Positions 1-64,000 of a DNA stretch of 64,000 bases are shown here, in pieces (position 1 is the stretch's first letter; each line of letters starts with the position of its first letter). The translations under genes and the position numbers were made by a program. This DNA is from Thalia democratica. Taxonomy: Eukaryota. The notes beneath the pieces are model-generated. The model worked only from the letters and a program-made list of their open reading frames with translations, ran no database searches and had not been told where the DNA came from. Location of the stretch: assembly GCA_965202585.1 (NCBI GenBank), contig OZ241829.1:9796001-9860000 (forward strand), given 5' to 3'.

Positions 1-914
1 AAGTACAAGTTTTCTAGATTATCAAGCAGACAAAATATTTTTTTTGTAAGATAGCTGAAAAAGTTAAAGATAATTTTTTTTAGATATATTTATACTTGTA
101 CAATTAAGTTTTTATTTTTAATTTTTTAAACACCTTTTTTTTGCAAAACTTTGTTTTTTTTGTTATGAAAATAGTTCAATCTTCTTTTTTTAGTTTAGTT
201 TTTAACTATCAAACTTTTTACAATTTATAAATGTTTTTTGATAATATTACAGCCTACTGTTTCAACTTGTAGAATGTGGTTACTCCTTTTTGTATAAATA
301 TAGTTTTAGTTCGTCTTTAAGCTTTACTCAAAAGTCAAGCTTGTTTTTGTATTTTTTGTTTAGCTTTTAAAAGTTTTAATCCTGTGTTCAACTTAATGAT
401 AGTTCAGTTTATGAAAAAAAATCTTTTTAAGAGTACAGAGTTATTTTGGACTCTTACTTGATAGTTTATAGATACTTAGGCTACTAGCTTTTAGTGACTT
501 ACACTAATTTGTCGTTATAAAGATAATAAATGTAGTTGTTGTAATTATTTTTAAATTTAAATTTTTTGGTGATCACTAAAATAAGCTGTCAAGTATAAAA
601 TTATTACTATCAAGGTAATAAATAATAAACATTTAAGCCAACTAAAAATGTATGTATTTTAATAATGATAAAATAAACAAATAATTTATTCATTGACAGA
701 CTTATATACAATTATATACATTACAAAATTCAACCTGATTGGAAAGAAATTAATCGTTTTCAAACAATTTTTTTATACATGTTTATTCATTTATGTTGTT
801 TTGTTTATAACAAACACCTAAATTATAATGCATATCAATTTTTTTCTTTTAAGTGACAAATTGATACTTGTACTCAATAGGTTTAATTAATAAAAATATC
901 ATTCTTTTTAACAG

Positions 915-3900
915 ATGAAAATGAGAAACAAGAAGTGAAAAATTCTTCTGATTTAACGTCTACCTTAGAAGACATGGCAGAGTTAGTTAGATACAATGTA
1001 ATAATTGTCATTAATATTTTTTTTCTGTCAATGACACATTTAAGTGTTAACGTTTCAAATATCTAACAGCTTATTGTCACTATGTTTTAATGTAAATACT
1101 GCAATATATACGGCTTGTTATACTTTACAGTTTTTTGTTGTAACATAACAACATTAAAACATTTTGTTAAACAAAAAGTTAATGGTTAATTATTTTGTTT
1201 CACATCAGACTTACAAAAGGTTGATTATTACTATGTTTTTATCTACATACAGCTTATTACAAATTTTAAGTCCATTTGTAACAAAAAATAGTTAAATTAT
1301 TTTCATTATTTTTTTTTATCACTAGTAAAATATTTTTATATAATATATGCAAGCAAAAACCCACTTTAAGTATTTAAAAAAAATTTTTCGTCAGACTCAC
1401 AAAAGGGGTGCCCCAACTCGAAGTGACTGACATCACCGAGGAAGGTTGGACATGCACCCACCAGATTGTCTCCCCGGCAACCCAACACCATGGCAACCTA
1501 GAAGGGGAATTCCCTTGTGCGAGAGAGTTTCCTTTTACACTTGATGATTTCCAAAAAAGGGCTGTAAAGTGTGTGGATAACAACAAGAGCGTTTTGGTTT
1601 GTGCACATACAAGTGCAGGAAAGACCACTGTTGCAGAGTGAGTAATACTTATTAGTTTGTTGTATCAAAGTATTTTGATATTATTTATAACAGTAAAAAC
1701 GTTTTTGTTTGTGCATTGCGCACATACCTCAGCTGGAAAGACCATTGTTGCTAATTTAGTATTTGTTTCTTGTTGATGGTTAAACTTTTCAAAATTACTT
1801 AAAATAGTAATAGTAGTAAATTGGATTTGTTTTTGGACCCCGGAGTACGGCTTACCTGTTTTCTTACTTAAAATAATTGATTGTTTTTAATACACTCTAA
1901 CACTCTATCTGAGAAGATCAGTTTTTTTGAGTGGTATTGGAAGGTAGCTGTTTTTCTCTTAAATTAATATTTTTTTAATAATAACTTTATACAGTACTAC
2001 CCACACAGATAAGCCATTGAAGTAGTACTCGAAAAATACCAGAAATTGTTTTGGTTTTAATATATAAATTTATAGTTTTTAAATATGTTTTAATTAATTT
2101 ATAATCTGCAGATAAACAATAACAACAGAGCTCAAAAAACACCAGTAATAATTTACAAATAATTTTCAATTTTAATAAGTATTTAAAGAAAACAACTTTT
2201 ACGTATAAGTAAATTCATTCAAAACTGTCTTATATATGTGAATTCTAATAGTTTTTATACAAAAAGTATTTACAATGTAATAAAGTATAATAACAATTAT
2301 TACTACTTAACAACAATGAGAAAATTAAATACAAGAAATCCTATTACATAAAGTAAAAGTAAATATTATAAATTTCACAGATATGCAATAGCGACAGCCT
2401 TGAAAAAGCACCAGCGAATTATATACACTTCACCTATAAAAGCCTTATCCAATCAGAAGTACCGAGACTTGAAAGAAGTTTTTGGCGATGTAGGACTGAT
2501 GACCGGTGACGTCACAATTGACGAACACGCGTCATGTGTTGTCATGACAACTGAGGTAATTGTGTGTTTGTTAATCAGAGTTTTTATATGGGGATCATTT
2601 TTTTAAAACTCTGAACGTATAAAATGATTTAAGATTGTAAATAATAACTCAGTGTTAGCGTTTTTTTAGCAGATTTTTGAAGTATGTCTTTTTTTCCAAC
2701 CCTTGTGATAAAAGACTTTTTAATTTTTTGACAGTTTGCTTATTGTTTTTGTGTTGTTGAAGTTTTTAAAATTTTAATCATAAGTGTGTTGTGAAAACAA
2801 GTTGAACTGTGCCGGTATAAAAAGTAAGCAAAGTAGTTATGTTATTTAACACATTTACATTGCATATTATATAACTAAACCATAAAAACTGTAGATTTTA
2901 AATAAAATTACATACTCAGATACGACAGATATGTACAGTATAAATTTATGTTTGTATACAATATTGTTTTCGTGCTACACTCAAAACTCCCAGATACTCA
3001 AAAGTATTATATACTGTGTCTCAGGATGTAGAATGTAAACGTAGTAAAATACAAGTTAATTAAACTAATTAACTATTTCAGTAATAAATTTCCACTAACA
3101 AAACCTATTAAGATAAAAAGCATTAGGAGGGGTTGTTTTTGAGACTAAAATAAATTATTCTATAGAATTAAATAAAACCAAGTATCATGTATGTGTTTAT
3201 CAAACATTAAGAATATATTTAATTCAACTCATTAAAAGTATGTTTATCGTGGAGATGATGTGTCAAAAATATCAGGATTAAAAAGATACAAATTTCACTT
3301 AAGTAAATAAATAAATTTGGTAAATAAATCGGAACACTAAACTACTGATTTGCAGATGCTAAACAGCATGCTATACTGTAGTAAAAAATAGTTAGTAAAA
3401 CTATATAAACTAATAACAATATCAAATTATACTAACAGATCCTTAGAAGTATGCTGTACCGTGGTGATGAAGTATCGAAAGCTTTAGGGTGGGTCGTATT
3501 CGACGAAGTTCACTACATGAGAAACAAGGAACGTGGTGTTGTATGGGAAGAAACAATCATAATGCTGCCTGCAAATACTAGGTTGTTGTGACGTCATACC
3601 TTTATTTTGTATTAAGTTTGTAATGTTATAGTATTTTTTAATTTTGTAGAATATCACCTCAGATAATTCTTTTTGTTTTATAAACAGTAAAGAACAATAA
3701 TTAAAAATACCTACCACATAAAACATTTTTGAAGGGCAACATTTAATATTGTATTTTTGAGCAATAATTGTAATACTTTTTATAAACATACAGTCATATA
3801 ATTTTTAATGGTTTTATATAAAGTATATCATAACTCACTCATACAATGTAGAGTTTACAAAGTTTCTACTTGGCGGATACAGGTTTCCATCAACTTAAGT

Positions 3901-6900
3901 ATCAGACTCTTTAGAACTATAACAATAGCTTAACAATAAATACCAGTTAATTGACCAAACTAGATAAAACAAAATAAAGTAAGTATAGTATTTTATTAAA
4001 TAAATATAATATTTTCCACCTAACAGGTGCGTGTTCTTATCAGCAACGGTACCAAACTCGATCTAACTAAAAAATTTAAAAATTACAATTTACATAAAAT
4101 ACTTTTTTTGACCTAACAATATTCTTGTCATCAAGGGTACCGAACTCAATCGGACTCGTTTAAATGATTTAAATGATTTAAATAAATATTTTTTAAATCT
4201 CAGATGCGTGTTCTTATCAGCAACGGTACCAAACTCGATCGAACTGGCTTCCTGGGTCTCTAACTTGCACGACACAGAAGTTCACGTTGTTTCGACTAAC
4301 AAGCGACCTGTGCCGTTAGAACACTTCATGTTTCCGTATGGTGGTGATGGAATTCATCTTGTTGTTGATAAGAAGGTTATTTGTTTGTTTTATTTATTAT
4401 TTAAAAAATTTATTTTCCCGTATGGTGATGGAATACATCTTGTTGTGGATAAAAAGGTTATTTGTTTGTTTTATTTACTATTAAAAAAATTCATGTTCCC
4501 GTATATTGATAATGGAATACACCTTGTTGTCGATAAAAAAGTTATTTGTTTGTTGTAACTGTTTTATTTGTTTTTGTACATTTCATGTTCACTTATGGTG
4601 GTATAAGTTTAGTTGTTGATAAAAAGGTTAATTTTTGTTTGTTGTGTTGTATATTTTAAACTTTTATGTTTTCTTATGTTGCTGAGATAGCATCATTGTT
4701 GTTTATAAAATGGTTATTTAATTATTGTTAATTTTTTATTGTTGAATTTATTTGAGCATTTCATGTTCCTTATGCCGGTTCACCTTAGTGCTAATAAAAG
4801 TTAAAGTTAGTTTTTTTCTAACTTTTAGGGTAAAGCTATATTATTTAAACTAAGTGGCCCCTATTGGGGCTATGAGTAGCAAAGGGGGGTGGGGGCGTGA
4901 GCTGTAAAGGGACCACATGGGGATCATGAGGTCATAATTTGAAACTTACACTAGATATCTGGAGTTGATGATGAAGAGCAAAAAAAAAAAAAATTCTTGA
5001 GTGTTTTTAATGGTAGTTTTTTGAGTAATCTTGTTGGAGGAGTTCATAGCTTTTTTAATTTCTGTTTAGGGTTTTTAAAAAAAAAAGTTTGGTAAACCCT
5101 GTATAAATGTAAACATGTGGAAATTTTTCTTTTTTATTAATTTTTTTCCGTGCAATCTCAATTAAAGCATTTTCAAATTTTCAATTGAATTATCAAATAA
5201 GTTTAAAAATTTTAAGTACTATGTCATAACTACTGATACTAAGAATTAACAGAGATGATATTTTACCAGGATTTCCCAAACTCATTTTCATAAACACCCC
5301 TTTAAAAAAAATTATCATAGACACCAATTTTCATAAAATCAAAAATAATCGCCCCTACTCATTACAAACATCGCAATATCTAGTGCAGGGTTTCCCAAAC
5401 TTTTTTTGTTCAGCTGGCCCCCTTAAAAGAAATTGAAAAAGCTATGGCCTCCTCCAACAAGATTACTCAAAAAACTAACATTAGAAAAACATAAAACGTT
5501 TTTTTTGCTTTTCATCTGCAATTCCAGAATATCTAGTGTAAGTTTCAAATTATGTTCTCATGGCCCCCTTTAGTCCCTTAACTGCTCATGCCCTCCCCCC
5601 ATTTTCGGCGCCTTTGCTGCTCATGGCCTCCTGAATATCTGTCATGGCCCACTTTGAGAAACCCTGCTCCATACTATTTGTTAATGCTGTAATATTTTAT
5701 TCTGGGTAAGATTTTAGATAAAACAACTAAAGTTTAGTGGTGTTAACAATTAAATAAAGTAATAATAATTAGATAGCTTATTTATTATAATACTTACAGG
5801 GTAATTTCAGAGAAGACAACTTCAATTTTGTGATGGATACAATCAGAGAAAGTGGGGACAACGCAAAAAGTGATTACGAACTTCGCGGCAGAAATGACGG
5901 AGTGCAAGTAAATTGTTTTATCTGTTTATCATTTATAAAGTTTTATAAATTTAATTCAAATTTTTCTTTGTTAAGAGAGAAAAAAATGAATTTATTGAAC
6001 ATTTTAATATTAATAATAATTAGTTATTCACTTAATAATTAATATTAAGTTACTAAACGGTTTAAGTTATTATCCAATAAATATTTATATCACTTTTGGA
6101 CCTAATTAGTAATACTACTAATAGAAAGTTTTTAATAATTTTTTTACAACAATTTAAAATTTTCATGATCCTCTAACTTAAGTTTGAAATAATATATACT
6201 TGAAGGAATAGATAAAATTGTTAAGAATATTAAACCTAGTGAACATAATAGCACGCTTAAACAAATTTGTTTTGAAACGAGGAATTTTTATTTTAAATGC
6301 TGTGCAATTGAAAAACCATTTTGTTTTGTTTATAAACTTGCTTTACAAAATTTAGATATTTTAAAAAATAAACTTGCTGTAGAGTAGTTTTTAAACTTTT
6401 AAATATTTTACAGTCAAACAGCTCATGCCAGCAGATAATAGAACTGATTCAACGAAACGAGTATCTTCCAGCAATTGTGTTTTCATTCAGCAAAAAAGAA
6501 TGTCAGTTCTATGCAAACGCTTTCAATGACATATGTTTCAACGATGGTATGTAGACTTTTTTAAAATTATAAGTGCTAAATAGATATTTATAAATAGATA
6601 AACGTCTTAATTTAAAATATCTTTTATGTAACTTTTAGTTGGTTTGTATTATGTTTATTTAATTAAGAAATATTTTTTTTAATTATTCAAATGCTTATTT
6701 TTTTAGTTATATATTTAAGTAAGTATATATTTTGTACAAGGTGTCTTTGCCTAAAAGATCTACTGTACTTTTTACTTTGTTTTGCTTTATGTACTTCATT
6801 AGAAAATTTTTTTTACTTAATTTAGAATTTTTTTATTTTATAATCTTTATAACTTACTAGATTCGTTTGCATGATTAGTTATTATTTAATATGTTGTACA

Positions 6901-9900
6901 AATTCCTTTTGAATGTAGAAATTTAAGACAGAAAAAAAAGAGAATTAAATACAAACAACGTTACAGCTGCAGAGCAACGCCTGGTGGACGAAATATTCAC
7001 CGCTGCTATTCAACAACTCAGTGATCAAGACAGGGAATTACCCCAGATAGAAAGCTCGTTGAAGCTGTTGAGGAGGGGAGTTGGAGTTCACCACGGGGGG
7101 TTGCTGCCCATCGTGAAGGAGGCTACAGAGATACTGTTCGGTGAGGGACTTGTCAAGGTTTTTGGTTATTCTATGTATTAAATTAATAACTAACTCTGTA
7201 ATTGTTGTTAACTGTAAAGTTTTCTTTATCTTGTTATGTTTATAAAAATATAAAATTATAAGTTTAATTTACTGTTGTTCAATGAAGGGCTTGTTCAGGT
7301 TTTTATTTGTTGTTTAATAAAACTAACTTACAAAAACGTTTTCTATAATTATAACTCATTTGTGAGTTGACTGTTGTTTACCAGAAAAAAAAATTAAAGA
7401 TTAAATAAAAGTGGTTTGATTTTGAAGCATAGTTCAAAAAGATGTTATTCTCGTCTGAAAATTTCATAGTAATAAATATTAAATGGTATAAAAATTCTAA
7501 ATGAATTCATTGTTATCTTAAATGACTATTTTTTTAAAGGACCAATAATTTTTAACAAATAATACGCTTTAAATACAGAGTGGTTTATTTCTCTTAATTT
7601 TAAATGTGTCATTGTTATATTGTGTAATTTTTCCAGGTATTATTCGCAACTGAAACATTCGCAATGGGAATTAACATGCCAGCCAGAACTGTGATATTCA
7701 CTGCAACTAGAAAGTTTGATGGAAACGAATTCAGAACTGTTAGTTGTATCAGCTCTTTCTTTTGTATATACTGAAAAAACACTTTAAAAAATTTTAATTT
7801 CTAACTTATCTAATTATTACTTTACTATTTGATATAGTCTTAAAAAAGTGTAATTATTAATAATGTCAAATATTTTTTTTTTTTTCATAAATAAAATGCC
7901 TAACTTGTTTTTCTCAATACAACTACATAAAAGATTATACGTTTTATTTCGAAAAATGTTTTTATTTATTTACTTCAAAAAAAATCATAAAAATATAATT
8001 TGATTGCGAAATTACACAGATATCAGGTGATGAATAGAAATATGAACAACAATTTTTATTTATTTTCAATATTTAACTTTCTTTTGATTAGCATAAACAG
8101 GTAAGAAGAATTAGTCTAAAAAATATCACACAATAAAAAACAAGATGTATGATACACTTTAATTACACAACTCAACTAAAAATAGATTTTAAAAAGTGTA
8201 AATTTTTATCAGATTGTGGTGTGGAATGATAAACTAAATGGTTTTTGAATGAGTGTAAAATTAGTTCGCTAATCATAAATCAAACCTATAAATAAATCTA
8301 TTTCACAGATATCAGGTGGGGAGTACATTCAGATGTCGGGAAGGGCGGGAAGAAGGGGCAAGGACCCCTCAGGAATTGTGGTTGTCATGGCAGATGATAA
8401 ACTGCAACCCGACGTTGCCAAGCAACTAATGCAGGTGGGAATATTGTTTATTTTCATTACTTTTGAAACACATTTTTTGAATGAAATGTTGCTAGCAACA
8501 CCACTCTAAATTCAAATTTACAGATATTAGAGTAATTTAGATAATAAATTTGTCTGTTTGGTAGATAACTGTACAAGTATCAGGAATGTCAAATGTACAA
8601 ATGTTATGTAAAAATTTGTTACTATATCAAGCTCGTGTTCACACCATAGTTTTAATAAACTATCGAATTTACGTTGTTGCAACTAGCAAAATTATATATA
8701 TAATTATATTGAGTCTATAAACTTTTTACATGTCAATAATTTGTATTTGTACAAATAGGTACAATTTAAGGCCATAGGGGGGGGGGGGTAGACCATGTTT
8801 TTTACAAGTTGATCTTATTTTATAGAGTTTTTACTAAGCTTCAAGATGCTTTTTACCGTTTTTAAAAATTCGAATTAGTTTTTGAGATATGACCGGCCAA
8901 AGTCGGGCCGCATAACAGGTTCCTTATGGGGAAGGAAAACTAAAACGGCGAAAAAAGACTAATGCATTCAAAATCTATCTCCTCCTTCATTTTTTAAGCA
9001 ATCTTCTTCAAACTTTCACAGTCTATTCTTTATACAATAAAAAAAAAACGTTATTTGTGACTTTAAAAAATTTCAAGTAAAAATACCTTTTTTTTGTAAT
9101 TTTATGACAAAAGTTAAAAAAAAAAGTGAATTTTCATCAAAAAAAATTTTTTTTTACAAAAAAAGGTATTTTTACTTGAAATTTTTTAAAGTCACAAATA
9201 ACGTTTTTTTGTTATTGTATAAAGAATAGACTGTAAAAGTTTGAAGAAGATTGCTTAAAAAATGAAGGAGGAGATAGATTTTGAATGCAATAGTCTTTTT
9301 TCGCCGTTTTAGTTTTCCTTCCCCATAAGGAACCTGTTATGCGGCCCGACTTTGGCCGGTCATATCTCAAAAACTAATTCGAATTTTTAAAAACGGTAAA
9401 AAGCATCTTGAAGCTTAGTAAAAACTCTATAAAATAAGATCAACTTGTAAAAAACATGGTCTACCCCCCCCCTATGGCCTTAAACTGTTTTTTATAGGGT
9501 GTGCAGTATTTAAGTGTCGTAAATGCAGATTGTGATTCATCAACATACAAACCATCAATTTGTTTGTTTATTTTATGATAAAAAATACTTTATTAAAATA
9601 CAAAAAATATTTATAGGGCGAAAGTGACAAACTTGAATCTGCGTTCCGGTTGACTTACCACATGCTGCTGAACCAGATGAGAGTAATCGGAGCGGAACCG
9701 GAGAAAATATTGAGCAAAAGCTTTTATCAGTTTCAACAATATGCTGAATTACCCAGAATTATTAAAAGTTTGTTTTGTTTGTATTTATCTGTTATAAGTA
9801 TAAGGTTGCCTTTTTGGACTAAAATATGTGTATTTCAATAAAAGGCAAAATTCAGGGCTGCACCCCTAACATTTTTTACAGAATAAAAGTTTTCAACTTA

Positions 9901-12900
9901 AGACTAAGTAACTGTTTGTGTATAAGTAATGCCTATTGTTATTTAAATTTGATTTTTTTTAAATACTTCCCACTGAAGACCAACATTTTTGTAAATAAAA
10001 TTACAGACATTTAAGAAACGCATAACTTCGCATAAAGATTCCAACCTTTAAATAGAAATATTTATATTGATAATGAATTATTAAAGCTACTCAATTTTAT
10101 TTGAAACTGAAAACTTTAATTTAGACTAAGTCTAATTCAGAATTTCCCAAACTTTTTTTCATAAGGCCCCCTTTGAAGAAATCAACAAAAAGCAGTGTTC
10201 CTCTAATACGGTTTCTCAAAAAACTACTTAATCCTAAGACCGTTTTTTTTTGTACTTCATCACCAACTCAAGTATACTAGTGTAATTTTAAACTATAGCT
10301 TTATGGGTCCCCTAACTTTCTAAAGCGGACCACTTAAGAAAACCTTGATATAGTGTAAGTTTGAAAAATTTCCCATAATATATTATTTAGGTTTAAAAAT
10401 ACCCTATTGAATACACCCAAGATTTTTTTTCTATTCACCATCAACTCGAGACTATCTAGTTTCAAGTTATGACCTAATGACTCTCAGTGGTCTTTTAACT
10501 AATGGTCCCCCTTTGGCCCCTTTGCAGCTTCCTAAATTTCTGAGATGGCCTGGAAGTGGGCCATCTGATCCACAAAAATAGTCTAAATTTAACAAGTTTA
10601 AATAAAAGAATATTTTTTCAGAAAGTGAAGAACTCCGCATGGAAATATCAAGCCTGCAAATAGAAGATTGCCACCAGGAGTATTACGAAATACAAGCGCA
10701 ATTAGATAAACTGACCAATCAGATCAACCAAAAGCTGATGAAATCTCGTCACGTGATCAAGCATTTGCAACCAGGCAAGATGGTGAAAATTGTGAATGGT
10801 GAAAATAAGTTCGGGTGGGGCGTGGTTGTTTCGAAGAGGGTAAAATCCCCTAAGTTCGCACTCGGTTGGTAAATTTTAATGAGTTTTATTTGGTATTGTT
10901 TATTGTACGATTATTAGGTTTTTTAGTAAAATTTATTCACCACATAATTGTTTATGAAATAAACATCTACATACTCTTTTTCAATGTGTGAATATCAGGT
11001 CTTTTAATTATGCCTAATATGCCTGATAATGAGGCCATAATTTGAAACTTACATTAGATATTCTGGAGTTGATGATGAAAAGCAAAAAAAAAACAGGTCT
11101 TAAGTGTTTTTAATGGAAGTTTTTTGGGTAGTCTTGTTGGAGGAGCGCCATAGCTTTTTTAATTTGAAAAAAGTTTGGGAAACCCTGGTCTAAACTTTAA
11201 AAAGGTTTACTAATGTTTGTAATGGAAGGTAATGTATATTAGCTGTTAGGGGCCAGGAGTTGAAGACTTTTCATTGTTGATAATGGAATATTTTAAAGGA
11301 TGAAGTAGATAGTTAATATCTAGTAAACGTATGTTGTAATCTTTGCGTTGGAAGTTTGAATCAAGGACCATGGCTAAATTTTTAGAATACAGTGAGGAAT
11401 CAGAATCAGTGATTATTGTAGAAATACCAGAGAAAAAATTATTTTCTGTTTAAACCAAGCAGTCATATTCATAATGCAACTAGAACAAGCAGACCTAAAA
11501 AATTTAAAGTAAAAAGCTTGAAAAGTACATTTCCACGCAATCACTTTTGCACAAGTGACAGTTTTGCACGGTTGACTTGTTTAAGTCACCGCTAAAATTG
11601 TCAATTGCCGCTCACCAAGCCGGTAGGAGGAACCGCTTACCGACCAATGGTTAGGGGTAACAGTTATATTAAAAGAAATAAACCTGTGCAAAACTGACGC
11701 CGTGCAAAAGTGACCATTTGTGCAAAAGTATCTTCGTCAAAAGTGAAATTTCGTGGAAAAATGTCCCTATTTACATTTTTGTACCCATCTTATACAGGTT
11801 ACAACAAAGACAATGCGATTTTTTAAGCTCTTTTTTCACCACGTGCAAACGAAAAATAAAATAGTTAATATAAATTAAAAAAACATGTTGTTTCGATATG
11901 ATATATCTTAACTGATTTATATCACTACAAGAAAAACTATTCTATAGGTTACAATGAAGACAATGCGGAATTTTATAAAAAATATTTTTTACATACGTAA
12001 ATAAATTATTCCATATAGTTAGTAATATATGATCCATATTGGTTGATAAATATTTTTTCCATTCTTATAAATAAATCTTCCTTAGGTTACACCGAAGACA
12101 ATGCTGACCAGAGGAACCAAACAGTCCTCGAAGTTTTGATAAACTGCGACAAATCAACAGTGAGGCCCCACGCCCCCTTCGGTACCACCCCAAAACCCCC
12201 TTGTAACCATGACAACACCGAACCTTCTGTGGTGTCCTGCTTGCTGAACGTTGTGAATGGGGTGAGCAAGCGGAAGTTGAACATAAATGGGGGGACGGGC
12301 TACTTCAATTTGCTTGACAACAGGAAGGAGGTCATGCGGGACGTGCAGGTTGGTTGCTAGGGAGAAATATTTATAAGTTATGTGTTTGTTTGTTTTTAAA
12401 GTTTGTTGAATTGTCATCCAATAAATAGAATAATCAAAAAAAAAAGTGAAAAAATTGGTTGCTAGGAATAACTATATGATTAAATGAATTAATCATTAAT
12501 AAGATTGAAATTTGAAAGCTGTTTTTGTTTATTATTTTATAGTGTGAATCGAACTTTTATTTCTTTTAAATTCTTAAACAGCAAATTCTTATATTTGTGT
12601 TTTGTCATCATGTTTTTTTATATTTAAGTAATTTTTGATTATTCACAATGGGTATTTCTTATAAAGGGTATTTAGTCACTATAGCTCAACCCAAACTCTA
12701 AAGCTAATAAAAGTTTTCTTAGTATTATTAACAACGTAAAGATTACTAAGAAATCATCGAAAATGTAAACTACATATACATTTTAAGATAGAAGATTGTT
12801 GTTCTCTTGTTAGTTTGAATTCGAATTTAGACGGTGCTTAAGCATGATAACGGAACAATTGCTGAAATCTGCCCGATAGAAGACGTGCAAATTAAAGATC

Positions 12901-15900
12901 ACGACTTCTTGAACATGAAACAGAAAATAGACATTTTGCACCAGCGAATACTGAATCATCCCCTGCATTTGAGTGAGGATTTAGAAGAAAAACTTAAAAT
13001 TGTTGAAAGCAAGACCAAAGTTAGTTAATAGGTGTATATGTATTAATAGTTTTTATATTTCTATTTCAAGTAATTTAAAATTTGTAAAGGATAACAAATT
13101 AGTGGTTAATGTGTGAATAATTTCATGATGTGTATGTTATGTTATTTTATGACAACCTTTTCTTATTTTTTGATTGTTTTATTAAATCACTCTATTTAAA
13201 AAAAAATATTTTTTGTATTGCATTATGAGCTAAATTAATGTTTTTTTCTTAATTTCTTAGATAATCATTTTTAGGCTGCTTTTTTGTAAAAATTATGAAA
13301 AACATATTATGAGTTACATTGTAGAAGTTTTTTGTATGCATATATAGGTTTTAAGAGCTATTGTACTTTGTAGTAAGAACTGCAGGTTACATATGTAAGG
13401 GTTGTGATTTGAGATTAAGAGAAAAGAATTAAAAATAATGAATGTTGGATTAACATCCAAATTTTAGCAGCTCCTAGCTTTTCTATCATACCTTCTAAGT
13501 TTAAAACAAGAGTTGGTGTTCTTAGATTTTTTACAAAAAACACAAAAATGGTTAAGCCTTTGTTGTAAGTTAATTGTAAGCTACAGTTGAACATTGTATC
13601 AAGCAAAAAATAGAAACTAAGTTCTGTAAATGTTTAACTTTTAATAAGGTTGTTATAAATGTAATTTATTATGCCTTTTTCCAAACAAGTAGTAAATATT
13701 TTATTTTAACAAAAAATTATAGCTGTTATCTGAAACATCAAAATCAACAGTTTACAAAAAAATGAGTTCTATTTATACCGTTATTAAAACAAATGTTTCT
13801 AAAAGAGCTAGGAAAATAATAGTTCGAATAAAATATTTGTAGCTGCTATCTGATACAAAGAAATCAACGAAAGAGTTGAAAGACAAGAAGAAGATTTTAA
13901 AGATGGAGGAATTACTAAGTAGGAAGAGAGTTCTTAGGATGATGGGATTCTCAACAGAATCCGATGTCTTGACTGAGAAAGGTAAAATTTCATAATTAAT
14001 GATTTTTGTTACATAGTACTTCTTTTTTTTTTTTTTCATTTAGTTATTTAAAAATTGTTCTTAGCCTTGTAAGTTATACAAATATTGAATTCTCAATTAA
14101 ATCCGATGTACTTTTACAAAAAAAAGTTAATACTTTCAAAATTAAAAAACTATAACTTAAAATACTTTTATAAAATTTGTATGAAAATTAACAACTTTTC
14201 TTTGTTTTTGTAATTACCAAAAATTGCAGCTAAAAGAAGGTGAAATTTTAATTTTTGATTTTAATATAAGTAAATATTAATCTAAAAGATATTTAAAAGG
14301 TAAATAAGGGTATCTTATTTCTAAAGGCAAGTTTTTAATACTATTTTGTTGCTTACACAAATAAAACTAAATAATATAAGTTAATAAGTACTGAAGTTAT
14401 GTCGTATGTGCATAAATAATCTAATGTGAAATAATAGTAGAAATTTAATAAAGATATGTGAATTTGTTCTACTAAATAATAAATAAATTTTTTTTAGATA
14501 ATTATTAATATATAATTTAAAATGAGATAAAAAAAAATCTAGTTTATTTACAGCTGATACAATTTTATTATTTTTTTTTTGTTATTCAATTAAACTATAT
14601 CAACTTATAATTTTACAAAAACTTTAGTAGCTTGTAGGATACGAACAGCTGATAAGTTACGACTAACTAAATAATTATAATTTATAATATTTTTTAAATA
14701 TTCAGGTTAAGTAGCTTGTAGGATACGTTAAGCTAATAATTAAATATTAAAGGAATTGTTATATAACATAATTAATTATAAAAAAATATTCAGGATTAGT
14801 AGCTTGTGAAATATGTGCAGTAGATATATCAAGATTTACTGAAACATATTGATTTTATTAATACAAATACTTGATACAAATACTTATTATAAATTTATTT
14901 CTGCTAAACAAATATTAAATGAAATTAATTGTATTTCAAATATTCAGGTTTAGTAGCTTGCGAAATATGTGCAGTAGATATATTAATATTCACTGAACAT
15001 TATTGATTTTATTAATATAAATACTTGTTACTAACTAACTCATTACTAAAATGACAAATAAATTATTGTAAATTTTTTATAGGTTTAGTTGCTTGCGAAA
15101 TATGTGCAGCTGATGAACTACTATTAACTGAAATGTTATTCAACGGAGTTTTCACAAGTATATTACCAGAAAAATGTTGTGCACTTTTAAGTTGCTTCGT
15201 ATTTGACGAAAAAGTTTGTTTTTATATTAAATATGTTTATTGAAAATTCGATGTGTATGTTCGTAAAGTTAAAAAAATACTTCAGTATACTGAAAGAGAA
15301 GTGGTATAAAAAAAAAAGCTTTAAAATTTCATTTTGTTATTAAATATAAATAAATAAGCTTGTCTGATAAGTGATAGGTAATGTTATGATATTTCAGAAG
15401 GTTTACAGTTTTTTACTTAAACTTGTATAATTGCTTGAGGAATATAGTTCATTTAAAATAAATCTTCAAATAAGTTAATTAGTTTACAAACATATTTTTT
15501 TTGTCAAGTTTTATACTAAACTTTTACTATATAATGTTGATTTAAATGTTAGATTGTTAATAACTTCTCATTGAAGCATTTAGTTGTAAGATGAAGCATT
15601 TTTTGTGGGCTTTTTAACTAATAACATATAATTACATGTATTTACATATTTTCCAGTGCAAAACACAGTCGAAACTAACTGAAAGTTTGGCCAAACCCAT
15701 AGAACTAATGAAGAAAACAGCGTCTAAAATTGCTAAAGTTTGTTTATTTTTATAAATAAAATATTATAAAGAATAATTAAAGTTTTTTAAATGTTTTATT
15801 ACTCATAGTTACAACCGAAAATTGTATAGTGTAATTGATTAATATTTATGCACAAGTTAACATGAAAGACTTTTTTGAAATTGTAGAATTATCCAAATAC

Positions 15901-16647
15901 TTAATATTTTTTTTCTATTCAATGAATTTGATTTTTATAAGTTTTTATAAAAATATAGAATAAACTGCTCTTGATGTAATTTGTTTATATTTAGCTCTAA
16001 AAGTGCATTAAAAATAAACAAACAAATAAACTGTCTTTCTGATACAGATATCAATAAAATGCAAATTAGAAACAAATTATCATTTAATACTGACCATTAA
16101 TCTCTTCGTTATTTGTTAGACTATTAAACACTTAAGCAATATGCAATAATTTAATTTAACCGGAAGTTTTTTCGTAAACTTAAATGTTTAACTAAACACA
16201 TTTTTCTCAGATATCAATAGACTGCAAGTTGGAAATAGACGAAGGCAAATATGTGTCATCCTTCAAAACCAATATTATGGATGCTGTGTACGCCTGGGCC
16301 ATGAACAAGAGTTTTGATCAAGTTCTTGAGTTGTGCGAAATTTATGAAGGTTTATTTAGTTTTAATTGTGTTTTTAAGATTTTTTAAATAAAAAATGAAT
16401 TTTGTGGTATTTTGTTAAGGCATAATTGATTAAATAATTAAGTTAATAATTATAATATTTTTTTATATTTTTTTTCTACTAACATTCAGGCAGTTTTATC
16501 CGTTGCATGCGGCGTTTGGAGGAACTTCTCCGGCAGTTGGCGCTGGCGAGCACGAAAATGGGAAATACCCAGCTCAAGAACAAATTTGAAACGTGCTCGA
16601 AACTCATCAAGCGTGACATCGTGTTTGCCGCCAGTCTCTACTTGTAG
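915..16647 (+). CDS. MTREX: Ski2-like DExH RNA helicase MTR4 (SKIV2L2/MTREX), nuclear exosome cofactor; 19 exons, 5' end probably outside the window
   Basis: Manually spliced GT-AG exons 915-981, 1395-1637, 2381-2555, 3439-3581, 4204-4375, 5800-5907, 6414-6546, 6967-7157, 7637-7738, 8309-8434, 9617-9767, 10622-10864, 12086-12348, 12831-13019, 13843-13981, 15083-15213, 15657-15737, 16211-16349, 16490-16647 join in one frame (about 983 codons). Motifs: AHTSAGKT (I), [13 protein letters not shown] (Ia), DEVHYM (II), FLSAT (III), [27 protein letters not shown] (V), [10 protein letters not shown] (VI), [18 protein letters not shown], and the MTR4-type C-terminus [12 protein letters not shown]. Confidence 0.96.
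1205..1220 (+). repeat. Echo of the exon 2 acceptor/exon start
   Basis: tcagacttacaaaagg vs tcagactcacaaaagg at 1391-1406 (15/16). Confidence 0.65.
1687..1760 (+). repeat. Echo of the exon 2 3' end (Walker A) in the following intron
   Basis: 1720-1752 gca cat acc tca gct gga aag acc att gtt gct ([11 protein letters not shown]) vs exon 1603-1635 ([11 protein letters not shown]). Confidence 0.9.
2004..2150 (+). repeat. Two echoes of the exon 3 acceptor/start
   Basis: The copy from 2109 matches the real junction from 2378 at 28/37 ungapped positions; a more decayed copy is at 2004-2045. Confidence 0.8.
2991..3382 (+). repeat. Three echoes of the exon 4 acceptor/start
   Basis: 2991 cagatactcaaaagtattatatactgtg; 3235 aaagtatgtttatcgtggagatgatgtgtcaaaa; 3353 cagatgctaaacagcatgctatactgtagt; real junction cagatccttagaagtatgctgtaccgtggtgatgaagtatcgaaa. 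Confidence 0.8.
4021..4160 (+). repeat. Two echoes of the exon 5 acceptor/start
   Basis: After aacag at 4022-4026, tgcgtgttcttatcagcaacggtaccaaactcgatc is identical to 4205-4240. A second, decayed copy at about 4120-4160 reads [14 protein letters not shown] vs [14 protein letters not shown]. Confidence 0.92.
4376..4803 (+). repeat. Tandem ladder of exon 5 end + donor copies (about 81-86 nt period)
   Basis: Repeats of [17 protein letters not shown]|gttatttg with GT donors at 4376 (real), 4457, 4541 and 4627, then decayed copies near 4665-4715 and 4755-4803. Confidence 0.93.
4853..5101 (-). mobile_element. hAT-like MITE family copy A (reverse orientation)
   Basis: Ends in gtttggtaaaccctg; the body is the reverse complement of the 5386-5666 copy (tctagtgtaagtttcaaattatg, ctccaacaagattactcaaaaaact). 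Confidence 0.75.
5386..5666 (+). mobile_element. hAT-like MITE family copy B (full length, about 280 bp)
   Basis: 14-bp TIRs CAGGGTTTCCCAAA / TTTGAGAAACCCTG (13/14). CAGGG termini are typical of non-autonomous hAT elements. No intact 8-bp TSD. Confidence 0.78.
5702..5727 (+). repeat. Echo of the exon 6 acceptor/start with the AG destroyed
   Basis: ctgggtaagattttagataaaacaac vs cagggtaatttcagagaagacaac (5797-5820). Confidence 0.55.
7272..7480 (+). repeat. Echo of the exon 8 donor (7272-7305) and of the exon 9 start (7439-7480)
   Basis: ctg ttg ttc aat gaa ggg ctt gtt cag|gttttt vs ata ctg ttc ggt gag gga ctt gtc aag|gttttt; and MLFSSENF vs VLFATETF. Confidence 0.75.
8013..8040 (+). repeat. 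Echo of the exon 10 acceptor/start
   Basis: cacagatatcaggtgatgaatag vs cacagatatcaggtggggagtac (8304 onward); the copy has an in-frame TAG. Confidence 0.75.
8770..9479. mobile_element. Young palindromic MITE, about 330-bp near-perfect TIRs, TTAA target-site duplication (Kolobok-like)
   Basis: ttaa|GGCCATAGGGG...CCCCTATGGCC|ttaa. Arms about 8770-9100 and 9154-9479 differ by only a few bases and homopolymer lengths. TTAA TSD with purine-purine termini fits Kolobok better than piggyBac. Confidence 0.88.
10138..10570 (+). mobile_element. hAT-like MITE copies C (10138-10347) and D (partial, about 10395-10570)
   Basis: cagaatttcccaaac...cacttaagaaaaccttg; shares tctcaaaaaactac, catcaccaactc and ctagtgtaa with copy B. 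Confidence 0.68.
11031..11187 (-). mobile_element. hAT-like MITE copy E (reverse, partial)
   Basis: Ends in gtttgggaaaccctg; closely resembles copy A (ataatttgaaacttaca..tagatat..ctggagttgatgatgaa). Confidence 0.75.
11525..11767. mobile_element. MITE-like element with imperfect TIRs and inverted subterminal repeats
   Basis: Left acatttccacg..cacttttgcac..cagttttgcac; right gtgcaaaactg..gtgcaaaagtg..cgtggaaaaatgtccc. Confidence 0.65.
11791..11975 (+). repeat. Two echoes of the exon 13 acceptor/start
   Basis: ag|gttacaacaaagacaatgcg (AG ending 11797) and ag|gttacaatgaagacaatgcg (11947) vs real ag|gttacaccgaagacaatgct (12085). Confidence 0.88.
13717..14130 (+). repeat. Echoes on both sides of exon 15 (acceptor echo 13717-13760; donor echo 14084-14130)
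   Basis: tag|ctgttatctgaaacatcaaaatcaac vs tag|ctgctatctgatacaaagaaatcaac; ttctcaattaaatccgatgta vs ttctcaacagaatccgatgtc. Confidence 0.85.
14622..15000 (+). repeat. Ladder of four echoes of the exon 16 acceptor/start
   Basis: Over the first 32 exon nt, identities are 29/32 (14948), 27/32 (14794), 22/32 (14706) and 23/32 (14622). Confidence 0.92.
16041..16080 (+). repeat. Echo of the exon 18 acceptor/start
   Basis: cag|ata tca ata aaa tgc aaa tta gaa aca (ISIKCKLET) vs cag|ata tca ata gac tgc aag ttg gaa ata (ISIDCKLEI). Confidence 0.85.
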
Positions 16648-16688
16648 AATGTATTCATAAAGAAAATATTTTTCCCTACTAGCCTTTA

Positions 16689-16870
16689 AGTCTCTACTTG
16701 TAAAATGTATTAACTTAGGAGAAAATATTATTTATTAGAAATTTTTTAATATACCTTATTAGAATTTTCATACTAAACATGACATATTAACTCGATATGT
16801 CATCCTAGTAATAAAAACAGTTTCAATTTAATATTAATATCGCCACTAGTCTCTACATGTAGATGTTATT
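16689..16870 (+). repeat. Two echoes of the MTR4 stop-codon region in the 3' flank
   Basis: agtctctacttgtaaaatgtatt (16689) and cgccactagtctctacatgtagatgttatt (16841) vs gccgccagtctctacttgtagaatgtatt (16627 onward). Confidence 0.85.
16810..16815 (+). terminator. Candidate polyadenylation signal of MTR4
   Basis: First AATAAA after the stop codon (about 160 nt downstream); weak evidence in AT-rich DNA. Confidence 0.35.
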
Positions 16871-19800
16871 AAATAAGTTAGAAACAGAAAGTTTGAAGAG
16901 TGGTCAAGATAAATATTGGTAGGAAAAAAACGTCTAACTTGTTAAAATCTTATTTGTCCTTTTTTCTTTTTGAAACTAAGGACTTTAATTTTATAGAATA
17001 TAATAAGTTTTAAGTTATTTATGATTTTAATAACTGGTTTTAATTATTTATCATTTGTCCTCTTGTTATGATAACCTAAATATTAATTTTTTTGTGTCCT
17101 ATACACTTTTAACTTGTTTTAAAACTTTTTTTTTACAAAAATTTTATCTTTCATGAGCATTTTATTTCACTAGTCGTTATAAGTTTACTTTAAAATGTTT
17201 TACTCACTTTTTTAAAACTGTTGATATCACAATGAAGTTTTAAGATTTGTTTGCTTTATTTTGCATGTGTTTAATAGTTAATTTGATTTTAGGCAATTTT
17301 TTATTTTCAAAAGTAGTTGGTTAAATTTCAAATTTTTTTTAAGATTTATTTTGTTATTTAAAGTAAAATATTTCCTATGTTAAGTAGAATATTAATTAAT
17401 TTTTTGATATATTTTTGCGTTATTTAAGTAATAGGTGAAATTATATATCTTATACAATTTTTATAGTTTATATTGACTTTTAGCTAAAACATCATTTCAA
17501 TATCATTTGTTTCGTATGTTTTTGATAACTTTATACACATTGATATTTTGTTCTAAATGTAGTTAAAGTTTATAGTTATTTGCTAAAATATAAAATTAGC
17601 TTGATTTTTTTAGTTATTTAACTTATATCGTTAGCAAAGAAGTGAGGTGACAAGTTTCTTTTATTGCTATATTTATATAACTTTAATTTTTCTTAGAGAT
17701 ATTACTATACTTATTTTATCTCTAAAAAAATTAAAAGATTTTTACGTAAACTATTTGTAAACTTTATTTATTAGTTAGCTTATTTCTTTCTATACGGCTT
17801 AAATGATTACTTAAATTTATAAACAATATGGTACGTAAATTAACTCGATTCAAAAAAGGAGCAGTTTTTCTTTGATATTATAAGACTACATTTAACTACA
17901 AAGTTAGACCTTAATAATGTTCTTTATTGTTCACATTAATTGAAGATAAGATAAATTATTATACAGAACAATAACAAAACATAAGATTATTTGTATTTAA
18001 ATGTACTTTAACAATTAGACTGCTACAATACAATTTAGATCAAAATAAAGTTGTTCTCAAAGTTTGTTCTTAAGAATGTTTTTGTACAAAGCATTTTAGT
18101 ATAAATAAAAGTATATAAGTATTTAATCTTTAATTGTTATTTTTTACTACTAAAATGAATAATCTAAGTTTAAATAATTATCTTAAACAACAGTTCTTTA
18201 ATCTGTTTTCTAAATTTTAGGCTGCACGGGTGTTCAAACAATTTAAAAACTAGTTTATTTGGTTATTCTAAAACTAAGGTATATAATACTAGGGATTTTT
18301 ATTTAGTAATATTTATAGTTAGTCGAGAAACTGGGATGCCCCATACTTAGGCTACTCAAGATAACTCTGGCTAGTTTGAATTTTTTAACAAATCTCAAGC
18401 AAGTTTTTTCTTTTCAATATATCTTTTTTCCCTTGAAACATTATTATTTTATTTTTTTTTGTGTTTTTAATACTTTAGGCTGGCCAATAGCGTTTATTTG
18501 GCTAATACTCGTTTTTTTTTTCTCATGAGCTGTTTTTTTGCCACGAGGAGTAACAAATCTATAGGAAAGTCTAGAGCGCTTGTTTGATTTATATGAACCT
18601 AAAAATCATGATTTTATTCTCACACTCTTGTTGTGCTGTTCATACTTTTAAAATTGCATAATCCATAGCTCCTTTATGTTTGTCTCCTGCAGTGGGGACT
18701 TTCAGTTATCCAAATAGTGTTCTGTAGGACTAGTCTTGCCATAGCAGAGTTGTGGTAGCATTTTGAACAAGGGTATATAATACTAGAATATTTTACTTTA
18801 AAAATAATAGTAATAATTCTGATGATAAGATTATAAACATTTTCTAATAATTTGCTACAAGAAGTAAGACTGGAGTGTTTTCAATTATAGGTCTAAGTAC
18901 ATTGTTTTATTTGCGCATTCAATAATGTCTATAATCTTTTAGAAACGTAATTTACAAGTGTTCTTGTTGTTAGAAACTATATCTTCTAATTACATTAAAT
19001 GTGTCCTTTTTGTAATCATTTTGTATTTTATTTGGACATTGCATGGTTAAATAAAAACAATCTTTTCTAAATTATGTTTGTACGTAAGAACTCATTTATT
19101 TGATTATAGTTACAACTTCCACGAAAAAATGTTTATATACAATAAAAGATTAAGTTATTATACGTTGCATAAACTGAGTTTATTTTGAATGTTTTAGCAT
19201 ACTTGATTATAATTGTTTACTAACCAATTACAACAAAACATTAGTTGGAGTTAACTGTGAAACATTTTACATGTGAGTTTTTTAGTATTGTGAATGTTTT
19301 TTCAAATGTTTTTATGAAATGTTCTAGGTAGTTCAAAACATATAAAATAGGTTTTGGTCTTAAAGCTTCAGGATGATTTCCAGTGAATTTTTTAAGGCTT
19401 TTTTAAAACTTTGCTATCTTTAAATTGTTTTAATAATTTTCAAATTTTTGTATAGGTTATTAACTGATAAACGTCATTAGCTGCTAGTCTTTTTTCTGTT
19501 ATTGAAAAAAACATTTTCAACGAAATACACATGTTTTAATTTTAATAAGATTACTTATGTTAATTAAAAAAAAAATGAAATAGGCAAAAATATTCTATTT
19601 CCAATAAATATAATGAGCATATTAACTGTTTTTAAAACTACTGTTTACAGCGACCAATACCTTTTATCCGTTTAACTAAACATATACTTTCTTTTAGAAA
19701 AATTATCTTTCATCTGTATATTAATGTTTTTATCATTAAGAAAGTTAAGATCAATTATATAACCAACACACTTATTTCAAAAGCGTCATTTAAAGCATAC

Positions 19801-20244
19801 CAGAAGTAACATGTACATTTTTTTCAAGACTTTTCTATTAATTTATTCGAGTATTACTGTTAATTTGTTGAACGCTGAATATTTTAGAGGTTTAAAATGT
19901 TATTAAAGTTAAGAAAGACTAGTTAGTAACAAAATAAACTATTACAGAACTACTGACGCTTTAAGTTTAACAAAGAAGATAATTTAAGCAAATTATACTT
20001 ATAAAAGTTTTACTAGTAAGTGTGTTTGTGAAATTGTTTAAACAAGATATCTTAAATTCATAAAAACTTTAACAAGTGTTTAAGTTTTTGCATGTAACAA
20101 TTAAACACTTTTTTTTTGTACATCAATAAACTTATTTATGTAAAAATTTATACTCCTTACAGTAAGCTTAAATAACTTGATTTAAGAGTTAAATTTAAAA
20201 CATCTTGTTTACTCTAGTTAATGTTGTAAAGTTTATGTTTATAT

Positions 20245-20439
20245 CAGGGCATCCCAACTTTTTTTCATAGAGCCGCATTTAAAATAATAAAAAAAGCTAT
20301 GGCCCCTTCCTACAAGACTTCTCAAAAAACTACTCTTAAATAAACCTAAAACCCTTTTTTATATTTTATTTTCACCATCAACTACATAATATCTAGTGTA
20401 AGTTTTAAAATATGCTTTTATGGCCCCCTTTGGGAAATT
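20245..20439 (+). mobile_element. hAT-like MITE copy F (diverged)
   Basis: cagggcatcccaactttttt..aaaagctatggcccc..ctcaaaaaactac..atatctagtgtaagtttt, matching copy B. Confidence 0.68.
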
Positions 20440-21475
20440 GTGATTTATGTGATGGATTCTTAAAAAAAGCATCAAAACAAAAACGGCTAAGATTATCTGC
20501 TTTTAAGTTTTTGAACCTACGTTGCTTAATTTTATAACTTTATGTTATTCACCTTAATTCTAAAACAGTTTTGTTAGTCTCTGTCTCTAAAAAGACTTTC
20601 AAAATAAATACAACTTAAGATTTTTCATAGTTTATAGATAAAGATTTCATTAAAAAAAAAATATATTACATTTTTTGACTAAACATAAATAATAGTTAAA
20701 AACAAAGTAAAAGATAGTTTTTAAAGAAAAGTTAAGTAAAATAGATGTTTAACTATACTTTAAGTTAGTTGTTACTCGCTTTGAGAATAAAATAGCTTTG
20801 ATATTTAGGATTTTTTTTCTTATTTACATTGTTCTTAGTCGGATAATAAACAAAGTTTTGGCAAAACTTTTGATTAGCGTTTTTATAGTTTCTCTGCTAT
20901 ACTTTACAGAGGTTTAGTGAATTTGATAAAACTTTTAAGTCAAAATATTCTAAAGACTAATTATAAAACTATTTTCAAAATGAAACAATTAGTATATAAG
21001 TATTTTAATAAGTTTAAGTAATATATTTTCCATTCATATGTGCCAAAAAATTAATACACTAACTTTATAGCTTTTTTTTGGTTTTAAAACTAATTTCTTT
21101 ACTGCTATGTAGATTTTCAGACAAATTTTGCTAACAGTTAAGTTTTTCTGCTGACTTCATGGTTAAAGCTAAATTCAGAAGTTTTTAAAAGTGTTTAAAG
21201 TTTACAGATATTTAAAAACTTAGCCTACTTTAATAATTTGAAGTATCCATAAAACTGATATTGATAAAATGAGCTACTAAAACTATATTATGGTAATGTC
21301 AACAAAACTACAAATTAAATTTGTAAAACGTAAATGCTATGATAGATGTAATACAATTACTCTCATTTATTGTTATGGTAAAATAAACTATAAGACAACA
21401 ACTGTAATTAAAAATGTGAAACAAATTTATTAATGCAATTAAATATTGATAATTATACAATAAATAAAAAAAAGA

Positions 21476-21802
21476 TCAGTCCGAACTCATACCATTGTGT
21501 TTTCTTCTTTTGTAATATCGCTTTTTACGACGACATCTTCTTTTCCTCGTTCTATTAGCATCATCCTCGTTTTGATAATAACCATCACTTGTGGTGAACG
21601 ACTCACACTTCTGATCAAAGATCGTGGTGTTTCTGGACGTGAACTCTTTGCGCTTTATCAGAGCGAACTTGTTCCACTTGACCCGTATTCTGTACCACGG
21701 CTCGTCGGGGTTCGAGGACAAAAACTCCGGCTCCTTTGCCAGGAACATTCGCGTTATGCTGTCAACGTAATGTTCTTCCAATTGGGTATTAGTGGAAGGC
21801 AT
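21476..21802 (-). CDS. Intronless orphan ORF, 108 aa, with a strongly basic C-terminal tail (RTRKRRCRRKKRYYKRRKH)
   Basis: ATG-started ORF that exactly fills a GC-richer island; acceptor-like cacag 13 nt upstream; AATAAA (minus strand, 21426-21431) about 45 nt after the stop. No recognisable domain. Confidence 0.5.
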   Translation of the reverse strand: MPSTNTQLEEHYVDSITRMFLAKEPEFLSSNPDEPWYRIRVKWNKFALIKRKEFTSRNTTIFDQKCESFTTSDGYYQNEDDANRTRKRRCRRKKRYYKRRKHNGMSSD

Positions 21803-24800
21803 TTTATTTTTAGTTCTGTGTTTCTTTGCTAAATGAATGCAAACATAACACTGTTCAACAATTTTAACATGTTATACATACGTCATAATCGAGTTTTGCA
21901 AAACTGCTGAAATTTTGTTTTTGTGCATTTGCATATACTTTTTAAAACTTAAAATATTATATATTCCGTTTTATTGTTTGTAAACTTTTTTATGTAAACA
22001 GTAGTTTAATGTCAGAAATAATGTTTATAAATTCTCAATGATTAGAATGAATAAGTTGCACTGATTCTCATTAAACATAAGATCTTTGTTCATTGTTTTT
22101 TTAAGCATAAATTGAAATGAATTATATATACTTACGCATATAGTTTTCAAGTATAAAAAATAGTTCAAGTATATTATTAATAAAATCAAATCATAAAATT
22201 TATTAATTATAAGCTTATAAATTTTAAAATGGTTTTAGCTCTCGTTAATAAAAGTGAATAAAAGATGTAAGTAATGTCAACTTCTAAAAAAATGTTATGC
22301 TCAAATACTACACTTAATTTTTAAATAACTTATAGGATGCTGAAAAATTTTAAATCTACTTTATTTATCGTTAAACTAATTAGTTTTGATATTAGAAATA
22401 TGATTTATAGAAAAATATTCTATTTGAAGCAAGAAAGTTAAGCGAAATAATTAACGTCTGTACGGTACAGATATAACATGCTAGTAAATATAATTACTCT
22501 TTAGAACTTCTTAGCTGAAAGAATATATTTGATGTAAAAACATACTTTCTACTTGATATTTATGAATCCTAATTTAATTTCAGCTAATATAATTTGGTTG
22601 AGAAAGCAAAACATGTATAAATAATATTTTTTAAAAACTTTATCATAGCTCGTAGTTATTCTAAGCTAATAAATCTTTTAACTGTAGGTAAAATTTCCTG
22701 AATACTTATTTTTAGTTTATTTAAATTTAGTATAACCTAAAAAGATAAGGTTTTATAAACGTCTATGCTAAACATTAAAATAAAATGTGTTTTTATTTCA
22801 AAATTATCCGATTTAAAATCTTAATGCTTATATAATACATTTAAATTATTAAAGCTGATTATTTACTTTTATAACTATACGAATATTCAATGCAAAAGTT
22901 TTTATTTTTTCAAATTTTCTTATATAAAAAACTATGTTTGAAATTTTTATTAACAAAAAACAATTTATAATTATAAACGCGATTTTTTCAGGATTTACTT
23001 GATTAAAAACAAAATGTAAACGGTTCAAATTGTGCAAAACTTTTTTGAAAACTCATTAAAAACAGAGTTAAAATAAATAAACTGTAACTAAAAACTTTCA
23101 AACCATAAATCATTAAGAGACAATAAAGAAACATAAATTAAATAATGTTTCTGTAAACATTAACAAACACAAGTTTAAGTTCCTTTTGGACACAAAAAAA
23201 AACTAATAAAAGTGAGTTTTTTGGTCCTATCGTACTCCCAACATTCCTCTTTGATAGTGTCAAAATTCCACCAGACGATAAATGAAACTATGACGTAGAA
23301 ACAGGCAAGGGCTTTATAGGCTGCCCACTTGTCTGGGAAAAATAACTCAAGTTAGTAAAGCTGAGATACGAAAGCTTGATAGTTATATGTTAAAATAATT
23401 TTAATATTCGAGTACAAACCAAATACTGTTGTTATTGTTTTACGTTAAAGTAAAAAACAAAGTATATGTTTGGTCAACTCAATATTATCAAAGTTTTAAA
23501 ATTGTATTTAATACATAGTTATTGTTAATATCGCTGAAAGTCAACTATTCTTATAAAATAAAAACTAGTATTTAAAATGCTACTTTATCAGTTTCAATAT
23601 TAACAATATGAATTAGAATTGATACGGAATAGTTAAAAAAAATTTAGTTCAATATTTTTCAATTAGAAACTGTTAAACATTCAAAATATGTATTTTACCA
23701 TAGAAGGACGCTAGATATCAGAAATCGTATCAAAAATAAGCACTAAATGTATTTTGTCAACATATATCAAGACTTAAATATTGTTTTTTGGTAAACTTTT
23801 AACTTACTTGTGAAACGAACATATTCATGATGTCTTTTCTTTTCAATAGGCATTTTTCTGAAACCGTTCTGAGTATTTAAAAACTGTTTTTATCTAGAAA
23901 ATACATCAATTTATTTTTTATATAGTGGCTAGAGTATTAATTTACGTAGCTTAAATTTCATTCAATCTATCAAAAAAGTATTACAAAACAATATAAATTT
24001 CTTTAAAAGAGTATTTGTTAAAACTAAAACATAATTTAGACCTTATAGAAGTATGATTAATGTGCACTTTATTTCCTAATTCTAAAGTTAGCCTAAGCTT
24101 TAAATGTAATTAACTTTTTATTTTTATTTTTATAAAATTTAAACCTTGCCTATTTCAAAATAAAATTAAAATTACACGTATGCAGTTTTTTAATTTAATT
24201 TATAATTAAGCTATAACAAAACTAACTAGATATTTTAAAAGCGAATAAACACAACTAGTATAAAAATATATAGTAAGCCATTTGATTTTAAAGCTAATCT
24301 CTAAAGGAGGTTGTTTCTGTAGTTTTAAATAAAACGGCTCTACGCGTATACTTATAATAAATTTAAAAGTTTTATATCTTAAAACTAGTTCTAAAAAAGT
24401 TAGAAACTTTGATTATATTATGGAATGAACATATTATCTTACAGCTGAAAATTAAAAGATGCACATACAATACGTTTTCAATACACATAAAAATGAAATA
24501 CATCTTCAAAACTGGTCATAGTTAGCAACAGTTATGATATCTAACTTGTTCAAATTAAGAAAAACTTTTTGCAAATTGTCAATTCAGATTTGAATTTAAT
24601 AATTAGTTCTTTAATTTTTGCTTTAGTTCTCAAACCTAGGTAACATTAAATAAACTAATTAGACCTAATAATTTTGTATTAAAAGTAATAATATAAGCTT
24701 CTTAATTTGTGCAATTTGTAGCTATTGTAACAATTGTGTCATGCCATCAAGGGGCGTTAGAGAGCTACATACAAAAAACTAGATTAAGTATTTATTGTAT

Positions 24801-27800
24801 AGTACAGGCTTATTTTAAAGTTATATAGTTTTAAACTTTAATTAAAACATAAATTTAAGTATTAGTTTGACGCTATTTTTTGTTAACTTAGTATAGTTAA
24901 TATCGCACCAGTAATTCAAGTTGACAAAAAAAAACATTAAACTTTAAATGTTAAACCAAACTATAAAAGTATCCAAAAAATGTTTTTGAAAACACCACAA
25001 AAATAATTTTAGTATTTAAGTCCGGTCTTCTAAACATATTTTATATGTTATCGAATTGTTAAGAATATCTATGAAGTGTTTAATAAGCTGTAACCGGCAT
25101 TGGTTACACGCTATATAAGTAAAGTAAATTAAGTACAATGGCAGTGATAATCGTATTTTTACTTAATTTGATTAGCATCATAAAACAAAATACTATATAT
25201 TTAACAAATACTTAAAACTTACTTGTGTGCATATATTTTAACATTATTTAAATTTGCTTGGCTTTTTACTGACACCTTTGGTATACTAGAAATTAACTTA
25301 GAGCTAAGTTTTAAAAAATAAACTAACTCACTAAACAAACTTAATGAAAACAACATAACTAATGTAAAGTATAAATTTATAAGAACGTTTTTATTTTCAT
25401 TCTAACCTTTATAAAACTATATACTGCTTTAAACTTGCAGAAAACAGAGTTTTATGTTATTCCTATAGTTAAATTAAATAAGTTTTGTAGACGACTGTAT
25501 AGCTAAGAACACGTTGATAAGAGTGAAATTTGTTATGAATATACTTCGAGCAACTTTCAAAAATTTGCTTCAGTTAACAGTAATTAGCGTACCTAAACTT
25601 AACTTGTATAAATTAGTTGCACATATGAAATTAAGCCTGATTCACCTAATTATATTTAATAATGTTTATATCGACTGTTAAAAAAAGTTAAAAATTTAGT
25701 GTTTAAGGCTAATTATAAAATAACGATATTAGAACTAATTAGATACAAAATGCTTATTAACTTAAATTTCAATGTATGTGGCTTATTTAAGTTAAATTAG
25801 AACCAATTTATGAGTAAAAGCTTTTACTTTCATTCGAAGTTAGTAAATACGTGTTTTATTAAACCTAATTAGAATGTATTTACACAAGTTTTCTAAAAAT
25901 ATTAGTCAAGTTATAAATTGTCAAAGAATATAGCGGTAGAGAGTCGAAATTTAGAAACTCAAATTTCAAATTGTACAGTTTTAAATTAAATTCAACTTAA
26001 GGCTTTATAAGTTAAAAGTTTTGGGAATACTTAAAACATTTAAGTAATCTGAAACATAGAAGATACCACAAACTAATATAGTATTTCAGAACTACAATTA
26101 AATTAAAGCATAAGCTTTATTTTTTAAAAAGTAATTAAACAAAACGAAAAACTTTAAATATTTTTTCAGTATATAACAGCTTTTAAAGTAAACTATAAGA
26201 GATACATACATATACTTTTATTTGAAAACCAGTTAATTTATTATTCCTAATATAATTGGACAAACAAAGTATTTTTTTGTAAGTTACAGTTAAAAAACTA
26301 TCTTAACTCTTATATGCGGAAATATCAATTTATTTTGTATAATTTTGCGCATTATTAAAAACTGAAACCAATTGCACAATTAAAGATTAAAAGGAAATTA
26401 GTTTATATAAAACTACTTTTTTAAATGGGTAAATAGAATCTTTAATGCTTAAAGTGACCAAACCAAAGTTGTAAAAGTTAAGTTAGTTTCTTGATACTTT
26501 TTTAGTTTTTGAAAATGAATTCAATTAACGAAAAAGAAACATTATAGTGTAAATACATAAAAAAAACAAATACAAGTTTTACTAGTTCGGTTTTTTATAG
26601 TGGTACCTTGTATTTCAATGGTTCATAAAACTTCTAAATTGTTTTGTAACAGTTGATAACTTATAAAGGTATAAAAAAATCGTAAAGCAACAATAAAAAA
26701 ACATGATACATACCTAATAAACAAAATCAAAAAAGCGAATTGCTGCTAGTTATATTCTAGAAGGTACAAAATATATAATTTTCAAAAGTAATTCTTAAGG
26801 AAAAGTTAAATGTTTACGTTCTTTAAGCTATATAAATTGTATAAAGTTTAACATTATTGATAGAATTTATTGAACTTTTTTTTACTTCAGCGTAGTCAAA
26901 GCATAAACGTATTAAAGACTTGAATGATATTGTAAAAAAAACCAAGTTAAACAAATTCTGAGATTTATAGATCAAAAAATTGTCGTTACTGTACAGGTAC
27001 TTTTAGTTTAAACAACTTGTAAATAAAATGTTTAAAACAAAGTTAATTTTAAAATTTCAATTTAAAATAAAACAACACGGTAGAAATTTGATAACCAGCA
27101 GTAATAAATATCATACAAAACAATTTACTTCGGTTCAGGGGTCATTATCGTATTGTGACCTTATTTCGGTGGAAAAAGAACGACCCGCTAATCAGAAATC
27201 TTCTGACTGTGATATTTTGTTCAGCTTGATAAAACCTGCCAAAACATTTAAAGTTAATATTTAAAGTTATTTTAAGTTTAATTCTCAGTAGAAAGTAGTT
27301 TTTGATACTTGACTATTTTCTTCAAATTTTTGTTTAGAAAAGTGTTTTAATTATGTTGTACAATTTTATACAATTACGGTGTTTAGAGAAGAGGTTTATA
27401 AATTCACCAAAGTATTAGCATCCTACAACTTTTATAATAACCGGTGCGGAGTAATCTCTGTTAATATTATAAGTATTTGTTTTACTTAATTATTACACCT
27501 TTTTTATGTTTTGGTATGAACTAGTAAATAAAATAAAAAGTAATTTATATGGTCTCTACCCTCTATGACGTCATCACGCTTCGTCCTAATAAATTTTAAA
27601 AGTTCTCAATGATACATATAAAATGTTTACACGCGTTTTTGTTTTTCTTGCTAAATAAAAATTTTACCAATTAAATTTGCGACCCAGTTGACTGTTTATG
27701 TTTACGGTACAATTTATCGAACTAGTATATTAAAGAAAATGAATTTTTTACACCCTACGGTTGTTTTATAACTCTTTTTAACTCTAATTATTAGTGATAC

Positions 27801-28095
27801 AATCTAGTGTAAAACATATTTAAAATTAATCTATTTTAAAATATTACGCACAAATCATGAAATCTTAAAGTTACAAAAATATTTCGACCAAGTTGATTTA
27901 TTTTGTATTATGACGTAATAATTGGGTGCGTGCTACACGCACAGAACAAAATATTAAAAGTTTGTATAACAGAATACATTTTACTTAAACTAAGTGTATT
28001 CATAATAATTTGAAAAACGTCTCTACAAACCGGTAACATTACAAACTTTCTATTTTTATTTGACCCTACAGAACATAGTTATAACTGATAAAAGT

Positions 28096-28335
28096 ATGTA
28101 GTTAAAAAAAAACCAAACTAACTTATTGAACATAAAAGGTTCAACGCTCCATATACGCCGCAAACTTTTACATGAGCACCGACTTGATTCCAAAACTGGT
28201 CCAATTATGAATGTCTTTACCTATTCCGTTATAGAGCGCCGATTGTTGCTTGAAAAACCGCCGCCTTTTTATTATCAACCTTCTATTAGTGAGTGTACTT
28301 GTCCATTCTTTGTTTATTTCATATTGAATATCTGA
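28096..28335 (+). pseudogene. Possible disabled orphan gene (ATG immediately followed by TAG, in frame with a 69-codon ORF)
   Basis: GC-richer island; ATG at 28096, TAG at 28099, then open to 28335; acceptor-like ccctacag 24 nt upstream. Confidence 0.25.
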
Positions 28336-31300
28336 TCAAAATTTAGTTATATAAAATTTTAATAAGTAAAATTTCAAACAAATGCATTGTTTATTACAGT
28401 GGACTTTTATAATTCGCTGTCCAATTTTGTTTTTTAAATTGCTCGCGGGCTGTCCTATATAGAAAAAATATTTTGCGGGCCGTAGTAATTTTACATAATT
28501 GTATAAATTGTTAAAACAATACTATCTCAAACAACAAGTTTGATAAAACAATCATTCATAAAGCACTGTGAGTGGCTAATAGTCAAATTAAGAACCTAAC
28601 TTTAAGTTTCTGTTACCAATACTTTTATTTTATAGTTTTGAAAAGGAAATTTTAGCTGAAAAACACTATAAGGGTTGCATATTTATGCTTTTAGGGCTGA
28701 AATTTGCTGACCAATGGTTTTTTTGAAACTTTAAACAAAATAATTAAGAATAACTAAAAATTACCCATTACTTTTTTATTCATACTGTGTACGGAGCTTA
28801 AAACTTACAGTATTTTTAGAACACTTGTAAGTAAAAGTTCATATTGTTTGTTTTGCACAAAATGTTTGCAACCTCAAAAAACTACCCCTCCCACCTTTAA
28901 GTTAAATTGAACATAGCTATACAATTTGTTACATATAAGTTAAAACAATTAAAATAAAATTTATAATGTTTTTAGAAATAAGTATTGCGAATTTAGTTGA
29001 AATAAATTAATACCTTGAGAAACTATCAAAAAAAAGTTTCATAAAAACATAATAAACAATTATTATAAGGAAGTATTGAAGTTAAATCTATTAAGTGTAT
29101 AACTAATTAGTACTAATTTTGTACACTGGTTTAAACATTATTAAGCATGAGGAAACGTTTAAGCTCTTTAAGTAAATTTGGAAAACAAAACTTTTATTTT
29201 ATATAACTTTTTAATAAGTTCCATTTTAAAAACAGAGCTATTTTCTAGAGAAGAAAACTTAACTATGCCATTCAATTGTTTAACTTTCATTAAATATATT
29301 AACTTCAGACGTAATAGTTTTAACGCAGTGTCTCATTATTCAAAAAAAAAAGCTATTTAGTTTTATAAACTTCTTTTTTAAGTGTTTTCAATTAAAAATA
29401 ACAGTTGAACTTTTATTAATTGACTGCAACTATTTTTAAAAAGTAAAACCTGCTGTAATAATAAATAAACCAAGCTTAAAACTCTATAAATTAAATTTAA
29501 AGATTTAAGAAAATCAATACTTGCTACAAGTATTATTAATTATGTTAAAAATTTAGTGAAGCCACTAATTTTTCTTTATTTATGCAAATTTATAGTATCA
29601 CACCAAAACTACTTTTGTAATAGACTATGTCTGATTTATTGGGTAGTAGTTTTTATAAATTTCCATATTTCTACATATTAAAAAAAAAAAACTTTTTGGT
29701 AAAAAATGTTACTTCACAAAGTTTTAATAAATTCTAGTTAAAAATAATATTTTTTTTTAATTATTAAAATTTAATTTCATTGTAAATAATAGAAAAAAAC
29801 TAGTATGTTCCTAGTATAAAAACTAGTATATATAAACTTTTTAAGTAGTAATTCTTATATAAGTAAAAACTTAAAAAAGTTTATATAAAGAAAAGCTGTT
29901 AATGTGCATAGATTTTATTTAAAAATATTGCAAAAAATTTGATATTCAAAGTTTTCTTGTGTAAACTTAAAGTTTAAAAATATTTTATTTTATTTGTATT
30001 GATTTTTATTTATGTTTGACCATGTTTTATCTAAAATAGTTTTGTTCATAAACAAGCATGCATAAAATCAAAAATATTAACTTTAAACGAAAACATTTAC
30101 TTTTTAAATTAAAATTAAAAACTATTTTCAGAATTTAGATTGGAATACCTTCAAAATAAATATAAATTACTCACAGTTTTTGTAACAACCATTTAAATCC
30201 CTCCCTTTTTGATACAAAGTTGAGGAAAAAAAAAAACTCCGAACAAGAAAGATGACAGCAAGCTAACTATCTGTTCAAAATTTTATTCTCCTAAAGCCAA
30301 AAAAATTGAGTTAACTTTTATAATCAAAAACAAAAAATCTAAAAAATAATAGAATATGAGTTTAAAACGTTAGAATTTTTACTTGTTTCTACTTAAGCCC
30401 TAAGTTGATGATTAAAGTTCTAAAATATTTTTTATTTTATTTTGATCTTTAAAAATATTTGTGAAACTTTTAACTTTTATAAGTAAATAAAAATGTATTA
30501 AATAAATCTTAGAATAAAAAGGTTGTTTTGATATCAAGTTGTTTAACAGACTTTTCTCTAATATTTATTTTTATTTAGTTTTCAAGGTAGGATTTTAAAA
30601 ATCTATTAAAGTACTTTTCTGTAGGATATAGACTAAGCATGCTGTTTTAATTATCTTTTAAATAACATATATAGATGTTTATTACCAACAAAAGTCAAAT
30701 AAGCTTCACCTAAAATATAATTAGAAAACTACCAAAATTTTGTTTTATAAACTTGTAGAGTTTTATAATTTCATATATTGAATAAAATTTATAATAATTT
30801 TTTTTTTCATTTAATATTTACCTAACTAAACAGTATAATGTAAAATTTGCTTATAAAAAAACTATTCTAACGTACTTTATGTAGTTCAACCGCAACTCTT
30901 TCAACCAAATACAGTTCAGTTTTTACTTCTTATTGATCTAGAACTTAAGTACTGCAACACCTCCCACAGCAGACGATAAACAACAATGAAACACTTTAAT
31001 CTGTTTATAAATAGACTTGTTTTGTATTGATTTTACAAACAACTTAAAAATTAAAAAAAAATTGTTTTTTAATTTGATACGGAAAACATCCATCTACTTG
31101 TTTAAACTCAGTTTTTTTTTTACAAAAAGTATGAGATTATGAAATAAAGTTTAAAATTAAAAAAAAAAGTTTTCTTATAAACCAAAAAGTAGATAAAGTC
31201 ATTTAATAAGTTAGTAGTTTACTTTACAAGAAAACCGTTTCTAAGCAGGAATACTGTATACAGCTTAACCAATTTTAATAAAATAAATTGGAAACACTTT

Positions 31301-32431
31301 ACAAACCTTATGTTACGCTTGAATGGTATTGAGACCTCCTTTGAAATAATAAAAATTTTTTTTTATCAAATTTGGTTTTGGTGTCCTATTTCTGTTATTT
31401 CTTCCACAATTTGAATTGTTTTCAGCTTTTTATTTTAAAAATCCTATTTTAAAAAATCTGAAAAAACAAAAAACATCAAAAGTACAACTATAACTATATA
31501 AAATACTTAAATTATACTAATTATAATACTTTATTTAAAGTTTTAAAAGTGGTTGAAGTAGTTATAGGAAAAAAATTTATATGCTGTTATTTAAAATCTT
31601 GTTTACTACTACAAAACTTTAACTAGAACTTTATTTTCATTGTCGTGGACTTATACAATAGAAATTTGTAATATAAAAGTTAAAGCTTACACAATTAGAA
31701 CACAATAAGAACAACTAAAAATAGCAATTATAGTCTACATTAGTACATTTGCAATTAATACTTAGTATTAAAAAAAAACACTAATACTAAGACAATGTAC
31801 TGGTTTAACATGATTTATAAACAAGAGTGGAATATATAGTTCAGAATGTCAATGTATAAACGTAACTACTGCAATATAATTAATGTTATAGTTATATAAA
31901 AAATTGGCAAAATATAACTTGTTTGAAACTAGTAAAAAAAATAATAAGAAAGTATTGCAACAAATTATTTTGAATAGATAAGTTTACCTCTAAAAATTTT
32001 GTTATATCAAGAAGTTTTGTACAAAACGTTAAAGAAAACTAAAAGCAGATTAAATTTTCATAGTTGATGATAGAAAAGTTGATTTTCATACCAAAAGTTT
32101 AATTTAAAAATTATCAAGTTAAAATTGTTACTATTATAAAAAAAATTTTTAAAGTTGTTAATTTATAAAGCCAAAATAACACCAATCGTTTTGAAACAAC
32201 AGCAACATCAACTACTGAATTGGATATAGGCAGAATAAAAAAATAAGGTAAGTTAAAAAACCAATGTTTAGATTGTAAAAACTTTTAATGTGATACAAAG
32301 TAAAATTTCAAAAAAAAAAAAAGGTGTACCTTAATGTTCATTATCTTAACTGCTTAAAGTATAGAAATACTCACAAATGTTACCATTAATTAATAGTATT
32401 AAATGTTCCACATGGAAGATATAAACTCTAT

Positions 32432-33085
32432 TTAGACCGAAATGGTGTTTGCACCTAGTTCAACACTACTTGACTGGGCCACATCACCGCTACCACTGAC
32501 GTCTGCCCCATCACCTTCAGATCTTTCACAAGTTAGCTCACTGATACAATACAGTCCATTTTTGCCATAAATTGCTTCAACCATGCTAGTCCTGTACTTG
32601 GCGCGCGGTGGCTTGAGTGGTGCCACCTCTAGCTTCTCTTTAGGCATGCGCCTCGGAGAGCCCCGGCTCGGTCCTGCCTGACTCAGCACATCAAGAGCAA
32701 TTTGAGCTGACTTTCTGGGGGCTTCGTTGAGATCTTCAAGCTTAACACACTCAGCTTTCAAGAACTTCCTTTTCTTCAAACGTAGCTCTGTGGATATTGA
32801 CTCGGGTCGGCTCTTGCTCAACTCAGCTAGCTGGCGCCGTTGACTGACCACGTCCTCGTTAGATTGCAATTGACTTGCTTGCAAATCTTTGACATTTTTC
32901 TTTGAGCGTAGCAATACAATCTGGAAGGTGCAGACATCATCAGCAACTTCTTCGCCAACCACTTCCTTCCTGCCGCAGATTGAAAACAGTTTTCTGATTC
33001 CGTCCCAACACGCAACAGCCCTGGCCCTGAGCCGCTGGCCTGACGTTACAGCAATTTCAGCACCTCTGTAAATTGGGGTTGACAT
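32432..33085 (-). CDS. Intronless orphan ORF, 217 aa
   Basis: 654-nt ATG-started ORF coinciding with a sharply bounded GC-rich island, improbable by chance in this AT-rich background; actaatgtaacag acceptor 22 nt upstream. No recognisable domain. Confidence 0.65.
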   Translation of the reverse strand: MSTPIYRGAEIAVTSGQRLRARAVACWDGIRKLFSICGRKEVVGEEVADDVCTFQIVLLRSKKNVKDLQASQLQSNEDVVSQRRQLAELSKSRPESISTELRLKKRKFLKAECVKLEDLNEAPRKSAQIALDVLSQAGPSRGSPRRMPKEKLEVAPLKPPRAKYRTSMVEAIYGKNGLYCISELTCERSEGDGADVSGSGDVAQSSSVELGANTISV

Positions 33086-36000
33086 TGTGATACTTTTAAA
33101 ATAATATCTGTTACATTAGTTATTGTTTGATGTATGTGCATGTTTGTTCTAAACATGAGTAAAAGTTTGTATAAGTTTTTTTTGTTTTAAATTTTTCAGT
33201 GTTTTTTTAAGTTGTTTAAACACTAATAGTTTTTGAATGCAATTTAATACCGAGCTAAATTGTTCAAAAACATTTTTACAAAGCAAATTAAGAACAAAAT
33301 CTAGCTAGACAAAAAATATTAAATTATAACTAATGGCATAAAAAAGTATCGAGGTGATACTTTAACCATTTTTCTCTATCTCTTTTTATCTCTAAGTTTG
33401 AGATATAAATAAAATTGAAACCTAATTAGGTTCAAACTTGATAGTTTAGCAGTAAAAGTCTTACTTTCATTTTACTGTCATCTTTTAATGTCTTACCCAA
33501 AATGCAATAATTCATTAAAAAAATTTAATTTTTAAAATAAACTAAATTTATTTTCATTTTGGCTATTTTAGAAAAAAAAACACTGTTTAATTTTGTTGTT
33601 CGAAAAACTCAAACCACTGTTTTCCCTTTAGTTTTTTTTGTTTAAGTGAAGTTGTAATTATATGAACACAGTTAAAACATTTAAAACATCCTTTTCTATC
33701 TTTTAATGTTTAAAAGCATTGACTGGGTTAAATTGACTTGAGAACAATTTTCTTCAAAATACAACTTCCTAAGCAACTGTTTTATAATTACCAAGTTTTG
33801 CTTAGTGAATAATAAACATTTTTCTAAACTGGGTTTAATGCACTCAAGATTGTATTTAGTATTACATTTTTATGGCAAAGCTCTCGTTGTTAAACCTGTT
33901 CTTTTGTATTTCTGTATTTGTTATAAAACAATAACAATGTGCCACATAGTTATTTTACAAAAGAATTTTATAAACTTTTGTTTATGTTTACATGATTATG
34001 AAATACTCAACAAAGTAAGTCCTTTTTTTAGATAAAGAATGTGATAAGTTAAACTAAAACCTAGTCTCCCCCTTAGTTACACAACTACCGTTCTTTTGGA
34101 TGAAAATGATGTTTCGATCAAAATTAGTACATATATAAATTCAAATCATAAAAAGTGTCCTATATTATAAAGTAAGTATTCTCTTATACTAAATGTTTAA
34201 ATGTAATTTTATTTTACAGGTTGGCTCTACAAAATAAGATCTACAAAAACAATGAACGGCTAACAAATATTTTAAAACTGCTTTTTTTTTACAAAATTTA
34301 ATAAAAAAAACTGTATGTAACTTATATTAATATTAATTACAAGTTTTTTGTGTAGTTTTTTATTTTAAGTATTCATTTAAACACACTTTGTTACAACTAC
34401 CATAAAATCTCAACTCAAAAACACATATAATAAGCACTATTTACAGATTTCTGTAACAAAAACTGTTTTGACTGGTGTAACAAAACACTGACTGCAATAT
34501 ACAATAAATTTTCTGGTTCTTTAAAACTTTTAAAGGCAAAAAACCATACATTTTATATTTCTGATTAAACACATGTAATTTTCAACTTTGCTAGCTTCTC
34601 AACTTGAATAGCATTGTTATGATTTTAGATGGTTTCAAAATTGCTAGCCTCGATTTTGGATTTTTCGTTTCAGTACGCCGCTCTATTTCGACGCTGAAAA
34701 TTACCAGAGGTGCGTTTTTAGAAACAAAAAGTTAAAGTTTTAGATGTTGGAAGTAGAAATAGATTTAGCTGTATGGAACTTTTATAAATGTTTTAATGAA
34801 AGTCGGAAATCAATTTGTTTAGACTTGCTACCAGTAAAATCGTTTAAAGCTGATTCAATTAAATAACCAAAGATTAAACTTTTTTTCAATACTTCTGATA
34901 AATTTTGTTTTAGCTAAGAATATATTAAAAACAATCACTTCAAAAGATTTTTTTTTTAATGTTTTTTGTACATGGTAGGAAAAAAAACAAGTCATTTAAA
35001 CTAGTATGTTAATTTATAGCCTTGTTTAATTGTTATATATTTAACCTATAAATTACTAAAAATAAAACTAACTTAACTGTATTACGGCTTTAGCTTTGAA
35101 CAATAAAAATGAAATGCAAATAAAAACGAAAATAAATCTTATAACAGATCTATAAGCTTCATAATCTAACAAATAAGCTCGTCTCATATACAAAAATTAA
35201 ATATTTAAAAACAGTAAATCTGCAACGTGAAATCTCCGACTAAATAGATTTAGAAAGCATTTTTGACTTAAATAAAGTTTAAAGAAAAAAAAGTCATAAT
35301 AAAAGAAAATCACGAGTTCTTATGAAAAATACAGAATGCCAGTGGCAACCATGTATAGTGTTTGTTCTTTATTGCGTCATAATGAAGGTTGAAGAAAAAG
35401 ATGCTGAATATCAGTGAAAAGTTTGATATAAAAATTGATTTAGATTGCTTTACTTAAAAACAAAATGTAACCGAGTTAACTTTGAATTTTTTAAACAATT
35501 TAAGTTCGAAAATTATTTTATTTGGTTAACATAAAGATGATTTGGCGTATCAATAATTTAATAATTTTAAACTTTCCACTTTCAAACAGTTATTTGTAGT
35601 TTTGGTAAAAAGCAAGTGTCCGATTTCAATTATAAATAATAATGAAAAATGTCTTTCAAATAAAAGCGTTGAGTGTTTTATCAATTATTTTACTTTTTTC
35701 TAAACACTTTAAAAAAAGCTGCAGATTTTACGGTAGTAAATTTAAATTTCTGTAAGCTTAAAAAAAAATCGATAAAATGTAGAAATATGTACAATGCAGT
35801 TATTTGTAAAAATTACTTTGTTGAACTTTTTGTAAAACATAGCGAACATTAGCTTTGGTGATTTTATATTTTTAATTTGCTCTTTCTGACTACAATTTAT
35901 GTTTTGTGTAAAAAAATAAAGTTTTAGTAGGCTTAAAATTTTACTTTTATTATACTTTCCTACACAAACGAATTTTTAAAGATGACAATAGTAGCCGTAA

Positions 36001-39000
36001 ACTTAATTCAAAAAAGTTGAATAAAACTATTGTATATCCCAATTTTTACTCTACTTTTAATTTTAGATAAACGCAATATGAAACACAACATTGTGAACTA
36101 TTGTGATATTTTTATTCTTTGTAAATATATTTAAAATTGAAAATAGTTGTATTATGTACTTAAACATACAAAACCGTTACGAATCCTTTTTATTCATAAT
36201 TATTATTTATTCATTTCAAGTTGTTAACTTGAAATATTTTATTGTCTACTTATTATGGAAAAGTTAAAACACCATTTTTATTTGGTATATATTAGAGTGA
36301 ACTAAGGCTTTTAGTGTAATATAAAACTTACATAATTTTCAAAATTCTACCTAGGCTACAAATACTTTAGTACAATTTGAAAGTGCTTTGAACTTAAGTA
36401 AACTTAAGATTTTTTATGCAATGTAAAACTTTTATTAAACTATTCTACCTACGTTACAAAAATGCTTTTCGTTAGTTTTTTCAAACCTTGTTTTATTCGA
36501 TTTTATATAAAAATAATTTAACATCGATTTAAAACGCAACAAAAATACAAGTTTTTTCATTAATTTTTTACAAGCAAACAATTGCTAGTTTGCAGCGTTA
36601 GAAGTTAGTGCGGCGCTTAAACATCAGTTTTGCAATTTATAACAGTTTTCGCGTTAAAATCCATATTGGTATCAAGAAGTCGTAGACGAAACTCTGAATA
36701 CGTAATCAGTCGCGACAAGTGCTAGTTCAAGGAAGGTTGTCTTGCAACAAAGACAAGTTAGAATCAGGAAAAAAAGCTTGAAAATAGTTTTGAAACAAAT
36801 GTAACTAAGCTTAGATTAGAACTCTTTTGGAAATTTGTATTTTGAAGATATAATACTTTTTGTTTTCTTTGTTTGTTTATTTTTTTTCCAGTCTTAAACT
36901 AGTTGTAATTTTCAACAGTCTATTTTGAACGAAGCAGCTCCACAAACACAGCCTTGATTTTTTATACTTACTGTTTTAACATGGAATTAACTGCTATTCG
37001 TTTTTAAAACTTTGTAAATAGTGTTGTTGCAAATTTTTTAGTTTAGTTGATTTTCGAAAACTCGTTTTCATGAATAACTACTTAGCAAAAGTTTAAAAAA
37101 ATTAGTTTTTAAAATTTTTTTATCGCCTTTTTTCTAGTTAATTACTAATTTATTTTTCGCACCCTTACTAGTTATTACCCAAGGGACGGGGTAGTTCATT
37201 TGAGGACACCATAGTTTAAACTAAAAAAAATTCTTTTTAACGTTTCAATTTTATTTCACTGTCAAATTTTATAGAAGTCAGCGAAATTGATTTATATTAA
37301 ATCAATGGAAACTATTTTTATTAGTTTTTTAATACACCACTTAAAAATTTTCGTTAGTAATTAAACAAGTTTAGGTCATGTTTAATGTTAAACTAAGTTT
37401 CTTGGCAGATAAAATACTTTAAAAAGATTTCATTGTAATTTTCGAAAAATAATCTAAGACAAAAGAAGTTTTTCAAGGTCACTTAAAAATTGCAAACGTC
37501 TTTACAAGTTGATGTTTAAAAACTTCGTCTAATAAAACAATGGTCGTCAAGTAAATTCTTACAAGTTTCATGTGTACTCGACAAAGCGTTGAACATAAGC
37601 AAAGAAACAATATACTAAAAATACCTCGCTAATTGTTTATTTGACCAGCCTTATTTGTTGGTGATGTTGTGTGGTTTTATTGTTGTTTGTTGTGTGCTAA
37701 ACTTGCATTGATTGTCGCACAAACTTATCTAAACGTTCGTTAGTCGAACCAGCACAACCTATCAGAATAATTTGAAGTTTCTTTACGGCTGTATATGAGA
37801 ATTTAAAACTTATATAACAATGCTGAAAATATTTCGTTTACAAATATTGTTTTCACATACAACTGAAGGTTTAAAAGTCGTAGTTTGTTTAAACTAAAAA
37901 GTAATATTGTCACATTTTCCTTTATGATTTTAAATTCGCGTAAAAGTTTGATTGAAGTATAAGTTTTACTTAAAGTTATAGATTAATTAATATATATTAC
38001 TTAAAAAAATTTATATACTATTGATATTAAGTCAGTTATAATTTTTTTATGTCCGAACTGTTTAACTTTGCAAAATAAACGACATTTTTAAGTAAAGCTC
38101 TGTCTATGAAGTAGTTTATAAATTTTTGGCCACATCAAAAAGTTTTTTTAATGTAATTTGTCAAAACCGCGATAAAAGGTAATTCCCCTTTTTAAACAAG
38201 CTGACAGCCTTGGCCTGGGAGTTTCCCTAGATAGAAAAGAGACATATTGTCATGGTCGATACTATCTTATGAGTTAGAAAAGTATATCTCATTAAAATAG
38301 ACGTAACTTTAGAAAAACTGTTTTACTAGTTTTAATAAATTGAGTAAATTAGAGCACAAGAGGTAAGTACAAAAATAATTAAAAGTAAGACTTAGATGAA
38401 CTAAGTATATCTTAAGAAATAAATTTATATGAAACTTATTTAAACTAAGCTAAAATGGTAACCAATAGATCACAATCGAATAAGTAACTTAATAATTTGA
38501 AATGTAACTATACAGCAACCTAATAACATACTAACAAAAACTACTTTAAACACCAACCATTTCAAACTCATTAATTACTAGATTAAGTGTTTGTTAGTTT
38601 ACCAATTTTAAGACAGTTTAGAAATGTTATAAAAAAGTTTGACTACATTAATTAAATTTTTTGTTCTACAAAGTACCACACAATTTTTTGATAAGTACGC
38701 ATAATCAGTATTATGAAGTTGTTAAGTATGTTATAGATTAGTTATAATTTGTTTGGGCTACATTCAAAAGCTTATGCTTTAGTTAATACTAATTAAACAA
38801 AATTTTTCAAAAAATAGAGCTTATTTTACCGTACATGAGTGTTATTGTTAGACCAGAAGCCTAGTTGCTGGAGATTAAACATTTTTTAAGCAAAGTATGT
38901 CTAGTTAGTAGCCAAACAAGATTCAAAAATTATGTAATAAAGTGGCATATTTTATTTTAATTTTAAAAACATATTTTTATATATCCAAGTAGTCCTTGCA

Positions 39001-39127
39001 AATGATCACTTTTTTAAGTAGTTTTTAGCAAAACATAATTTTATTATTCCAAAAAACTATAAAAAACAATGTTTCACAAGCTTTAACCAACTAATTTCCC
39101 AAACAGATTTTTACTAATCAATTGAAC

Positions 39128-39682
39128 ATGGACATGACACGTGACCTCAATAAGCTAAAGATGGTGAGATACCATAAGAATAATGGGGATATTTTTGTAA
39201 TCGAAAGCTACATAGAGTTTCTTAACCGCCCCCTTCCGGAGCCAACCAATGGCGACATTCTTCCCCAGAATGCCGTCATGATGGCCCGGATGCGGGGGGC
39301 CGGGTTCTTCAGGAGGATGGCGACCAGGTTGGGGAACTTCATGCGCGCGTTGGGGTCGCTCTTCGGAGGTGCTTTCTTCTGCTGCTGGAAGTCCAAAGGA
39401 AGCAACGGCAAAGGAGGAGTTGATGTTGAAGCGACTGTGGACGCCTTTGAGGAGTTTCAGTTCACTATTGGTGAAAAGGAATACGAAAGCGATTCAAACA
39501 TTGAGTCTTCGGTTTGCTTCAAGGCACTCCAGAGCATGTTCCCTTGCTGCTTTAATGAAGTTAATGCAGTTGGTGAGGATGATCGTAAAATTACAATCCA
39601 TGAGTTTTTAAGGGAAGACCAGGGTAGTAATGCTGTACTTGACAGAGAAGCAATTTCGATTGGCAATATAACCCAGTTTTGA
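39128..39682 (+). CDS. Intronless orphan ORF, 184 aa, with an amphipathic basic helix and CC motifs
   Basis: First ATG at 39128; the ORF fills a GC-rich island; actaatttcccaaacag acceptor 21 nt upstream; FFRRMATRLGNFMRALGSLFGGAFFCCW and FPCCF segments. Confidence 0.62.
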   Translation: MDMTRDLNKLKMVRYHKNNGDIFVIESYIEFLNRPLPEPTNGDILPQNAVMMARMRGAGFFRRMATRLGNFMRALGSLFGGAFFCCWKSKGSNGKGGVDVEATVDAFEEFQFTIGEKEYESDSNIESSVCFKALQSMFPCCFNEVNAVGEDDRKITIHEFLREDQGSNAVLDREAISIGNITQF

Positions 39683-40489
39683 GGGAATTCCCCTAATTCT
39701 GAGGTGTTCTGAACTCCCCAGAAACGTTGCATGAGTTGAATTTCTTGGAACTTTTCGACAATTTTTTTTTTATGAACCTTTGTGCTATTGAATTGTTTTT
39801 GAACTTATGTAAATTGTATTTTTTAAAGGTTTGGAGATTGAAAAAAACTTTGTTAACCTTAATCACCATTTTTTTATTGTCAAAAAACTATTTTTAAAGT
39901 TTTGCTTGTCATACTAATCAAAGTATTTCGGTGTTCTTAACTTTGTATAACATTGATGTAACAAACTTCTGTATATAATTGTTACTTAAATTTTTTATAT
40001 GTTTTTGTTTTAGATTTTATAAATAGTTATAAATTGGACTTTGATGAGTTTAACCAATTCAAAACAAAAAAGATAGTTCTATATCCGAGGGTAAATATCA
40101 CAAACTAAACTAAATAGGTAGCTATAAGGTAAAACGTTTAAGTGTAAGTTTTTGATATAAATAAAGTTAAATTTATTTGAAACTTATTATTCAACAAGTT
40201 ATTCTTAAATCTATTGTATGTAACTAAAAATTATTTTTAAGTAAAAAACTATTGATATTCACCTATTTTCAGCAGAACTATAGCTTCTTGCAATAACTAA
40301 TACGATGTTTTTACACAAAGCAATCTACTATATTTAAAAAGTGACTGAGTAGATGGAAATTTTCAATAAATCAACTTCAAATCATAACAGTAAGCTCCGG
40401 TTTGTTGAGTTTTTTACAACTTTGAACAATTATAAAATGATAATTTGAAAGAGGTGTTCAAAGCAATACTTTAGTTTTGTGTTTTTTTT

Positions 40490-41450
40490 TTGTTTTCTGT
40501 CAATAAAAAGTTTATTTATTTTTGATAAAAACTTATGCGAGTTTTACTGTAGATGCTAATACGACTTAGGTCGAAAAACATTACGGAAAATTATATACTT
40601 TCTTTCTGACTAGATTCAGCTTCTATTAAAACGGTAAAGTTTGTTTATTTCAATAAAATTTAAACAAAAATATAAAACTTAGAAAAAAAAATTCACACAT
40701 TTTTATAATTACGCTTATAAGTTACGTGTTATTTAAAAAAACAAAAATAACTTAGAATCATAAAGTTTATCAAAGTTATTTTTATTGCTGCCTTACATTG
40801 ATTGCAGACTGACTACCACTTTTTTGTCGCAAAAAAACAATACTTGATGATATTTTAAATAAAAAAATCTAAGATAAGTAAAAAAAGTTCTACTAATCGA
40901 AGAATGAAAATCAACTACAAATCAAAACAGTAAACTCAAGTTTGTTTATTTTGTTAAAATATACAATTTATATAAACATTATAAAGTTGAAAGTTGAAAA
41001 ATTTAAAGATATGTTTAAGACAACAGTCTTAATTTACTTTCTTTAGTTTTCTTTTCTTGTTTGTTTATAATAAGTTTATCATTTTTGATACAAACTTATG
41101 CGAGTTTTATCAGAGATGCTAATAAGAAACATGGTGGGAAAATCTATGGAAAAGTATCGTATTATTTTCTATTTCATGCGATCCAACTTCTAACCCAAAC
41201 GGTAAGGTTTGTTTACTTACATAAAATTTAAGTACAAATATAAAAATTATTCTTTAAATACAGATTTGTACTTATTTTGATGATTACCTATTTTAACTCA
41301 GAATTTACATTTTACTTTATAAAAACTTGTTAACTTAAAGTTTGTCAAAGTTACTGCAAATATTATCATTGCTTTACATCATAAACAGGCAGACTACACC
41401 TTTTTTGTCTGATAAAACAAAAGACTTGATGATAAATCATTTTTAGATGG
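40490..41450. repeat. Old tandem duplication, about 565-585 bp period
   Basis: Shared anchors cttatgcgagtttta (40532/41095), aaacggtaa (about 40629/41197), aagttt.tcaaagtta, cagact and acttgatgata. Confidence 0.75.
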
Positions 41451-44400
41451 AAAAACAATCTTTTGATAATCTCGAAATTGTGATTAGAAGTTTAACATTC
41501 CGGTCTTTATGACGTCATAACGGTGTAAAAGTTCACGTAAGTTTATAACTACTTACAACAATTAATAACTTGTTATGTACTAATAATTTTTTTAGTTTTT
41601 TATATATCTATTTATGATTGCATTCTAAACAGAATAAATTTTACTTTTAATATTCAAATCATAATAGTTTGTGAAAACTTATTAACTGCTTCGGGCATTT
41701 TAAATATTTTATATATTGTTACGTCACATATGCTAGTATGCTTAGTATCTGAAAAAATATTCTAATAAATTAGCTACTGATTTAAACATATTTATACCCA
41801 ATTTATAATCAATCAACTTATTTTAAATTAAAACTCATAATAGCTTTGTTGAATAAAATGGACAATGATAAAACTAATTACAAAGTCATTAATAACACTT
41901 GTCCTTAACCTTTTGGTTTCGATAAACAGAATAGTAGTTATAGTATTGTTAAACTTTTTTGTTTTTTAATTTAATACATATTAGAAATGAATTTTTAAGA
42001 CGTTTGTTTTGATTAAATAATCTCTTACTTATTTTGCAATATTTGAAACAACTAGTTATTTTATTGATAGATCTGCAATTCAAGCATATACTAAGCAAAA
42101 CTTATCATGAAAAAGATCTTAAAGTTTTCGACACTTTATAACTAAAAAGAAATACAATTAAAATCTCATAGACCTAAGTAGTCTATGTTGACTCTTTGTC
42201 TAAAGATTTTACAATTGATCGACTTAAATGGTAACCATTGAGATAAAAAGCTAAGTGTGTTTTAAGATAAGTAATTTTTCAACAGGATGGTTTACATAAA
42301 TGTGCTTTGATGTAATTGTTGCTTGGAAATTCAATAAAACTTAAACTAATTTTGTACAATACAATACAAGTATTAGTTAAGTAATAAAGTAATTATAATC
42401 GACATTGTTTAAGTAAAAACAATGTTTGTATAAACTTTTTGTAAATGATTTGATGTTTTTTTTTTAAACTCCAATTGAAAACGCAAAAATAAACGATAGA
42501 AAGTACAAAATATTTTCAAAATATTTCCAGCATCTATCAAACTGGAAATACAATTTCTACAATTCGGGAATACAAAAAAACTTAAACTAATCACTACGAA
42601 TATCTGTTCACTAAAAGAAGCACTGCTTCAACAGAACACAGAGTAAAAGCTGTAAAAGGTAATATGCATTTTGATGAAATTTAGTCATTAAAATAAATTT
42701 ATTTTAGTCACTTTAAAATATTTCAACTACTTTGTATATAGTACTAACAAACATAGCAAAAAGCAGCCGTCGAAAAATCTTTTAAATGTGTTTATTTACA
42801 GTTTTAACGTTAATAAGAAAAGTTTGTACGATTAAAAGTCTAAATATGGCGGATATTATTTACAATCGTTATTGGTATACTTATGACTTAACGTCAAAAT
42901 GAAGGATAAATTTCGTGCTTTCAAAAACTTTTCAAAGAGGTTACGCTAAAAAAACTTTTAAGTAAAAGAAACAAAAGTTTTAAAAATGTTCTGATCAACA
43001 TTATCAAACCGAACTTTAAATCAACATCACCTGACTAGCGCACAACAATTCAACAGAATACTTTTAACATCAAAGCTTTACAATGAAGTTTTTCTGATGG
43101 CTATATTTAGATTTTCTTTAATCACGAGTTTTTAATCATTTTAAGAAAAACTAGATTACATCTGTTAGCTGCTTTGTCGCATATACAAAAGTTTATGCAA
43201 AATTGAAAAGCATTGTTGTAAACTTTATGAAAAGTTTGATTAACATGCGACTTGTTTAAAACTCTTGAGTAAATGTTTTAGCAAAATGTTTGTTAGGTTA
43301 TTAAGAAAAATATTTTACATACCGATCTTATTATTACGTAGTAATCAATCTCAATACATTATTTTCATGAAGCGGTGCACTTAGTTGACAAAACATTTAC
43401 TTTTGTTTTTTTTTGTTTTTTAAGCTATTGTTGTAATTATAAATTTATTGTGGTTTGCAGCAAATCACATCAGTATTTTCTGCACTTAAACACTATTTTA
43501 AACAGCTTAACTAACAATCTATATTTAATTTTCACGGTTAAAATCATTACAGAAAAACTTAAAGTTAAGTTTGTATAATATAACATAATCAAACTAAACT
43601 GATAATAAATATTTAAATACGCGAAAAACAGTATATATTTATCAGATATTACAAGTAATCAAAAAAACAAATAAAAAATAAAGCTAAAGATTAAAATCGG
43701 TTTCATAATTAGTTTTACTTTCTGAAACTACTTTTAATGGTTGACAAAAACAAATATTTATTGTTCCACATTCGTTACTTAGCTTCATAATATTTAATAT
43801 ATCTTCTTAAGGAGAAAACTCATAGTTCGATATTAAGATATAAGTGTAAAAATTAATGAAGAAACAAAATAAAAAACAGTATAAAACAAAAGTAAAACAA
43901 CAAAAGAAAAACAGAGCATCAGAATTTTTGATGTTTTGTGTTTTTGTCCATTTTCCCGACTTTTAATTACTTCGCATAATTGAGCCAACCTGATTTCTTA
44001 AATTTACTACACTATTAGGAAACAATAAAGTATATAACTAGGAATAACACAATAAAAACTTAAATAACTAAAATATTATTAAACAGAGTATCAAATTCAC
44101 ATTTTCTTCAGTCAGGGGCGACGGATTCGCTGAAATTGTATCCGCTAGTAGGCTGATATTGGCGGGAAATACGTTGCGTAAGGTTAAGCTTTGCAACGCG
44201 CATGCGCAGACCCTTGACAGAAGGCCCAAAGAAATCGGCTGCAGTTGTAAAGTTTTGGAAACTTTTTATTCACAATAACATTAAGCAAATAGGTAAGGTA
44301 ATAATACAGCAGTACATAAAGAGAATCTAAACACATTACCCTTACTAATATCACTTAAAACTTTCAATCTATATTTTTACCTTTAACCAACATTGCTCAA

Positions 44401-47125
44401 AAACATAACTAAGCAATCAAAAACAAAGTAAGAGAAACATGTTAAATATTATAAAAACATTTTCGAAGTATATTTATAGTTCTGTTGTTAGAAATACTTG
44501 GTACAGCACAGTTTAGTTAAAATTAAATATCCAGAACTTGAAATAATTTTAGCTTTAAATCATGTTTAAAATGAATTTTAATTTTTCTTAAACTCGTTTG
44601 TAGGAAATTAAAGTTTGTTTACGTGAAATTCAAACTTCACTAACTTAATATAATAAGATTTTTTTTTGTTTATCTACTGTTGTATGAGTGTTTATTTGCG
44701 GTGTATATATATAAATATAGCGATTTATATAGTTACTTAAACGTTCATTAGAAAATAGGTTAACTAAAGAACAATCCTAACAATTTATAAGTAAAATATG
44801 TGTTTTAAAAGTTATAGTAGGTGGAACATGTTTTTTGATTTAAGTGAAACAAAGCTATATAAGGCTGCGATACTGTATGTAATGTAAAACAAAAAATAAT
44901 TCAAATAGAATATAAATTTTAAGTAATTTAAATGTTTGAAAAATAAAATTTAAACTTAAACAAATCGTTGTAGAAAAATAACACTTATTATTTTCTCTGA
45001 TTATATAAAATCTACCACAATATGAAAGTAAAAGTTTTTGTTTTTGATTAACCCTTAGTTACATTCGTACTAAGGTTTTATTTTCCTAAAAAGAACAGTT
45101 ATTAACCAAAATAGTAGCTAACAAATGTTAACTTTAAAAAATGATTTTTAGTATTTTATTTTAGTTATTCACTAAATAGTTCTGCACGTGTGCTTAACTG
45201 TTTGTATTTAATTGCAGCAGCCTGCATTATAAGGAGGACGAAACCAAAACGCCGAACATCAAATGGAATTGCTGTTAATAGATGAGCGAAAACTAATGCT
45301 AATTGTGATGGCGGGAAAACATATCTGCTTTAAAATGCGGTTGAAATTATCACTACTAAGTTGATATTTCAAATATTGCAATGTCAATATCTTTTTTTAC
45401 TTGTTAATCAATAAACTATTATTAGCAACTGTTAATTGATTTAAGAAAGTACTGTCTTTACGGCATAAAAAAAACTCTAACTTATTTATTTCTACTGTTT
45501 TCAGTTAAAGTAAAATTAATTGTTATCTCCTAAAACTTTAGTATATTCTAGTTTTGAATTAAGAAAACGAAGAAATAAAAATATTCTTGATCGTAATTTA
45601 AATTAAGTCGTATACTTTATATATTTGTTTTTGCGAAAGATTTTAATTATTAAAACTGTAACAAATGTAACAAGTTTTGTAAATTTCAACACAAGTATGT
45701 TAGAAGTTGAATAGTTGTGTTGGGTAAAGGTTTTAACAAAGTTTTTGTGAAATTGTTAGAAAAGATATTTCACATTTAAATTTTTATTATTACGTAATAT
45801 TATTTATTTAATTTGTCGTATGTATAGCATCAAAGACTTTGCACTTTATTTGACTTATTTATTTATTTGTTTTTTTTTTTGAGCTAATAAACCATTGCGG
45901 TTTATCAACGTACAGTTGGTTTTAAATTTGACTTAAACGTTTTTTTTTATGTTTAACCGATTAAAAACTGAAAGTTATACGTTATTATAACATTTTAAAG
46001 CTAAGTTGTTTTAAATGTAAAATATCTAAAATCTACGGTTAGTTTAAGTAAAGCTAATGAAAATTTTAAAGGTTGAGCGAGTCAACAATAAAACAAAATT
46101 GGTTTTGATATTTAAATTTGCAAGACTTTTGGAACATACAAAAGTTGCTACTTCTTTATTTAAATGTTTAATAAAATAAGCGTTAGGTATATTAAATATT
46201 TTTCGTTTAAACTTGTTTTGCTAAATGTAAACAACTAAACTTTTAGTGTAAAAATTAGATTTATGGTTAAAGTAATTAATTTTTTTATACTAAAATACAG
46301 ATACTTTTTTTTTTAGTTTTATAAAAGTTATAAAATTTTACTATATCGATTTGAATTGAAAGCTTTAACTTGAATGAAAAATATATTTTGGTCAACTTAT
46401 TAAAACTAAACAAATTGAAAAAGTTCTAAAATCAATCGCACTTATATTCAAGAAATTAATAAACTCAACACAGGGTAGAGCAGTCTTTAGTAACGGGTAT
46501 AAATTGGTTAAAAATAGTATCGGATGTTTAGTATTTTATAATTATAATACATAAGTATATTAAAGTATTATATATAACATAGATAAAAACTCATTGTGTT
46601 TGTATTTAACTTATTTATTGTTGTTTAAAATAATTCGTCTAACTGTTAACTTGACAAACTTGCTTGAGTCACATAAAAAGTATATATTGTCTAATTGAAA
46701 ATTGTAATATACTTTATCAATCTCAAAATGGATTTATGACGTAGCGACGAATAAGTACTTTTCAAATTACACCTAAAAAAAGTTGTCTTAATAATAATTT
46801 TTGTCCAAAAAATATATTTTTAACTATTTTAGTTTAGTCGCATTTTTAGTTAAAGTTAGAATTAATTTACCAGTAAAAAGCTGCTAGCGGGAGGCACTGT
46901 ATAAAAAAGTATTTTTCGTGCCGCAGAAACTTACATGAAGTTTGTAATAATCAACATAAAAGTATTATTTAAAACTAAAAGTGAGATAAAACAAGCAATA
47001 GTAGAGCATTATTTTTTTAAGTAACTATATAATTGTTACCATGATTGTAAACTTTTACAACAATAACTTTTCTTGTTACTATTTTAAAAAAGTATGTTTT
47101 GAGCTAAAAAGTACCTCGCGGATCT

Positions 47126-47140
47126 GTTTGCCGACCCCTG
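47126..47140 (-). mobile_element. Isolated hAT-like terminal inverted repeat remnant
   Basis: Reverse complement reads CAGGGGTCGGCAAAC, a typical hAT MITE terminus; partner end not clearly found. Confidence 0.4.
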
Positions 47141-48531
47141 ACTCAGAAAATTACTGTCTTGTGTTTTTATAACTTTTAAATATGTAAGTAAAGAAGTCAA
47201 AGATTTTTTAATAAGGTTTATCTATCATCGTTTAAAAATATTATGAAAGTATTTCTTTAATCACTGATACAAACTAATTTAAAATAAAACATTTGTAGAA
47301 ATTTTCAATAAGTTTTGTGCTAAACGTGTTTTAAAATAAAGTTTTTGAATCGTTTAGAAACGTCTTATATATCAAAGTTTCTTTAAAAACTGTTTTTAAT
47401 CAAATAAAAAATGCTAATACGAGTATATGAGTAATAAAACAGTTTAGTTTACGTAAACAAAAAAAAAATCAGTTAAATACAGAATAGATAAAAGCAGAAA
47501 ATATTGAATTTTATTTTTTTAAGGTCCTGGAAACACAAGAAATATAAATAAATGGATTAGAACTATTAATATACTAGTTTTATTTGTTTGCATTTTTAAT
47601 AGCTGAAACTCAACTAAAACTTTTGCGAAAATTAGTGTATACTAGGATGAAACGATTAACATTTAGTAAACTAACTTATTAAAAGTTCTTCAACACAAAA
47701 TTAACAAGAACTTCAAATATATTTTTTGTACATTTTGTTATTTGTGTAGTCGTATAAACGGAAACGAATGTTTCTGTTTTATGAATTTTTAGTCTACAAA
47801 ACGAAAATGAAAGTGTAATTATTTATGACCAACTCTTATAATCTAAAACGTAATAATTAACCGTTTATTTAGTTAACTTTTTTTTATCCTTTCAAAGTTT
47901 TACAACCAAAGTTTGCTTAAAAGGTGAAGCGTATATTTTCAGATGAAACTAACTTAAAACTAAACTTTCATGTATTAAGCTATTAGTAAGATATCAATAA
48001 AAAAACATCTAAGGAAGAGAATAAAAGAACACATACCAAATGTGTAAAGAATTTTTGCCTGACAGAAAAGAAAGATGATATACCGGTAAAGGTTTTAAAC
48101 GCATCTAAACGTTCAACTATTTCAGTTTATTCAGTTAATAATCCAACTTGTGCAAACAATTATAGTATAGATAGATTTAATATTATTAAAATTTGTAGTA
48201 ATGTTTTCGATTTGATAAAATAGAAGCCATTTGTATTTTATAAAGGAAACCTGTTTTATGTAAGCAAAAGTATTTTGATTATACTATTTCTTTATTTTCG
48301 TAACATTTTATAAGCTTTGTTTTTATTTACGTTTAGTTTTACTGTAGATCAATTATAACAAAAATTGAGTTTTTTAATTATTTAAACAAAATAAACTATC
48401 GCACTCTATTTGTATTATTAGCTCTTTACACTTGTAAATCGAGCACTCTTAAATAGTAATAGTCAAATTTACTAGTACAGCAAGGCCCCAGAAAATCTCT
48501 GTTGAGCCATCTACACATTTTACTATTAATA

Positions 48532-50704
48532 ATGGCACACTTTGAAAAAATCAACTTCCATTATTCAACAAAAAATATCCCTATATGCAGCCAAAACGAA
48601 TACAAGCTTAAGCTAATTGACAAGATAAGAAACTTCTGCAGGCGAATTAGATTGAAAGTTTTCTACTGTACAAACAAAGAAGAAAATGAAAGTATGTATG
48701 AAAATGAGGAAAAATAGAAACTTTTGGATTTAAATCAAAATTCCTACCAAAACAAGAAGAAGAACTCAAACTTTTTGAAAGTGATATGTTTGACATTGTT
48801 AGACAACTAAAATTCAGAAGGATAGACAATAAATTCCAAGAAAAAATTCAAAAAGATGTAAAAACAATAAGAAACAGCAAGCAAATCTACGTGGCCGCAG
48901 ACAAAACAACAAATTATTATAAATTGAACAAAAATGAATACATAAAATTAAAGGAAAATTCCATCAGAAAAACATACAAAAAGAACAATTATACTGTAAT
49001 TGACAGTAAAAATAAGGAAGCTAAACAAATAGTCAAAAAATTAAAGCTTGAAAAGAAGCTAATCAATCAACTACCATTAAAAGATTGTTATGTAACACTC
49101 AAAGACCACAAAGACAACTTCTTCTCAAAGCCAGAAACAAGACTAATAAATCCATCAAATTCAGACATTGGACAAATCAGCAAAATTATAGTTGAAAAAG
49201 TCAACAAATCAATCAGAAAAACAAAAGAATTTAACCAATGGACTAGTACAGAAGAAGTACTGAAGTGGTATAAAAATTTGGAAAAGAACAAATACAAATT
49301 AATGAAATTTGATATTAAAGATTTCTATCCCAGCATAACCAAAGCACTTCTAAATAAAGCAATTGAATTTGCAAGCAACTACGAAACAATCACTGAACAA
49401 GATAAATCCATAATAGACAATGCTGCAAAATCTGTTTTAGTAGACAAAGAAGAAATTTGGACAAAACAAAGCATAAGTGAGAAAGATAATGAGCTGTTTG
49501 ACATAACAATGGGGAGCAGACATGGAGCTGAAATAAGTGAACTAGTTAGACTTTATATACTCCAAGGCCTAAAGCAAACACTACCTGATAAAATAATAGG
49601 AATCTATAGAGATGATGGATTAATAGCTTTAGACAAATCAACAAGCAACGTTGAAGTAGTAAAAATAAAAAAAGAACTACACAAATTAGCTAAATCAATA
49701 GAAATAAAAATAATCATCGAAAACCCAGCATTTCAAATAAACTTCCTGGACCTAAACTTAAATCTAAAAAAACACAGCTTCTACCCATACAGAAAACCAA
49801 ACAACAGAATCAATTATGTAAATGCAAATTCTAACCACCCACCAGCAATTATCAAACAAATCCCAAAGATGATAGAAAATAGATTAGCCAAAAATTCAAG
49901 CAGCAAAAAACTATTTGACAGTATAAAAAAAGAATATAATGAAGCGTTAAAACTAAATGGCTACAGTCATGACATAAATTATACAAAAATAACCAATGAA
50001 ACAACTGTGAAAAAGAGAAAAAGAAAATGTATATGGTTCAACCCACCGTTTTGCTGTTCAGTGAAAACAAATGTGGGAAACAATTTCTTAAAAATAATAA
50101 AGAAGCACTTTAGCAAAGAAAGCAAACTAAATAAATACGTCAACAGCAACTGCATAAAGCTAAGTTACAGCTGTATGCCAAATATCGAAATGACAATCAA
50201 AAGCCACAACAAAAAACTGTTGAATAAAGAAAAAATCACAGTGAGACGTGCAATTGTAGGGACAAAAATAAATGCCCCCTAAAAGGTGGCAATTGTAGAA
50301 CTGAAAACGTCATATATGAAGCTTCAGTAAGCGCAAAAAACGAAACCAAAACATATATTGGAATAACAGCAAAACAATTAAAGAAAAGAATTTCAACGCA
50401 CAATACAACAATCAATTTCAAACCTGATAACAGAAATTACAATAAATACGTCAATTCAACAGAACTATCAAAAATAGTTCACAAATTAAAAAACGAAGGA
50501 GAGGATTACAAATTAAATTGGAAGATCCTAGAAAAAGTAAACAAACACCAACCAGGAAAAACAACATGCAAAGTTTGCTTGAAAGAAGCCCTCAAGATAT
50601 TACAAGCAAGTAACAACTGTATCAACAAAAAATCCGAACTCATGGGCAGTTGCAGACATAGGAACAAATTTCTGTTGATGAATTGGAAGCAAGCAATTAG
50701 CTAG
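48532..50704 (+). pseudogene. PLE polyprotein (about 724 aa) broken by two single-base deletions in A runs
   Basis: Three frames join at A5 48710-48714 and A6 50230-50235. RT motifs KFDIKDFYPSI, ITMGSRHGAEISELV, GIYRDDGL; thumb/linker WFNPPF and CNCRDKNKCP; GIY-YIG NVIYEASV..TYIGIT with H..CKVC..CRH; stop TAG at 50702-50704. Confidence 0.9.
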
Positions 50705-51114
50705 TATAACAAATGTTTAAATTAGGGTTTTGAATTTTGAGTTTTATTTGTTGTTTTTTATTATTTTGTTAAATGTTAAATATTCCGTTTCAACTTAAAT
50801 TCATGCATTGTGTTTAACCATTACTAGTTAATATGTTGCTTTTTAATGTTTTGTTTTATTTCGAAGTATATTAAGAATTAAAGCCAATCTTTTTGCCAAA
50901 ATCTTTAACTATAATCAAACATTCTGATATTATTATTATAATTACAATACAATATATTTTTCTAACTGCTAACTTAATCTAATCAAAAAATTAACAAAAA
51001 GCATTTCTCCTTTCTCTCTCTTTTTTCTCTCTCTTTTTACTTTCATTTACTTTCTTTTTACGCATGAATAGTTATTTTGTATTTATTAATAGTTGCCTAA
51101 AACGTGCTTGTTCT

Positions 51115-51179
51115 TATTTTGTTGAAGCCTGAAGAGATTGACTATCTGTCTTTCGAAACAGCTGTTGTTAAACAAAATA
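51115..51179 (+). ncRNA. Minimal type I hammerhead ribozyme in the PLE 3' pseudo-LTR
   Basis: CUGAAGA (51129-51135), stem II with GAC/GUC, GAAAC, palindromic AGCU loop, GUU cleavage triplet (51164-51166); stem I tattttgtt/aacaaaata plus 3 bp. Hammerheads in PLE pLTRs are established knowledge. Confidence 0.78.
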
Positions 51180-54100
51180 AACTATCGCACTCTATTTGTA
51201 TTTGACTTTTTTAATTATAATTATTACTAATAGCTTTTGTCTTTTATTAATATCTTGATTATTTTATGATTACTTGGTTACTATATAAGTGTGTAAAATC
51301 TTGTTATTTGTTAGCATTGTACTCTACTGAAGAGAATTGCTCGAAATATATATAGTGTTTTTGAAATTGTTAGTCTTGTGTAACTTATTGAACAAAAAAC
51401 AACGAACTTAATAACAGTATTTTAAAAGGCTTGTTTTATATTGTAAGCTCTGTAACATAGTAAAAACTTTGGTTAAAAATATTTAAAACTAAAAAGTTTA
51501 TAAGAGTTTTATTATAAAAAAGCTAGTCTACATTTATAGTCGGTAAATTAATACTATGAAATTAAAACCTCACATTTATACAACTCATATGAACATTTGC
51601 GACAAGCCTTAGCTTTTAATACTCATTTTAATACTATTTTTACTATATATAAAGTATTTAACTAACGAGCATTAGTTCGTATAATGTTTTCTAAAATTTG
51701 TCTTGACGAGTTAAACACTTATTAATTATAATTAAGTAGAAATAAAAAATCACTTATAGTTGTCACATAATACTCACGCTCGAATTTGTTTATTTTTCTA
51801 TTTTGTTTGACTCAGTATAACGCAAAAAGCGCCAAAATAGTTTAGATTCTTTTTGGTACAACTTGTGTCTATTTAGAAAATTTTTCTCCTTTAAAGTTTT
51901 CAAATTCTGTCATACATGAATAATAAAATAGTTAAATTTATACTTGTTGTACTTGAAAATTAAACTCAAACAATTAAATTTCGACAATTCAAGTTTTTTA
52001 AAAAATTTCCAAAGGCAAACAAGTAAAAAAGTGTTACACAGAAAAATAAAAGAAGTGGTCTAATTAAGAAGATTATGATAAACAAAAAATAAGAAAATAT
52101 TTATACTATAAAAAGGTATTTTAGAAGGCTGCTAAAAATTACCATATAAATATATAACTAAAACTAGTTTAAGCTAAATCTCAAAACATATTTATACATT
52201 TGGAAAAATAAAAAAATGTGTTTGTATGTATTATATAGACAAACATTTTTTTAATAATTTTAATTGTCGGAGTTTAATTTGTCTGAATTGTCCTGCACTC
52301 GTGGTATAAACTAAAATAAAAGATCTTTTAAACCAGCTGTTTTCATCGATTTGAAAAGCTAAATTTGTGCATATTTTTTTTGTGATTAATTCCATTTAAA
52401 GTATTATAAATTCTATGCGAAGTTCAGTTTATTTTACGAAACGGTATAAAAGTATAAAGAGAAAATCTAAACTTACTAAATTAAACAAATACTTCTAAAT
52501 GATGACTTTACAAAACATATTAAATTGACAAACTATTTGTTGTTGTTAGTTTTTATCTTAATAATGTTGTACATTTTCGAACTTTTCGAAGACTTCGGAA
52601 TAAATGTCTTTGCATTTTTTTGTATTTTATATATTAATTAAAACCTTACCAGTTTTAAAGTATTTTACCATTATTACGCTTCTAGCTTTTAAATTTTGTA
52701 GTATTATAAAATAATAAGAAATATAAAACTAAAAATGATTGACATTTATAAATTTGTTCTTTATTATATATAGTTTATTATAACACGAAGCTTTAGTAAA
52801 CAATATTTTTAAAGTTTTCGAGCATTTACTTTTGCCTAATTTGATTTTTGGTAGTTATTAGTTTCAATTTGATCATTTATTTGCAGATTTGCTCGAACTA
52901 TGTTACTTTTATAATAACTTACTCTAAACTTAAAATTTTATATTTTTATCTTAAACAAAGACGACCAAAAAACAAGCGTCGGACAAAAAAACATTGAATA
53001 ATTTTTACAATGAGAAGTATTTGTAGCGTTAAATGTTTTATCAAATAATTTTTGCGTTTTTAGCGATTTAATATAAAGAAAACTATTTTCCTTTGTTTTA
53101 TTCTAATAACAACAAGAATAACTTTTTTAAACAACTTACTTATCATTTTATGATTTAGATAATTTTTGCTCAGATTAATGGTCAAACACTTATAATAATC
53201 ATAGTTTAAACTTTAAACAATAGTTCGCACACTTTATATAACTGTATTCAATAATTAAAAATAGACTACCTTCTTTATAAAGTTTTAATACTTTTTTACT
53301 AAATTAAAATTGGTAATTGAAGCGTTTATTTTGATATTTTAACTTCCGTTAGAAGTACTTATTGTAAGAGGTTTGGTAACTGAATAACATATAAGCTACA
53401 ATGCAGTTATTTTGTTATGAAAGTTATATTTGTAGTAAAATAAGTGGTTAATTTGTTTTAAAGCAACCTGGTTTGAAACTACATAATTTTTAAGATTCAT
53501 TAAAAGATTTTAGTATGTAATAGGTTTAAAACAGTTCTAGTCTAACTAAAATTAAAAACTATGCTTTTATTTCAAAGAATATTTTACACTTACCTGTTTT
53601 GAACAACAAACTTGATTGTGATTTATGATAAATAGATATTATTTGTGTTGAAAAACTTTAAATTACTTGCAGCTGAGGTGTGAATGTATATAGTAACAAT
53701 GCAAAAAATTAGAACTAATATGTAACTACGAAGTATTCTAGTCGCTAAAGTAGGAAAACTACCTTTTTTAAACTCGCTTTAGTTTGCCTATGGAATATTT
53801 GTTTATAAAAAGCAGACTCATTTGTTTATATTTTATTATAGAATACTGAAAAAAAACACACAATAGAACTTAAAGTAAATATCTAATATGTAACTTAAAA
53901 TCATTTAATTTTTCTTTTAAAAAGATTATTACTTAAAGCTTTTGAACTTGTACTCCATACTATGTTAAAAGTAAAATGAGGAAAAAAATGTTTATATGGA
54001 TATAAAAATTTAACTAAATATGAATAACTATGCAATATTAAATATAAAAATTTAACCTAAATTAGGTTTAAAAAGTTTTATTTTTAATTTAATTTTTGAC

Positions 54101-55961
54101 CAAGAACTTAATACAGTTAAAAATTTTTTAACTATTTAGAAAATTATAATAAAAAGTTGTTATTAGAAAGTTATTATAGTATAGTTATTTTAAAGAGCCA
54201 ATAAGTTTTGAATATTTTAAAATTGTTTACCACTATAAAACATTTAGAATAGTCTTACAAAAAATAGATTTTTCCAGTGTTCTATTGATAATAAAGAGCA
54301 TATTTTGCAAATTAAGATTAATTAAAAACTAAAAACTTGTTACATAAAAATCAAAACTACTTTTATAAATAGTTTCAAAAGTTCAACCAAAAACGTAGAC
54401 CATCACATGTTGCTAACAACATACAAATTGCATTTCAACTTGAAATTAGCTGATTGAAAATATTATCTTAAATAAAACAGCAGTCTAAAAATTAGATATC
54501 AATAAATATCAAAGTAAATTTCTAAAGTAAACAAGCTAATGTATCAAAAGATAAATACACACTAAAAAAATTACATTAATCTAAGCTATCAACATGAAAA
54601 GCGACCAACTTAAGTTTGAAAATTAGGAGCTAATAGGAGATAAACTCTGTTGCCTATATCCTTTTATTATTTATTAACATATTTCATTATTACGAAAAGT
54701 TCGAGAAAAAAAGAATAGAAATATTCTATAAAATTGTACTAAAATTAAATTAAAAAGGTTCACAGTAAAAATGTTTCTATTTTTCATTATATAGTTTTTA
54801 TAAAATACTTTTAAGATTTAAATGCCTCGTTTTCAAATGAGTTTTACTTTTGGCAGCATAAAGTAGAACTTCAAATAAAATAAAATAAATACTAACAGCT
54901 TTTTCAATCTTTTTTAAATTCTAGTCTTAGCTTTTTTTAAATGTTTTTTTTTTTTTAATTTTCTTCTATATCTATCGTATGGTTAAATATATTTACCCTG
55001 AAAGTTGAATGTTTTCAAAGTTATCTTAACCAATTAAATCTTAACATTATTAAAAAGAAGACAATAAATAAAAAAGCTGTAACATTTTTGTATTAGCTAA
55101 ATGAAGTTACCGATCATTTTTCTTCTACTCGAGGTGAGTGGAAAATTACTCGGTAAGTTTAAGAGAACATATATGAAATATATTTCGATATTTTGATATG
55201 GCCACAGGCTACTTTAGTAAGACTTATCATGAACGAAAAATCGCGGATTGAATGTTTGAAATTTTTGTTGCTAACTTTTGCTGATTTTAGAAGTAAATTG
55301 AAAACATTATTATTACTATTCAACATTAATAAGATTCCAAGAAAACTAAGGAAGTAAACAAATTCTAATAGACTTATAAAAAGTAACAGATTTTTTTTTT
55401 AATTCAAAGTTGGAAGAAACAAAGTTGCCTTTAAACTTATAAAAATAATCCCTATCTTTAATCAGTTTCATTTGAACAGTTTATCATTAAATTTTACTAT
55501 TTTTTATTGTAAATAAGTTTTCACTAATTATAAATTTAATATCAAAAGCATAAAAATTAAATTGTAAGGAAATTAAGTTCTACAGTAAAAATAAACGAAC
55601 AATGAACTTCATCTCACGACTAACAACAAGAGCATCCGAGAAAATTTACGACCAACTTCGTCCTTTTTAGGACTCATAAAGCAGGCTTAGTCGTGAGAAA
55701 CCGCTATTGTAATCTTAGCCAAAGGAGCTTAAATGCGTATGCACTGAAGAGACCTTTTGTGGGTAAAGTCCGAACAATTGACGCAGGCAAATCGTTAGCA
55801 GCCCAACTTCTAAGAAATTGTCAGCTTAATGTGAGATTTTACTCTCTACGCTCGTTTTATCAGTTTTAGCCAGTATTTATTTCGGTCGTCATCAACAAAG
55901 TTGAGATATTTTCGCCAATAAACTTAATAAAGATAATTTGTAACTTATTATTTTGATTGTA

Positions 55962-56290
55962 TATTTTATTTTTGTTGTAATATGCCATAGTTTATCAATA
56001 TGATTATATATAACTTTTCTTAATCATTTAGATTTTGATTAAACTTTATTTTTGATTAACTGCTTCAGTTTATTTATTTTTGTTGTTATATGCCATAGTT
56101 TATCAATATGATTATATATAACTTTTCTTATTCATTTAGATTTTGATTAAACTTTATTTTTAATTAACTGATTCAGTTTATTTATTTTTGTTGTAATATG
56201 CCATAGTTTATCAGTATGATTATATATAACTATTCTTAATCATTTAAATTTTGATTAAAGTTTTTTTTGATTAAGTGCTTCAGTTTGTTT
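55962..56290. repeat. Tandem repeat, 108-bp unit x3, high identity
   Basis: tgttgt.atatgccatagtttatca.tatgattatatataact recurs at 55973, 56081 and 56189. Confidence 0.92.
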
Positions 56291-57210
56291 TTGTTAATAT
56301 TTATTATTTTTAAAGTTTTAAAAAGCAATTTATTCGGAGGAAAAAAAATGTCAGTCTTTTATATTATTCTATTTTAAAATAAATATTTTTTCAAACCATA
56401 TTTCTATAATTTTAATTATTAAATTTCGTGCACCGCAAATTTCTGTTAATAAGATTTACAAAAATGATATTTAACTTTATATTTTACTTATCAAAAACAG
56501 TAAATGAATATTGTTTAATTATACAAAAAAATAAAGTAAACAGTAAAAAACGTAAGAACGGCATTAACAAGTACTATTTTTTAGTGATTTTTAAAACACT
56601 ATTAGCTTAATTATTTTTAATTGAACAAGTCTTTGAATTATTTATTTTTGCATTGAAAAGCAAGTAGTAAGCAGCAAATTAAAAACAAATTCTTGACTAA
56701 AAATCCAAAGTGTATAAACAGCTTAAATATGTTGACAGTCTTAAATTAGTTAGTTATATTTTACCATTAGTTACGTTTGTGCTATTTGAAAAAATGTATA
56801 AATCAGCAAACTTTATTTAAACTTAGCTAACGTAATTGTTTTTATAGTTTAAATTATAACTGTTTTTAATTAGACTTTGATTTGCTATTTATTTTGTTTT
56901 TGAGCAAGATAGTTGCAAACTAAAATGTTTTATTTTTTAAACCTTGTTATTGAATGTTGTTTTATCGTTATTTTTTCTAAATTATGAAAGAAAAACTAAA
57001 CTTCTTAATATATTAAACAATTCAACCTTGTTAAACGTATGATTTATTATATTCCTGTTATAAAAAGAATTAAATGAAATTAAAATGAACGAAATAGTCA
57101 AAACAAAGTAAAAGTGATCTTTTAAAAAGTGATCTAAAAATAAAAACGAAATAATAAAAAATACTGATTTAAACTTAAATTTTTAAAGTAAAAATTAACA
57201 AATTTTAGTG

Positions 57211-59602
57211 TCAAGTAGCAGGTCTAACCATTAGTTTGGTTTTTTTCAAAGGACTAAAAGTATTCTGATTTCCCCACCATATATATCTATCATTAACTAT
57301 ATTTTCAATATTTTCCACGTAAGGCCCGTTAACGTTTTGAGCTCCACAATCACTCCACCAATTAGCTCCACGAAAACTTTCAGCACAGTTACCACCAGCA
57401 GTGTCGTGATCAGCATCAAATGTACTGAACTCCATATTGTTTGAATGAGACAAGCTGTGTCCTAAAAGATAAAACATTTTAGAAAAAAAATCAATTAAAA
57501 ACTTTATAAATGAGTAATTTAATTTTGTGCAACTTTTATAGTCGTAAAACTTTTTGACATTCTATAGTACTTTATACTATATATTGAATATAGTTTAATT
57601 GAAAAGATTTGCGCTTTTTAAATATTCCTTTTATACTTTCACATAAAAGTTTATATATATATATTTTTTTTTTGATTGACATTTTATTTTCTAAAAATCA
57701 AAGCTATAGTTATAAAACCTTAAATTTTGTAATAACTTTGAAATCAACTTTGTATAAACCTCCAACAGTACCAGAGAAAGATCCTTTCTTGAATGAAAGT
57801 CTGTAATTATCCTCTGAACCAGCTACACGAAAATTCCTAAAATAAAGCTTTTGTTTAGTGTTTTAAATTCTAATTAATGTTTTGTAAGTACAATTGTAAA
57901 ATTTCCAGCGTTACTGTATCTTCATTTAATTGGTGCACGACTCGTTAAATTCAAACAATTAAAGTTCCTCAATTCAAAACTTAAGATACTAAATCATAAA
58001 ATATAATAAATCATATAATAGAAAAAGTTAAGAGACTAAATCTAAAAGTGTAATATGTATTTGCAAAAAAAAAAAATGTTTAGGTCTTATTAATATCCAC
58101 AAGTTATTTCAAATTTTTTAGAAAGTTTTAATTATTTTTCGAAATACTGCGAAAGTATAGTAATTTTGTTTTAAAGTATATTAGTTTTTATTATTTTTTT
58201 TATCTCAAAAACTATTGAAATAAAAAATGATAGCTTGTTGGTATTCATAGGACTTACATTTTTTTTATGTATATTAGTTTTTGAGGTTTGGTATCTTTAA
58301 CAACTTTTTTAAAGAATTTGAATATTCCAATTTCGAAATGTCATTTAGAGAGAGCTTTTTAAACAAAAACAAAAATTTGCTGAAATTTTTTTTTAGTTTA
58401 AGAACCTCTTAGATTGTATCGAGTTGCATACCTAAATTTAAGCAAAATTATTATCACCGCAACAAAAAAAATGTAGTCCAATTTTAAGTTTTTCGAAGCA
58501 AAATATATTTCACTTTGTATAACGCGTAATTAAACTCACTTATATTCAGCGTATTTAGTTTTGCCATCAAAAGTAGTGTATTCTACCCTAAAGTCATTTA
58601 CTGAGTTTTTGGTCAACTTATTTAGATGGTTGAGGCCTATAAGTTTTAGTTAGTTTTATTAAAACGTGTTGTTACAAAACATTTATAGCCTTTCTAAAGA
58701 TTTTACCTAGTAAAATTTACTTACCTAACCAAAATTCGCCGTTAATGCAGCCAAATCCTTGTTCGTACGACTTCCAGTTTCTATAAAAATCCACTGTTCC
58801 ATCAAATCTCCTCTGAAAAACCTGCAAAAAAGTTAAGATTTATTATAAATACTAATAAATTTTAAAGTAAATTAAAAACTTGAAGAAATGATTAACTTTT
58901 TAAGTTATTAAATTGTATTATAACTATAAATTGTACATATACATATAATTTTTCTAAACTCATGTGTCTATATCAGTAAACATTTATAGAACAAACTTAC
59001 GGTCCATCCACCGGAATTACTGTTCATTTCACACCAAACCAACAAAATTTCCCCGTCAATTTCAATCTTGTAAGTTCCAGTTGGTAAGCTTGGGTCGAAA
59101 TTTTTGATATCTTTGCAACTCCTTGACTTACCTTAAAAAGTATATATTGTTATAAAAGCTACACTAAATTAAATAACATAAAAAATACCTCGAAGTATTC
59201 TTTGTAAACCATCTATTTTTTCTGATCGTTCAGTTAGTTTATCCTTTTGCCCTAATATTGTTTTGTTTAGCACCTGCATTTATAAAAATCATTAAAAACT
59301 TTATTGAAAAACTGAAAAGTAAAAATATTTACCATTTCAAAATCCTTTTGCCCTGTTATAGTTTTCTTCAGCACCTACATTTATAAAAATCATTGAAAAA
59401 CTTTATTGAAAAACTGTAAAATAAAAATATTTACCCTTTCATAATCCGTTTGCCCTGTTATAGTTTTGTTTTGTTCTCTTATTTTTTTGTTGAAGGCATA
59501 ATATTTTCCTGTACAATGCAACGCTAAGGTAGAAAAACAGATGATTACAAAAACATTAAGTATTGCAGATGCAATTAATATCTTTCTCATTTCGAACGCC
59601 AT
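57211..59602 (-). CDS. Fibrinogen-related domain protein (FReD), about 315 aa, N-terminal hydrophobic anchor, 8 exons
   Basis: Exons 59602-59435, 59374-59333, 59273-59189, 59131-59001, 58821-58725, 58636-58540, 57836-57760, 57461-57211 (948 nt, phases consistent, all GT-AG). Motifs [72 protein letters not shown]. Confidence 0.92.
59273..59474 (-). repeat. About 101-bp tandem duplication comprising exon end + intron + exon start in the FReD gene
   Basis: Introns 59434-59375 (60 nt) and 59332-59274 (59 nt) are near identical; the flanking coding segments repeat KTITGQ/KTITGQK/KTILGQK. Confidence 0.88.
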
Positions 59603-62600
59603 TATTAATTTTACAAAAGTCTTAAAAAAAAGCCTTAATTTGCTAAATGTATACTTTTGAACAAAAACTTTTTGTGTATTTGTATTAAATTTGTTTATTT
59701 TTAACTGTAATTATATAATTTAGTTTCAAAAGTTTTTAAAATACTCTGCACAGTATATTACTAAAAAAACAATAAATCAAATCCTGTTATTTAAACATTT
59801 ACTCAAAATTACCTATGAAATTAAAAAAATATATTTTATACTAACTAAAACTTTATAAATGTAAAAAAAGGTTATATATTCACATTTATTCTTTATGGTG
59901 TTTTTCATATGAACAAAATTGAATACTCTATTTTAATATACATTTATGAAAAAATTTTAGAGTAAGAAGTACGAGTTTTTTATTTTCATAGGTGATTATT
60001 AGTACATATATGAAAAACAGGTTTACACAATTAAGAATTAATAAGTTTACTTTTAAAAATTTTTTACTTTTTTGAAAATAAAAGTAAAAGTTTGTATTTT
60101 AAGAACAAACTATTTCCACATAAAATGAAGTTTTATTAAGCTGTTCGTGTTTTTTACGTACAAAAAACAATTCGATAAACAAAAAACTTTTTTAAATACA
60201 CTTTAAAACCTTTTATAAAAAATTTAGTTTTGTATAAAAGTAGAATGAAACAACTGAAAACTTAAGCTTTTTTAAACAAGAATGCATTTTCATTTTAAAG
60301 TTATTTGTTTATTAATCCACCTAAACACATATAAGTAGTTGATTTTAATTATATAAGAAAGTATTACCTACTAATAGCTATTATATACTAATTTTTAGTT
60401 GAATTTAAAAAACACAAGTTATTAAGTAAATTAAACAAGTTAGTTCTTAAAGTTATAAATTTAATACTAGCTGAAGCTTAAATTTTGCTTAGATAATGGA
60501 AAATTTTATGAACAAATTGCAATAAAAAAGTTAAAATTTATGTTATTTTTGTTGATAAAACAAATTTTATTTCTTTATTAACACAAAGCTAAAAGAAAAA
60601 ATAAAACAATAACTAAAGTTAAAGTAATTTTAAGTACTCTGTTTTTTGACAAAACTGATATACTTTTTAGCCTTTATTCGTCGAAAAACTATTGATCAAT
60701 CTTTCTTCACTTTCTTTTGCTAGATTTAAATTTTTAAATAAAATAAATAAAGAGTAATAAAAAACTTTAAGTCATTAGAAAATGTTTTTAGAAATTAAAA
60801 AATCTATAAAACCAACGTATAAAAAACTGAACAAACAATACTTAACTTTGCTTTATATATACCACAAAATTACTTTTTGAATCAAAACTTGAAGGACACT
60901 ACAAAAGTCAGTTGGTTATAAAAAAAATAATGTTTTTTATTTTTTTTCTATAACGAGAGAGTGGAAAGTTACTAAATAAATTTACAATTCTTAGAATTAC
61001 AGTGAAGTTGCAAAACTATCGAAAGATAAGAAATTCTAAGCAAAAACACGACTGATAAAACGATTAATATAGAAAATAGATAAAGCATACTTTATATTCA
61101 CACAAAATGCACAACAAAATATTTACAAAGATAAAAGAACAAAGCTTATAAAATATCCGAAACTATAAAGTTTATACATGCTTGCACAGAAATATTCAGT
61201 AAACAATTATCGATGTTTATTAGCGTTAATATACTCTTAAGTAGATCGTTTTTTTTCAATAACGTTATAACTAAACTTGTAGGATTTTTTTATTTGTTTT
61301 TACTGAGCACTATTTCAAGTTTATTTGTTATTAGTTTTAAGAGATATATCGCAACTAATTTCTTAAGTTTGATCAATATTTTTTATACGAATACTTTATT
61401 GTCATTGTACGAATTTATGCTAAATTAAGTTTCAGAATTTCAAACTGAAATGAAAAATAAAAATCTAAGGTACTAAGTCTAACATTTAAGATTTTAAGTT
61501 ATTATGATGATTTTCCACTTTATTGATAAAACGAAAAAAAAATTGTTTATAAAAGTCTAATTTAGTTTTTAAACTGTTTAAAAAAAGATTTATTAAACCT
61601 ACAAAAACTCGATAGTTATACTCAGCTATGTAAGTAGTAAAAAGCGGTAAAAACACTGCTTGTTTACAACTGAATCATTGCAACTAAAATTATATTAAGT
61701 AGCTTGTTTTGTAAATAAAACTATACACTTTCAAAACTACACAGGCTTGTAAAATAAGTTTGAAACAATTTAATTTGATTATCAAAAATTTCATTTTACT
61801 TAACTATAAATTAGTTAACAATAATAATTTATAATACTTAATAAAAATTTAACAACAAACCAATTTTTTCATAAACTCGAAGTTATAATAATTTATTTTT
61901 TCTAACTTATAATTTAGACTGTTTTCAATAGTGTTAAACTGTTTATAAAAACAGCTGTTGCTTATATAGATAACACTGTTTTACTGCATAAAAACTAATT
62001 AAAATCAATCATACTAAGAATCAGAGACACAGTAAAAAACCTTTTCTAAAAGTAATAACATGCCAAAACAATTTTTCTAGCAATTTTCTCTGAACTGTTT
62101 TATAAGGTCGGAAAAAGGACTTTTCAATCTAGTTTTAAACCACAGTAACGTTTGTAATTTGTTTTGTTCGAAAACTTGATAAACTATAAAAACATTAGTT
62201 AAGAAGATTTTATTTTCTTACTGTTTGTGTAGAATAAACATTCTTTAGATTATAAAATGTTTCAAAAATAAAATGTTTTTAAAAGTATATGAAAATTTCT
62301 TTTATTTTTTGTTATAGTTTCTTTAATGTCGAACATAAGTGTTGAAATACTTACAACGCTTATATTTAACCCTTGATCTTTTTCACAGGTTAGCAACGAA
62401 CTGTTCTATTAATATAATTTAAAAAATATTTTATAGTAGGTATATTTTTTATCGTAAAACTAAAACAATTTTATTTTAAAGATAGTTTTTGAAGCTTAAT
62501 CAAAAATAAAATTATTCTATCAAAGCAAAAGTGAAATTTTTTAAAGTGTTTCTTTTAATGAAAATACTTAAGTCGAACAAATTTAATTTTATTTGCTTCT

Positions 62601-64000
62601 TAGATATCTATTTAAAACACTTAAAGTATACATAATATTTATTAATCGAAGTTTATGCATTTTACAACTTACTTTTTAACTACAGTTACTACTCATTGTT
62701 TAAATATATTTAATTATAACCTTATTACTGCTACTATTACGTTAAGACTTTTAGATACTGGTATCAACAGTATATTTTAACTTTTAAAAAGCTCAATAGT
62801 TTAAAAAAAGTTTTATTTTCATGCTAACAAAAGTGAGTCTAAAAAGTGCAAGAGCTTGTTACAATGGAAACAAAGTTGCTATTATATGAGTTTTAATTTG
62901 TTTGAGATTGTAAATACTTGTTTTCCTAAAATTAGATCATAATGCAAGTAGTGCTGAAGGGTTAAGTGAATAAAAAATGTTGTACTGGTAGATAAAAGAA
63001 AGCTTGATTAATAACAGAATCGATTTAAACACAATTTTACTTGAGCAAAAAGTAGAAATAAGGCTTATCAAGACACAGGTTATAACTGTTTTATTGTAAT
63101 TTTCAAGCTAATTAGATAGATTCCGAGAAAACTAAACTAATTAGTTATGTATTTTATACGGTTTTAATTTAAGTATAAAATAAACAGCTTGATTAGAATT
63201 TACTATAAAAATATACAAACATATCAACTATATTTAAAGTTAACTTAATTTTTAGAATGACTTTATTAGTGTTCAAAGTTTTGCTAAAAATTAAGAAAAT
63301 ATTTTTTTTTTAATTGTTGCTAAACTTCTAACCAAAACATTTTTAATTAAATGTAAGTTTTGCCAATAAGCAATTCATTTTTTTAAAACTTTAACTTTTT
63401 TAAATTTTAGAACATTTTGTCTTAAAAATAAAAAAAAAGCATTTAAAAATTTTTAAAAGAAATAAAAGCAGTAAACATTTCAAAATAAATTAAAAAAACT
63501 TCACCTTAGATTGTAAAAACAAATAGGTATGTATGTAAGTCTCATAACACTTAAATATTGTTTAAATTTTTCTTGTATTATTAGTATTAATAGACTTATA
63601 AAATGTATTATTTTAAACATTTAAATTAATTGATTTCTGATGTGAAAGAAAAATATTGCTTTAAATTTTGACAAAAAAATCTCTAGCGTAATTATTTCAT
63701 ATTTGTTAATTCGGCACCAAATTGATTTTCGTCTACTTTTAATTAATAAGAAATTAAAACTAATCATCAATTTTGTAGTACAAATACAAAGCTTAAGAGT
63801 TTAATTTAAAAACAAAACGGTTTCTTATACTAATAAAAAATAATTTGAATTAATAATTTATAACACATCATTTTAACTCATTTTTATACTTTTATTGCTA
63901 CATACAAAGTTTATTGTTTTGAATTTACTTTAATAATTTTTCGATACGCACTACTTTTGTTTTATTAATTTTGTTCGTTGTTATTTGTGTTTAAAATTTG

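What the first reader, a model, noticed from the sequence alone, without database searches (positions are those of the whole stretch)
1205..16870. Systematic exon-edge echo ladders around an entire gene
At least 25 decayed copies of exon-intron junctions sit in the introns beside their source. They cover acceptors of exons 2, 3, 4, 5, 6, 9, 10, 13, 15, 16 and 18, donors of exons 2, 5, 8, 13 and 15, and the stop codon. Polarity is consistent: copies of exon starts lie upstream and copies of exon ends lie downstream, as expected if short tandem duplications straddle the edge and only the copy contiguous with the exon body stays functional. Tandem duplication as a route to new introns and splice sites is an established idea, but I know of no description of it acting at most junctions of a conserved housekeeping gene and building ladders. 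Inference: this genome's introns grow by recurrent edge duplication, leaving cryptic splice sites and a fossil record of each exon. A directed mechanism (RT- or repair-templated) is possible but not shown.
Basis: partly seen in the sequence, partly recalled or inferred. Interest (0 to 1): 0.88.

Follow-up and report, generated by a model that had tools for sequence, protein, structure and literature searches.

The report
Exon-edge copies littering a gene's introns
Nearly half of the splice junctions of a housekeeping RNA-helicase gene in this very AT-rich marine animal genome have decaying copies of themselves in the adjacent intron, left by small tandem duplications that are found at exon edges far more often than elsewhere in the introns.

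Summary
The gene is an MTR4-type helicase: 18 GT-AG exons at 1395-16647 with a clean reading frame. I found 24 same-strand copies of exon edges in the adjacent intron or 3'UTR. They cover 15 of its 35 splice junctions and the stop codon, with near-perfect polarity and none on the opposite strand.

Independent contigs of the source organism reproduce the ladders exactly. A second organism label (6-13% intron divergence) also has them. One rung, the stop-codon echo, is absent from a second allele. RNA contigs use only the true junctions.

About half of the arrays are demonstrably contiguous tandem duplications with units of 56-150 nt. Some rungs are copies of other rungs, as in a minisatellite. 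The echoes decay neutrally: stop codons, frameshifts and GC loss. The excess of third-position differences fits synonymous drift of the exon, not "recoding".

Two things remain unexplained. Junction-spanning duplications outnumber intron-only ones by roughly 15-fold per base of target, and simulations rule out detectability as the cause. Half of the echoes are short patches with no detectable homology in the flanks.

A single-locus precedent exists (human F7 intron 7 VNTR). I found no gene-wide description. Unchecked first-reader notes report similar echoes in other genes of this genome.

The parts
1395..16647 (+). MTR4/SKIV2L2-type helicase gene, exons 2-19 of my model. Exons: 1395-1637, 2381-2555, 3439-3581, 4204-4375, 5800-5907, 6414-6546, 6967-7157, 7637-7738, 8309-8434, 9617-9767, 10622-10864, 12086-12348, 12831-13019, 13843-13981, 15083-15213, 15657-15737, 16211-16349, 16490-16647.
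   Evidence: clean ORF, all introns GT-AG. Pfam DEAD, MTR4 stalk, MTR4 beta-barrel and DSHCT. RNA contigs join exons 13-16 and 17-19 at these junctions.
1687..1774 (+). Echo of the exon 2 donor (source 1577-1657). Period 117, 74% identity, GT lost. It contains the Walker-A peptide copy with a Ser AGT->TCA switch.
   Evidence: Exact in an X2 contig 1453-1843. Organism B has it without the 7-nt insert at 1713.
2091..2157 (+). Echo of the exon 3 acceptor (source 2360-2427). Distance 269, AG kept, patchy.
3203..3268 (+). Echo of the exon 4 acceptor (source 3415-3480). Distance 211, AG lost.
   Evidence: Two haplotypes in X1 over 3187-3519.
4001..4161 (+). Exon 5 acceptor ladder with a period of about 90. 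The outer rung 4001-4068 is 88% identical overall and 40/42 in the exon part. The middle rung 4088-4161 is 78% identical.
   Evidence: An X1 contig 3561-4057 is exact. An organism B contig covers 3543-4107.
4409..4816 (+). Exon 5 donor ladder. It is a contiguous tandem array of 81-92-nt units (51 nt of exon end plus about 33 nt of intron start). Rungs: 4409-4486, 4490-4569, 4573-4660, 4663-4740, and a fifth decayed rung to about 4816. GT is kept in 4 rungs.
   Evidence: TRF period 81.. An X1/X2 contig 4342-4950 is exact. An organism B contig 4373-4787 has 26 substitutions.
5704..5760 (+). Echo of the exon 6 acceptor (source 5799-5853). Period 95.
7276..7326 (+). Echo of the exon 8 donor (source 7135-7186). 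Distance 141, GT kept.
8011..8036 (+). Echo of the exon 10 acceptor (source 8300-8325). Distance 289, 85% identity, patchy.
9992..10057 (+). Weak echo of the exon 12 acceptor. It is separated from its source by a later repeat-element insertion at about 10125-10580.
   Evidence: Repeat similarity at 10243-10468 to 11029-11092.
11770..11969 (+). Two echoes of the exon 13 acceptor (11770-11816 and 11932-11969). Periods 138 and about 150, AG kept in both.
   Evidence: An X1 contig 11708-12222 is exact.
12455..12475 (+). Copy of the first bases of intron 13 (donor region), 105 nt downstream. Short: 18 of 21 bases match.
13711..13748 (+). Echo of the exon 15 acceptor. Distance 120, AG kept.
   Evidence: An organism B contig covers 13605-13905.
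14084..14145 (+). Echo of the exon 15 donor. Distance 145, GT lost.
   Evidence: An X1 contig 13938-15219 is exact.
14605..14997 (+). Exon 16 acceptor ladder with four rungs: 14605-14678, 14684-14767, 14770-14844 and 14917-14997. Identity to the exon rises from 66% to 82% toward it. Rungs 1+2 and rungs 3+4 are sister pairs.
   Evidence: An X1 contig 13938-15219 is exact.
16045..16072 (+). Echo of the exon 18 acceptor. Distance 163, 86% identity, patchy.
   Evidence: An X1 contig 15704-16218 is exact.
16689..16877 (+). Two echoes of the end of the coding sequence plus the stop codon, lying in the 3'UTR (16689-16732, period 56; 16842-16877). The first rung is absent from a second allele.
   Evidence: Joint 16657->16717, skipping 59 nt in register, in X1 and X3.
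59241..59470 (-). In a second gene (fibrinogen-domain gene on the minus strand, about 59597-57214): a 101-nt tandem duplication, 2.2 copies, 90% identity. It contains a whole 59-nt intron with its flanking exon parts and gives a candidate extra 42-nt in-frame exon.
   Evidence: Pfam Fibrinogen_C.
6604..6862 (+). Comparison case: the one clear intron-only tandem duplication inside the MTR4 gene (period 139, about 66% identity).

Best explanation
The echoes are decaying by-products of small tandem duplications. Founder units are typically about 55-150 nt. Each overlaps a boundary between selectively constrained sequence (exon body) and free sequence (intron or 3'UTR).

After such a duplication there are two copies of the splice site or stop codon. 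Only alleles in which the copy contiguous with the exon body is the one used give a normal mRNA. Surviving copies of exon starts therefore lie upstream and copies of exon ends lie downstream.

Once two units exist, the array behaves like a minisatellite. Rungs are themselves duplicated, units are lost again, and occasional short conversion-like events from the exon appear to refresh a rung. The spare copies are not under coding constraint and drift toward the AT-rich intron composition, while the exon keeps changing at synonymous sites.

Shown here:
- the junction-spanning anatomy, polarity and contiguous arrays;
- rung-of-rung genealogy;
- an allele lacking one rung;
- neutral decay;
- use of the true junctions in RNA.

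Inferred:
- The molecular route of duplication (break repair with fill-in, or replication slippage).
- The cause of the strong excess at exon edges. I tentatively attribute it to biased formation at the edges of the GC-richer exons in a 75-80% AT genome. It could equally be biased retention.
For: - Polarity and strand: 18 of 19 peaks lie on the predicted side, none on the minus strand, and none for mid-exon queries.
- Every echo spans the junction.
- Contiguous tandem structure is seen at the exon 5 donor (TRF period 81, 2.8 copies; alignments of 345-359 nt at offsets 84 and 165). It is also seen at the exon 2 donor (105 of 117 nt), exon 5 acceptor middle rung (74 of 88), exon 6 acceptor, stop codon (56) and exon 16 rungs 1/2 (spacer homology z=12), and in the second gene at 59241-59470.
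- Rung genealogy: exon 16 rungs 1+2 share CAGTAGAT, and rungs 3+4 share GCTTGTAGGATACG.
- An allele lacking exactly one stop-codon unit is present in X1 and X3.
- Neutral decay: mismatch is 0.177 at codon position 1, 0.146 at position 2, 0.305 at position 3 and 0.24 in the intron flank. There are 91 non-synonymous against 57 synonymous codon changes and 13 stops in 296 codons. Exon-to-echo changes are 110 G/C-to-A/T against 40 the other way. Echo GC is 0.32 against 0.40 in the source. AG is kept in 11/15 echoes and GT in 5/7, close to what 78% identity predicts.
- In the youngest exon 5 donor rung, 3 of 6 third-position differences are changes on the exon lineage.
- Between organism labels, exon differences are almost all third-position (12 of 13 listed in exon 13) and denser than intron differences.
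- RNA contigs splice exons 13-14-15-16 and 17-18-19 at the true sites, with zero RNA depth over the ladders.
- The echoes have ordinary read depth and no distant copies, so they are not mobile elements.
Against: - For about half of the echoes (exons 3, 10, 13, 15 and 18 acceptors, and the second stop echo), the spacer between echo and source shows no homology to the DNA beyond the echo. A plain tandem duplication of that period and apparent age predicts such homology.
- At the exon 5 acceptor, the outer rung is much more like the exon than the middle rung. This needs an extra process such as conversion.
- A position-blind duplication process predicts several intron-only duplications for every junction-spanning one. 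The opposite is seen, and simulations do not blame detectability.
- The Ser AGT/TCA switch within a fully synonymous 7-nt cluster in the exon 2 donor echo is unlikely under simple decay.
- Only one window, with two multi-exon genes, could be examined.
Confidence: 0.72

Rival explanations
1. No junction bias exists. Tandem duplications arise evenly along the DNA. Junction-spanning ones are simply the only ones that stay recognisable, because one copy is frozen by selection and is compositionally complex.
For: - The frozen source halves the divergence: positions 1 and 2 differ at 0.16 against about 0.30 at position 3.
- AT-rich queries have higher null scores.
- Small intron-only duplications do occur: 6604-6862, a 19-nt polymorphic duplication at 1950, and many short-period TRF hits.
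- The stop-codon echoes show that the boundary of constraint matters, not splicing.
Against: - Simulations used substitution and indel rates taken from the echoes themselves. They give similar detection power for intron-only and junction duplicates: 0.57 against 0.60 for whole units, and 0.31 against 0.40 for patches of the observed lengths.
- About 16 junction or stop-codon arrays are observed against about 2 intron-only arrays, although intron-only target is about 3-8 times larger.
- Among young arrays in the whole window (>=80% identity), 5 of 6 include an exon edge.
- In the exon 5 donor ladder, the AT-rich intron part is conserved at least as well as the exon part.
Confidence: 0.15
2. A mechanism aimed at exon-intron boundaries makes the copies. 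Candidates are breaks or stalled forks at the edges of GC-richer, nucleosome-bound exons, or recombination intermediates that stop where homology between very divergent haplotypes ends. In the recombination case, a new copy may come from the other haplotype and so be 'born' with only synonymous differences.
For: - The junction excess survives the detectability controls.
- Haplotypes and organism labels differ by 6-13% with many indels in introns, but almost only at third positions in exons.
- The youngest rungs differ from the exon only at third positions: 0/32 at positions 1 and 2 against 6/16 at position 3 in exon 5 donor rung 1.
- First-reader notes on other windows report synonymous-only echoes. 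These are unchecked leads.
Against: - There is no direct evidence for any break or stall site.
- Eight edges of GC-rich repeat islands in the same introns have no echoes (P about 0.02), which argues against a purely compositional trigger.
- Pooled echoes show ordinary decay at positions 1 and 2.
- Half of the third-position differences in the best case map to the exon lineage after duplication.
- I could not test whether echo bases match the alternative allele.
Confidence: 0.3
3. The echoes are kept because they work: as alternative splice sites giving in-frame or decay-targeted isoforms, as decoy or auxiliary sites for U1/U2AF, or as coding sequence.
For: - AG or GT is retained in most echoes.
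- The reading frame stays open through the first two exon 5 donor rungs, and the 84-nt unit is a multiple of three.
- There is a third-position bias in young rungs, and the peptide is preserved in the exon 2 donor echo.
Against: - There are 13 stops in 296 echo codons, frameshifting gaps, and 91 non-synonymous against 57 synonymous changes.
- Splice dinucleotide retention matches neutral expectation.
- There is no RNA depth over the ladders, and only true junctions appear in RNA contigs.
- The exon 2 donor echo differs between organism labels about as much as its flanks: 5/88 plus a 7-nt indel, against 4/49.
- One rung is dispensable, as shown by the deletion allele.
Confidence: 0.07
4. The echoes are an assembly artefact, for example two haplotypes stitched in tandem.
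For: The genome is extremely heterozygous, a setting in which false tandem duplications occur.
Against: - De Bruijn contigs of public runs match the ladders base for base across whole arrays: 4342-4950, 13938-15219, 11708-12222 and 1453-1843.
- A different organism label and study carries the same ladder with 6% substitutions.
- The copies are 10-34% diverged, short, and multiply repeated.
Confidence: 0.01

Closest known systems
Human F7 (coagulation factor VII) intron 7 37-bp VNTR, whose first unit spans the exon 7 donor (Borensztajn et al. 2006, PMC1557585, read)
   Same: It is a minisatellite founded on an exon-intron boundary, so the authentic donor is followed by a ladder of silent pseudo-donors and the exon-contiguous (most upstream) site is the one used. 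This matches the exon 5 donor ladder here.
   Different: F7 is a single locus, a donor only, with near-identical units. Here 15 of 35 junctions of one gene plus the stop codon are involved. Acceptors are affected more often than donors, the copies are old and decayed, and many are patchy rather than a clean array.
Internal gene duplications that cross exon-intron boundaries: Gao & Lynch 2009 PNAS (cited from memory); the 'inter-boundary' and 'intronic' match classes of Exonize (PMC12343006)
   Same: These are partial exon plus intron segments duplicated within a gene, leaving extra latent splice sites. They are recognised as a source of new introns and exons.
   Different: They are reported as affecting a minority of genes, usually one event per gene. 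I found no report of near-saturation of one gene's junctions, of ladders, or of a strong excess over intron-only duplications.
Intron gain by tandem duplication of an exon segment containing AGGT: Rogers model; Hellsten et al. 2011 (PMC3265369); potato RdRp (PMC4974935); Drosophila cases (PMC2891723)
   Same: A tandem duplication supplies duplicate splice signals, and the mRNA stays unchanged because splicing removes the extra copy.
   Different: In those cases a new intron is created inside an exon and consists of the duplicated exon sequence. Here the copies sit inside pre-existing introns at conserved junctions and no new intron position is created in MTR4. Only the second gene (59241-59470) shows duplication of an intron and a candidate new exon.
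Tandem exon duplication and mutually exclusive exons (PMC9013439)
   Same: Both involve local tandem duplication inside genes, with degenerate copies detectable in introns.
   Different: Those involve whole exons with both splice sites and a preserved frame. The echoes carry only 15-62 nt of one exon edge and one splice site, and they accumulate stops.
Introner elements (PMC9860276)
   Same: They are another process that adds intron sequence and is common in marine organisms.
   Different: Introners are dispersed multi-copy transposons with short target-site duplications. The echoes are single-locus copies of the neighbouring exon edge with normal read depth.

Membership tests
Tandem duplication / minisatellite founded on an exon boundary (F7 IVS7 type) | Head-to-tail units on the same strand, contiguous with the source, with the first unit spanning the boundary | tested here: met
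   Met for the exon 5 donor (units 81-92 nt), stop codon (56 nt), exon 2 donor (117), exon 5 acceptor middle rung (88), exon 6 acceptor (95), exon 16 rungs 1/2 (about 150) and the second gene (101).
Tandem duplication / minisatellite founded on an exon boundary (F7 IVS7 type) | The whole period is duplicated: the spacer is homologous to the DNA beyond the copy | tested here: not met
   Not met for about half of the echoes (exons 3, 10, 13, 15 and 18 acceptors, second stop echo, exon 16 rungs 2/3). Spacer scores lie within the null under three scoring schemes. One case (exon 12) is explained by a later repeat insertion.
Tandem duplication / minisatellite founded on an exon boundary (F7 IVS7 type) | Copy-number variation between alleles | tested here: met
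   A joint 16657->16717 removes exactly one stop-codon unit in register, in X1 (about half the depth) and X3. Other ladder joints had flanks that were too short (20 nt) to count.
Tandem duplication / minisatellite founded on an exon boundary (F7 IVS7 type) | Pseudo-sites stay silent and the exon-contiguous site is used | tested here: met
   RNA contigs join exons 13-16 and 17-19 at the true junctions, and RNA depth over the ladders is 0. This rests only on metatranscriptome contigs, so rare use is not excluded.
Intron gain by tandem duplication (Rogers/Hellsten model) | A new intron at a novel position, made of duplicated exon sequence and bounded by the duplicated AG|GT | tested here: not met
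   The echoes lie 56-600 nt inside existing introns, each next to its own junction, and the MTR4 coding sequence is uninterrupted by extra introns. Whether any MTR4 intron position is novel could not be tested because no orthologues were available.
Tandem exon duplication / mutually exclusive exons | A whole exon copied with both splice sites, similar length and preserved frame | tested here: not met
   Only 15-62 nt of one edge is copied, with a single splice site. There are 13 stops and frameshifting gaps.
Transposon-derived intron sequence (Introners, MITEs) | Many dispersed copies, high read depth, terminal repeats or target-site duplications | tested here: not met
   There are no distant matches beyond chance. 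Depth over the ladders is like single-copy flanks (about 100-350), against 10^4-10^5 for true repeats at 4800-5800.
Recursive splice sites | An acceptor AG immediately followed by a donor-like GT, regenerating a 5' splice site | tested here: not met
   Present only where the true exon itself starts with GT (exons 13 and 16) and in one exon 5 rung (AG|GTGCGT). Absent from the exon 3, 10, 15 and 18 echoes.
MTR4/SKIV2L2 helicase (identity of the host gene) | DEAD/DEAH helicase core, MTR4 stalk and beta-barrel (arch), C-terminal DSHCT domain | tested here: met
   Pfam on single-exon translations: DEAD 1.8e-4, MTR4_beta-barrel 1.4e-6 and 1.5e-5, stalk 2.7e-3, DSHCT 2.2e-15. Helicase motifs are visible in the translation.

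The most novel reading that the evidence does not exclude
Exon edges in this hyperdiverse, very AT-rich genome are true hotspots for 50-150-nt duplications. One possible cause is that repair or recombination intermediates between haplotypes stop where homology ends, at the exon-intron boundary. The process would then be genome-wide. It would be a major source of intron growth, cryptic splice sites and new micro-exons. It could also create copies taken from the other haplotype, which would explain echoes that differ from their exon only at synonymous sites.
Probability: 0.25. Interest if true: 0.85.

Novelty: new variant of a known kind. Interest (0 to 1): 0.6.

Why it matters
If the junction excess holds genome-wide, this organism would be a natural system for studying several questions.
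- How introns lengthen.
- How duplicate splice sites are tolerated or silenced.
- How new exons arise. The second gene in the window shows a candidate 42-nt exon made this way.

The echoes also act as dated snapshots of past exon sequence. This allows synonymous change on the exon lineage to be separated from neutral decay.

There are practical consequences too. The copies are traps for gene predictors and spliced aligners. The 'synonymous recoding' noted elsewhere in this genome should not be read as evidence of coding function without the controls used here.

Tried and rejected
- Coding constraint on echoes. Rejected for this window on stops, frameshifts and non-synonymous changes. The third-position excess (ratio 1.9) is no larger than expected from a neutral copy plus synonymous drift of the exon.
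- Detectability as the cause of the junction excess. Two simulation designs, whole-unit and patch, with a doubled indel rate as an extra run, gave similar power for intron-only copies.
- A deeper layer of undetected echoes filling the introns. After removing significant hits, same-strand scores on the 'right' side are not above the opposite-strand control (P=0.14).
- Faster churn of AT-rich DNA as the cause of patchiness. Not supported, because in the exon 5 donor ladder the intron-derived part is at least as well conserved as the exon-derived part.
- Recursive splicing. Not general.
- Related loci from metagenomes. One protein-based and one DNA-pattern scan found nothing.
- Identifying the organism through an exact-protein look-up of a single-exon ORF. 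Not on record. The species remains unknown to me.
- Other local direct repeats outside the gene (18272/18766, 23956/24189, 29967/30412, 35556/35861, 36271/36372). They are AT-rich, weak, and not linked to recognisable exons.
- Five literature searches found no gene-wide description.

Full report
WHAT IS THERE

The window is about 25% GC. On the + strand at 1395-16647 lies an 18-exon gene. I number its exons 2-19. All introns are GT-AG, and the joined exons give one open frame ending at the stop codon 16645-16647. Single-exon translations hit Pfam DEAD, MTR4 stalk, MTR4 beta-barrel and DSHCT, so this is an MTR4/SKIV2L2-type exosome helicase. RNA contigs from a marine metatranscriptome join exons 13-14-15-16 and 17-18-19 at the junctions of my model. 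Other contigs cover exons 3, 4, 6 and 8.

I took 65-nt queries centred on each acceptor and donor, plus eight mid-exon controls. I scored them by local alignment against all 120-nt windows of the 64 kb on both strands. Each query's threshold was the 99.9% quantile of its own distant, both-strand null.
- Acceptor queries gave 12 peaks upstream, 1 marginal peak downstream and 0 on the opposite strand.
- Donor queries gave 0 upstream, 6 downstream and 0 on the opposite strand.
- Mid-exon queries gave none.
- Chance would give about 2-3 hits per strand over all queries.

Iterated alignment listed 24 echoes with score >=18. They are 26-88 nt long and 66-90% identical. Every one spans the junction itself, with 15-62 nt of exon and 1-30 nt of intron.

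The exon 9 acceptor is not supported and the exon 2 acceptor is borderline. I add a weak echo of the exon 12 acceptor. A BLAST of exons against the whole window shows no comparable distant copies.

IS IT IN NATIVE DNA?

Logan contigs of runs X1 and X2 (organism A) match the window without a single difference across whole arrays: 4342-4950, 13938-15219, 11708-12222, 15704-16218, 1453-1843 and 3561-4057. This may be the sample the assembly came from.

Run X3 comes from a different organism label and study. It carries the exon 5 donor ladder (4373-4787: 26 substitutions, 4 gaps), the exon 5 acceptor echo and the exon 2 donor echo. Its introns differ from the window by about 6-13%. The echoes are therefore older than that split and are not assembly artefacts.

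The sample is extremely heterozygous. In exon 13, 12 of the 13 listed differences fall on third codon positions.

ANATOMY

Contiguous tandem arrays are demonstrable at these sites:
- Exon 5 donor: five rungs of 81-92 nt; TRF period 81.
- Stop codon: 56 nt.
- Exon 2 donor: 117 nt.
- Exon 5 acceptor, middle rung: 88 nt.
- Exon 6 acceptor: 95 nt.
- Exon 16 acceptor, rungs 1/2: about 150 nt; spacer homology z=12.
- The second gene of the window, a fibrinogen-domain gene on the minus strand. A 101-nt unit there contains a whole 59-nt intron plus its exon flanks and yields a candidate 42-nt in-frame exon.

Identity to the exon falls with distance in four of five ladders. The ladders are not built only at the live junction. 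Exon 16 rungs 1+2 and rungs 3+4 are sister pairs that share derived bases.

A joint 16657->16717 removes exactly one stop-codon unit in register. It occurs at about half depth in X1 and also in X3. A second allele therefore lacks that rung.

Two features do not fit a plain tandem model.
- For roughly half of the echoes, the spacer is not detectably homologous to the DNA beyond the echo.
- At the exon 5 acceptor, the outer rung (40/42 in the exon part) is far closer to the exon than the middle rung.

One long distance, at exon 12, is explained by a later repeat insertion.

HOW THE COPIES EVOLVE

Pooled over the 24 echoes, mismatch to the exon by site class is as follows.

| Site class | Mismatch |
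|---|---|
| Codon position 1 | 0.177 |
| Codon position 2 | 0.146 |
| Codon position 3 | 0.305 |
| Intron flank | 0.24 |

- There are 91 non-synonymous against 57 synonymous codon changes, 13 stop codons in 296 codons, and many frameshifting gaps.
- Changes run mostly from G/C to A/T, 110 against 40. Echo GC is 0.32 against 0.40 in the source.
- AG survives in 11/15 echoes and GT in 5/7. This is about what 78% identity predicts.
- The roughly two-fold third-position excess is what a neutral copy compared with a selectively frozen exon should show. The exon contributes only synonymous change.
- In the youngest exon 5 donor rung, 3 of the 6 third-position differences map to the exon lineage.
- Between organism labels, third positions differ more than introns do.

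I therefore read the 'synonymous recoding' flagged in other notes as an expected by-product, at least in this window. One oddity remains. The exon 2 donor echo keeps AHTSAGKT through a 7-nt cluster of changes that includes Ser AGT->TCA.

IS THE EXCESS AT EXON EDGES REAL?

I tiled the whole window with 65-nt queries. Same-strand local hits beyond the null maximum were as follows.

| Tile class | Same-strand hits | Opposite-strand hits |
|---|---|---|
| Exon or junction tiles | 11 of 69 | 0 |
| Clean intron tiles | 2 of 80 | 0 |
| Tiles outside the gene | 28 of 745 | 14 of 745 |

- Of the 28 hits outside the gene, 17 lie in three arrays.
- Fisher tests for exon/junction tiles give P=0.007 against clean intron tiles and P=0.0002 against tiles outside the gene.
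- Counted as founder events, about 16 junction or stop-codon arrays stand against about 2 intron-only arrays (6604-6862 and one weak pair). The intron-only target is 3-8 times larger for units of 60-110 nt. That is roughly a 15-20-fold excess per base, with a binomial probability of order 1e-7 under my target estimate.
- Simulated duplications were mutated with rates measured from the echoes, with both copies decaying for intron-only events. They were detected about as often as junction events: 0.57 against 0.60 for whole units, 0.48 with 2.5 times more indels, and 0.31 against 0.40 for patches of the observed lengths.
- Eight edges of GC-rich repeat islands inside the same introns carry no echoes.
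- The stop-codon echoes show that what matters is the boundary of constrained (or GC-richer) sequence, not splicing as such.
- After removing the significant hits, there is no residual same-strand signal in the rest of the introns.
- Alignable echoes make up 12% of intron length. The spans from the outermost echo to the junction make up 32%.

MECHANISM

Best supported (about 0.7): small tandem duplications overlapping a constraint boundary, filtered by selection so that the exon-contiguous signal is the one used. This is followed by minisatellite-type gain and loss, occasional conversion-like refreshment, and neutral decay.

The route of duplication and the reason for the junction excess are inferred, not shown. 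I lean toward biased formation at exon edges (about 0.3) over pure ascertainment (about 0.15). Function of the echoes (about 0.07) and assembly artefact (about 0.01) are unlikely on the evidence above.

COMPARISON WITH WHAT IS KNOWN
- The closest precedent is the human F7 intron 7 37-bp VNTR. Its first unit spans the exon 7 donor, and its pseudo-donors stay silent because the most upstream site is selected (PMC1557585).
- Boundary-crossing internal duplications are a recognised class: the Exonize 'inter-boundary' matches (PMC12343006) and Gao & Lynch 2009 (cited from memory).
- Intron gain by tandem duplication is established (PMC3265369, PMC4974935, PMC2891723).
- None of five full-text searches returned a description of near-saturation of one gene's junctions, of ladders at many junctions, or of a junction excess over intron-only duplications.
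- I therefore class this as a new variant of a known kind.
- First-reader notes on other windows of the same genome (TOR, SEC24, plakin and others) describe the same pattern. They are unchecked and I could not test them.

LIMITS
- I had one window, with two multi-exon genes.
- The read evidence is contigs, not raw reads.
- The RNA evidence comes from a metatranscriptome only.
- The simulation depends on my rate estimates.
- The organism is unidentified.

Noticed in passing
window 59241-59470 (minus strand; gene about 59597-57214): The fibrinogen-domain gene has a 101-nt tandem duplication (2.2 copies, 90% identity). It contains a whole 59-nt intron with both exon flanks. The middle copy forms a candidate extra 42-nt in-frame exon with its own AG and GT.
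   Followed up: partly
window 1720-1752: The exon 2 donor echo encodes the same Walker-A peptide (AHTSAGKT) as the exon. It does so through five synonymous differences clustered in 7 nt, including Ser AGT->TCA. Organism B lacks the 7-nt insert at 1713 that breaks the frame in the window.
   Followed up: partly
window 12086-12348 and other exons: Heterozygosity is extreme. Within one sample, about half-depth alternative bases occur every 3-30 nt, almost only at third codon positions. Intron haplotypes differ by about 10% with many indels, for example 3187-3519 (30 substitutions and 6 gaps).
   Followed up: partly
window 8761-9488: A near-perfect inverted repeat (240-nt arms, 98% identical) sits inside intron 10 and looks like a young foldback or MITE-type insertion.
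   Followed up: no
window 4850-5700, 10125-10580, 11030-11160, 11700-11876: GC-richer repeat fragments in the introns have read depths of 10^4-10^5 in both organism labels. They belong to very high-copy element families. 11520-11760 also carries a short 'GTGCAAAAGTGA'-like internal repeat.
   Followed up: no
window 55965-56304 and 40309-41434: Two tandem repeats lie outside recognisable exons: 108 nt x 3 (92% identity) and 544 nt x 2 (66% identity).
   Followed up: no
window 32432-33085 (-) and 39122-39682 (+): Two GC-rich (46-48%) open reading frames of 217 and 186 aa have no Pfam match. The first is not on record as an exact protein in the public gene-position collection.
   Followed up: partly
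window 4112-4555: The reading frame of exon 5 stays open through the start of intron 5 and the first two donor rungs. Use of a rung donor would add 27-28 residues in frame. No RNA depth was seen there.
   Followed up: partly
window 1950: Organism B has a 19-nt insertion that repeats the preceding 19 nt. It is an example of a small intron-only tandem duplication that differs between the two organism labels.
   Followed up: no
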